Shown: positions 1 through 64,000 of the stretch, piece by piece
Layout of the letters: every line of letters starts with the position of its first letter
Numbering within the stretch: the first letter of the stretch is position 1
Origin: Squalus acanthias
Taxonomy: Eukaryota
DNA: 64,000 nucleotides
Assembly (NCBI GenBank): GCA_030390025.1
Contig: CM059432.1
Coordinates: 29,824,001 to 29,888,000, forward strand
Direction of reading: 5' to 3'
Notes under the pieces: generated by a model
The model's database searches: none
Told to the model about the DNA's origin: nothing
What the model saw: only the letters and a program-made list of their open reading frames with translations
Made by a program: the position numbers and the translations under genes

Positions 1-115
1 AGTGTTATAAGACAAAAAATTGACACCGAGCCACATAAGAAATTAGGGCAGATGACCAATAGCTTGGTGAAAGAGGTAGGTTTTAAGGAGCGTCTTAAAG
101 GAGGAAAGCGAGGTA
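1..115 (-). mobile_element. L2-clade LINE 3' fragment, left part (continues at 3291-3455)
   Basis: Reverse complement matches the L2-type 3' fragments at 10760-11225 and 22425-22800; split by a CR1 insertion. Confidence 0.7.
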
Positions 116-3100
116 CATAGGACTACATAGGATTACATAGGATATACAGCACAGAAACAGGCTATTTGGTCCAACCAGTCCATGCCGGCGTTTATGCTCC
201 ACATGAGCCTCCTCCCGTCTTTCCTCATCTAAATCTATCAGCATAACCCTCTATTCCCTTTTCCCTCATATGCTTGTCTAGCCTCCCCTTAAATGCATCT
301 ATTCAGTTCAACCACTCCCTGTGGTAGCGAGTTCCATATTCTCACCACTCTTTGGGTAAAGAAGTTTCTTCTGAATTCCCTATTGGATTTCTTGGTGACT
401 ATCTTATATTGATGGCCTCTAGTTATGCTCTTCTGCACAAGTGGAAACATTCTCTCTGTATCCACTCTATCAAAATTTTTCATAATTTTAAAGACCTCTA
501 TTAGGTCACCCTTCAGCTTTTTTTTTCCCCAAGAGAAAAGAGACCCAGCCTGTTCATCCTTTCCTGATATGTATACCCTCGCTTTTCTGGTATCATCCTT
601 GTAAATCTTCTCTGTACCCTCTCCAGTGCCTCTATATCCTTTTTCTAATATGGCGACCAGAACTGTACGCAATACTCTTAAGTGCGGACTAACCAAGGTT
701 TGATACAGGTTTAGCATAACTTCCCTACTTTTCAATTCTATACCTCTAGAAATAAATCATAGTGCTTGGTTTGCTTTTTTATGGCATTGCTAACCTGTAT
801 CACAACTTTTAGTGATTTGTGTATTTGTACTCCGAGATCCCTTTGTTCTTCTACTCCACCTAGTGATAAATGACCTCCCTATTCTTCCTATCAAAATGTA
901 ATACCTCACATTTATCTGTGTTGAACTTCATTTGCCAATTATATGCCCATTCTGCAAATTTATTCATGTCCTCCTGTAATTTGTTGCAGTCCTCCTCAGT
1001 ATTGACTATCCCTTCCAATTTGGTGTTGTCTTCAAATTTAAAAATTGTGTTGTTGATTCCAAAGTCTAAATCGTTAATGTAAATTGTGAACAGCAGTGGT
1101 ACCAGCACTGATCCTTGTGGAACACCACGACCCACCTTCTGCCACTGTGAATAGATACCCTTTACTCCTACTCTCTACTTTCTGTCCTGAAGCCAGCCAA
1201 CAATCCATTCTGCGACTTGTGCCCTGACTCTCCATTCTCTGACCTTGTTCATCAGTCTATTATGGGGTACCTTATCGAAGGCCTTTTGAAAATCCAGATA
1301 AATTACATCTACTGCATTACCATTGTCTACTCTCTCTGTTACCTCTTCAAAAAATTCAATAAGGTTGGTCAAGCAAGACTTTCCCTTTTGAAATCCATGC
1401 TGACCATTCATTATTATATTTTTGGTTTCTAGATGTTCTTCTATTTTCTCCTTTAGTAGGGATCCCATTATTTTTCCTAGTACCGATGTTAAGCTGACTG
1501 GTCTATAATTCCCTGCAAATGTTCTATCCCCCTTCTTAAATATCGGTATTACGTTAGCTATCCACCAGTCCGCTGGCACTACACCTTTTTCTGAGTTATT
1601 AAATATGCGTAGTAATGCCTCTGCTATCTCTTCCCTAGACTCTTTTAAAATGCGTGGATGCAATCCATCCGGACCAGGGATTTTATCCTCTTTGAGTTTG
1701 ATTAGTTTATTTAATATATCCCCTTATTTATTTTTAAATGCACTTATCTCATTACTAATCCCATCATCCAATGTCTTATCCACCTGATCTATCTCCCTGG
1801 TAAATACTGAAGCGAAATAATGATTGAATATTTCTGCCATCTCTCTATCGTTACCTGTAGTATTATCCTGTCTATCCCTTAATGGCTCTATTCCCATCCC
1901 AACCTTCCTCTTTTTATTGATGTGCCTGTAAAATATTTTACTATTTTGTTTTCTGTTCCTTGATAATTTAATTTCATAGTTCCTCTTTGCATCCCTAATT
2001 GTTTATTTGACTTCTCTCCTAATCTTTTCATATTCTCCCTTATCATGCACTCCCCTGCTGTCCATGTACTTAATGTATGCCTCTTTCCTTACCCTCAATT
2101 GTTCCCTTGTGGCTTTATTCATCCATGGAGTCTCATTATTGTTTAGTTTGTTCTTTTCTTTTAGCGGAATATATTGTTCCTGCACTCTGTTGAACACCAT
2201 TTTAAATGTTTCCCATTGCTGTTCTACATCATTGTTTGCCAATATTGTTGCCTATTTTATTTTCCCAAGTTCTATTCTCAGCCCCTCAAAATTAGCTTTT
2301 CTCCAATCTATTAACCTGGTTTTCGTCATAATTATGTCCTTCTCAATTACCATCTTAAAGCGTATTATATTATGGTCATTATTGCCTAGATGTTCCCCTA
2401 CTTTTACTTCTCTTATCTGCTCTGGTTCATTCCCCATTACTAGATCAAGTAGCATATCCTCCCTTGCTGGGCTTTTTACATATTGGGTTAGAAAGAAGTC
2501 CTGTACACATTGTAGAAACTCCATTCCCTTATCCCCTTTACCTACCTCTTCTGTCCAATTAATATCGGTGTAGTTGAAATCCCCCATGATTATTATTCTA
2601 TGTTTTTTACTCATTTCCCTAATTTGTCTGCATATTTCTTTCTCCACCTCCCTTCCACTATTAGGTGGTCTGTAGACTATGCCTATTAGTGTGATTGATC
2701 CTTTATTATCTTTTATCTCTATCCATATGGATTCTATTTTTGTCTTGCTGATATCTATGTCACTTTTTTCTACTGCCATTATGTTATTCCTAATAAGTAC
2801 AGCTACTCCACCTCCCCTTTTCCCCTCCCTATCTTTTCTAAATAAGTTATACCCTGCAATGTTTAATTCCCAGTCCTGATTTTTCTGGAGCTATGCCTCA
2901 GTAATCCCTACTATGTCTGCTTCCTCACAATGCATGATTGCCTCCAGCTCCCCTGTTTTATTACGGACACTGTGTGCATTGCTGTACAGACAGTTTAACT
3001 CATTTTTAATAGGATTTCCTCTCACTTTATGTTGAACCATCTTTTTAGACTCCCGTCTATAACTCTATTTATTCCCTTACCACCAATGTCCTCCCTTAGT

Positions 3101-3290
3101 TTATTCTTTCCTATGCTCTCTTTTCCTGTTTTGTTTATATTTAGGCTGGTTACGTTTCTTGTTGATCCCTCCCCCCACCTTACTAGTTTAAAGCCTTTGC
3201 CACGTCCCTATTTACCCTTTCCGCTAGGACACGCGTCCCATCCCAGTTCAGGTGGAACCCATCCCATTGGTACAGCTCCTTCCTGTCCCT
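116..3290 (-). mobile_element. CR1 LINE, 5'-truncated, decayed ORF2 (APE endonuclease + RT)
   Basis: ORF fragments 2252-2779 (YRPP, MGDFN, LDLV, NDH), 1175-1663 (YLDFQKAFDKVPH), 860-1135 (GVPQGSVL), 289-735 (C-terminus); short CCTATGTA-type repeat tail at 116-141; 6-bp TSD GAGGTA at 110-115 and 3291-3296. Confidence 0.95.
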
Positions 3291-3455
3291 GAGGTAGAGA
3301 GGCGGCGAGATTTAGGAAGGGAGTTCCAGAGCTTAGGGCCTAGGCAGCTGAAAGCACGGCCACCGATGGTTGACCGATTATAATCAGGGATGCTCAAGAG
3401 GGCAGAATTTGAGGAGCACAGACATCTCGGGGGGTTGTGGAGCTGAAGGAGATTA
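3291..3455 (-). mobile_element. L2-clade LINE 3' fragment, right part
   Basis: Continues the 1-115 fragment across the GAGGTA duplication. Confidence 0.7.
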
Positions 3456-3547
3456 CATAAATGATGAGTTGATCTGTTTTGGCAGTGTTGCTTGAGGGAA
3501 GAATGTTGACCAGAACTGCCCGCTCTTTGAATAGTGCCATGGGATGT

Positions 3548-3780
3548 TTCAGCCTTGGCTCAATGGTAGCACTCTTGCTTCTGAGTCAGAAGGTTGTGGG
3601 TTCAAGCCCTACTTCATGAGACTTGAGCACATAATCTAGGCTGACACTTCAGTGCAGTACTGAGGGAGTGCTATACTGTCGGAGGTGCCGTCTTTTGAAT
3701 GAGACGTTAAACAGAGGCCCCATCTACCCTCTCAGGTGGATGTAAAAGATCCCATTGCACGATTCGAAGAGGAGCAGGGG
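3548..3780 (+). mobile_element. tRNA-derived Deu-domain SINE (SacSINE1/AmnSINE1-like), 5' half
   Basis: A box TGGCTCAATGG, B box GGTTCAAGCCC; central GTGCCGTC...ATGAGACGTTAAA...AAAGATCCCA resembles the Deu domain; resumes at 8626. Confidence 0.8.
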
Positions 3781-5160
3781 CATAAGAACATAAGAAATAG
3801 GAGCAGGAGTAGGCCATTCAGCCCCTCGAGCCTGCCCCGCCATTCAATTAGATCTGATCTTGGCCTCAACGCCACTTTCTTGCCCGCTCCCCATAACCCT
3901 GGACTTCCCTGTAGCTCAAATATATGTCTCCGCCTTAAATATATTCAATGACTCAGCCTTGACAGCTCTCTGGGGTAGAGAATTCCAAAGATTCACGACC
4001 CTCTGAGAGAAGAAATTCCTCCTTATCTCCGTCTTAAATGGGCGACCCCTTATCCTGAAACTATGCCCCTTAGTTCTAGATTCCCCCACGAGGGGAAACA
4101 TCCTCTCAGCATCTACTCTGTCAAGCCCCCTCAGAATCTTATATGTTTCAATAAGATCACCTCTCATTCTTCTAAACTCCAATGAGTATAGGCCCAACCT
4201 GCTCAACCTTTCTTCATAAGACAACCTCTTCATCTCAGGAATCAACCTAGTGAACCTTCTCTGAACTGCCTGCAATGCAAGTATATCCCTCCTTAAATAA
4301 GGAGACCAAAACTGTACGCAGTACTCCAGGTGTGGTCTCACCAACGCCCTGTAAAGTTGTAGCAAGACTTCCCTACTTTTATACTCCATTCCCCTTGCAA
4401 TAAAGGCCAACATTCCATTTGCCTTCCTAATTACTTGCTGTACCTGCATGCTAACTTTTTGTGTTTCATGTACAAGGACCCCCAGATCCCTCTGTACCGC
4501 AGCATTATGTAGTCTCCATTTAAATAATAATTTGCTTTTTTATTTCTCCTACCAAAGTGGATAACCTCACATTTTCCCACATTATACTCCATCTGCCAAA
4601 TTTTTGCCCACTCACTTACCCTATCCCTTTGCAGACTCCTAGGGCTCGATTTTTCCATGCCCAAGGAGGCAGGATTGGAGGCGTGTGAGGTGTTAAAATC
4701 GCAAAAAATGGAGGGCGGCTCTGATCCCGCCTCCGAGCAATTTTCCCAGAATCGGGGTTTCAGACCCCGTTTCCATCCCGCCTCCAAGAGGCGGGATAGG
4801 CCCTTAAGGCCCTTAACAACCAGTTAATTGCCTCTATAATCCCATTTTGAGAGGCCTTTCTGATTTTAACACATTTCCCCCATCCTGCACGTCTCCTCTG
4901 GAACACAGCAGTTAATCCTGGCGGCCTCACAAGTGGATTGCTTACTAACAGCTGCTGCTCCACCATTAAAAAGGAGTTTTCACCAATGATCATTTGCAGG
5001 TGGCAGAACTTTGTTGTCTCAGGTCTGGGGGAACTCTTAGCAGGCATACTCATTGTTGTGGAAGTTTGGAGTCTGACACCCATCTCCAGTGTGACCTCCT
5101 GAGAAACCCCTGTCCCCACCTTGACTGAGCGCTTCCTCAACTGAGGCATATACCAGAAGC

Positions 5161-5349
5161 ATGGGAACCATTTATTTCCTTTCCTCCTGGACATCAGATT
5201 CAGATGAAGACCAGCTGTGGCAGCAGCAGAACCATGAACAACAGCAGCAGCAACAACAGGAGCGCCAAGCTGCTGCTCACCCACATGAAGCTGCACAGGC
5301 CAGAAGGCGCCAGCGCGTGACCACACTCATGTTTGCCAGATTTGCTTAG
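5161..5349 (+). pseudogene. Q-rich mini-ORF, probable internally deleted Harbinger transposase remnant
   Basis: MGTIYFLSSWTSDSDED...Q-rich...ARRRQRVTTLMFARFA*; similar ORFs at 15445 and 23603; convergent with the Myb gene, where the transposase would lie. Confidence 0.5.
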
Positions 5350-5942
5350 CCTGCACAATCAAACACTTTTGCCTCGCACCTTCTTACCAGAGCATCGACA
5401 ATGGATAAGAACCTGCGGATTCCTATCACTCTGACCACCATACTGACAATTGTAACTCGCCCTAAGCCCTCAATGTGGAAGTCCCATTTGCGAGATGACA
5501 CAGACCACAACTTCAACAATTTGCCATCAAATCTGTTTATCATCACATTACAAGGATGGCTTGTCAAAAAACAATACAACAGAACACCCAAGTGACTACT
5601 TGTGCTTTATCTTCCTCTTATGAGTGCTCCTACGTGGTGCTTCCCCTGTGGCTTCAGCAGATGTGGAGGCCCCTTGCTCACTTTCTTGCTGCTCCTGTCT
5701 CGACACCTTTGGTGGGCGTCCTCTGCGGTTGCGAGCCTGTAAGGGCTCGGCAACAGTCTGCTGCTCCTGCGGCTGTGCAGGGGCTGAGATGCCCTTGTTG
5801 TCTGCCATCAACATCCCTCTCATGGGTCAGCCCCACTTCAGAGCTAGCAAGTGGCTTGACAGCACCTTGCTGCACTTCAGGGGGGGCCATGAGGACCCAT
5901 TTCTGCACTGGAAGTCCTACTCCAGAGGACTTCCATGAAGGT

Positions 5943-7440
5943 CTAGTTTCTATGCTCAATAGCTGACCATCGCTCCTCAAGAGATGTCAGTCTATTCTGA
6001 ACAATTATCATGTTTTCAACACTCTGGCGACTTAGCTCCTCCATGGCCATAGCCATCCTCTCCTCTACTGTAGCCATCCTTTCCATGGAGGTTGCCATCC
6101 ATTCCGTGGTGATGCGTTCATGCGCCAATGCCTCCACAAAGGCTCTGCTCATGTTCACGATGGACTCCTCCATTTGCTCCACACTCGCAGCGACCCTGGA
6201 GACAAAACCTGCCAGAGACTCCTGCAACTGTTCCTGGAGTTCCAGCACCGCTCTCCTTCTGGATGGATCCGAAGGCACAGGGTCGACATGCAGCTGAGCC
6301 GAGCTGGGAGAGTCCTGCGGCCTCCGACGAGGACTCTCCACTGCTGTCCCTGTCTCCACCATCTGCTGATACTCACTTGTGAGCTGTGCTACACCAGGTG
6401 ACAACACTACTCTATCTCGCAAAGTTCCCACCGAGGTGTGAGTGTCTGTGCTGGTGCTGGGTGCGCTGAATTCTGCTGACGCTGCGTCCTCAGAGGTTGC
6501 AGCTTCCTCTGAGGAGTCTTGAGGCTCAGGCTGTTCCTCCTGGACAGTGGGGACGGGGCTGTCGATGGTCCTGTGGGGGAGTAAAGGAAAGAGTTAGTGA
6601 TGTGAGGTAAAGGTTGCATGCACATTGAATTGTGCAGATGATCATAAGTCAATCTGTTAGAGCATCAGAATCATTATCAGTCACTCATGCAATGTCAATG
6701 AGAGAGATGCCAAACTATTCTGTCACCAGCTTGCTGTGATGCGCCTGTCTGTCCGTTCCCCCACTTGCGAATCTTCCTCGACACCGGCGATTTCCAGGGC
6801 CGCCTCCTCCGAGGTGGTGAGCTGGGCTACTGAGGGTGGCCCTCCTCCTGTCCTCGCTCTTTCCCTCTTATTGTGGGCTCTCTTTTCCTGCAATGAGGGA
6901 CACAAGTGGAGTTTGAGTGAGAATGAAGGAGTGAGTGTAGAGAACCCATAGCATAGATGCTTAGAAGGAGACAAAGGGCCCTCCCTGTGTGTTGTAAGTT
7001 GTTGTCATTGCATCACAGTGATAGGGAGTATGAGGGCTGCATGGTCGAATAGTTAAGTGAATGTGACCATAGAGAGAGAGGGAATGGGTAAGGGTACAGG
7101 GATGTAAGTGTCAAGTGGGATGTGAAGGAAGAGGTTGGCAAAGCAGAGTGCTGGTGAGGATAGGCGATGGGGATCAGATTGAGGGTGATTGGAAAGTCAT
7201 ACTCACTTTTCCTGTGCGGAGAAGGTCACAAAACCTGCACTGCAGCCAGGTTCTGCGGCACATAGAGATTGAGTTGACCTCCTGGGCCACTTGCATCCAC
7301 ACAGCTTTAGTCTGCTGGGGTGGCTTTATCCTCCCTGAGGAAGGGAAGAGCACCTCCTTATTTTATCTTGCTCCCTCCACCAGAGCTTGGAGGGAGGCCT
7401 CATCGAACCTTGGAGCACACTTTGGCCTACTGCTGGACAT
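5943..7440 (-). pseudogene. Harbinger Myb/SANT-like (NAIF1/MSANTD-type) DNA-binding gene, 3 exons: 7440-7207, 6887-6727, 6570-5943
   Basis: Exon 1 MSSSRPKCAPRFDEASLQALVEG..W..VA..VN..RTWLQCR, donor GTGAGT; exon 2 EKRAHNKRERARTGGGPP; phases join in frame into ORF 5943-6431; one premature TAA at 7365-7363. Confidence 0.85.
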
Positions 7441-8625
7441 AGTTGCTGAATGAAGCGATCACAACAATGGGCATAAAGTTTAAAGTCGCCAGGCTGCAGG
7501 CCTTAAATCCAGCAGCATTGATGACATCATCGGAGGCGACTTTCTGTATGAAGACTCATTGGGCCAGGGGTTTCCACACACTGGAAAGCAAGTGCCCAAT
7601 TAGGGCTAAATCACACTTTTTCCCCACTTCACATTGGAGTCGGGGTCCTGACACGAAAACCACCTGACACGCCCCAGCCCGTCCCCAATGGCAAAATCAA
7701 GCCCTTTGTGTCCTCCTCACAACTTGCTTTCCCACCTATCTTTGTATCATCAACAAATTTGGCTACAGTACACACGGTCCCTTCATCCAAGTCATTAATA
7801 TAGATTGTAAATAGTTGAGGCCCCAGCACTGATCCCTGTGGCACCCCACTAGTTACAGTTTGCCTACCTGAAAATGACCCATTTATCCCAACTCTTTGTT
7901 TTCTGTTAGTTAGCCAATCCTCTATCCATGCTAATATATTACCCCCAACCCTGTGAGCTCTTATCTTGTGCAGTAACCTTTTATGTGGCACCTTATCGAA
8001 TGCCTTCTGGAAATCCAAATACACTACATCTACTGCTTCCCCTTTATCCACCCTGCTTGTTACATCCTCAAAGAACTCTAGTAAATTTGTCAAACATGAT
8101 TTCCCTTTCATAAAACCATGTTGACTCTGCTTGATTGTATTATGATTTTCTAAATGTCCTGCTATTACTTCCTTAATAATGGATTCCAGCATTTTCCCAA
8201 TGACAGATGTTAGGCTAACTGGCCTATATTTCCCTGCTTTCTGCCTCCCTCCTTTCTTGAATAGGGGCGTTACATTTGCGGTTTTCCAATCCGCTGGGAC
8301 CTCTCCAGAATCCAGAGAATTTTGGTAGATTACAAACAATGCATCCACTATCTCTGCAGCCACTTCTTTTAAGACCTTAGGATGCACGCCATCAGGTTCA
8401 GGGGACTTGTCAGCCTTTAGTCCCATTAGTTTGCCTAGTACTTTTTCTCTAGTGATAGTCATTGGTTTAAGTGTTCCTCCCTCCCTATAGCCCCTTGATT
8501 ATCAATTATTATGGGATGCTTTTAGTATCTTCCGTGAAGACCGATACAAAATATTTGTTCAAAGTCTCTGCCATTTCCCTGTTTCCCATTATTAATTCCC
8601 CAGTCTCATCCTCTAAGGGACCAGC

Positions 8626-8841
8626 GTTCTCCTTAGTGCCCTGGCCCACATTTATCCCTCAACCAACATCACTGAAACAGATACTCTGGTCATTAATTTA
8701 ATTGTTGTTTGTGGGACCTTGCTGTGTGCAAATTGGCTGCTTTGTTTCCAATATTACAGTGACTACACTTCAAAAGTACTTAATTGGCTCTAAAGCACTC
8801 TGGGACATCCTGAGGTTGTGAAAGGAGCTATATAGATGGAA
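8626..8841 (+). mobile_element. Deu-domain SINE 3' half with L2-like tail
   Basis: Continuation of 3548-3780; same tail as the intact minus copy at 62078-62535. Confidence 0.8.
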
Positions 8842-8904
8842 ATAACAACAGAAAACGCTGGAAAAACTTAGCAGGCCAGGCAGCATCTGTGGAGAGAGAA
8901 ACAG

Positions 8905-8941
8905 CGTTAACGTTTCAGGTCGAAGACCTTTCGTCAGAACT
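8905..8941 (-). ncRNA. Minimal type I hammerhead ribozyme motif in Penelope pLTR
   Basis: Reverse complement of the 9620-9656 motif with one stem I mismatch. Confidence 0.7.
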
Positions 8942-9265
8942 GGAAAAAAGCAGGAAATGGAATAGATTTTAAAGCAAGTTTAGGGCTGGGAAAAGGGGGA
9001 GGGGATGAAAGAACAAAAGGGAAGGTCAGTGATAGGATAGAAAGCAGGAGAGATTAAGAGACATTGAGAGACATTAAGTGATATTCAAGGCAAGAGGAGG
9101 TGGAAATGGGACAGGTTGAGGAACAAAGGATGGCTCTAGATGAAGTGTGAATTGCGCTGGCAGAATGAAGGACAGCTGCCATGTGGGAGGGAAGAAAAAA
9201 AGGCCAAACAAAAGTGTGGATAAAATTTTAAAAAAAAATATATATATATGTGATAGGGGCCGGGG

Positions 9266-9595
9266 TTATGATCTGAAATTGTTGAACTCTATGTTGAGTC
9301 CAGAGGGCTGTAGAGTTCCTAATCGAAAGATGAGGTGCTGTTCCTCGAGCTTACGCTGAGCTTCCGTGGAACAATGCAAGAGGCCGAGGACGGTGAGGTC
9401 TGAGTGGGAATGGAGCGGTGAATTAAAGTGACAGGCCACCGGGAGCTCGGGGTCCCCCTTACGGACTGAACGGAGGTGTGCCGCAAAGCGATCACCCAAT
9501 CTGCGTTTGGTCTCCCCAATGTAGAGGAGACCACATCGTGAGCAGCGAATACAGTATACTAAATTGCAGGAAGTACAAGTAAATCGCTGTTTCAC
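9266..9595 (-). pseudogene. Penelope GIY-YIG endonuclease domain fragment
   Basis: NLVYCIRCSRCGLLYIGETKRRLGDRF..H...VACHF...E...I...GLN motif pattern. Confidence 0.9.
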
Positions 9596-9619
9596 CTGGA
9601 AGGGTTCCTGCTTTTTTCC

Positions 9620-9656
9620 AGTTCTGACGAAAGGTCTTCGACCTGAAACGTTAACT
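9620..9656 (+). ncRNA. Minimal type I hammerhead ribozyme motif in Penelope pLTR
   Basis: Stem I AGTT/AACT; core CTGACGA(A); stem II AGGTC-TTC-GACCT; GAAA; palindromic stem III ACGT; GUU cleavage triplet. Confidence 0.8.
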
Positions 9657-10329
9657 CTGTTTCTCTCTCCACAGATGCTGCCTGGCCTGCTGAGTTTTTC
9701 CAGCGTTTTCTGTTGTTATTTCGGATTTCCAGCATCCGCAGTATTTTGCTATCGTATATAGATGGAAGTCTTTCTGCCCTTCTTTCTCTCTTTCTTTCTA
9801 ATGTCCAATGGAATGGGAACCTGAGCTTTTTTTTTTAACCTGCTGCCTAGCTCAGATCCATTGCTGTCAATTGTAGCACTCCAACTCCTGATGAGGTCAA
9901 TTGAACAGAAGATCAAGCTTGAGACCTTAGAGTCTGTTTGCCCAGTACCACACCGGCAGTGCCTTTACCCACCGAGCCCATAGAGAACAAATTTCTAATC
10001 TTTAATATAATTCAACTTAATTGAAGCCAGCTTTAGTTTTAAAACGAGGGAACCATCACAAAACCAAACTGCAGTGCCTTATTCAAATTATCAGTTGCAC
10101 TAAAATCATATTAAGTATGAACAGAAGGTAAATTGCTGTATTGATATCTCCTCCTTCCTTGCCTCTCATTATAATTTATATTATTTCCAAAAACCTACAG
10201 GTGCAGAAAAAACATCTGAACAGTGAGGGAGTGGATTGCAATGACAGGCTTTCCTCTCCAAGCAATCGATCCACCAACAGCTCACTGTGGAACTCAGGCT
10301 GATAACTGACAAGCAGCCAGTCGACCATC

Positions 10330-11660
10330 CATTATTCCCTTTCATTCATTTATTTGGATTTCTTTCTGTCTTTTCTTGTTTCCTATCATTTTTTCTCCTT
10401 CTTACTTTCTTTTTATATCAGTTTTATTCTGTTAGTCTTATTCTATCTTCTTTTTCTTGACCTTTCAATTTCTGTCTTTTTTTGTCTATTTTTCATTTTT
10501 ATCCTTTTTGTTTATTGTTTCACTTTCTTCTCTCTCTAAGTCCTTTAGAGCTCCCTCTCTTTCATTGAGGAATCTGTGTTGTTGCCTTCAACCTCTCTCT
10601 CTCTCTCTCTCTGTCTGTCTTCTCTTTCTCTCAGAAGGGTTTCTGCTGTTGCCTTCCACTCTGTCATCCCTCTCTTGCAGAGGATTGTGTTGTTACCTCT
10701 GTTCCTGCGGCCCTCCCTCTGTTCTTTACTCTCCCTTTCTCTTCTCTAGGGGTCTGAAAAAACTCTGCTGCCCATATCCTAACTCACACTAAGTCCCCTT
10801 CACCCATCACCCCTGTGCTAGCTGACCTACATAGGCTCCTGGTCCAGCAACGCAATTTTAAAATTCTCATTCTTTTTTTCAAATCCCTCCATGGCCTTGT
10901 CCCTCCCTATCTCTGTAACCTCCTCCAACCGTCCAAGAACTCTGCGTTCCTCCAATTCTGGCCTCTTGTGCATCCCAATTTTAATCGCCTGTGCCTTCAG
11001 CTGCCTAGGCCCTAAGCTCTGGAATTCCCTCCCTAAATCTCTCCAGCTCGCTACCTCTTTGTCCTCCCTTAAGACGCTCCTTAAAACCTACCTCTTTGAT
11101 CAAGCTTTTGGTCACCTGTCCTAATAACTCCTTCTGTGGCTCAGTGTCAAATTTTGTCTGATTAGGTTGCTGTGAAGCGCCTTTTATTACTGCAAAGGCG
11201 CTATATAAATGCAAGTTGTTGTTGCCTGTGTTATTCTCTCTCTGTTTCCAATTTTCATTCACAGTCTCTCAGGGAAGTTGCCATTGATTCTGTCTCTCTC
11301 TTTATACCTTTGTGTCACAGGGATCTGAATTGTTGCCTCTCTCTGTCTTTCCACCTGACTATCTTCTCTTCACACATATACATTCACTTTCTCTTTCTCT
11401 GGCTGTATCTTAGACATTCCTTGAACTTTCTCTGTCCATCTTTCTCTTTCTTTCTGTGCCTCTCTCTTTCTCTCCACTCCTGCTTTTCCAATTGCCCATC
11501 TGACTTTCTTTATCTCTGTCTTACTGTCTCGCGTTTTTTCCATTCTACTTTCTCTCGCTGTCCCTCTCATTCTTGATACATCTGACTTTCTGTACCTCTT
11601 CTCCTGTCTTGACTTTCTTTCTCAGTCCCTCTATTTTCTCTTTCTGGCTCTCTCTGACTT

Positions 11661-11696
<36 letters not shown>

Positions 11697-11790
11697 CCTC
11701 TGACTTCTTCTGTTGGTCACTCCATTTTCTGTCTCCTTGTCTCTCTCACACACTCACACGTTCTTGCTCTCCCTCCCTCTGGGAGTACTT
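10330..11790. repeat. Pyrimidine-rich low-complexity/(CT)n tracts flanking an L2 fragment
   Basis: Strong C/T skew at 10330-10750 and 11230-11790 with (CT)n runs near 10593-10612 and 11666-11693. Confidence 0.8.
10760..11225 (+). mobile_element. L2-clade LINE 3' end
   Basis: Translates to LHRLLV..R.FKIL..F KSLHGL.P.YL and P.LWNSLP..L..LKTYLF; tail GCGCTATATAAATGCAAGTTGTTG. Confidence 0.85.
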
Positions 11791-12884
11791 ACTTTAAATT
11801 GTCTGTTTACAGGCCCTGACAGCTGTTAGGAGCATCAGCCATTAGTGATTTTAATTACTGCACTGCCATTGGAGACCAGGGGCTGCTGCCTCTGCTATTA
11901 AACAGCCTTTAAATGGAGCAAATGGGAGCCAGTGCAAACTAACACTTACCCTTCAGCTACTGTAAATGGGCTGGGTTTAATTTATGGGCTAAATATGGAC
12001 TCTGATGTAACGTTAGTCCACAATCAACCAACCTCTGGCCTGGACAAGTGTATTTGTGGTAGTTGCTCTCTGCTATACTGTAGCAGAGGTTACACAAATT
12101 GAGATGAATGGAATTTGGTGTTATTACCATTCTCCCAACATAATGTAAAACCATAACAATCTCTTATTTAAAAAAGTAATCTGCAGGTGCCTGTTTTACT
12201 GTTGAGTTCCGTTTCCAAACCATTTACTATTTTCACAAAAAAAAACAATTGAATATCTAAACGGGAATTAAATGAATGGTCAGGGAAATTCAGCTCTGGA
12301 TAAACGACGACGTTTCTGGGGACAGGAAAAGGTCATTGAACCAGTACGAGAGATCAAAGCCCAACTCCCCTCCCCCGCCTCAAACTGCTCACCATATTCT
12401 TCAATCCTTTCACTCTCCACAAACACATCTAATTATATCCTGAATCCATTTACACTGTCTGCTTCAATGGCATTCCATTATATTCCATATCTATTATTCT
12501 TGTCTGATTTCCCTTCTGGCTCCGAACTCCCCAATTTTTAACTGGTGTGTCCTGGTATTTGAGCCCTTCACCATAGTGAACGATTGCCATGGGAAAGGTA
12601 ATTTGATACTTGGAATCAGCCTTGGTTTTGTTAACAGCAGAGAATTATGGCTGCAAGTAGAACATTTTAATATAAATCTCATTCAAAGGCAAAATGGTCC
12701 CCAATAGTCCTTTTTTTCTACAGTTATAGAACCATAGAAATTTACAGCACAGAAGGAGGCCATTCAGCTCATTGTGTCTGCACTGGTTCTCTGAAAGTGC
12801 TATCCATTTAATCCCTTTTCCCCAAACTCTTATGTTTCTTTTTATCTACTTCCTTTATGGATTCTGCTTGATTCACTGCTTATT

Positions 12885-13165
12885 TTTTTTAATTCATTCT
12901 TGGGATACGGGTGTTGCAAGCAAGGCCAACATTTATTGCCCATTCCTAGTTGCCCTCGAGAAGCTGGTGGTGAACCTTCTTCTTGAATCGCTACAGTCTG
13001 TGTGTTGAAGATACTCTCACAATGCTGTTAGGTAGGGAGTTTCAGGATTTTGACCCAGCGACGATAAAGGAACCGCCGCAATATATCTCCAAGTTGGGAT
13101 AGTGTGTGACATGGAGGGGAACTTGGAGGTGATGGTGTTCCTATGCGCCTGCTGCCCTTGTCCAT
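12885..13165 (-). mobile_element. 3' fragment of the SINE-headed LINE family (see 30535-33032)
   Basis: Matches 30550-30780. Confidence 0.75.
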
Positions 13166-13249
13166 GTCCTAACAACGCTTTGTGTACATAAAAACTCTAC
13201 CTTCATTCTTTTGAAAATAGTCTAAAATTTACCCAATCATTTTCCCTTT

Positions 13250-13540
13250 TCCTTCCCTGAAGGTATTGAGTCCTTGGTAAGCAGTGACTGTGTCAGGAAG
13301 CTGTTCACCAGTGGAGTGCAGCAGAACTGAGCACAATCTTCTCTACACCCAAAGTCCATACAGGTGTCACAGGTTAGTCATAACCCGGCTGAGTTTATTT
13401 CCCCTTTTCTAGACTGGGAGTACTGCAGATCCCCAAATTCTGCCACGGCTGAAGTGAGTTAGCTTGCCAGCCCAAAATGAACCTATGACTTTCAGGTCTG
13501 GATGGCTTAATATTGCACTAGAGAGTGCCTTTACCCACTG
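13250..13540 (-). mobile_element. Old SINE-like family copy (AGCCATACAGACC..GCTGATCTC type)
   Basis: Shares motifs with 14590-15230, 28810-29290, 39250-39560 and 53520-62630. Confidence 0.5.
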
Positions 13541-13609
13541 GAAGGCTCCCAGTTATTTATAATCTTAAAATGAAAATTAGGCCAGTGAAAATTCTTCACA
13601 CAAAGGGTT

Positions 13610-14070
13610 AGAATCATAGAATGGTTACAGCACAGAAGGATCCCATTCGGCCCGTCGCGCCCGTGCCGGCTCTCTGCAAGAGCACTTCAGCTAGTCCCAC
13701 TCCCCCGCCCTTTCCCCGTAGCCCTGCAAATTTTTTTCCTTCAGATACTTATCCAACTCCCTTTTGAAAGCCATGATTGAGTCTGCCTCCACCACCCTTT
13801 CAGGAAGTGTATTAACCACTTAACCACTCGCTGCGTAAAAAAGTATTTTCTTACATCGCCTTTGGTTCTTTTGCCAATCACCTTAAATCTGTGTCCTCTG
13901 GTTCTCGACCCTTCTGCCAATGGGAACAGTTTCTCTCTATCTACTCTGTCCAGACCCCTCATGATTTTGAACACCTCTATCAAATCTCTTCTCAATCTTC
14001 TCTGCTCCAAGGAGAACAATCCCAGCTTCTCCAGTTTATCCACGTAACGGAAGTCCCTCATCCCTGGAAT
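13610..14070 (-). mobile_element. CR1 LINE 3' fragment
   Basis: ORF 13741-14061 (LGLFSLEQRRLRRDLIEVFK...FFTQRVV). Confidence 0.9.
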
Positions 14071-14756
14071 GGTTGTGAGAATGTGAATGCATTGCCCTAG
14101 AAGTGCATAGAAGCAGAATCAATTCAAGTGTTTAACAGGGACCTGGTTACTTGGAAGTAAAGTTATTTAAGCTTTAGAGGGAAGAACAGGGAATTGGGAT
14201 TAAAAAGAGGTGGTAACAAAATGCTTTTTTATTTGTTTTTAATTCATTCTCAGAATGTGCGCTTTGCTGGCAAGGTCAGAATTTATTGCACATCATTAGT
14301 TGCCCAAGAGAAGATTGGTGGTGGATCTTCTTGAACCACTGCTGGCAGTTTCGATACGATTGAGTGGCTTGCTACACTGAAAGGTGAGAGAGGTCCATGC
14401 AGTCAGTGTCATCTACAAACACCAGCAGGTCTTGTTCAGTGTTTTGTATCTGGCGTAAATGATTAAAGGGAATGTCACGCAGAGCTGAAGGTAATATTTC
14501 AATGTAAAGTAAGCCGTCCAGAAAGAAAATAAAAGTTCACTTGAATGTTCCAATGGATCAATAGGTAAATATACCACCTAGAGTGGAACTAATCCATACA
14601 GATAAGGAAAATCCCAGGTTCAATCCCTGGCTGTGTTGATTGAGCTGATCTCAGACAGGATGATCTTGGGTTGCTGCAGTTGGCTTAATCAACCCATGGT
14701 TTTTAAGGGGTAAAAGAAAAATTATCCAGAGTTCCTGCTCTTGATCACTACACAGT

Positions 14757-14955
14757 AGAACTCTCTTCTCCAAAAGGCTGTTGATGCTGGGTCAATTGAA
14801 ATCTTCAAGACTGCAATTGACAGATTTTTGTTAGGTAAGCGTATCAAGGGATATGGAGCAATGGCGGGTAAATGGAGTTGAGGTACAGATCAGCCATGAT
14901 CTAATAGAACGGCGGAACAGGCTCGAGACACTGAATGGCCTACTCCTGTTCCTAT
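14757..14955 (+). mobile_element. CR1 3' tail fragment inserted in an older SINE-like element
   Basis: GATCAGCCATGATCT...GGCCTACTCCTGTTCCTATG tail motif. Confidence 0.75.
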
Positions 14956-15761
14956 GATCCTTTCTGGAAAGTGTGCGTCAGGTGAGGGCAGGTGAGGGCT
15001 TGGTTTTGCTGACCCAGATGGTCAAATAAAATGGCAAAACTCATTCGCCAGTAATATCTACGGTGTTTCCCCTGATCTCCTGGAACCTCCCCCCCCCACC
15101 CCAGGGTAGCAGCTGTGTACGTCATTTCATCAGTCAAAGTTATGGAGGGTCATCAAGAGAACCCACACAGAACATCTACCCCACTGTCTGTGCCAAGGAA
15201 TGAGGTACTGAATGGTGGGCTGTAGCTATGGGATTGTGCAGCAGTGTGCACTAGTACCTTCGGGAAAGAAGAGAGGAAAGGAAAGGGGAGATTAAGGCTG
15301 GAATTTTCTGGGGTGGTCATGGGCGCGATTGGTAGTGAGTCGGGTGGGAAAGTTGTTATTTTTGACAGCGGGTCGGAAGGACTCTCTCACCATTGACAGA
15401 ATGCTTCTGTCATCTATACTTCACCTCCCATCTATTCCATCAACATGGGTGCCGCTTATATTGTCTCACCTTGGTCCTCGGAATCGGACCACGATGAGCC
15501 GCAGCACCAGGCACACCAACAACAACAACCTTCTTTGCAATCACCTGATGCTGCACAGGACACAGGGCATCAGCACCTGAGCACATTGCTGCCCGGGAGG
15601 CCAGGGATGACCTCATCATGGCCAGATTTAGTTAACTTTACACTGTACACTCATATGGCTGTCACATGATGCACCAGCTTGGCACCACCACACGCCAACA
15701 CCATAAAGCATCCCTACAATGTCCAAGCTATTCTTTTTTCACTCATCACCATTATGGGCGG

Positions 15762-18700
15762 TGTAACTGGTTTTTGCGGTAGCCAATTTCCTATGGCCCC
15801 TGCCGCAATCGCCAATTATTGTAGGTGGTTTGCTTTGGTGGTTCGAATCACCCCCCCTACTTAGTTCTATACGACAGGAATTACGGTGAACAAGATTGGA
15901 AACACAGACAAGCTTTTCAGACTCAACTGTATGGTGTTTAATAAAGTTAATACACACACCCGCCTCCAGTACGTAAAATGCCTGGTGGCGTAAAACAAAC
16001 AGTACAACAATACAACTTGGCCCGTCGAACAGGCCCCTGTCTCGTATTAAGACGCCTAAAATCACACTGTGTTGCAATACAGAGTATAACATGGACTTGT
16101 CCCACAAACCCCGGAACATACACTATATAATACACACACAACCTCCCCACTAAACCCCTCTGGCTTGGTTGGGACACACAACACCCCCTCACACAGTACC
16201 GGTGGTCTTAATGATGCGTGGGCTTGGACAATGCTCACCCTGATTGTTCGTTTTCTTGCTCGCTGCTCCCGTGTAGAGCATGTCTCCTGATTCCGTATCG
16301 CCGATGCAGTATCCAAGTCCCAGTTTCGAGGTTCGTTCCTACAGTCGAAGAGCAAGGCAAGGCTCTTGTCGCTCGTGGTGGTTTAGAGAGAGAGAGCGAA
16401 AGGCCAAAGCTGCCTTCTCTATATCCTCTCAGGTCTGTGTAGTTGCAGTGATGTCTTTTTAATTACCCTTCTTTGTCTGGTTTCCCGCCTTTCGGGACTA
16501 TCCCATCTAGGTGCTGGTGATAATGGCAGATGATGGGCCGCACTTCTCACCTGATCCTGGGTTAAGTGGCTTCCCATTAATTTACAATGGCTCTCTTTTG
16601 TCCGGTTCCTGCCTTTCAGGGCTATCTCATCTAGGTGCTTGTGACCGTATGAGTCATCTCCCCGGACATAAGAACATAAGAAATAGGAGCCCCTCGAGCC
16701 TGCTCCGCCATTCAATAAGATCATGGCTGATCTGATCCTAACCGGCAATCTACTATCACAGAACCATCTCCTGCATCTAACAGAATTGCACACACGAAAT
16801 AGGAGCAGAATCAGGCTACACGGTCCCTGGGCCCGCTCCACTACCCACAGGGCCATGACCGATCCGAACCTAGACTCATGTCCAAATTCCTGCCCGCTCC
16901 CCGTAACCCTTAATGCCCTTTACTTCTAGGAAACTGTCTATTTCTGTTTTAAATTTATTTAATGATGTAGCTTCTACAGCTTTTTGTGGCAGCATATTCC
17001 ATGGACCTACCACCCTCTGAGTGAAGTAGTTCCTCCTCATCTCAGTTTTGAAAGAGCAGCCCCTTATTCTAAGACTATGTCCCCTAGTTCTAGTCTCACC
17101 CGTCATCGGGAACATCCTCCCCGCATCCACCCGATCCAACCCCTTCACAATCTTATATGTTTCAATAAGATCGCCTCTCATTCTTCTGAACTCCAATGAG
17201 TAGAGTCCCAATCTACCCAACCTCTCCTCATATGACCACCCCCTCATCCCCGGGATTAACCGAGTGAACCTTTTTTGCACTGCCTCGAGAGCAAGGATGT
17301 CTTTCCTTAAGTAAGGACACCAAAACTGTATGCAGTATTCCAGGTGCGGTCTCACCAATACCTTGTACAACTGAAGCAATACCTCCCTATTTTTATATTC
17401 TATCCCCCAACATTCCATTTGCCTTCTTAATCACTTGCTGCACCTGCATACTAACCTTTTGAGTTTCGTGCACCAGGACCCCCAGATCCCTTTGCACTTC
17501 AGTACTCTCCAGTTTCTTGCCATTAAGATAATAAATTGCTCTAGGATTTTTCCTGCCAAAGTGCATCACCTCACACTTTCCAGTGTTGTATTCCATCTGC
17601 CAAATCTCTGCCCACTTACTTAGCCTGTCTATGTCCCCTTGCAGGTTTTTTATGTCCTCCTCACTCACTACTTTCCCTCCCATCTTTGTATCATCTGCAA
17701 ATTTTGATATGTTACACTTGGTCCCTTCTTCCAAATCGTTAATATAGATTGTAAAGAGTTGGGGACCCAGCACTGACCCCTGTGGAACACCACTAGTTAC
17801 TGATTGCCAGTCTGAGAATGAACCATTTATCCCAACTCTTTGCTTTCTGTTAGATAGCCAATCCTCTATCCATGCCAGAATATTACCCCCAATCCCGTGA
17901 TTTTTTACCTTAAGCAATAATCTTTTGTGTGGCACCTTGTCAAATGCCTTTTGGAAGTCTAAATACACTACGTCCACTGGTTCCCCTTTATCCACTCTAT
18001 ATGTTACTTCCTCAAAGAACTCCAGCAAATTTGTCAAACATGACTTCCCCTTCGTAAAACCATGCTGACTTTGTCCTATTAAATTATGATTATCCAAATG
18101 TCCTGTTACTGTTTCCTTAATAATGGACTCCAAAATTTTACCTACCACAGATGTTAGGCTAACCGGTCTATAGTTACCAGCCTTCTGTCTACTGCCCTTT
18201 TTAAATAAGGGTGTTACATTAGCAGTTTTCCAGTCTGCCGGGACCTTAGCGGAATCCAGGGAGTTTTGAAAAATTATTACCAATGCATCTACAATCCCTA
18301 CCGCCACTTCCTTCAAGACTCTAGGATGTAAGCCATCAGGTCCAGGTGATTTATCCGCCTTGAGTCCCATTATTTTACCGAGTACCACTTCCTTAGTGAT
18401 TTTGATCGTGTTTAGCTCCTCTCCCCCTATAGCCCCCTGTTTGTCCAGTGTTGGGATATTCTTAGTGTCCTCTACTGTAAAGACTGATACAAAATATTCA
18501 TTCAGTGTTTTTGCCATCTCCATATTTCCCAACATTAATTTCCCGGTCTCATCCTCTAAGGGACCAACATTTACTTTAGCCACCCTTTTTCTTTTTATAT
18601 AACTATAAGACCCATTGTCTTCCCAGAGAATTCTGTCTGCCCAGACATTCTCCCATAATTAGTTTGTAGGTCTGGCTGGAATCTCCTGTTCATGAACACC

Positions 18701-18790
18701 TGGGCCCCTCCCATCTTCTCCAAACAGGCTGTTGGTAACAATCATTCAAAAAGTCTGAAATGAACTTGGGGCCTGCATTCGATGCTTACA
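15762..18790 (-). mobile_element. Solo LTR (~1.1 kb without the nested CR1)
   Basis: TGTAA...TTACA termini; 4-bp TSD GCGG at 15758-15761 and 18791-18794; absent from the sister Harbinger copy at the equivalent site (~23910). Orientation inferred from a minus-strand ATTAAA near 15940. Confidence 0.8.
16667..18610 (-). mobile_element. CR1 LINE, 5'-truncated, relatively intact RT
   Basis: 396-aa ORF 17393-18583 (FADD motif) plus C-terminal ORF 16876-17418; CATAAGAA repeat tail at 16667. Confidence 0.95.
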
Positions 18791-20475
18791 GCGGTACCAT
18801 TAAGTCTCACAATTCACTGCAACTCACTAAGCCACATACAAAGGTACACACAAATCTGTCCAAGACCGGAAAATGTTGAAAATAAAGATTTTTATGTTTG
18901 ACAACACATTAACATAAACTTTACATAAACATTGGATAAAGCACCCAAGTGGCTACCTTTGTGTGTTGTTAGTTGGTATGATTGCACTAGGATGAGGGTG
19001 AGGGGTGGCTAGTGAGATGGGGATGTGATAATGTAGATAGAGAGGGATGGGTGGAGGTGCAAGGTATGTTGGTGTGAGTAAGGATGTGCAGGAGTAGGGT
19101 CGGGAAGGCAGAGTGATGGGGATGTGATGAGAGGCACAGCAGGGTGAAGTTGGGTGTGGCTTTGTACTAATGTTTCCTGATCTAATGAGATCATTGAAAC
19201 GTTTGAGGCACTGCACCCAGGTCCTCCTGACCACATCCCTGCTTGTGCCCTCCTCTGCAATGTGTAACCAGGCTGTTTTGGTCTCTTCCGCCCATCGGAA
19301 AGTAAGAAGGCCTCCCTGCGTGCTGTGACTCCCTCCATAAGCAAATGGAGGGAGTCATCGGAGAACCTGGGTGCAGTGATTGTCAGTGTTTGCAGCACTC
19401 CAATGCTGTAGTGCACTGACAGCACTATGTTAGATAAAACTTCAAATGCAATGTGGCCATGGTCACTTTAAGGATCCTGGATGAAAACGCGTCATGAATG
19501 ACGTCACCAGACCCGCTCCATCTCATTGGGAAGTTAACGCGCTGGGCGGGCTTAATAAGCTCCTGAAGGTAAGTTAATTTTCAACAGTGGGATGGAGCCA
19601 GCAGTGGGGTCACGACTTGCAACGGACACCAGCTACACCGGATCCGCCCAGGTAGGCAAAATTCCGGCCTAAGCCATACAGACCTGAAAGTCGGTTCAGT
19701 TCTTCGCTAAAAAGAGATGTTCCCACTTATCCAAAAAAACATCCTCGTGGACACCTGCCATCTTTGATCAACTAGTGGGAAAGATCTGCTGGGATCGCAA
19801 GTATGGCGGGATCCATCTCCGAGTGGTTACCATGGAGCGAAATGAGGGATTCTCTTTCTTCCTGGTCCTCATGCTCAGATACAACTCAAAAGTGAGTGCA
19901 GCACTTGGGTGAAACCAGTACCTCGGCAAGATTTAGCATTTTTGTAACACAATGGGAGAATACCAAGGACAATAAGCCCAGCGGCAGGGGTCAGCCCAAT
20001 GGATACACTTGCCATTTTTTTTATGGTTTTACAATATTTCAGGGGCCCGCTCTCCTCCCCAGGACAGCATTGTTCTTTAACACAGTTTGAGCTGCAGAAA
20101 TTTGCAGATTGGCTGATATTATTGACCAAAGCATGTGTTGGCAAAGTTAATGAAGATTTGCTTCATACTCAGCACTTAATGTCATTGCTTTGTGCAGAAC
20201 TGGAAGGGAAAACTGCTTAACGCTGACTGAGGATCTTTCAGCACCAGGAAAGATTATATGAACGAGGTTGCTAGGAAAAGGGGAGGAGCGAGAAGAGGCT
20301 GATATTCAGCACCAAGGAGGGGAGGGGAAGGGGAGGGTAAAGCAGCCATACCTAGCTCAAATATCATAAACAGAGTTATTTATAAACCAACAAGGGTACA
20401 GTTGCCAAAGCAGAGACCACATTGAAAATAAATGTCAAGACCCACTGGGAATAGCAAGGATCTGTAAGGATCTTA

Positions 20476-21246
20476 GGGGGAGAAATTCAGTATAGCCCCG
20501 TTTGGGACGCTAAAACGTTAAAAGATGAAAAATTAGCGCCAGGTGCTAATCTTTCTCGCCTCCCGCAAAATTCAGTTGTAGCGCTCCAAGAGGAAAGTAG
20601 AGCACTAAATCAAGTGCTAACCACTTCTCTTAGGGCGCTAAAGTGTGTGAGAGGGGCAGTAGTGGCAGAGCGCTGAAGAATGTGCAGTGCGGTGCTACCG
20701 GCATCAGAGGCTCCTTCCCTTGCCTAAAGGGAAGGGCCAATGATGGTTTGCAACATTCTTCTTCTTAGTTCTGTGGGGCCAGGGGACCTGCACGACTTCC
20801 ATTACAGCCCCAATCCCTCTCAGAGAGTGGAGGGCTTAGGCATTGCGCAACAATGAGGCTTCAACAACTTTCAGCAGGCACCAGACTGGTGCGAAGAATA
20901 ACGTTTGGCCTATCTGACCACCACTGCCTTTAATTATCACTCCCCAAGTGGCCAGCCGAGGTGACAAAGCCTCCTGTTGCTGCCGTTGTTGACGTCCGGT
21001 GATGCAGCAGGGGGCGGGAGCGAATTTCACATCCGGGGCGATAACGAGGCGCTGCGCACTTGAATTATGTCACGATCTACGGGGCGCTAGAGACCGAGGC
21101 GGTAAGTGTTAGCGCCAGCGCAAAACTGCCAGAGAAGTTCACGGGTGTTGCTGAATTCGCCGCGCCCGGTCAGTAACCCCTTAGTGCCTCGTTACCGCCC
21201 CCCACAGGTGCTAACGGGAGGTGCAAAGCAGCTAAATTCCTAGCCC
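20476..21246. mobile_element. MITE-like non-autonomous DNA element, Harbinger-like termini
   Basis: Imperfect TIRs GGGGGAGAAATTCAG / CTAAATTCCTAGCCC; TTA/TTT flanks; CpG-rich interior with many GCGCTA-like motifs. Confidence 0.55.
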
Positions 21247-21674
21247 TTTGTCTGAGCAACTAATCACTCGGTAGATGGGCCTCTAGTTTCTGACACTCTC
21301 TTCGCAAGCAGTCTCCTCGGAAACCCGGAAACAAATAAAACTATGAACCCTTGTGCTATTTTGGGAAAAATCTACAGGCAGCGATCCTGCGTCATTCACT
21401 GCCTTGACACTAAATATAGTCAATTAATGCCGCATATTTAATTTTTTTTTCTTTCGGATAAAGTTTTGTGCGCGTCAAGGTGAGTGATGTCAGCTTTGGA
21501 GCATTTTCAGCCACCCAGTGTCAGCATCACTCCTAAGGCCAGATACAGCACAGTCCAGATGCAGAGTACAGCTTCCTCAGTAACACCAACCTCAAAAGAA
21601 CGTCCACTACCGCACCATTGCGACATTCCATTTCTCACACCAGTCATCCTTGTGACCTCTCTAGAGTGCCTTTA

Positions 21675-22246
21675 AGCCCCGAATTTTAACTGGGGACACG
21701 AGGGAAGGCAGGATATTAACTCCCCAGGATAGGCGGGAGAGGGGCGGTGTGGGTTAAATTCTTAAATATGGGAAACCTTACCCCAACCCGTCGCGAACGT
21801 GCCTACTTCTAGTTTAACTGGGGAGGGTTGGGTGACTAACTGGCTTTCGAGAGGCGGCTCAGTAGTTATAATATTTATATAAGGCCGTGTGACTCAAATT
21901 GTAGCAGCCATTTGGATTTAATGGCTGCAAGCCGGGTTTCCCAGGGCTCGGGAAACCTGGCAGCTAAAGGGAGGCGAGAACTGCCAGGTCCAGCAGGTAA
22001 GTGCCTTTCCAGCACCTGCCGTTAAATCCATCATTATTTCCGGGTTTCCCGGCCACTGACAGTTGCCCCCCTCCCTTCCCCCACCCACCCCCTTGTAAAT
22101 GTTGGGGCCCAGGTCTCTAGCACTTTACCTGCCTGGAGGAACTGACCCAATGTACCGTGGGCCGCCACTTCATCGTCCATCTGGAGAGGGGTATGCAGGT
22201 AGTGCACCTGCCTCTCTTCCTGACGAGAACGCAATTTCAGCCCCAT
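21675..22246 (+). mobile_element. MITE-like DNA element, same family as 37970-38611
   Basis: Core GGAAACCTGGCAGCTAAAGGGAGGCGAGAACTGCCAGGTCCAGCAGGTAAGTGCCTTT matches the reverse complement of 38372-38430. Confidence 0.55.
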
Positions 22247-22424
22247 AATGCAGGAGGATTACAACACATTCTGCACAATGTAATATCTTGCTGCTAAGAT
22301 TTATGGTTAAGGTAGCCAAAAGTCTAACTGCTAAAAACAAACAAGACTGAGGTCACTCAGAGTTAAATTTTTTGTTTGGCCTGGGAAATTTGCAGATTGA
22401 AATGTTCTTGTTAGTTTCATTTTC

Positions 22425-22800
22425 TTCTCATCCTTGTTTTCAAATCCCTCCATGGCCTCATCCATCCCTATCTCTGTAATCTCCTCCAGTCCCGTAACAA
22501 CCCCCCCCCATCCCGAAATATCTGCGCTCCTCCAATTCTGGCCTCTTGCGCATCCCAGATTTTAATCGCTCCACCATTGGTGGCCGTTCCTAGGCCCTAA
22601 GCTCTGGAATTCCCTCCGTAAACCTCTCTGCCTCTCTACCTCTCTTTCTTCCTTCAAGACGCTCTTTGATCACGCTTTTGGTCATCTGCCCTAATTTCTC
22701 CTTATGTGGCTCGGTGTCCAACTTTGTTTTATGACACTCCTGTGAAGCGCATTGGGAAGTTTTACTATGTTAAAAGCGCTATATAAATACAAGCTGTTGT
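22425..22800 (+). mobile_element. L2-clade LINE 3' end
   Basis: Homologous to 10860-11225. Confidence 0.8.
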
Positions 22801-23047
22801 TGACATTTGTAACCTCATGTGACATCTGCAATGTGTTGCCTCCATACACTGATGGACTATTTTTGATATATTGGGGTAGAAATTGGACCTTTTTGCACCC
22901 GTTTTTGGTGTGTAATGTTGCTCATAGTAAGTCAGAAGATGTGCTGTTTCTAAGGACTAGAAACATTATACCATGCAAAAAATAGCAAATTGTTCTTGTG
23001 CTAAAGTGAAGGTTTGTATCCCTAAAGTGATGAATTGATATAAAAAA

Positions 23048-25190
23048 AAAGACTTGCACTTATATAGCACCTTTCACGACCTCAGGACGTCCCAAAGTGC
23101 TTTACAGCCAATTAAGTACTTTTGAATTGTAGGCCGGAAATTCCGGGGGTTCAGCGGGCGTAATCGATGGCGGGTCAGGAACCCGTTATCAACCCGCACC
23201 ACGCGCCTTTCCCAGTGTCGGGTCTGTCAGTGCGATCGGCAGCGGTGGGGGACCTAATTAAAATGATAAGCATCTAGTTGCCAGATGCTTAACAGCCTTT
23301 TTTCACTTACCTTTTGTCTTTAACTTCATGACCACGGGATCCCAACTGTGCGCAGACCACGGCTGTCAAGCTGAGGCGTGAGTTCAGTGGCCATTGCCCC
23401 AGCTGATTACTTGACAGCTTCAAATGCTCCCACCTGACTGATCTTCACTTTCCTCAGGCAGAAGCTTTTTCTCACTCCATTTCTAGCACACATTCTGCAG
23501 GCTTTCCACTTTCCAACCACTCTCATCTCATTGGAAGAACTCTCTCACCATTGACAGAATGCTTCTGTCATCTCTACATCACCTGCCATCTATTCCATCA
23601 ACATGGGTGCACTTTATACTCTCTCACCTTGGTCCAGAGAATCACACCACAATCATCCCCAACACCAGCAGCACCAGGCACACCAGCAGCACCAACAACA
23701 ACACCAACCTTCTCCGCAATCAACTGATGCTGCACAGGACAGAAGGCATCAGCACATTGTTGCCCGGGAGGCCAGGGATGGCCTCACCATGGCCAGATTT
23801 ACTTCACTTGATGCTGTACACCCTGGCTGCCACATGATGTGCCAGGTTGGCACCACCCCACGCCAACACCATAAAGCATCCCATTCCTTTCACACTCACC
23901 ACCATTGCGGGGGGGGGTACCATTATGTCTCACCATTCACTGCAACTCACTAAGCCACTTTCAAAGGTGCACACAAATCTGTCCAAGAATGCAAAATGTT
24001 GAAAATAAAGGTTTCAATGTTTGACAGCACATTAACAGAAACTTTACATGAACATTGGATAAAACACCCAAGTGCCTACCCTTGTGTGTTGTTAGTTGGT
24101 ATGATTGCACTAGGATGAGGGTGAGTGTGAGGGGTGGCTAGTGAGATGGGGCTGTGATAACATAATAGAGAGGGATAGGTGGAGGTGCAAGGTACGTTGG
24201 TGTGAGTAAGGATGTGCAGGAGTAGGGTAGGGAAGGCAAAATGATGGGGATGTGATGAGAGACACAGCAGGATAAGGTTGAGTGTGGCTTTGTACTAATG
24301 TTTCGTGATCTACTGAGATCATTGAAACGTTTGCGGCACTGCACCCAGGTCCTCCTGACCACATCCCTGCTTGTGCCCTCCTGTGCAATATGCAACCAGA
24401 CTGCGTTGGTCCCCTGGGGAGGTCTCTTCTGCCCATTGGAAGGGAAGAGAACCTCCCTTCATGCTGTGACTCCCTCCATAAGCATATGGAGGGAATCATG
24501 GGAGAGCCTGGGTGCAGCCCTGTGCCTTTGTTCAGTCATTGTCAGTGTTTGCAGCACCTCAATGCTGTGGAACACTGACAGCACAACTGTCAAAATAAAT
24601 TTGGCCATGACCCCTTTAAGGAAACTGGTTGATGACGCGTCATGAATGACGTCACCAGACCCGCTTCCTCTAATTGGCCGGGAAACGTGCTGGGCCGGCT
24701 TAACAAGCCCTAATAACGGAAATTCATTTCACAGAGCTGGACGAAGCCAGCAGCGGGGTCGGGATCCACCACCAACGTCGCCCGCCACGGACCCGCCGAG
24801 GTGAGTAAAATCCCGGCCCCAATCACTGTTGTAATGTAGGAAACATGGCAGCCAATTTGCGCACAGCAAGCTCCCACAAACCACAATGAAATATTTGATC
24901 GTAAAATCTGTTTTAGGTGTTGGTTGAAAAATGTTGGGCAGGACATTGGAAGAACTCTCCTGCTGTTCTTCGAACACCAACACCAACCCTGGGATCTTTT
25001 ACGTCTACCTGAGAGGCCAGACTCTTACTTTAGCGTCTCATCCGAAAGAGGGCACTTCCGACAGTGCAGCACTCCCTCAGTACGGCACTGGAGTGCCAGC
25101 TGAGATTATGTGCTCTAGTCACTGGAGTGGTACTTGAACCCATTACCTTCTAGCTCAGAGGTGAGAGTGCTACTGCTGAGCCAACCTTGT
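23048..25190 (-). mobile_element. Deu-domain SINE split by a Harbinger insertion (23048-23131 and 24820-25190)
   Basis: Tail at 23048-23131; body and tRNA head at 24820-25190. Confidence 0.8.
23132..24818. mobile_element. PIF/Harbinger non-autonomous element, sister of 15296-19669
   Basis: TIRs GGCCGGAAATT / AAATCCCGGCC; mini-ORF from 23603; Myb/SANT exon 24539-24300 on minus (MTEQRHRAAPRLSHDSL...RRTWVQCRKRFNDL, one stop); TSD degenerate. Confidence 0.88.
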
Positions 25191-27140
25191 GAAGCAAACA
25201 TTGGGTGAGTTCACTGTGGCTGATAATTTCCGTTGCTGGCGAGTTTGTACGTTTCAAATTACTTTTTTGTTTCTTTATCCCTTTTATAATGGTGATATGG
25301 AAATTTGTGTTAGGCCGTGTGCGACATCTGAATTGTAACAAACAGGGAAAGCGCACATATATGTAAAATCTTTGCATTACTAGTGGATCTCCAATGGAAT
25401 TGCTCATGGTAACTCAGGATACTCCATTTTATAACAAATGGGTTTTATATCATGTATCGCACAATGTATTATCAGTATCACTAATTTACCGTGACTGAAT
25501 AAATCAAATTGCATGTTATTACATTATTCTGGGATTTTTACCAAATTTTGGTGATCAAATTCTGTCCATTTTCCTGTGGCAATCATAATGAACAGCCTTG
25601 ATTATTATCAATACTCTATAGCCTATAACCTATCTAATTTTTATCCTGTAGTTTTTTTTAAAGCCTAGGTACTTAGCAAGATGTACCAGGTTGGAGGTCC
25701 ATAGCCAATGTTTAACAGCACATAGGAGTGACGTTCCTGGGGTTTTGCAGACAGAGAAAGTCCTGAGCATTGTTAACACTAAAACACAAAACCATACAAT
25801 CATAGCCATTCGGCTCATTATGCCTGTGCCAGATCTTTCCAAAGCTAATCCTACTACCCACTCTCTTCCCATAGCCCTGTATCATCCTCTGCTTCAAATA
25901 GTTTTCCCTTAAGATTCAGTGGGCCCACAATTTCCTCGGAGGTTCCACAAAACTCCTGGCAGAAGTCCAGCAGAACACACGGGAAACCTGATTATGCCAG
26001 TTCCCTGCCTTTTCCAGGATTTTCTGGTTAGTGTTATGAGGGGCAGAACCTTCGCCTTCTCCTTACAAGGCTAATGATGTTAGGAACATAGGAATTACTA
26101 GAAGAAAAAAGACCAAGATCCATCTAGTTTGCCTTCTACCATCCTGGTAGGCACATGATACAATGATAATGGAGTTGTTGACTAATCACAGTAATCAATC
26201 TCTATCAATTAGTCTAAAACAGGGGCAGACATGAAGCAGGGTAAACCCCAATGGTGGAGAGCTTTGTGAAACAAAGTCACCAGTTCCTCCCAAGCGTGCG
26301 ACACTTACCACATGTCATGTCTCAAAATACTCATAACTGTATCCCGAAATGTTATTTTCTGAAAGAAATCTATCTAATTTGCCATTGAGTGGGCACTCCT
26401 TGTGCAAGGGGTTCCCAATTCCCTAGGTCATATGGGATCAAGCGTAGCATGGAGAGTGTACGTCAAGTAAGATGAGACATACCAGCCTCCACGAGGCCAC
26501 AGGTGGGCCCCACCAGGTGAGGGATCCAGAGGAGAAAAGCAGCCTAGATCCCTAGAAGAAAACCAAAATTTACTTTCCAAAATCTGGAGGGGGAGATGGT
26601 TGGGGTCTTGTGAGGGGTGCTGGGCCCGATAGCAGGCAGGTAGGGTATTTTTAAGCTGCATAGGGCAGTGGGTGACAAAAATGCGCTCAGTGGCACGGAC
26701 GACCACCGGTCCCATGCAAATTAGGTAACCTCCCACTGACCCTGTAAACTCCAGCAGATCGGCACTGGTATAACGATTGAGATCACAGCCCTAAGATTTT
26801 CAGGGTCACAGTCTGTGCCCCAACTATTCCCTAAGGTCAAAGACTCCCTGGTCTAACAACTTACATGCATATAGCACCTTTAATATAGTAAAGTGGGATG
26901 GGAGGCGGCTCCTGTGGAACTTTAACACCGGCATAGACCTGTTTGGCCAAATTGTGATTGTGATATACTTGAACAAATTAGTATTGAGAGGGAGGAGGTA
27001 CTAGCGGTTTTAGCGGGCTTAAAAGTGGATAAATCCCCAGGCCCTGACAGGATGTATCCCAGGCTGCTGTGTGAGGCAAGGGAGGAGATTGCAGGGGCTC
27101 TGACACGAATTTTCAGAACCTCTCTGGCCACAGGGGAGGT

Positions 27141-27272
27141 CATGATGCGGAGATGCCGGTGTTGGACTGGGGTGGACAAAATTGAGAGGTCGCACAACAC
27201 CAGGTTATAGTCCAACAGTTTTATTTGAAATCACAAGCTTTCGGAGCTATCGATTGCCCCTTCCTCAGGTGA
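27141..27272 (-). mobile_element. Short Penelope-pLTR/retrozyme-like insert carrying a hammerhead
   Basis: 132 bp foreign to the CR1 (between ...GGGGAGGT and AGACTGG...); minus-strand AATAAA just downstream of the ribozyme motif. Confidence 0.7.
27231..27272 (-). ncRNA. Minimal type I hammerhead ribozyme motif
   Basis: Minus strand TCAC-CTGAGGA-A-GGGGC-AATCGATA-GCTCC-GAAAGCTT-GTGA: stem I TCAC/GTGA, stem II with one G-U pair, palindromic AGCT stem III, CUU triplet. Confidence 0.78.
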
Positions 27273-29554
27273 AGACTGGAAAACAGCTAACGTAGTACCA
27301 TTGTTCAAGAAGGGTAGTAGGGATAAACCAGGGAATTACAGGCCAGTGAGCCTAACATCAGTAGTAGGGAAATTATTGGAAAAAATTCTGAGGGACAGAA
27401 TTAGTCTCCACTTGGAGAGGCAGGGATTAATCAGGGATAGTCAGCATGGCTTTGTCAGGGGGAGATCATGTCTGACCAATTTGATTGAATTTTGAGAGGG
27501 GATGACTAGGTGTGTGGATGAGGGTAGTGCAGTTGATGTAGTCTACATGGACTTCAGTAAGGCTTTTGACAAAGTCCCACATGGGAGACTGGTCAAGAAG
27601 GTAAGAGTCCATGGGATCCAGGGCAATTTGACACATTGGATCCAAAATTGGCTTAGTGGCAGGAGGCAGAGGGTGATGGTCAAAGGTTGTTTTTGTGACT
27701 GGAAGCCTGTGTCCAGTGGTGTACCGCAGGGATCGGTGCTGGGTCCTTTGCTGTTTGTAGTGTACATTTGTAGTGTACATTAATGATTTAGATATGAATG
27801 TAGGAGGTATGATCAGTAAGTTCGCAGATGACACGAAAATTGGTGGAGTGGTAAATAGCGAGGAGGGAAGCCTCAGGCTACAGGACGATATAGACAGGAT
27901 GGTTAGATGGGCAGAACAGTGGCAAATGGAATTTAACCCTGAAAAGTGTGAGGTGATGCATTTTGGGAGACTAACAAGGCAAGGGAATACACAATGAATG
28001 GTAGGACCCTAGGAAGGACAGAGGATCAGGGGGACCTTGGTGTGCATGTACATAGATGCCTGAAGGCAGCAGTACAGGTAGATAAGGTGGTTAAAAAGGC
28101 ATATGAGATACTTGCCTTCATTAGCCGAGGCATAGAATATAAGAGCAGGGAGGTTATGATGGAGCTGTACAAAACGCTAGTTAGGCCACAGCTGGAATAC
28201 TGTGTGCAGTTCTGGTCGCCACACTATAGGAATGATGTGTTTGCATTGGAGAGGGTGCAGAGGTGATTCACCAGGATGTTACCTGGGCTGGAGCGCTTCA
28301 GCTATGGAGAGAGACTGGACAGGCTGGGGTTGTTTTCCTTAGAGCCGAGAAGGGACCTGATTGAGGTGTACAAAATTATGAGGGGCATAGATACGGTAGA
28401 TAGAAAGGAACTTTTCCCCTTAGTAGAGGGGTCAATAACCAGGGGGCATAGTTTCAAGGTAAGGGGCAGGAGGTTTAGAGGGGATTTGAGGAAAAACTTT
28501 TTCACCCAGAGGGTGGTTGGAATCTGGAACTCACTGCCTGAAAGGGTGGTAGAGGCAGGAACCCTCAACATTCAAGAAGCATTTAGATGGGCACTTAAAA
28601 CGCCATAGCATACAAGGCTACGGACCAAGTGCTGGAAAATGGGATTAGAATAGACAGGGCTTGATGGCCGGCGCGGACACGATGGGCCGAAGGGCCTCTT
28701 TCTGTGCTGTATAACTCTATGACTATGACCATGGCCTGTATCTGTGCTGTAAAATTCTATGTAATAGCTGACTTAATCCTTAAATTTTCTCAAGGCACTT
28801 CACCAATTGCTCAGTGTTGACTGAGAAATACAGACCCAGAAGGTCCCAGGTTCTATCACAATGAATTACTGATCTCAGTTGGGCTGACAGCAGAGGCCTG
28901 AGTGCTGACAGCTGGGCTTGTGAGGGGTAAATCCCACACCTGGTCATGATTCAAAAGGGAATTGGATATATACTTGAAAAATAAAAATTTGCAGAGCTGT
29001 TAGGAAAGAGCAGGGGAGTGGGACTAACTGGATAGCTCTTTCAAAGAACTGGCACGGGCACGATGGGCCAAATGGCCTCCTTCTGTGCTGTAAGATTCTA
29101 TGATTCAGCAAGTCGTACTAGGTATGGACGTCAGGTGAGGGCAAGATCGGGCTCGAGTGTGTCGCCACAGTCGAATAGCCCGCCGTCACATCTGACTAAT
29201 GGCCACTTGGGTGAGATATCAATCGATGAATGGCACTTGTGGAACGTTAACCCAGCAATGAGTCAATACCTTCAGGACAGAAAGTTGACAAACATAAATC
29301 AAGGTTGCAAGAGCTGCTGGTGGTGAGATCTTGGCTGGGAATTTCCTTGGACCTGCGCCTGCTCTGCTGTCGTAAGTTTACCAGAAGTGTGATGGAAACC
29401 CCAATGTGCATAAACGGTGTTTCTACTTCACTTCTGGTGGAACGGGAGCAACATCAAGGAAATTACAGACGTTTATTTTCCCTTAAGTTCCCCTCTCTCG
29501 GTCTCCCCATATTGTGCACAGTAATTTCAAAGCACCTAACCTGGGAAACATGTG

Positions 29555-29930
29555 TTCAGTAGTGTAGTGGTTATTTTATTGGACTAGTACTCCAGAGGCC
29601 TGGACTAATTCAGAGAACGTGAGTTCAAATTCCACCATGGCAGTTTGAGAATTTGAATTCAGTTTTTTTTTTTAAACTGGAAATTAAAAAATGTTGGTTT
29701 CAGTAAAAGTGATCATGACTGTCAGATTGTCCCAAACGCCCAACTGGTTCACTAATGTCCTTTAGGGAGGGAAATCTGCTGTCTCTACTCGATCCAGCCT
29801 ATATGCGACTCCAGTCCCACACCAACATCACTGACACTTAACTGCCCTCAGTCGCCAGGGCAACGAGGGATGGGTAATAAATGCCAGCTTTGCCAGTGAC
29901 GCCCACATGGCGAGAATGAATAACAAAAAA
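29555..29930 (+). mobile_element. tRNA-derived SINE sharing both head and tail with the LINE at 30535-33032
   Basis: A box TAGTGTAGTGG, B box GAGTTCAAATTCC; body GGTTCACTAATGTCCTTTAGGGA; tail GGGCAACGAGGGATGGGTAATAAATGCC...GACGCCCACAT. Confidence 0.85.
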
Positions 29931-30534
29931 AACCTGACTTATACCCTACTGATCTGACTCTGTAGTTCAGCATTCTATTTGCCTTGTTGACTGTCACTCT
30001 ATTAATCAGGCATATTAAGCAACCATAATACCTAATAGATCTCCTTCAACTTCATCCTCAGTTACTGCAATACTGTTCATGGAGTACATAGATGCTCCAT
30101 TTTTCCTTCCTACGCGCAGTACTTTACTCTTTTTTTATTACATTTAATGTCCCACCTATTATTTCATCTAACTCATTGTCAGTCTTTGGCTGCCTCTTTA
30201 GATTCAACTATACTCCCTAATTTGGTGTTGTATGCAAACTACTCTCCATATTATAATAATGATACTGTTCTGCATATTATATTAATAATACTGCTTGGTA
30301 TGGTACAATGACTATAGCACCATATAGATTACAATATCTACAGATTTTATTTATTATGCCTGTTTTGATTGTGTAGAGTCATTTTTATGCTTGCTGATTG
30401 GTTAATCACATCTCAAACTTTCGGACTGAAAACAAGAAGTCATATTTTCCCAAAGAAAGTTTATCTTGTTTCTCATATCACTTCTCACCTTTCTCACTAG
30501 GTAGAAAAGGTACAGTCACATAACACTAACAAAT

Positions 30535-33032
30535 TTTATTTTTATTTTTTATATTCATTCATGGGATGTGGGCGTCGCTGGCAAGGCCAGCATTTATTGC
30601 CCATCCCTAGTTGCCCTTGAGAAGGTGGTGGTGAGCCGCCTTCTTGAACTGCTGCAGTCCAGGTGGTGAAGGTACTCCCACAGTGCTGTTAGGGAGGGAG
30701 TTCCAGGATTTTGACCCAGCAACAATGAAGGAACGGCGATATACTTCCAAGTCAGGATGGTGTGTGACTTGGAGGAAGATGGTTGGGCCTACGACACTGC
30801 CCTGAGGAACTCCTGCAGCGATGTCCTGGGGCTGAGACGATTGACCTCCAACCACCACAACCATCTTCCTTTGTGCTAGGTATGACTCCAGCCAGTGGAG
30901 AGTTCCCCCCTCCCCGATTCCCATTGACTTCAATTTTATTAGGGCTCCTTGATGCCACACTCGGTCAAATGCTGCCTTGATGTCAAGGGCAGTCACTCTC
31001 ACCTTACCTCTGGAATTCAGCTCCTTTGTCCATGTTTGGACCAAGGCTGTAATGAGGTCTGGAGCCGAGTGGTCCTGGTGGAACCCAAACTGGGCATCAG
31101 TGAGCAGCTTATTGGTGCATAAGTGCTGCTTGATAGCACTGTCGATGACAGTGTAGACAGAGTAGACTGACGGGGCGGTAATTGGCTGGATTGGATTTGT
31201 CCTGCTTTTTATGGACTGGACATACCTGGGCAGTTTTCCACATTGTCGAATAGATGCCAGTGTTGTAGCTGTACTGGAACGGCTTGGCTAGAGGCGCGGC
31301 TAGTTCTGAAGCACAAATTTTCAGGGCCCATAACTTTTGCTGTATCCAGTGCGCTCAGCCATTTTTTGATATCACGTGGAGTGAATCGAATTGGCTGAAG
31401 ACTGGCTTCTGTGATGGTGGGGACCTCAGGAGGAGGCCGATATGGATCATCCACTCGGCACTTCTCGCTGAAGATGGTTGCAAACGCTTCAGCCTTGTCT
31501 TTTGCACTCATGTGTTGGACTCCACCATCATTGAGGATGGGGATATTCATGGAGCCTCCTCCACCCATTAGTTGTTTAATGGTCCACCACCATTCACGAC
31601 TGGATGTGGCAGGACTGCAGAGTATTGATCTGATCGTGGGATGGCTTAGCCCTGTCTATAGAATGCTGCTTCCGCTTTTTGGCATGCATGTAGTCCTGTG
31701 TTGCAGCTTCCCCAGGTTGGCACCTCATTTTTAGGTTCGCCTGGTGCTGCTCCTGGCATGCTCTTCTACAATCCTTATTGAACCAGGGTTGGTCCCCTGG
31801 ATTGATGGTAATGGTAGAGTGAGGGATATGCCGGGCCATGAAGTTACATTGTGGTGGAATACAATTCTGCTGCTGCTGATGGCCCACAGCGCTTCATGGA
31901 TGCCCAGTTTTGAGCTGTTAGATCTGTTCTGAATCTGTCCCATTTAGCATGGTGGTAGTGCCACACATCACGATGGAGGGTGTCCTCAGTGTGAAGACGG
32001 GACTTCGTCTTCACAATGACTTTTTGGTGGTCACTGCTACCAATGCTGTCATGGACAGATGCATCTGCGACAGGTAGATTGGTGAGGACGCGGTCAAGTA
32101 GGTTTTTCCCTCGTGTTGGTTCTCTCACCACCTGTCGCAGGCCCAGACTGGCAGCTATATCCTTCAGGACTTGGCCAGCTCGGTCAGTAGTGGTGCTACC
32201 GAGCCACTCTTGGTGATGGACATTAAAGTCCCCCCACCCAGAGTACATTCTGTGCCCTTGCTACTCTCAGTGTTTCTTCCAAGTGGTGTTCAATATGGAG
32301 AAGTATTGATTCATCAGGTGAGGGAGGGCGGTAGGTGGTAATCAGCAGGTTTCCTTGCCCATGCTTGAGATTTCATGGGGTCCGGAGTCAATGTTGAGAA
32401 CTCCCAGGGCCACTCCTTCCTGACTGGATAACACTGTGCCGCCACCCCTGGTGGGTCTGTCCGGTGGGACAGGACATACCCAGGGAAAGTGATGGAGGAG
32501 TCTGGGACATTGGCTAAAAGGTCTGATTCTGTGAGTATGACTATGTCTGTGGGACAGCTCTCCCAATTTTGGCACAAGTCCCCAGATGTTGGTGAGGAGG
32601 ACTTTGCAGGGTTGACTGGGCTGGGTGTGCCGTTGTCGTGTCCGTAGCCGGTGCCGAGGTCAATCCGGTTTTATTCTTATTATTGTTTCTTGTAGCGGTT
32701 TGTTACAACTGAATGGCTTGCTAGGCCATTTCAGAAGGCAGTTCAGAGTTAACCACATTGCCATGGGTCTGGAGTCACATACAGGCCAGACCAGGTAAGG
32801 ACGGCAGATTTCCTTCCCTAAAAGGACATTAGTGAACCAGTTGGGTTTTTACGACAATTCGGTAGTTTCATGGTCACCATTACTGATAGTAGCTTTTTAT
32901 TCCAGATTTATTTAATTAACTGAATTTAAATACCCCAGCTGCTGTGGTGGGATTTGAACTCATGCCTCCGGATCATTAGTCCAGGCCGCTGGATTACTAG
33001 TCCTGTAACATTACCACTATGCTATCGTTCCC
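30535..33032 (-). mobile_element. CR1-group LINE (APE+RT, decayed and internally deleted) with a tRNA-derived SINE head at its 5' end
   Basis: Head 33032-32700 (A box 33024-33014, B box 32961-32950); ORF2 fragments KVLLTNIWGLVPKL (~32605), GDFNVHH, SDH, LDIKAAFDRVWH, GVPQGS; tail ...CCCACATCCCATGAATGAAT + A-rich. Confidence 0.88.
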
Positions 33033-33639
33033 TTTCAAATAAAACATTTTGTGGGACACAGCCACCATGACAGTTCCCTAATCCCAGCTCAACCTCCATT
33101 TATTTCTCCCTTATTCCTTGGCCATCCTGCTGTCTCAGCCTCACTCCAAGGCATCATTCTATGCCTCCTGCTCTGTTACAGTTTCCACAACTGAGTGACT
33201 TGCCAGGTCTCTCCAGAGGCATTAGGAGTCAACCATGTGGTGTGGACTGGAGTCATGTGTAGGCCAGCCCGGGTAAGGCAGGCAGGTTCTCTTCTTTGAA
33301 GGACATCACATGCCGCCAACTTGAATCTGACCGTATTTCCAATTTTGTCTGCATACCCGGTCTGGCCTACAAATAATGCCAAGTCCACACTGCAATTTGA
33401 AATCCTCTTTTATTCTACTGCTCTTCTTGAAAGCCCTCCCCAAACTCTTCTAAAAGGTGTAGGATATAGTTCTACAGCTGCCCGCCACCCTCTTGGTACT
33501 GCACCCATTCTTCAAATGTAAAACGAGACAGTGTGTGCTATTTAACTATGGGGACCATCACAGACCTTCCACACATTTTAGAGCAGAACAGTCAGCATAT
33601 AACAATCAGGAACAGAAATACTGCTGTCCACTGGCTAAA

Positions 33640-34290
33640 ACCTAGCAGACAGGTACAAAAAGCAATTAAAAAGGCGAATGAAATGTTGGCCATTATCTCA
33701 AGGGGGCTGGAATGCAAAGGGGATGAAGTCTTGCTTCAGTTGTGTAGCCCATCTGGAGTACTGCGTTCAGTTCTGGGCACCACATCTCAGGAAGGATATA
33801 TTGTGCTTACAGGGAGTGCAGCGCAGATTCACCAGAACGATACCGGGGCTAAAAGGGTTAAATTATGAGGGTAGGTTGTATAAACTTGCATTTCCTTGAA
33901 TTTAGACGGTTGAGGGGTCATCTAATCGAGGTGTTTAAAATGTTAAAACAATTTGATAGGGTAGTTACGGAGAAGCTAGTTCCTCTGGTGGGGGCATCCA
34001 GAACAAGAGGATATAATCTTAAAATTAGAGCCAGACCATTCAGGAGTGAAATTAGGAAGCACTTCTTCACACAGAGGACAAATCTGGAACTCTCTCCTCC
34101 AAAAGACTGTGGATGCTGGGTCAATTGAAGCTTTCAAGACTGAGAATCATAATTATTTGTTGGGTAAGGGTATCAAGGGATCTGGAGCAAAGGCAGGTAA
34201 ATGGGATTGAGGTACAGATCAGCCATAATCTAATTGAATGGCAGAACAGGCTCGAGGGGCTGATTGGCCTACTCCTGTTCCTATGTTCCG
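33640..34290 (+). mobile_element. CR1 LINE 3' fragment
   Basis: HLEYCVQFWAPHLRKD; EFRRLRG; CR1 tail. Confidence 0.9.
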
Positions 34291-35291
34291 ATGATTTATC
34301 CCCTTCCTTAACCAAGTTTGAACATTTGCCACTGTCCTTCCTTGAGACCAACTAACCCAGAACAGACTGGGGATCTGGGACTCTCCTGTTCTGCATGGCT
34401 GATTCCCACAGCAGCTGGTGCCTGAACCTACTGAGGGAGCCGTGGATCTCTCCAAGTCTGCTAGTTGAATGATTTATCACTGGGCGTAGGAATGGCCAAA
34501 TGCAACATTTCTGAGTGATGATTGTAGGCTGACAACTGTAAATGAAGGAGGAGCATTTAGGACGGAGTGAAATTGGCTGCGAGGAGAGAAAGCGGATTGT
34601 TATCATTGGTTCACCCTTCTTATTTCATATGAAAAACCCTTTTATTTTGACAACAATTTTACTGTAAAGTTGATGAGAAGAATTGGTTATATCCCACCAG
34701 TGTGTCATTTTGACAGATACATAGTCACTTCAGGAAGATATATAATGGCAATTCTGCAGTGACAGTCTGCAGGATAATAATCTTCTTGAATTTCATAAAT
34801 GATTATTTGTAAACTGGTCTCACAGCCTCAGCCAACAATCTCCTATACTGACCCCTACTGGTAAATACCAGATAATGCAGAAAGCTTCTCATGGGAGGGA
34901 AAGAAATACATTAAATAAAGCAACTGTTGTGCTTCCTGTTGTGTTTATTTAGAGGGGATGACACCTCTTTGAGATCCCCTTGTAACATCACAATGGTCCA
35001 GGTTACAACTGACACTACTCTAACCACTGTTCCCTTGAACTTTCCTTTCTTGTTCCTCCGAAATGCCAAATTCACAATCCTCCACACTCTTCCTCCTCGC
35101 TGAGCTCAACTTAAGGCTTACTGCATTGCCTCCCATTCTAACTTATTCTTTTCCAGAGCCGCAAAATTGGGCAACTCTTTATCTCCCCCAGACTTCCCTT
35201 CCTCCAACAATTTACAGACTTATAAAACTCAAGCTTTGAGTTACCTAACCACAACTTCTTGTATTCTCACACTTTCTCTCCTACTCCTTTC

Positions 35292-35445
35292 ATAAGAACA
35301 TAAGAATTAGGAGCAGGAGTATACCATACGGCCCCTCGAGCCTGCTCCGCCATTCAATAAGATCATGGCTGATCTTCGACCTTAATTCCACTTTCCCGCC
35401 CGATCTCCATATCCCTTGATTCCCCTAGAGTCCAAAAATCTATTC
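35292..35445 (-). mobile_element. CR1 3' tail fragment
   Basis: CATAAGAACATAAGAA tail plus conserved stem motif. Confidence 0.85.
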
Positions 35446-35554
35446 AGCCATGGTGGTGTCTTGTACTATGGGCTTTGGCCTTTCGACTAGGTTTCCTGAT
35501 ATTAAAAAAAAGTTATGGGCCAATACCCATCAGTGATGGTACAGGAGGAACTCT

Positions 35555-36241
35555 TTAACCTCGATTTTAACGCCTTCGCTCGGCGAGAATGGTGCATGGG
35601 AGAGGTTAAGATCAGACAGAGTCCACTTACCGTTCTGAGGCCTCACTACTCCCACCCAGTGACATCTTATCTTACCGACTTTGAAGTCGGCCGAGGCTCC
35701 CACTGCAGGCAAACGAGGGCCTAATTTAAATTTAAAAAAGTCATGGCCTGATGACATCACTGGTACTGCAATGTCATTTCCACGTAGAGTCAGGGGGAGA
35801 CCCGCTTGATGTCAAACCCACCAGAAAAACCTGGCAGGAGGTGGCGACTGGCCAGAAGAGGCCAATTTAAGTTTAAAAAAATTACTTTTCTGTGAAATCC
35901 TCATGGGCCAGGAGGTACCGGACTGCTTCCCCCAGGCCCCATAAGTAGTCCTCGGGCCACCCCAGGCCCGGCCTTGCCTCTCCCTCTCGGCCATGGCATC
36001 AGCTGCCAAAGCCTTTGTCCAGTGCCAACTATATGCCGAGGTCCCTGGCAACCTAAGGCTCCTGACCCGATTTCCCACTCCTGTCAGCCGACCCTGGCAT
36101 CAGTCCTGCCAGTTTCAGGTGGGAGACTGTCTTGGATTATTTAAATAAGGCCCGAGCCGCACGCTGAGTACCCGTAGGGGTTTCCATCCTGCCCACACCC
36201 CTGACCATCCCGAACAGGCCCCCCAGTTAAAAATCGAGGCC
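35555..36241. mobile_element. MITE-like DNA element
   Basis: Inverted termini CCTCGATTTTAAC / GTTAAAAATCGAGG, similar to the Harbinger TIR at 4641. Confidence 0.55.
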
Positions 36242-36262
36242 TATGTGTCAGTAGCGATCAAA

Positions 36263-37032
36263 GATACAAACGAACATATGAAAAATGATGGGAGAGGAAA
36301 GACCTACTGGTCTCTCCAGCCTGTCCCACACAACTGCAATGCATTGTGCATCATGATACATACATTCCCCACCCCACCCGGAAGCCATATAATCCCCTGG
36401 GAGAGGCAAAAAAACAAGGTAAAAACCCTGGTCAATTAGGGGGAAAAACATTTAGAAATTTCCTCTCTGACCCTCTTAGGCAATCAAAACTAGTTCAGGA
36501 GACCGCTCTAGCTCTGATTGTTATACAGTACCTACCTCTGTTGCGAGATGATCGCTGCCACAGCCAAACACAGCTCCAGCTATCTCTCTCTCGAAGGAAG
36601 TCAGCGAAACAACGTTCACCGCATGAGCCGGCAGTGTGTTCCACAGGTCCACTATTCTCTGGGAAAAGAACAACCTCCTAACATCCAACCTAGCTCTGCC
36701 CTTACATAACTTGAGAGTGTGGACCCCCTAACTTATTCAGTTGAAACAATCTGACCTCCCTAACTTATTCAGTTGAAACAATTTGTCTGCACAAACACAA
36801 CCCTTCATCATCTTATAAACCTCAATCAAATCATTCCTAAGTCTATGCTTCTCTAAAGTATATAGAGATCAAGTTCTTTGAGCCTATCTTGGTAACTAAG
36901 ATGCTTTAGACTGGGAATTAATTTTGTGGCCCTCCTCTGAATCCTTCCCAAAGCCCCAATATCACCCACCATGTGAGGACACAAAATCTGGATACAATAT
37001 TCTAACTGAGGCCTAACCAAGGTCTTGTACAA
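36263..37032 (-). mobile_element. CR1 LINE 3' fragment with long 3'UTR (different subfamily)
   Basis: ORF 36853-37038 LYKTLVRPQLEYC...QRRATKLIP; 25-bp direct duplication at about 36726-36782. Confidence 0.75.
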
Positions 37033-37059
37033 GAACAAAACAGTATGCTTTGTTAAAGA

Positions 37060-37390
37060 AAGACTTGCATTTATATAGTGCCTTTCATGACCTCAGGTCG
37101 TCCCAAAGCGCTTTACAGCCAATGATGTACTTTTCAAGTGTAGTCACTATTATAATGTCGGAAACGCAGCAGCCAATTTGTCAATTGGCAAGGTTCCACA
37201 ACCAGCAAAGAGATAATGACCAGATAACCTGTTTTAGTGATGTTGGTTGAGGGATAAATGTTGACCAAGGCACCAGCAGAATTCCCTTACTCTTCTTCGA
37301 AATAGTGCTTTGGGATCTTTTACCTGAGAGGGCAGATGGCGCCTCTGCTTCCTGTCTCATCCGTAAGACGGCACCTCTGACAGTGCACTA
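37060..37390 (-). mobile_element. Deu-domain SINE, partial
   Basis: Tail GACTTGCATTTATATAG and Deu core as in 62078-62535. Confidence 0.8.
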
Positions 37391-37969
37391 CTGACCAATT
37401 GGAGAGGGTGCAGTGCAGATATTTTCCAATATTAACCTGCAGGATTTCACAGGCAGTTAGGGGCCTACCTATAGCAGGTGGGGGCTTTGTACGGTTATGG
37501 AAATTGGGGTGTTATTATGTCAATAGGATCCGGATGCAGTTTTAAGCAGGACTTGGGCATGGAGACACAGTCGGAAGAGGCGGTCCAAAACTTTCTTTTG
37601 TGAGGCCAGGAGCAGCAGAAGTGTTCCCTTGGGCCCTGGCCTCCACTGCCCAAGACTCCACCCCCTTCCCACCTGCGAGACACCCCCGAAACTCCCTCTC
37701 TGCCACTTAGCTGGAAGTGGCGGGTGGCCAAGGGCTGGCAGATCTTTGCCTGCTGACAGCTTTGCTATGCTCCCTTCACACCAGTTCCAGGTGAAAAGTA
37801 GACCAATGACATTTAAATGAGGCCTGGCAGTTAAAGTCTTGACCTCTTGCTGCCTTGTCAGATGGGAAATCAACTCGCTGGGAGCAGTTTACTGCTGGAA
37901 GCCTGCTCCAAGTTAAAATCCAGCACACTATCACTAACTGTACTGCCTCAGTACAGTGCAAAGTCAATG

Positions 37970-38611
37970 ACAAGAATTTTAATCGGGAGGCAGGTTGGGA
38001 GCGGAGGGGCTAGGAAGCGGTCGAATTTAATGGCAGGGCCTGATTATCATTTCAAAGGTCTGTTTCCCCCACCCGCAGCCAGCCAGATGGAGAGGCAGGC
38101 TGGTTGTAGGCTGTAGGCCTGCGGCACTAGGCTGCAGAGATGATGGAGGAAGGGATCAGGTGGGGGCCGGGGGGGGTGGTTGGGGGCCGGAGGAGGATCG
38201 GAGTCGGGGGGGGGGGGGGGAGATCCGGGCGGGAGGATCGGGGGAGGGGGGGGTCGCGCGTTGGGCTTGGAAGCCTCGGGAAGGGGGGAATCGGAGGCCT
38301 CGAAGGGGGGGGGGGGATTCTGATCGTGGGGGGTGGATGAGGCAGGGACGCTGGATCCAGGGGGTAAGTGTAAAGGCACTTACCTCCTGGATCTAGCAGT
38401 CCTCGCCTTACTTTAGCTGGTGGGTTCCTTGAGGCCTGCGGAACCCGACCAGTTAAATTTGAAATGCTGGATAAACCTGAGCCACGCCAGCCTCATTATA
38501 ATATTTAAATGGGCGACCTATCTCCTGGGAGCAGGTTGGTTGCCCCCCCGCCTCCATTAAAAAGTGGGCGGGTTGGGGTCGGGATTCAGTTTTTGGGGTT
38601 AAAATTCTCCC
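37970..38611 (-). mobile_element. MITE-like DNA element with expanded G-rich interior
   Basis: Homology to 21675-22246; ends GAATTTTAAT / GTTAAAATTCTCCCC. Confidence 0.5.
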
Positions 38612-39809
38612 CAATGTCATCACCTGTAGTGTCCCACCCATCTCACCATAGAGCAGGGAGATCAGCTGACTTGGCACATAGAGGGGAATCATACCTGATC
38701 TTTACGGTTTGGTTGCTTCACCAACTGAGCAACTGATCACGTCGTGAACTGAAGTTTAAAGAAATTTATTCAACCTCACAATTTTTCATTCAATCAACAC
38801 ACTAACTTGAAATCTCCGGTTCAAACGCAGCTTGTCCTCCTCCCCCCGTTGAGAAATTAATCCCAGCTCTCAGCCAAACAAGGACCCCCCTTCACGTCAG
38901 GTGTAATCAAATCCGAGGATCCCGGATCACCCTCCAGCATTGCGGCAGAATGTTTAACAACTGCGTGTGTGGGTTCCAGACTGTCAATACATGATGCTAA
39001 AGTCGGCAGGTTGTAAATAATTATAAATTGGGACCCGCCCAGATATTCTGAGGTACTCGGGATGCCTGTTGCATCTGAAATAATTTGCTGGATTTAAGTT
39101 ACCCCTAACAGATGCACAAGTGCTCTGCCATCTATTTCACTGTTCCAGCCTGTCAGCACCTACAGGCCCATCAGTTGTGTGTGTGTGGTTTTTTTTAAAT
39201 AGATATTAACTCTTTCCACTGCATAACAGGATTTTCTTGCCTGCTGATATCCCCCCTTCTCTCTTGAAGGTGTTGACTGCTGCTGCGGTACAGTACCCCC
39301 TCCAAGGGGTTCATTCGTTGCATGCCAACCTAGACTAGTCTCAGCAGGTTATTTGACCACATGGGGTATCACTTGACATCTATGCGTGTGCACTTTCCAG
39401 TATGACCCATTGGATAGCAATCAGGAACCCTGAATGAGGCGGTGAATTGGAGTGTTCCCACAGCCTGATGTGTTAACTCAGCACAGACCAGAAATCAAAC
39501 TTGGGATCGGCTTGTTCCGAGTGGCTCAATTCTGCACTTGGCAGCATAATTACTAGCTCAAATGTAGAACACAATCTAATTGAATGAAACCACACTGAGC
39601 CCAGTTTTGGCCATTGTACTTCAAAATAAGTCAAACGCATCTGTAAGTGATCACAGAAAGGTCACAAGGATGATAGCAGCTTTAAAATTAATCAGCTGTG
39701 GAGAAGTTATGAGCTAAATCTGTTCTCATTGGGAAGTTTCCAAGATTTTTTTTTACCATGAAGGGAATTAGTTGGGTGGATGTGGGATCTCTTGGTGGAA
39801 GAGAACCAG

Positions 39810-40112
39810 AAGGGAGGCAGGGCTGTGAATGGAGGGACCCATAAATAAAAACATAAGGGGCAGGACTGTGAATAGGCAAAACCATGACTAAAAATAGGAG
39901 GAAGGGCTGTGAATGGGCTTAACCATGAATTTAAATAAGGGGGAGGACTGTGAATGGGGAAAACCATGGCTATAAATAGGGGGCAGGGCTGTGAATGGGG
40001 GGGAACCATGGATAGAAATGGGGGGCAGGGCTGTGAATGGGGGGTGGGGGGGACTATGGATATAAATAGGGGGCAGGGCTTTGGATGCAGGGAAACATGG
40101 CTATAAATAGGT
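39810..40112 (+). repeat. ~39-42 bp minisatellite, about 7-8 degenerate units
   Basis: Consensus GGGGCAGGGCTGTGAATGGGGGGAACCATGGCTATAAATAG. Confidence 0.85.
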
Positions 40113-40247
40113 GGTTTATATATAAAATAATCTATTTTATATAGAACAATGGATACCTGGGACTGGGTTACAGGCTGGAATCTAATCAAGAGAGTCAGAT
40201 GGTTTATATATAGAATAATAGAAGTGGGGAGTAATGGGAATAAAGGG

Positions 40248-41336
40248 TGTGAAGGAATAAGCCATATAACCTATTCAGAAAAATACACTATCTTATGAAA
40301 GAATTCTGGCCTTATTAAAACATGACAAACTGGGTTTGGAAATCTAGAAACCTAACTATGAAATAGCTATGAAAGCATTCTGGCTATTGAGATAAGGTAG
40401 TTGTTGACCCTGAATAAATAACCTTATTGAAACAGAAGGTTAAGGGCTCCGACAGGCTGAACTTTTTGGAATGAAACAATGGTTCACCATGGATAAGGTG
40501 TTCTAATTTACACTTCGTAAAGATGACAAAGTAAGGAACACCTGCCGTCACACCGTTTTTTATATGGTAAACTTAGAACACCTAGAGATGAGACACGAGT
40601 CTGGCTGAGCTGGCAGTAAGAATTGCAGAGGTCAGCAGAAAAATGACTAGACATAATTAGCTTGCATCAGCAGAAAACCTTAAAGGAAATACCACTGGAA
40701 AAGGGTATAAATATTGAACTCTCAAATGGAATAGTAGACTTACTTTAATCGGGCAAAGCGATTCTCGGCTTCAGAGGCGGCTCTAAGTCTCCAACTCTTT
40801 GTACCTCAGGGATCAAAGATTTTTGATTTTGGTGGATATCCTGTAGACTTTAAGAACTGTAAAACTGTAGCGAAGTTAAGATTTGAAAGTAAGGTTCTCT
40901 GATAATAAGATTGTAAGCTTTCTCTTTTTGGAACTGTTAATGTTGCGATTGATTCACCAACTGTAAATTGCATGTCGGTTCTTTAATAAATCTATATATT
41001 TTTAGAATTGTCTCACATAAGACTTCTGTATCAAAAACTCGCAAACTCAATCTCTGTACACTCTTTGGTGAGGAGTTGCAGAATTCTGAGGGAGTTTTCC
41101 GGACCCTCATAATATCTGGAACATTACAGTCTAGCTAAACTTATTAAAAGTGCTATCTGGAGGACGGTAACATTCTCGGGTTGTTCCTTTCCTTTAGGGA
41201 TAGTCCAGACCTTTAGGCCCAATTAAGCGTCTTTAGGATTCGGCTACCTCAAACTTTAGTTGAAAGTGAACGTCTTGAGAAATACGCCTGATCCGGGGTA
41301 GCCCTAAAGGGGCTAGGACTAGTAATGATCCCTTCA
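40248..41336 (+). mobile_element. Solo LTR (1089 bp)
   Basis: TGTGAAGG...CCCTTCA termini; 4-bp TSD AGGG at 40244-40247 and 41337-41340; TATAAA 40706-40711; AATAAA 40985-40990. Confidence 0.8.
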
Positions 41337-41589
41337 AGGGAGCGTGGAGCCTAACTGAGGGGATTTGATAAAGGAATTTGCAATTATATAGTGCCTTTCA
41401 CATCCTTAGGATGTCGCAGGTTCCTGAGTGAACTAATTTAAGTTGGTCAATTGTAAATTAGCCTTATTGTCTTTCGACTATTGAGCTGAATGTGCGCATG
41501 TGGATATTGGACATGGGCAGAATTAGGCTCTGCTGTGATGTCTTCCATGGGGTCAAAAAACTTGCAAACAGTCACTGTAAAGCAGTGCT

Positions 41590-43840
41590 TTCTAACCTGT
41601 GGCCCCAGGTTGGGAGGTGCTGCCGAAGAAGCCTTGGCGAGTTGCTGCAGTGCATCTTGTAGATGGTACACACTGCAGCCATGGTCCGCCAGTGGTGGAG
41701 TGAATGTTTAAGGTGGTGGATGGGGTGCCAATCAAGCAGCTTGTAAAATGGCCGCCGCACCTCGTGGCAGAACATTCTAGACTTTTCAACAGGCAGACAA
41801 GATGGCGTTCCAGTAAACATTTGTGCAAGATCGATTAAGACTCAGCACATTGAAGATAATACACGAGACATCATGGGTTTACAGTATACACATAAATACT
41901 GAAATCGGTCTCCCAGGTACGAATAAAAGCTATTGTACCAAGTAATCAAGAACCCATCCAAAGACATTAATATGTAGAATCCCAACGACTCTACGATGAG
42001 AGAGCCGTTAGCGGGTAGTTACAGAAAACACTTGGAAGCCCCAAAACCCCTCCAGGGAGAACACCGACCGATTAAACAATGGGAGAAATATTAACAGGTA
42101 CTCAGACATTTACGAGTAGCCCCGAAACCCATTAAAACGAAGATCACCCTATACAAGACATTTGAGCGCCAAACCCTAACAAAAGAAAAGACATTAAGGT
42201 TGGGCGGGAAACGGAAGATTTTACACTATAATTACAAGCTCCAAACCGTCCATCTTTCTCTTGACTCTTATGCTCTTGACTCTTATTCGGTTGACTCTTA
42301 TCCTCGTGGCTGCTCCTGTGCTCTTGACTCGCCGTCTTGTTCCTGCTTGCCTCGTGTCTCTTTTCAAAAGACTGTTGAACTTTACGATCCGCTCGAATCT
42401 ACCTCGTGTTGTGTCGCGAAGACCTGTGTAGAACTGGGCTCTGAAGCCTTGAAGCGGGCGCACCATTCCGATAAGTCGGTAAACGGTGTTGGAACCGAAG
42501 GCCCGAGATGAGATGAGATGAGATGAGATGAGAAGAGAAGAGAAGAAGACCATACTTATCGCCACGGTCAGTAAGCCCCGACCGCGCCTGTAGGTCGAAT
42601 AGACATTTTCCTTGCCAGGAAGACTTCTTTGAGTTCTACAGAACTGACACAGGAAGACTCTTCTTCGAGTTTTATCGAACCGGTGTGAGGGCACAGGAAG
42701 ACTCTTTTTTGAGTAGAGTCGGAACTCCGAGGACAACACAGATCTTCATGACAGCAGACGTTCCAGCCTGCTAGCCGGAGCAGAAACGAGTAAACAAGTG
42801 GGGCCAGGAGACCCCCTGATCGACACGTGGGCGCTGCGGTAAAAAACATCCGATCAGAGTTTTCGGAATTCTCTGAGTTATCACGAGTGGTGAGCATGAG
42901 TCTCGAATCCTACGAATCTAGCTTAGGACAGATATTGATAGGGGAGGGTTTCAAGTATTAAGGATAATTGTAATGTGTGCCCCCATTTACGATGTGTTGT
43001 TTGTTGCTTGTTTCCCCGAAATTAGTTACATAACTGCGTGTAAGATTGTACTGTCATTAATCTGTGCTTATGACATGTATTTCGTAATCTTAAGTATTAT
43101 GCAATAAAGATTTTCTATTTCGTACCATTCAACCGAGTCTACCTGAGTTTCATCTCCATTACTGCTCTCGCATCTAAGTCCAGTGTCTAGAACCGTAAGG
43201 GCGAGTGGGTCGAACCACTCACAGGTGTGTCTAGTGCTCCCAGACTGGCTGGAGACCAGAACAGGCAGCAAGGCCTAAACCCGCACTAGCACCCGGGCTG
43301 CACAGAGCCACACGAATCTCACAGGCTGAGAGACAAAAACCCTTACACCAATCAAGCGGGCTACTTTGTCCTGGATGGTGTCGAGCTTCTTGAGTGTAGT
43401 TGGAGCTGCACTCATCCAGGCAAGTGGAGAGTATTCCATCACACTCCTTACTTGTGCCTTGTAGATGGTGGAAAGGCTTTGGGGAGTCAGGAGGTGAGAC
43501 ACTCACCGCAGAATACCTAGCCTCTGACCTGCTCTTGTTGCCACAGTATTTATGTGGCTGGTCCAGTTAAGTTTCTGGTCAATGGTGACCCCCAGGATGT
43601 TGATAGTGGGGGATTCGGCGATGGTAATGCCATTGAATGTCAAGGGGAGGTGGTCAGACTCTCGCTTGTTGGAGAGTCATTGCCTGGCACTTCTGTGGTG
43701 CGAATGTTACCTGCCACTTATCAGCCCAAGCCTGAACATCGTCCAGGTCTTGTCGCATGCGGGCATGGACTGCTTCATTATTTGAGGAGTTGTGAATGAC
43801 GCTGAACACTGTGCAATCATCAGAGAACATTCCCATTTCT
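41590..43840 (-). mobile_element. RT C-terminal fragment of the 30535-33032 LINE family, split by a solo LTR
   Basis: ORFs 43654-43872 (FSDDC..WADKWQVTF) and 43275-43502 (YKAQVRSVMEY); continues at 41590-41741. Confidence 0.8.
41742..43347 (+). mobile_element. Long solo LTR-like element (1606 bp)
   Basis: TGTAA...TTACA termini; TATA-like near 42227; AATAAA 43103-43108; internal CTCTTGACTC, (GAGAT)n and CACAGGAAGACTCTT repeats; no coding capacity recognised. Confidence 0.75.
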
Positions 43841-44139
43841 GACCAGAGGAACACACAGATCTTTCCCAGCAATGAAGTGTTAGCTTAGATTATGTGCTCA
43901 TGTCACCGGAGGGGAGTTTAAATCCACAACCTTGTGACTCAGAGGTGAGAATGTTACCAACTAAGCCAAGTTGATATCACCTGATTTATATCACATTCTC
44001 TTCCAATCTGCTTTATGGGCCTTGAACCTTCACCCAGTTCTCAGTATTGATAATTATGGGTCCTCCTATTGGAGAAAAAAAACACAGATCAGATCCTAAA
44101 CAGCCTAAACCAACCACGGAAAACAAACTTCATCTGCCT

Positions 44140-44400
44140 TCTCAGATGAATGTAAAAGATCCCTTGGCACTATTCAAAGAGTAGGCAAGTTTTCCTTGTG
44201 TCTTGGCCAAAATTTATTCCTCAACAAACACCACTCAAACAGATTATTTGGTCATTTATCTCACGGCTGTTTGTGGGATCTTGCTGTGCATACATTGGGT
44301 GCCGCATTTACCTACAACAGTGACTACACTTAAAAAGTACTTCATTGGAGCATTTTGGGATGTCCTGAGAACATGAGAGGCTCTATATAAATTAATGTTT
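44140..44400 (+). mobile_element. Deu-domain SINE 3' part
   Basis: GTAAAAGATCCC...GTGACTACACTT...CTCTATATAAAT. Confidence 0.75.
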
Positions 44401-45044
44401 TTTTCTTTATAAAATCAACCTCTCTAGAATGACTAGTTAGCAAACTCACCTCGTTGGTTATCACGACTTCTACCTCACAGTTTATTAAATTACCCAAACC
44501 CCTCATTTAGATTCAGGCCAGTAACTCAGCCAAAAGCTTATACTTCATGCAAACCTTCAATTTGATTCCAGCCTATAACTCATGCCCGTGCATCCAGTTT
44601 TCTGACGGTTTTTGAAACTCTGATTGGATTACTGCCTTGTAATCAGCTCCCAAGTATCCAGTAGCCTCGATAGGTTCGAGTCATCATCACAGTTTTGGAA
44701 GGAGCTGGAATGTGATTCTCCGGAGCCACACAAACAGAGAAAGATTATCAGCTCTGCCCCAGACTTGCACACACGTCAATGCACATTGCTTTTCATTAAC
44801 AGCTGCATATATAGCTGGGACCAAGACATTAAGGGATTAACATTAGGGACACACTCCAACAGCACTGTCACTCAAGTTGTTGATATTTTTAGGTCTTGCA
44901 ACAGATTGCTCAACCAGGAAAGGGCTCTCATACAATTTCCCTTCCACCTTCTGGTCCCAACCAACCTGTGGATTAGAACAGAAACAAGAAATCTACTTGG
45001 AGCCCTTTCCAGCTAAAAGGCTCAGTGGGTAAGTAAAGACATAG

Positions 45045-46975
45045 TACTGGAGAAATTAATGGGACTATGTGGCGACAAATCTTCTGGACTTGACGACCTG
45101 CATCCTAGGGTTTTAAAAGAGGTCGCTGCAGAGATAGTGGATGCACTGGTATTAATCTTCCAGAATTCCCTAGATTCTAGTACAGTCTCCAAGGATTAGA
45201 AGGTAGCAAACATAACCCCGCTATTTAAGAAAGGAGGAAGAGAAAAAACAGGGAACTATAGGCCAGTTAGCCTGACATCAGTAGTAGGCAAAATGCTAGA
45301 ATCTATTATTAGGGACGTGGTAACAGGGCACTTAGAAAATCATATTATTAGGCAGAGCCAACATGGATTTATGAAAGGGAAATATTGTTTGACAAATCTG
45401 TTGGAGTTTTTTTGAAGATGTACAGGAAACTTTTGTTTATCCGGCACCCAAATATCCGGAATTCTCGCTTAACCGGCAAAAATCATCCTCCGAAAACTCC
45501 TCTCAAATAACCGGCAATGTTGCAGAGTCGCAGTCGAGTCTCCGCGAACGCCGAGTACTCCGAAAACTCCTCTCAAATAACCGGCAATGTTGCCGATCCC
45601 GAGTCCGAGAACGCCGATTTAGTCAGTAGGGTTAGTTTTCAAAAGTGCCACTACTCGGCCTCCTGGCGCTGTCGGAAGCCCGAAACACTGCAGTAGCAGG
45701 AGTTGATTCTCCCGCGCTGCCTGGAGTCTCTTTGTTAAAAATAGCCTCGGTAGATATAACTCTCCGTTATCCGGTACTTTCGATAAACCGGCACCACGCC
45801 GGTCCCGTCGGTGCCGGTTAATAAAGAGTTTCCTGTAGTAAGTAGGATTGATAAGGTGGTACCAGTGGATGTAGTGTATTTGAATTTTCAAAAAGCATTT
45901 GATAAAAAGTTATTACACAAAATTAGGACTCATGGGATTGGGGATTGGTTAATGGACAGAAAACAGAGAGTATGAATAAATGGGTCTTTTTCGGATTGGC
46001 AGGCTGTAACTAGCGGGGTACCGCAAGGATCAGTGCTTGGGCCTCAGCTATTTACAATCTGTATTAATGACTTAGATGAAGGGACTGATACAAAGTTAGG
46101 TGGGAAAGTAAGCTGTGAGGAGGACGCACAGAGGCTGCAGAGAGATATAGACAGGTTGACTGAGTGGGCAAGAACATGGCAAATGGATTACAATGTGGGG
46201 AAGTGTGAAGTTATCCACTTCGGTAGGAAAAAAAAAGCAGAATATTTTTTGAATGGTGAGACTGGGAAATGTTTGCATTCAGAGGGACATGGGTATCCTT
46301 GTACATTAATCACAGAAAGTTAACATGCAGGTACAGCAAGCAATTACTAAAGCAAATGGTATGTTAGCTTTTGTTACAAAGGGATTAGAGTATAAGAGTA
46401 AAGAAGTCTTACTACAATTATACAAGGCATTGGTGAGGCCACACCTGAAGTACTGTGTACAGTTCTGGTCTCCTTACCTAAGGAAAGACATACTTGCCTT
46501 AGAGGGAGTGCAACAAAGGTTTACTAGACTGGTTCCTGGGATGAGGGATTGTCCTATGAGTAGACTAGGCCTATATTCCCTAGAGTTTAGAAGAATGAGA
46601 GGTGATCTAATTGAAACATATAAAATTCTTAAGGAGTGTGACAGGGTTAATGCTGGGAAAATGTTTCCCCTGGCTGGGGAATCTAGAACACGGGGCCACA
46701 GTCTCAGAATAAGGGGTCAGTCATTTAGGACTGAAATGAGGAGAAATTTCTTCACTCAAAGGGTTGTGAATCTTTGGAATTCTCTACCCCAGAGAGCTGC
46801 GGATGCTCAGTCATTGAGTATATTCAAGACAGAGATCGATACATTTTTGGAAACTAAGGGATATGGGGATAGTGCGGGAAGGTGGAGTTGAGGTAGAAGA
46901 TCAGCCATGATCTTATTGAATGGCAGAGCAGGCTCAAAGGGCCAAATGGCCTACTCCAGCTCCTGTTTCTCATGT
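45045..46975 (+). mobile_element. CR1 LINE, 5'-truncated, interrupted by a MITE
   Basis: RT region plus C-terminal ORF 46325-46891; CR1 tail. Confidence 0.92.
45423..45835. mobile_element. Tc1/mariner (pogo/Tigger-type) MITE
   Basis: TA TSD at 45421-45422 and 45836-45837; 25-bp imperfect TIRs CAGGAAACTTTTGTTTATCCGGCAC / GTGCCGGTTAATAAAGAGTTTCCTG. Confidence 0.9.
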
Positions 46976-47019
46976 AAACAGACTGTCTGGTGTAAACATT
47001 GAATCATATAGAAAAAAAA

Positions 47020-47440
47020 ACTTATTATGTAGCACCATATCACAAACTTAGGATGTTCCAAAATGCTGTATAATCAAAGGATTATTTTTAAAGTGCAGTC
47101 ACTGTTATGTACACAAACACAGAAGCCAATTTGTACACAGCAAATCTGTTTTTTTCCCCTGTTGTTGATTGAGAGAGAAATGCTGGCCACGACACCAGAA
47201 GAATTGCCTGCTCTTCTACCACTAGCACCATAGGATATTTTAACCCCCCCCCCCCCCCCCCGCCGAAGAGGCAGATAGGCCTCATTTTTATGTCTCAACT
47301 GAATGATAGCATCTCCCACAATATAATACAACCTCGGTACTGCACTGAAGTGTCAGTCCAGATTATGCACTTAAGTCCGTTGTGGGAGTTGAACAACCTT
47401 TTGATTCGGGCATGTCTGCTACCAATTGAGTCAAGCTGAT
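47020..47440 (-). mobile_element. Deu-domain SINE, diverged
   Basis: Collinear with 62078-62535. Confidence 0.65.
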
Positions 47441-47624
47441 ATAAACTAAGGACTCAAGTTTGATCCTAAGATCACACCAAGCTAGCCAATCTTAGTTAAA
47501 GTTGTAAGGGTGCTACGTTGGGCTCAGTGCAAACTTTTGCTGAGGTATGGTTCCATTGACACTGGTCAGCCTCTGCTATCTTGGCCAAGTGATTACTCTT
47601 CATTTATGACTCTGAACAATGAGT

Positions 47625-48105
47625 TTCTACTGGAGAGGATGCAGAGAAGATTTACTAGAACTATACCAGGGATGAGGAACTTCAATTAGGTGGAGAGACT
47701 AGAGAAACTGGGATTGTTCTCCTTGGAGCAGAGAAGGTTAAGGGGCGATTTAATGGAGATGTTCAAAATTATGAACGGTTTTTATAGAGTAATTAAAGAG
47801 AAGCCATTTCCACTGGCAGAAGGGTTAGTAACTAGAGGTCACAGATTTAAGATAACTGACAAAAGAACCAGGAGAAAGATGAGAAGAATTTTTTTTACAC
47901 AGCAAATTATGATCTGGAATGCACCACCTGAAAGGGTGGTGGAAGCAGATTCAATAGTAACTTTCAAAAGGGGATTGGATATATACTTGAAAAGGAAAAA
48001 TATGTCGGGCTATGGGGAAAGAGCAGGGGTGAGACTAATTGGAGAGCTCTTTCAAAGAGCCAGCATAGGCACAACGGCCCCCCTTTGGTGTTGTAAGATT
48101 CTGTG
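47625..48105 (+). mobile_element. CR1 LINE 3' fragment
   Basis: ORF 47690-48106 (LGLFSLEQRRLRGDL). Confidence 0.9.
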
Positions 48106-48954
48106 ATACCTCGATAAGATCACCTTAAACCCCTTCTTTCAAAGCTGAAAAGCCCAAGCTTCTTTCCTGGGTTTCTGACATTCGGAATCAAACTTGTGGC
48201 TCTTCTCTGCACGGATCCCAGCATGTAAATGTCTTTGTGTCCCATGGCCAAAACTGGACATAGTACTCAAGGTGTGGTTGGCCAGAGTACTGTACAAGTA
48301 CTCATTCTCTACACTTCATTTCTCCTTTAACTTAACATACTTTTTTTTTTGCTTAATTGGGATCCGATTACATCAGCAAGTACTCACAAAATCCACAACA
48401 AAACATTATAATCTTACAATTAGAATTAAGCTGCTTAGAAGTGAATCTAGGAGGAAAAAAAAACCCTAACAGAAAGGATTGAGAAAATGTTGAATTTACT
48501 GCCCCAAAGGCCATAGATGCAAAATGAATTGATTTGTTTAAAGAGGTACTTACTTCGGAAGCAAGAATAATATTGAATATGGAGAAAGGACCAAGAATTG
48601 GGATTTAAAAAATAAAGAGCTATCACGGCTAACAAAATGTCAGAGCAGGCTTGATGGGCCAAATGGTCTACTCCTGTGTACCAATGTACTTTGGCTAAAC
48701 AGAAAGGACTTTTATTTATATAGCACCTTTCACGACTTCAAGATGTCCTAGTGCTTTACAGCCAATGAATTAATTTTGCTGTCTAGTCACTGTTGCAACG
48801 TTGGGAAACTTTTACCATCACTGTTGTAATGTAGTTGCAGTTACTCAGCTCAACACTGTGGAGGGAGTTCATACAGATGCAGATGTACAGAGAGTTGCTT
48901 ACAGCCAGCTATAAAGTGATACTGTCCACTGCCAACCTTGAAAAATATCAGCTG

Positions 48955-50062
48955 AAGCCTGGTGGTAAAACCCCCATTTCTGAGTCAGAAGGTCGTGAGT
49001 TGAAGCCCCACTCCAGGATTTCAGTACTTAATCTAGGTTGAGACTTCAGTGCAGTACTGAGGAAGTGCTACATTGTCAGAGATACCATCTTTCAGTTGAG
49101 GCATTAAACTGAGGCCCTAGCTGTTTGTTCAGGTGGATGTAAAAGATTCCATAGCACTGAGTTCTCCTGGTGAAGCCAATGCTCCTGCACACTCTTGTAT
49201 TCCATTTGCACATGCCATGACGTACCAACTCGCTATGTAGCAGAGACGGGAGCCACCAATGGAAGGCTCTGTATTCGGGGTGGGGAGTGCTGCATGCAGC
49301 AGTAGCGTCCAATGTTGCTTTGAGTCACTTCACAGATACTTAGGCCGTATGCCATTTCACAGCCTCGAAGAAATGGATTTGAATTGTGAGGTCATAGCTC
49401 CTATTCTGTTATTTAAAGGGGCTGCTCCTAAATATTTGGCTCCACTTCATCCCTACGTTTCTGATCTTTGGCCACCTGGTGCGCTAAGGGTGGACAGGTT
49501 GGAGGACCTCCTCTTGGCTCTGTTCCTGAGCCTGGCCAAAACAGCCATCCACAGGGCCCAATGGGAGGGTTGCTCTGACTGCCTGCCTCTATTTTGCAGT
49601 CTTGGTTGCACCCGGGTGGCCCTGGACAGGAATCACGCAGTGTCCACCGGTACATTAAAGGGCTTCCCTGATCGGTGGGGACTGCAGGATCTTCGCTGTG
49701 TAATTCAGGAGGCAAATTAGATCATGATTTAGTGTCACTCTTAATATATCAGTTTGAATAGACCATGTGAGAATACTGTCTTTGCGGTACCTTCCTTTTA
49801 AAGAGGGGGTACTAGTGGTGGTGATTTTGAATAGGTGGCATTGGGCTATTTCAAAATGGTCCTGGTCAAGGCAACATTCATCCTTCAACCAGTACCATCA
49901 ATATATAATCTGATCATTAATCTAATTTGCTGTGTGAAGATTAGCTCGTGTTTGTCTATATAATGATGGTGAATACACTTCAAAAATAATTCATTAGTTG
50001 TAAAGTGCTTTGGGACATCCTGAGGATGTGAAATATACTAGATAAATGCACGTGCTTTCTTT
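48955..50062 (+). mobile_element. Deu-domain SINE split by a Tx1-like insertion (48955-49172 and 49860-50062)
   Basis: Head TCTGAGTCAGAAGGTCGTGAGTTGAAGCCCC; tail TGGGACATCCTGAGG...ATAAATGCA. Confidence 0.7.
49175..49830 (+). mobile_element. Tx1-clade (L1 group) LINE ORF2 C-terminal fragment
   Basis: EDLLLALFLSLAKTAIHR...DCLPLF...RVALDRNHAVSTGTL..F..RW resembles Tx1 ORF2 C-termini. Confidence 0.7.
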
Positions 50063-52614
50063 CATTATAACTTCCATTTGTTAATAATTAAAGCTTCCAG
50101 TGATCTTTGATCCATTAGAATTCTATACAATGTAGTGAATGTGGACTGGCTGCTTACACTGGGATTCTCTAGAATTACAAAACTAGAATAGATCTTACAG
50201 AAGCTCTACTGAATAGCTTGCTTCAAAAACATGTTTGATCTTTGGAAAAAAAAGTAAGAGTCAGCAATAATCACCAAAATTCATTTATAAACAGCAAGAA
50301 AAAAATAACATATTTAACAAGTATCAAATAGAAATTAATTCTCCAGGAAAGCAATATGCAGTCAATAAATAACAAAGACTATTCATATTATGAATCCTTC
50401 CATCTGTGGGACACAAAACATTATATATAATAGTCAATGTTATGCACATTTCTATGAGATGTCAATGGGAATGTCACTGCATACACACGATTTTTGCTCC
50501 TTCACACCAACCAGCAGTTCCTCTTCCCTAAACAATATTAAAGATATGACCAAGCTCTATGCTGAAGCATGATGGATGCCCACTCCCTATATTATTAGGT
50601 GTGGAGGCCTGAGGCTCACAACACACCACAGCTCACTCTAATGTGCGCAGAGGTCTGGGATCCTGCGCACAAGGCCCAGCCTGGCCTGCAACTTGAATTC
50701 AACTTAGGCCCCATAATGCGACTAAACTGCCTGAGCAGGGCTCCAGATACACAGCACATGTTTGGAATGGGCGCGGAAGTGCAGGCTGCATTAATTCCCT
50801 ATGCATTATATATACATATACATTTAAAAAAATTTCCCGAGGTGCACCCTTCCCTCCCCCTGTCCTCCGTTCTGTGTCCCTCTCCCCATCGAAAATTGCT
50901 CGCTGCAGAACGGGCAGCCAACAGCCCTTTAGTGGCTGCTGGAGCCCAACATTCTGGCCTGGGCACATGCAGCAAGTCATTTGCAATGCGCCTTGCCTTG
51001 AGTGTCATAAAATCACGTGAATGAGCTGATCTCGTTATCCAGTGAAGTCAGCTTACTTATTGGCCCCATGATGTACAAGGAGCTTTTGATGGTATGGGCA
51101 CAATTAGGAACTCAGTACGGAAGTACTGAAATGTTTTTAAATATTGAAATCTTTAATGTACAGTTCTTGCAGAGTGCAAGAATAAAATATATTAAATCAT
51201 TCCTCTTAATAGATAAAATTGGCCATTTCTATCCTAACACCAAGCCGGTGTGAGCTACTCCTTTAAAAAATAGCTTTCCTTTTCTTTCTGAGTGAGGTAT
51301 TTCTCTAGGTAAGCTCCCCCTGTTCTCTATTATTCTGCTTTTTCCTTTGTCCGCCTGGCCTGACACATGGCAACCGAGGTTGGTGGGTGGTAGTGCCTGC
51401 ACCCACTCTGCCAATACTCGGTGTGAACGTCTGCTCAAAGGAGCCAGGGATTGCTCAAGTGAGACTCTCCCGCGGATCTTCCATTCTCCTTTGCTCTGCC
51501 CTGTCACAGGCTCCACCATGCGTATTGCTGCTGAGTAGAGTGGGGCAGACTCCTGCTCCATGGCATCGAGCATCAACACTTTGCAATGTTGCCCATTCTA
51601 ATATATTGGATATGAAGGCAGTGTATAATATAGTGTATCTCAGCCTTAAAATATAGACTGATGACAGACCCAGGTTACAAAAAAAAAGATTGAAAATTGT
51701 TAATAACCTTTTATGGACATCGCTACATATCAAACAAAATGCACTCTTCATCAACTATCACCATTACTGTAATTAAAAACTCCACAAGTAGATAAATAAT
51801 GTATCTAAACAGCTTCAGGGAAGCTAGTTCACAGCTGCAAACTAATCCCCAGATTCAGAGGATAGTTAGAAATGCCTTGGGTTTGGGTTTCATTTTTGTT
51901 TTGTGGCAAATTTAATGTCCATCAAGGTAAAAGGATGTTAGTACCGGAGAATGGAACCGTTTTCCACTTTTCCATCCATTGTAAGCATCAAGAACTCCCA
52001 AGTCAGGTACAGTATGGGTTAGCTGTGGAGCAAAGCTCCCACTACACAACCCATCAAGCACACCTAGGCAAGGTAAAGCTCCCAGTACCGCACGCCACGA
52101 TCATCACAAGCAAAGTAACAAGAATCAAGACTGTACAATATTTAATAAAACTGGAGGCAGCTGAGTTTAAAAAAAATCTGAGAATCTATGAGAATATAAA
52201 GACCACAATTTATAAATGTTACTCCACTGGTGTGGGACAGGAAAATAAACCCCAAACACATCCGGTAGGTTCAGAGACCGAGCGGCCATTTCATACCAGA
52301 ATCTTTGTTTAAATACAATGACTTTCATTCCCTGTGGATGGCAGGTGGTGATGATTTGTAAACACCGCTAGATTTGCAATTGTGACGTTGCTGAAGGTTT
52401 TTCTTGCAGGACTACATTCTGGGTCCTTACATGAGAGAAAAAAACTCCACAGAAAATTCTTGTGCAGAACAATAGTAGGAATTGTAGGCCAAACTGTTGT
52501 CCGCTGGTTGTCTGTACAGTTTCACTCAAGGAGGTAGGCAAACTGTCCCAAGGAAGTCCCCTCCCCTCTTCCCAGCCACCTGGTTGGTGTTGAGATGGTT
52601 TCATGATGAGACAC

Positions 52615-52659
52615 CTACAGAAGTCGATCAAAATCTGGGCTTGATCTGAATTGGTTTCC
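52615..52659 (-). CDS. Candidate coding part of a host terminal exon (GNQFRSSPDFDRLL* in phase 0, or KPIQIKPRF* in phase 1)
   Basis: Strong acceptor CCTTTGTCTTCTTTTGCAG|G followed by an early stop and ~2.5 kb of mostly repeat-poor, AT-rich sequence; gene not recognised. Confidence 0.3.
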   Translation of the reverse strand, partial: GNQFRSSPDFDRLL

Positions 52660-53184
52660 CTGCAAAAGAAGACAAAGGTTATTGATAGCAACAGCATCAT
52701 AGAATTTATAGCACAGAAAGAAACTATTTGGCCCATCACACCTGTGCTAGTGTTAGCTCTTTAACTGGCTCTAGCAAATCTAATCCCACTTCCTTACCCT
52801 TTCCTCATATCCTTCTATATTCTTCCTTTCCAAATACTTCTCCAATTCCTTTTCAAATTATGTTATAATCTCTACCTCAATAGTCACCTTGGTAAAATGT
52901 TCCATGTTCTAATAATCCTGAGTCCATGTCCCCTTGCTACCGATTCACCAATCAGTGGAAAGTAGGTTTCCCTATTTACCCTCAAAACATTTCATAATTT
53001 GAACATCTCCTTAACCTTCTATTTTCCAGTGGAAAAAAAAACTTTCCTTTGGTTCATATACTAAAACTGGGTCATTGAAATTGACCCAAAAAAACTCAAT
53101 GTCAACCAAACCTCAAATTTAATTTATAAATCTTAAAATGTTTGCTTGAAAGATTGCATTAGTAAAAATCTGCATACAGTTAAT

Positions 53185-53380
53185 AATCATAGAAATTTAC
53201 AGCACAGGAGGAGGCCATTTGGCCCATCTTGTCTGTGCCAGCTGACAAAAAGCTATCCAGCCTAATCTCACTTTCCAGCACTTGGTCCGTAGCCTTGTAG
53301 GTTATGGCATTTTAAGTGCATATCCAAGTACTTTTTAAATGTGATGAGGGTCTCTACTTCTACCACCCTTTCAGACAGTG
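53185..53380 (-). mobile_element. CR1 3' tail fragment
   Basis: CATAGAAATTTACAGCACAGGAGGAGGCCATT tail, as at 12733 and 52697. Confidence 0.75.
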
Positions 53381-53686
53381 ATAATACTTGGCGTGGTCAT
53401 ATACTGGGCATGCCTCAGTTAAGGGGGTTAATTCTAGCTTAGAGTTTCCCATAGTAACCTGGCAGGAGACTGGCGGAACCCTTGTTGAGTTTCGGGACCA
53501 TCATGTCCAAGTGTCCCAGTGGTTGAGTTGGTACATGCACCGTCTGGTGTGAAACTAAGCCATACAGACCATGACATATTCTAAAGCTTTGCTCCCTAGT
53601 CTGTGCTGAGTTACCCAATGTCTGCCTTGGTAGGGGCTAGTTAGTTAATTAACTGGTCTAATCTGGTTCTGTAACTGCCAGAGAGC

Positions 53687-53784
53687 TGACTCATAAATCT
53701 CAGTAGTATAAATAAGGAAGGCTAGAGTGCAGTGGTCACAGAGTGCAGCTTGGAACAGAGTGTAAGCCTGCGAGTTTGGTGAGT
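53687..53784 (+). promoter_or_regulatory. Putative CR1 internal promoter: AP-1 site, TATA box, splice donor
   Basis: TGACTCA 53687-53693, TATAAATA 53707-53714, GTGAGT 53779-53784; CRE TGACGTCA further on at 54049-54056. Confidence 0.45.
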
Positions 53785-54185
53785 GAGGTGCTTCTTTCTT
53801 CTTTTTCTATTTTTGTCAGCCTCCAGGAGAGCAGGAGTTAAAAATCTGCATGAACGGGAACAGAGAACCAGCGGTAGTTCGTCTCTGTGAAATCCCCCAA
53901 ACGCAGTCGGAGAAAAATAAAAGCTGACATCACAGGGAAAAGGCAGAGGCCGCGGACCTGAGCGGGAGCAGAGGCGGAGCAAATAAATAGCGCGGCAGAG
54001 GAAGGCCCGAGAGCAGAGGCAGCGGACCTGGACAACAAAAACAAGGAGTGACGTCACAGGAAAGCAGGGAAGGGATTGGTTTGTCAGTATTTCTCTGTTT
54101 TCTTGGGCATTGGTTTAAATTAAGAGCCGGGATTAAAAACTAAGCGTTCAAAACTTAAACACTTAATTAATTAAATACATTAGAG

Positions 54186-55106
54186 ATGGCAGGGCAGGCG
54201 ATGTGTTACTGCTGAAACATGTGGGAGCTGGTGGATACCATTGAGGTCCAAGGTGACCACATTTGCAGTAAGTGTTGGTTGCTTGAGGAACTTTGGCTCA
54301 GTGTTGATGAGCTGGAGTCCGAGCTTCAAACACTGCAACATATCAGGGAGGGGGAGAGTTACCTGGACGCTGTGTTCCAGGAGGCAGTCACACCCCTTAG
54401 ATTAACTAATTAAAATTTGGTCCGTGGTCAGGAACAGGTGGGTGTGACTACGAGCGAAGTATGTATGGGGACCCAGGAGGTAGTGGTGGAGGAGCCTCAG
54501 CCTTTGCTCTTGTCCAACAGTTACGAGATTCTTACTCCGTGTGGACGAGAGCAGGGACTGCATTGAGGATGAGCAAATTGACCACAGCACCGTGGTACAG
54601 GGAGCCATTCAAGTGGGGGGAGCAAAAAGAAATGTGGTAGGGTACAGTATAGTTAGGGGGATAGACACTGTTCTCTGCAGCCAAGAGCATGAGTCCCGAA
54701 GGCTGTGTTGCCTGCCCAGTGCCAGGGTAAAGGACATCTCCTCCGGGCTGGAGAGGAACTTGGAGTGGGAGGGGAAATATCCAGTTGTCGTGGTCCATGT
54801 AGGAACCAACGACACAGGTAGGACAAAGAAAGAGGTTCTGCTGAGGGAGTATGAGCAGCTAGGGACTAAATTAAAAAGCAGAACCACAAAGGTAATAAGC
54901 TCTGGATTACTACCTGAGCCACGTGCAAATTGGCATAGGGTAAATAAGATCAGAGAGATGAACGAGTGGCTCAAAGATTGGTGTGGGAGAAATGGGTTTC
55001 GATTCCTGGGGCACTAGCACCAGTACTGGGATAAGAGGGAGCTGTTCCGTCGAGACGGGCTTCATTCGGACCAGGCTGGGACCAGTGTCCTGGTGAATCA
55101 AATAAC
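54186..55106 (+). pseudogene. CR1 ORF1: zinc finger/leucine zipper + SGNH esterase-like domain
   Basis: MCYC*...ICSKC then heptad LEELWLSVDELESELQTL; VVGYSIVRG, VVVHVGTND and DGLH motifs; several stops and frameshifts. Confidence 0.85.
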
Positions 55107-56340
55107 TAGGGCTGTAGATAGGGCTTTAAACTAAATAGTGGGGGGAGGGAGGGATTCGCTGAGCAGAAATTTAAAAAGTCAAAGAAAAATGAGAAGGCAA
55201 AAGTGCAGGGTAGCGATAGGGGTAATGATAACCAGAGTGTGACAGGAAGGGACAGAGCGTATACACACAAGAGTGCATCAGAAAGAGGGGCCAGAGTAGG
55301 GAAAAATGGTAAAAAGACAACATTAAAAGCTCTATCGGAACGCACGCAGCATTCGTAACAAGATAGATGAGTTGACAGCACAAATAGAAATAAATGGGTA
55401 TGATCTTGGTTGCAAAGTGACCAAGGCTGGGAACTGAATATTCAGGGGTATTTGCCACTTCGTAAGGATAGGCAGAAAGGAAAAGGAGGTGGTGTAGCTC
55501 TGTTAATAAGGGATGAGATCAGTGCAGTAATGAGAAATGCTATTGGCCTAGAAGATCAAGACGTAGAATCAGTTTGGGTGGAGATAAGAAATAATAAGGG
55601 TAAGAAGTCACTGGTGGGAGTAGTCCACAGGCCCCCAAACAGTAGCCACACTGTAGGACAGAGTATAAATCATAAATAATAGAGGCTTGTAAGAAAGGTA
55701 CAACTATAATCATGGGAGATTTTAATCTTCATATTGATTGGACAAAGCAAATTGGCAAAGGTAGACCTGAGGAAGAGTTCTTCGAGTGTATATGGGATGG
55801 TTTCTTGGAACAATATGTTGTGGAACCAACCAGGGGGAAGACTATTTTAGATCTGGTAATGTGTAACGAGGCTGGATTAATTAATGATCTCAAAGTGAAG
55901 GATCCTCTTGGGAAGAGTGATCATAGCATGGTAGAATTTCAAATTCAGTTTGAGGGTGAGAAAGCTAGGTCTCAAACTAGTGTCCTGAACTTAAATAAAG
56001 GTAATTACAAAGGTATGAAGGCAGACTTGGTTAAAGTGGACTGGGAAAATATATTACAGGGTAAGAATGTAGAAAAGCAGTGGCAAACATTTAAGGAGAT
56101 ATTTCATAACTCAGAGCAAAGATATACTCCAGTGAGAAAGAAAGACTATAAGAGAAGGATGAACCATCCGTGGCTAACTAAGGAAGTAAAGGATGGTATC
56201 AAATTGAAAACAAAAGCATACAATGTTGCGAAGAATAGTGAAAGGCCAGAGGATTGGGACATTTTTAAAAACCAGCAAAGGACGACTAAAAAAATGATAA
56301 AGAGAGAGAAGATAGCTTATGAGAGTAAGCTAGCAAGAAA

Positions 56341-57471
56341 CATAGAAAAATAGGAGCAGGAGTAGGCCATTCGGCCCTTTGAGCCTGCTCCGCCATTCAA
56401 TATGATCATGGCTGATCCTCTATCTCAATACCATATTCCCGCTCTCTCCCCATACCCCTTGATGCCTTTTGTGTCTAAAAATCTATCTATCTCCTTCTTA
56501 AATATATTCAGTGACTTGGCCTCTACAGCCTTCTGTGGTAGAGAATTCCATAGGTTCACCACCCTCCGAGTGAAGAAATTTCTCCTCATCTCAGTCCTAA
56601 ATGTCCTACCCCGTATACTGAAACTGTAACCCCTTGTTCTAGACCCCCCAGCCAGGGGAAACATCCTCCTTGCATCCAGTCTGTCTAGCCCGGTCAGAAT
56701 TTTACACGTTTCAATGAGATCGCCTCTCATTCTTCTAAACTCTAGTGAATACAGGCCTAGTCGACCCAATCTCTCCTCATACGACAGTCCTGCCATCCCA
56801 GGAATCAGTCTGGTGAAACTTAGCTGCACTCCCTCAATGCCAAGTATATCCTTTCTTAGGTAAGGAGACCAAAACTGCACAGTACTCCAGGTGTGGTCTC
56901 ACCAAGGCCCTGTACAACTGTAGTAAGACATCCTTGCTCCTATACTCAAATCCTCTTGCAATGAAGGCCAACATACCATTTGCCTTCCTAACTGCTTGCT
57001 GCACCTGCATGTTTGCTTTCAGTGACTGGTGTACAAGGACACTCAGGTCCCTTTGTACATCAGCATTTCCCAATCTATCACTATTAAAATAATACTCTAC
57101 CTTTCTGTTTTTCCTACCGAAGTGGATAACTTCACATTTATCCACGTTATACTGCATCTGCCATGTATTTGCCCACTCACTCAACTTGTCTAAGTCGCCT
57201 TGAAGCCTCTTTGCATCCTCCTCACAACCCCACCTAGTTTCGTGTCGTCAGCAAACTTGGAAATATTACATTTGGTTCCCTCATCCAAATCATCGATATG
57301 TATTGTGAATAGCTGGGGCCCAAGCACTGATCCCTGCGGTACCCCACCAGTCACCGCTTGCCACCCCGAAAAAGACCCATTTATTCCTACTCTCTGTTTC
57401 CTGTCTGTTAACCAATTTTCAATCCATGCCAGTATATCACCCCCAATCCCATGTGTTTTAATTTTGCACAT
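56341..57471 (-). mobile_element. CR1 LINE, 5'-truncated, nested antisense in the full-length CR1
   Basis: ORFs 57190-57471, 56834-57184, 56425-56880; host reads ...GCAAGAAA|TATAAAAACAGAC across the insert. Confidence 0.93.
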
Positions 57472-59446
57472 AAATATAAAAACAGACAGTAAGAGCTTTT
57501 AGAGGTATATAAAAAGGAAGAGAGTAGCTGAAGTAAACGTTGGTCCCCTAGAGGATGAGTCTGGGAAATTAATAATGGGAAACAGGGAAATGGCGAGACT
57601 TTGAACAAATATTTTGTATCAGTCTTCACAGTAGAAGACACTAAAAGCATCCCAATAATGGATAATCAAGGGGCTACTGGGGTGGGGGTGGGGGTAACTT
57701 AAAACAATCACTATCACTAGAGGGAAAGTACAAGCAAACTAATGGGACTAAAGGTGGACAAGTCCCCTGGACCCGATGGCCTGCATCCTAGAGGCTTAAA
57801 AGAGGTGGCTGCAGAGATAGTGGATGCATTAGTTGTAATCTACCAAAATTCCCTGGATTCTGGAGAGGTCCCAGTGGACTGGAAAACCGCAAATGTAACA
57901 CCCCTATTTATGAAAGGAGGGAGACAGAAAGCAGGCAACCAACCAGTTAGCCTAACATCTGTAATTGGGAAAATGCTGGAGTCCATCATTAAGGAAGTGG
58001 TAGCAGGACATTTAGAAAATCATAGTATAGTCAAGCAGAGTCAGCATGGTTTTATAAAAGGGAAATCATGTTTGACAAATTTGCTGGAATTCTTTGAGGA
58101 TGTAACGAGCAGGGTGCATAAAGGGGAACCAGTAGATGTCGTGTATTTGGATTTCCAGAAGGCATCTGATAAGGTGCCACATAAAGGTTACTACACAAGA
58201 TAAGAGCTCATGGGGTTGGGGGTAATATATTAGCATGGATAGAGGTTTGGCTAACTAACAGAAAACAGAGAGTCGGGATAAATGGGTCATTTTCAGGTTG
58301 GCAAACCGTGACTAATGGGGTGCTGCAGGGATTAGTGCTGGGGCCTCAACTATTTACAATCTATATTAATGACTTGGATGAAGAGACTGAGTGTAATGTA
58401 GCCAAATTTGCTGATGATACAAAGATAGGTGGGAAAGCAAATTGTGTGGAGGACGCAAATAATCTCCAAAGGGATATAGATAGGCTAAGCGAGTAGAGGC
58501 AAAAATCTGGCAGATGGAGTTTAATGTGGGGAAAATGCGAGGTTATCCACTTTGGTCGGAAAAATAAAAAAGCAAATTATTATTTAAATGGGGAGAGATT
58601 ACAAAATGCTGAGGTACAGAGGGATCTGGGGGTCCTTGTACATGAATCACAAAAAGTTAGCATGCAGGTACAGCAAGTAATTAGGAAGGCAAATGGAATG
58701 TTGGCCTTTATTGCAAAGGGAATGGCGTATAAAAGTAGGGAAGTCCTGTTACAACTGCACAGGGCGTTGGTGAGACCACACCTCGAGTACTGCGTACAGT
58801 TTTGGTCTCCTTATTTAAGGAAGGATATACTTGCATTGGAGGCAGTTCAGAGAAGGTTCACGAGTTTGATTCCGGAGATGAAGGGGTTGTCTTATGAAGA
58901 AAGGTTGAGCAGGTTGGGCCTCATTGGAGTTTAGAAGAATGAGAGGAGATCTTATTGAAACATATAAGATTCTGAAGGGGCTTGACAGAGTTGATGCAGA
59001 GAGGATGTTTCCCTTCGTGGGGGAATCTAGAACTAGGGGGCATAATTTCAGAATAAGGGGTCGTCCATTTAAATCGGAAATGAGGAGGAATTTCTTCTCT
59101 CAGAGGGTCGTGAATCTTTGGAATTCTCTTCCCCAGAGAGCTGTGTAGGCTGGGTCATGGAATATATTTAAGGTAGAGATAGACATATTTTTGAAAGGTA
59201 AGGGAGTTAAGGATTAAGGGGAGCGGGTAGGGAAGTGGAGTTGAAGGCCAAGATCAGATCAGCCATGATCTTATTGAATGGCGGAGCAGGCTCGAGGGGC
59301 CAAATGACCTACTCCTGCTCCTACGTCTTATGTTCTTATAGCAGCCCAAAGCTTATTGGAGAAGCAGGATACAAGGAGAAAATCAACCAGGTTTCTCATC
59401 CTCAATCACTATTCAGCAAGGACTGCTGGAAAGGGTGTGCGCATAT

Positions 59447-61990
59447 AAGAACATAAGAAATAGGAGCAGGAGTAGGCCATTCAGCCCTTCGAGCCTGCTC
59501 CGCCATTCAATGAGATCATGGCTGATCTTCTGCCTCAACTCCATTCACCGGCCCTATCGCCATATCCCTTGATGCCTTTACTAGTCAGAAATCGATCGAC
59601 TTCTGTTTTGAATATACCAAATGACTGAGCCTCCACAGCCCTCTGGGGTAGAGAATTCCAAAGATTCACCACCCTCTGTGTAAAGAAATTTCTTCTCATC
59701 TCAGTCATGAATGGCCTACCCTTTATCCTGAGGCTGTGGCCCCTGGTTCTAGACTCCCCAATCAAGGGAAACATTCTCCCAGCATCCACCCTATCAAGCC
59801 CTGTAATCATTTTGTATGCTTCAATGAGATCCCCTCTCATTCTTCTGAATTCAAGAGAATACAGGTCTAGTTTACTCAATCTCTTCTCATAAGACAGTCC
59901 CCGCCATCCCAGGAATCAATCTCGTGAACCTTCGTTGCACTCCCTCTATGGCAAGTATATCCTTCCTTAGGTAAGGAGACCAAAATTGTACACAGTACTC
60001 CAGGTGTGGTCTCACCAAGGCCCTATATAATTGGAGTAAGACTTCTTTACTCCTGTACTCAAATCCTCTTGTAATGAAGGCCAGCATACCATTTGCCTTC
60101 CTAATAGTTGCTGCACCTGCACATTCACTTTTAGTGACTCATGTAAAAGGACACCCAGGTCCCTTTGAGCATCTGCATTCCCTAATCTTTCACCATTTAG
60201 GAAATACTCTGCCTTTCTGTTTTTTCTACCAAAGTGGATAACTTCACATTTATCCACATTATATTCCATCTGCCATGTTCTCGCCCAGTCACTGAGCCTG
60301 TCGAGATCCCCTCGAAGCCTCTTCACATCCTCTTCGCAACTGACACTGCCACCTAGTTTTGTATCATCAGCAAATTTGGAAATGTTACATTTAGTCCCCT
60401 CATCCAAATCATTGATATAGATTGTGAATAGCTGGGGCCCAAGCACCGATCCTTGCGGTACCCCACTAGTCACAGCCTGCCATCCTGAAAAAGACCGGTT
60501 TATCCCTACTCTTTGTTTTCTGTCTGTTAACCAATTCTCAATCCATGCTAGTATATTACCCCCAATTCCATGTGCCCTAATTTTGTTCACCAACCTCTTG
60601 TGTGGGACCTTATCGAAGGCCTTCTGAAAATCCAGATACACCACATCTACCGGTTCCCCTATGTTTACTCCATTAGTTACATCCTCAAAGAACTCCAACA
60701 GGTTTGTCAAACAGGATTTCCCTTTCATAAATCCATGTTGACTCTGCCCAATCTTACTATTAGTTTCTAAGTGCCCAGTTATTGCATCCTTTATGATAGA
60801 TTCCAGCATTTTCCCAACTACTGATGTGATGCTAACAGGTCTGTAGTTCCCAGTTTTCTCTCTCCCTCCTTTCTTAAATAGCGTGGTTACATTTGCTATC
60901 CTCCAATCTGCAGGAACCGTTCCAGAATCTATAGCATTTTGGAAGATGACAACCAATGCGTCCACTATCCCAATGGCCACCTCTTTCAAAACCCTAGGAT
61001 GTAGGTCATCCGGTCGTTGGGATTTATCGACTTTTAGTCCCATTAATTTTGCTAGTACTGTTTTTTTACTAATAATAATTTCTTTAAGTTCCTCATTCTC
61101 GCCACATCCTTGGTCTTCTCGTATTTCTGGGAGGTTTTTTGTGTCTTCCTCCGTGAAGACAGAATCAAAGTATTTATTGAATTTCTCCGCCATTTCCTCA
61201 TTCCCCATTATAAATTCTCCCGTCTCTGACTGTAAAGGACCTACATTCACCTTCACCGGTCTTTTCCTTTTCACATACCTATAGAAGCTTTTACAATCTG
61301 TTTTTATATTTTTCGCTAGTTTGTGCTCATATTCCATTTCTTTTTCAATTTCTTGGTCCCCCCCTTGCTGATTTCTAAAAAGGTCCCAATCCTCAGGCTG
61401 ACCGCTTTTTCTGGCAACTTTATAAGCTTCCTCCTTTGACTTAATACTAAGCTTTAATTTCTTTTGTTAGCCATGGTTGGATCACTTTTCCTTTTGGGTT
61501 TTTATGCCCTAGAGTAATATATGTTTGTTGCAAATGATGCACTATTTCCTGGAATGTTAGCCATTGTATGTCCACCTTCATACCTTTTAGTGTAGTCTCC
61601 CAATCTACCATGGCCAACTTGTCCCTCATACCCTTGTAGTTTCCTCTGTTTAGATTGAAGACCTTAGTTTCAGATTAGACTACATCACTCTCAAACTTAA
61701 TGTAAAATTCAATCATATTATGGTCACTTGTCCCTAAAGGCCCCTTTACCACAAGATTATTGATTAGCCCTTTCTCATTACACAGTACCAGATCCAGAAT
61801 AGCCTGTTCCTTGTTTGTTGGTTCCTCCACATACTGATCCAGGAAACCATCTCGCATGCATTCCAAGAATTCGTCCTCCACACCATTAGTGGTAATTTGA
61901 TTTGCCCAGTCAATATGTAGATTAAAGTCCATGATTACCGTATTGCCCTTGTTACATGCACTTCTAATTTCATGATTGATACTGTGCCCT
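59447..61990 (-). mobile_element. CR1 LINE, 5'-truncated in the endonuclease domain
   Basis: 441-aa RT ORF 60012-61337; APE fragment 61675-62019; ATAT TSD at 59443-59446 and 61991-61994. Confidence 0.95.
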
Positions 61991-62077
61991 ATATGTCTGG
62001 GGTGTGTGGGAGAAGACAATATTGTTAGATTTGGCTGTTATATTCCCCTCAGCTGACACTAACTAATGAAGGATGGA

Positions 62078-62535
62078 AGAAAGATTTGCATTTATATAGT
62101 GTCTTGCACCTCAGAACGTCCCAAAGTGCTTTACAGCCAATTAAGTACTTTTTGAATGAACTCACCACTGTGGTCATGTAGCAAACATTAGCAGCCAATT
62201 TACGCACAGCAGGCTCCCACAAACAGTAATGAAATAAATACCAGATCATCTGTTTTAGTGATGTTAGTTGAGGGATAAATGTTGGCCAGGGCACCGGGAC
62301 AACACCCCAGCTTTTCTACGAATAGTACCGCGGGTTCTTTTACGCCCACCTGGAGAGTGCAGATGGGTCCTCAGTTTAACGTCTTGTCTGAAAGACGGCA
62401 CCTCCGATGGTCCGGCACAGCCTCAGTAAAACGCGGAGATGTCAGCCTAGATTATGTGTGCAAGTCTCTGGAGTGCGACTTGGACCCACAAGCTTCTGGC
62501 TCGGAGGCGAGAGTGCTACCCCTGAGCCACGGTTG
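62078..62535 (-). mobile_element. Full-length Deu-domain SINE
   Basis: Minus strand: GTGGCTCAGGGGTAGCAC head, Deu core, CTATATAAATGCAAATCTTT tail. Confidence 0.85.
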
Positions 62536-63764
62536 ACACAAATGGGCACTTGTATGAGAATGTAGCTGCTGCCTGTGGAACTGTACCCCAGCATGACTCA
62601 GTAGCTTCAGGACAGGAAGAAAATTGAGAAACCGAAAAAAAAGCACTGCAGATAAATTACACTGTAATTAGAGGGGAATCAGTACTAATTGCAATTATCA
62701 TTAAAAACACTTAATTTGACATTTGACTGGAATTTCCTTACATGGACTATGAGTGCCATCAGCTAGCTCAGCAGAACATTGAAGAAGTGCTGTAATTCTG
62801 TGTTTGCAATTCTCTGCACTTCTACCAAGTAATATTAAAAATCTGTTCCACAAATGTAAGGGACTACCTCCAGCTGGTCCTAGTGGCTCATTTTAAAAAG
62901 AGAAAAATAAAACTCAGATATAATGAACTCGCAGAGACTGGGAGTCAATTCCTAACACTTCCATGGAGGTTGTGGGTGCTACTCTGGTAATGAGTAGTAT
63001 GTCTGTAGGGGATTACAGAGAACGCATTAAAGTTGCTCCTTTAAGCTGTGTGCCAACTGGGAACATCATGGAGGGGGTTTTAGAGAATGAGTTGCGACTT
63101 GTGTGAAAGGTTATTTCTATAACTAAATATAACAAAAAAAAGCTGTACAGGTGTAGGAGTATTAATGTGCTGTGCCACAGGTACGTTAATATGGACCTGT
63201 GATTTTCCCACATGCAGTGGGTATAAGGGCTAGGAGCACCTGCATGGAATTCATTTTATATAGGAATATTACACCACGAAACACAGAGTGCATTACATAC
63301 CCTTACAATGGAGAGTTTATTATATAACTATAGAGTATTAAACCCCTCTAATATAGAGTGCATTACAATATAATACATGCTGAAATATTCCACCTCTGTG
63401 TTGCAGAGTACATCACAGACAAGTGTTGTACCCATGAACAGAGTCAAGTGGGAGTCTATACCGAAAGCATAGATAGGCTGCGTTTAATGATAAAGGCTTG
63501 GAGCTTGAAATACAGTGAGACCCGCTCTGCTGGCGAAGCGCAGTAGAGTGCAACGCCCAGTCTGCCGTACAACCTGCTCCACATTACAGGGAAGGGGTCA
63601 TTAAATACTCACGCGGGACCATCGCATCTGTGGCGCCTACCCCAACGGAAGCCCGAAAAGTCAGCTGACGCCATGGCGCGTTGATGCAGCACAGGTGTCC
63701 TGGAGAAGGTCTCCCCACACACAGAGCAGTCCAACTCTGCAGCTTCCAAAGCAGTGTTCGAGTT

Positions 63765-64000
63765 GACCTTCTGACCCCATATCCTCTCCATTACCAGACC
63801 ACCTACTTCCACCTCCGTCCCTGCCTCAGCACATCTGCTGCTGAAACTCTCATCCATACTTTTATTACCTCCAGACTCGACTATTCCCATGCTCTCCTGG
63901 CTGGCCTCCCATCTTCCAGCCTCCATAAACCAGCTCATCCAAAACTCTGCTGCCCATATCCTAACTCACACCAATTCCTATTCACCCATCACCCTGTGCT
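63765..64000 (+). mobile_element. L2-clade LINE RT C-terminal fragment
   Basis: AETLIHTFITSRLDYSHALLAGLP...QLIQNSAA. Confidence 0.85.

Follow-up and report, generated by a model that had tools for sequence, protein, structure and literature searches.

The window, by which we mean the whole 64,000-nt stretch of Squalus acanthias DNA that was analysed, holds a LINE copy on the minus strand that runs from 33032 to an A-rich tail near 30545 (feature limit 30530), together with a SINE and several further pieces of the same family (Table 1). The initial annotation had described a minus-strand element that begins with A and B boxes and a SINE-type body, and both were recovered, with the boxes at 33024 and 32959 and head plus body reaching from 33032 to about 32704. 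It had also placed the start of an APE domain about 100 bp further on, with no ORF1 and no SINE tail in between, which agrees with a linker of ~95 nt, an endonuclease start at 32608 and the lack of any A-tail or SINE tail between body and APE. The body forms the 5' untranslated region of the LINE and contains several out-of-frame AUGs; the 424 nt from the element start to APE hold no long ORF, so that ORF1 is lacking, as in Zenon elements.

Table 1. Features of the LINE copy, the neighbouring SINE and other family pieces in the window
Feature	Position	Strand	Evidence or remark
tRNA-like head of LINE	32945..33032	-	motif scan: A box 33024, B box 32959; element 5' end 33032
Body, common to LINE and SINE	32704..32944	-	alignments; in 7/7 elasmobranch consensuses of the available supplement
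Linker: A-rich, then arginine-rich segment in endonuclease frame	32609..32703 (~95 nt)	-	
APE endonuclease domain, frameshift-broken	31850..32608	-	Pfam PF14529 (Exo_endo_phos_2), E 3.9e-9
Connector and first part of reverse transcriptase (RT), frameshifted	30776..31849	-	Pfam PF00078 (RVT_1), E 2.8e-17
Internal deletion private to LINE copy	30774..30776	-	~250 codons (~750 nt) gone from RT and C-terminal region
ORF2 C-terminal end and stop	30607..30774	-	87% to P0115 residues 179-233
3' tail: stem-loop and A-rich end, common to SINE	30530..30617	-	
SINE, short head+body+tail form	29544..29930 (387 bp)	+	alignments; older copy
Diverged family fragment: 3' body into linker-like stretch	33141..33306	-	score 104 vs best shuffle 39
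5'-truncated 3' end, same LINE family	12880..13160	-	82% over 238 columns (12880-13117)
Tail fragment	14214..14374	-	76% over 132 columns (14214-14342)
ORF2 3' half of family copy	41590..43845	-	55-67% to whale shark protein P0006

The LINE copy is dead, with several frameshifts and the ~250-codon loss. Pfam was run on four frames, two of which gave the domain matches in Table 1 while the other two gave none. APE and RT domains are thus both present in ORF2, as in Zenon and the CR1 group, with relatives at 38-50% over RT. The connector and RT part shares 65-84% identity with the Heptranchias protein P0002. A protein search with the endonuclease returned two matches, one Heterodontus and one Heptranchias protein; two further searches returned one and none, and comparison with an atlas gave generic RT clusters only. 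The large deletion was placed at 30775 by position in protein P0011 as well as by contigs of public runs; loose ends flank this point in 318 of 422 contigs in run X1 and 463 of 542 in run X5, and hundreds of contigs from the two runs continue there into sequence missing from the LINE copy. The linker has a private deletion of ~14 nt near 32663, as seen by eye against the available published consensuses. No target-site duplication longer than 5 bp was found around the LINE copy.

At the RNA level, the 3' tail folds with z = -2.43 (3 of 200 shuffles were equally good), and A-rich ends occur in all four tail copies examined, in line with the poly(A) tail of Zenon elements. The heads in the window are decayed copies, for which ARAGORN called no tRNA gene, the Rfam tRNA model scored 17.9 bits against a 29-bit cut-off (in the SINE copy only) and head folding did not exceed shuffles (z = +1.40). 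Body and linker likewise fold no better than shuffles (z 0.23).

The neighbouring SINE, flanked at 29538 and at 29931 by a 6-bp repeat and therefore spanning 29544-29930, aligns with the LINE head at 75.8% over 260 columns and with the LINE tail at 82.9% over 76 columns (local alignment score 271, best shuffle 38). Its A box was found by pattern and a B-box-like stretch by alignment. The shared tail that the initial annotation had noted is therefore present, and so is the head-and-tail build, although the common 3' part extends over ~76 nt and not the last ~60 nt. The SINE is made up of the LINE head and body, probably shortened internally by 23 nt, and of the tail, attached at the breakpoint of the family. 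It is not a derivative of the adjacent LINE copy. Its divergence far exceeds that of the LINE copy (~76% likeness to the head, against ~93% by eye between the LINE copy and the available published consensus), its strand is the opposite one and its body has a run of 11 T; from this we take it to be an older, dead copy, and the adjacency to be a matter of chance.

Other family fragments had been proposed at 12885, 14240 and 33215, and these match the family at 82%, 76% and 72% (the last over 33187-33306). The piece at 14214..14374 may possibly be a second short form, combining a head end with a longer tail; its 29-nt head-end match scored 33, under the best shuffle of 40. The proposed piece at 41590-43840 belongs to the family by protein match, including the part at 43349-43845, but it is not continuous, being split by a foreign 1.6-kb insert (~41740-43346).

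To place the element, we used the supplement of PMC13343379 (2026), with its ~1,000 automatically extended CR1-group consensuses, of which the first 400 nt were compared in the available part. The LINE copy differs from SquAca_Zenon-1 at ~24 positions in the first 340 nt (~93% identity, by eye), and on this basis we assign it as a decayed Zenon LINE of the CR1 group. Its 5' end at 33032 coincides by eye with the start base of that consensus, and the same start and boxes recur in the other elasmobranch Zenon consensuses available. Head, body and linker open all seven elasmobranch Zenon consensuses in this material, which represent five species: white shark (CarCar), catshark (ScyCan), whale shark (RhiTyp), spiny dogfish (SquAca_Zenon-1/2/3) and Atlantic stingray (HypSab). 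Among these seven none is headless, and none has the normal 5'UTR or ORF1 that would speak against a headed family; the head is absent from the three other Zenons there, two from hagfish and one from coelacanth. A canonical B-box is retained in six of the seven, though spacing and linker vary (by eye), and that of the Atlantic stingray consensus is one base short. Six exact B-box 11-mers, variants of the motif, gave five matches in the first 400 nt of the ~1,000 available consensuses, all of them in elasmobranch Zenons. Taken across these consensuses, head, body, linker, ORF2 and tail, in this order, make up the standard full-length form in the five species.

Beyond elasmobranchs, the exact DNA patterns of the family were not found in metagenome, viral or prokaryote genome contigs. 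We collected 80 invertebrate relatives from metagenomes (22-45% identity), many with an ORF1-sized upstream frame, and none of the 80 has head homology or a pair of A and B boxes upstream of ORF2. ARAGORN, applied to 60 of them, reported no upstream tRNA and a single antisense match inside L010. Because none of the 80 invertebrate relatives has the head, it was gained in or before the elasmobranch lineage. Both orders of events, a SINE donating its head to a LINE or short forms arising later by deletion, are compatible with the data.

According to the paper itself, Zenons have a poly(A) tail and no ORF1, and those of elasmobranchs were absent from repeat repositories; in the portions examined, its main text mentions tRNA nowhere and SINE once, in a reference title, and the head, short forms and T-run poverty are undiscussed (PMC13343379). 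What is known is thus the family together with its missing ORF1; the head is already in print as sequence yet unremarked in those portions. A literature search, with Dfam/Repbase and subscription papers outside its reach, found no description of a tRNA-headed coding shark LINE.

Four public runs were aligned to 30350-33170 at 80% likeness, and three of them gave informative contigs, for which we used summed contig depth; such sums are not copy numbers. Depth is 15-27 in the outer flank bins (X1, X5), 0.6-1.0 million (X1) and 1.2-2.2 million (X5) in the head, 246,035 (X1) and 513,108 (X5) in the linker bin, and 246,000-380,000 (X1) and 701,000-1,180,000 (X5) in the three bins of APE (32250-32534). 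The linker matches the endonuclease in abundance, with comparable depth in three runs. Among the 24 contig pieces listed, at least one bridges body and linker (32669-32892) and at least three span the linker to APE. Run X17, presumed by guess to be an RNA run, was analysed as contigs, and the raw-read run X23 gave just 114 matching reads, none on the endonuclease.

The same contigs also contain joints from head to tail, namely 32704-30617 (6 and 13 contigs), 32704-30642 (6, 4 and 1) and 32705-30646 (2 and 11). Across the three runs, the head end at 32704/32705 is joined to the tail at 30617, 30642, 30645 and 30646, and a further joint connects 32822 to 30617. Since several such joints recur in the runs, several short forms exist; they unite the 5' and 3' ends of their partner at multi-copy breakpoints (32704/32705 to 30617-30646), as is characteristic of SIDEs of Zenon elements. 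The earlier proposal is therefore supported in part, for a LINE family with a SINE-type head and short derivatives that join head to tail, and not for the descent of the adjoining SINE from this particular copy.

For a transcript made by polymerase III, T-runs are to be avoided. From 32764 to 30610 of the sense strand, TT occurs at 0.78 of expectation, runs of T3+ number 7 against 14.5 expected (ratio 0.48) and there is one T4+ against 3.0 expected from base content (0.46 per kb; too few for a test alone), with no T5 in this stretch. The comparison set comprised 60 invertebrate ORFs of at least 500 codons, taken from the 80 relative loci, and none reaches the TT, T3+ or T4-per-kb value of the element (medians 1.05, 1.13 and 7.6). 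Within the window, all 11 other LINE pieces have TT values of 1.00-1.18, and the second family piece at 43349-43845 has 0.80 and is free of T4 over its 497 nt. Where the LINE copy has a T4, at 32823, the available consensuses have three T, and by eye all seven elasmobranch consensuses are without T4 in their first 400 nt. On the other side, the T4 count of 1 is no depletion against a dinucleotide shuffle, for which 1.3-1.4 are expected, three of the 60 headless relatives are also without T5, one of them with 0.66 T4 per kb, and two of the 11 other LINE pieces have no or one T4. Codons of the forms NTT and NTC stand at 24:55, but NAT and NAC also at 37:55; third-position C bias accounts for part of the T-run poverty. 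The poverty fits polymerase III read-through but could be codon bias.

How ORF2 is translated is less straightforward. No in-frame AUG precedes the endonuclease, as determined by a frame scan of the LINE copy and by eye in the available consensuses, and the first in-frame Met of the copy is at 31897, past the endonuclease; invertebrate relatives have a Met start 10-30 residues ahead of the endonuclease, some with a similar basic segment. An AUG in the linker is conserved and, in the available consensuses that could be followed, lies out of frame with APE, except in SquAca_Zenon-2, where there is a deletion. Two AUGs in the body of the LINE copy, at 32764 and 32758, are in the APE frame but for one stop. 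We rejected them as the ORF2 start, since this frame continuity stems from the private ~14-nt deletion; the linker length, which by eye differs among the available consensuses, also contradicts it. Because no in-frame AUG comes before the endonuclease, a non-AUG start, reinitiation or a frameshift would be needed under any model.

We propose that elasmobranch Zenon is a 3.3-kb single-ORF element with an internal promoter of tRNA origin as its 5' end, that it would be transcribed by polymerase III, and that its ORF2 protein (ORF2p) would mobilise both long and short forms; we put the probability of this reading at roughly 0.6. TFIIIC would bind at the A box and the B box, and polymerase III would begin at the first base and transcribe the entire T-run-poor sense strand. 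The retention of the boxes in six of the seven available consensuses and the start at the tRNA-like first base (both by eye) fit a polymerase III start. ORF2p, with its APE and RT domains, would then bind the 3' stem-loop and copy the RNA by target-primed reverse transcription, so that every full copy would regenerate the promoter. By established LINE biology, the 3' stem-loop is the likely recognition signal of the RT. The short forms may be internal-deletion derivatives or may share both ends with the long form by descent, and the same ORF2p would mobilise them. The weakest step would be the production of ORF2p, from a non-AUG start, by reinitiation or by a frameshift off the conserved out-of-frame linker AUG.

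The absence of ORF1p fits this model in that polymerase III RNAs retrotranspose without it, according to the available part of PMC2666806. The initial annotation had coupled the missing ORF1 with the head; the lack is real but is a published Zenon trait and not a consequence of the head, because lepidopteran Zenons, as described in the available part of PMC6740152, are without ORF1 and also without a polymerase III promoter. In its fullest form, our proposal holds that elasmobranch Zenon is an autonomous, protein-coding element whose 3.3-kb polymerase III RNA, made from a captured tRNA promoter, would be translated without a cap or an in-frame AUG. It would in effect be an autonomous SINE, older than the split of sharks and rays, with internal deletions directly yielding new SINE families. 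This extended version is tentative, and we rate it at somewhat less than an even chance.

The strongest competing explanation, which we consider rather unlikely, is that the captured SINE head functions as an ordinary polymerase II 5'UTR or promoter, with the boxes serving only the short forms or acting as TFIIIC insulators and with the T-run poverty arising as a side effect of codon bias. As a rule, non-LTR elements are transcribed by polymerase II, and elements that polymerase III transcribes stay below ~1.3 kb (PMC10886601, available part), a capped RNA would ease translation, T4 is not depleted beyond dinucleotide content, and RTE-1_DAn, a LINE, is said to contain a tRNA-like sequence (PMC5786205, available part). 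Against it, the first base of the element is exactly that of the tRNA-like sequence, with both boxes kept in six of the seven available consensuses, and its T-run values fall outside those of all 60 relatives, while the absent in-frame AUG troubles the polymerase II model too.

An improbable variant is a cycle with two polymerases, in which the template RNA would come from polymerase III and ORF2p would be supplied in trans by rare copies lying within host polymerase II transcripts, the long form being a giant SINE that carries ORF2. This would accommodate the several upstream AUGs and the lack of one in frame, as well as the rarity of intact ORF2 copies (5 of 5,093 insertions over six rows of a table in the available part of PMC13343379, the SquAca_Zenon-1 row excluded) and the intronic position of 39% of whale shark Zenon-like elements (10.1101/443036, available part). 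However, none of the seven available elasmobranch consensuses is headless, and ORF2 can still be recognised throughout sharks and rays (65-84% to P0002), which suggests selection on ORF2-carrying copies. The remaining reading, a one-off template switch, an adjacent insertion or a chimeric consensus auto-extended into a neighbouring SINE, draws on the automatic extension of the published consensuses and the abundance of SINE copies, but is refuted by a linker depth four orders above the flank and by the seven available consensuses: an identical junction occurs in five species and in the window copy, it contains no SINE tail, and five of the seven consensuses have lengths of 3,244-3,314. A whale shark gene model, P0164, also speaks against it by uniting body-encoded and endonuclease peptides. 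The junction, whose uniqueness had been named as one thing that would refute the original claim, is thus not unique, and run contigs and consensuses together indicate that the architecture of a head on a LINE is real and family-wide.

In the available parts of PMC5786205 and PMC10886601, LINEs are described as coding polymerase II elements and SINEs as short, non-coding polymerase III elements. A 5' head with A and B boxes, the mark of tRNA-derived SINEs (SINE2), is present on both the LINE and the SINE, but the short (100-700 bp), non-coding build of that class is found in the 387-bp form and not in the long form, which encodes APE and RT. If the polymerase III-driven reading is true, the LINE/SINE rule would be broken by a 3.3-kb element that codes for protein, has a conserved tRNA promoter and is poor in T-runs on its sense strand; it would also offer a natural example of long transcription by polymerase III and of translation without a cap, and would demonstrate a one-step route from LINE to SINE. 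If polymerase II makes the RNA, this would still be an undescribed instance of a LINE that took a SINE for its 5' end, of use in the annotation of shark repeats. R2, also a non-LTR element with coding capacity, is believed to lack a standard start and to have its protein made from an uncapped RNA, and in this it resembles our proposal for shark Zenon. It differs from shark Zenon in its polymerase I co-transcription, ribozyme release and lack of a tRNA promoter.

The closest relatives of the window element are the elasmobranch Zenons of PMC13343379 (available part), of which it is a family copy: they have no ORF1, a poly(A) tail and a length of ~3.3 kb. The SIDE Persaeus of lepidopteran Zenon (PMC6740152, available part) is alike in that a short form, arisen more than once, joins the two ends, 5' and 3', of a single-ORF Zenon of 3.3 kb. 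Persaeus, however, lacks both a polymerase III promoter and homology to tRNA, whereas the long and short shark forms both carry A and B boxes and so depart from SIDEs of that type. In the bipartite SINEs Bov-tA, SINE2_Gav and CoeSINE4 (PMC5786205, available part), the body likewise resembles a LINE 5' region and the tail a LINE 3' end, but the tRNA head is on the short form alone, unlike the head of the full-length coding shark LINE, and the partners are RTE and Vingi elements and not members of the CR1 group. RTE-1_DAn and related elements, in which the LINE is said to hold a tRNA-like sequence, belong to a clade other than Zenon (same source).

Among shark SINEs with a tRNA head and a LINE-type tail, SacSINE1 (a Deu-SINE) and HE1 (a V-SINE) resemble the window SINE, and we compared them by their descriptions in the available parts of the sources. 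HE1 pairs with HER1 (PMC3747384), unlike the Zenon-tailed window SINE. SacSINE1 has 463 bp and an L2-type tail (PMC5499810, PMC2746220) as against 387 bp and a Zenon poly(A) tail, so that the window SINE is probably not SacSINE1, with tail type and length both different and a SINE of 463-bp size sitting elsewhere. The latter is a separate SINE at 62077-62540 of the window.

The nearest full-length relatives, proteins P0011, P0031, P0072, P0021, and P0044, are 935–983 aa long and lie on contigs spanning 3.3–4.1 kb, a length that leaves scant space for an ORF1. At L010, one of the metagenome relatives scanned for upstream tRNAs, ARAGORN called a tRNA-Ile (1965–2039) where ORF2 begins; this call is on the antisense strand and is probably due to chance. 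Pieces of the Zenon ORF2 were also found inside two annotated shark proteins, P0001 (a Heterodontus zinc-finger protein) and P0115 (a Heptranchias proteasome chaperone isoform), where they probably represent mis-called or exonised exons.

A second Zenon fragment in the window is interrupted by a 1.6-kb insert, which has short inverted termini (TGTAA...TTACA) and is flanked at both edges by a duplication of ~10 bp of LINE sequence. The insert looks like a solo LTR or comparable element, and no second copy of it was found within the 64-kb window.

Numerous pieces of a different CR1-group LINE, matching Zenon-type proteins at 24–38%, served as controls in the T-run comparison; around 55400–61300, several of them are arranged head to tail or inverted. 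Another tRNA-headed SINE family, more abundant and unrelated to the Zenon finding, has an L2-type tail and is ~463 bp long, a size that fits the published shark Deu-SINE SacSINE1. The window further holds a 900-bp direct repeat pair (81% identity) and a 118-bp inverted repeat whose 98% identity is well above that of other repeats in the window.

Additional repeat features, in window positions
Feature	Position
Insert in Zenon fragment	41740-43346
Other CR1-group LINE pieces	323-2875, 3782-4625, 7700-8630, 16797-18608, 26965-28578, 45032-46975, 55431-61283
Second SINE family	62077-62540
Second SINE family, further copies	3545-3780, 8626-8843, 24823-25184, 37046-37387, 44131-44417, 48701-49157
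Direct repeat pair	18793-19669, 23916-24818
Inverted repeat	8839-8956, 9605-9722
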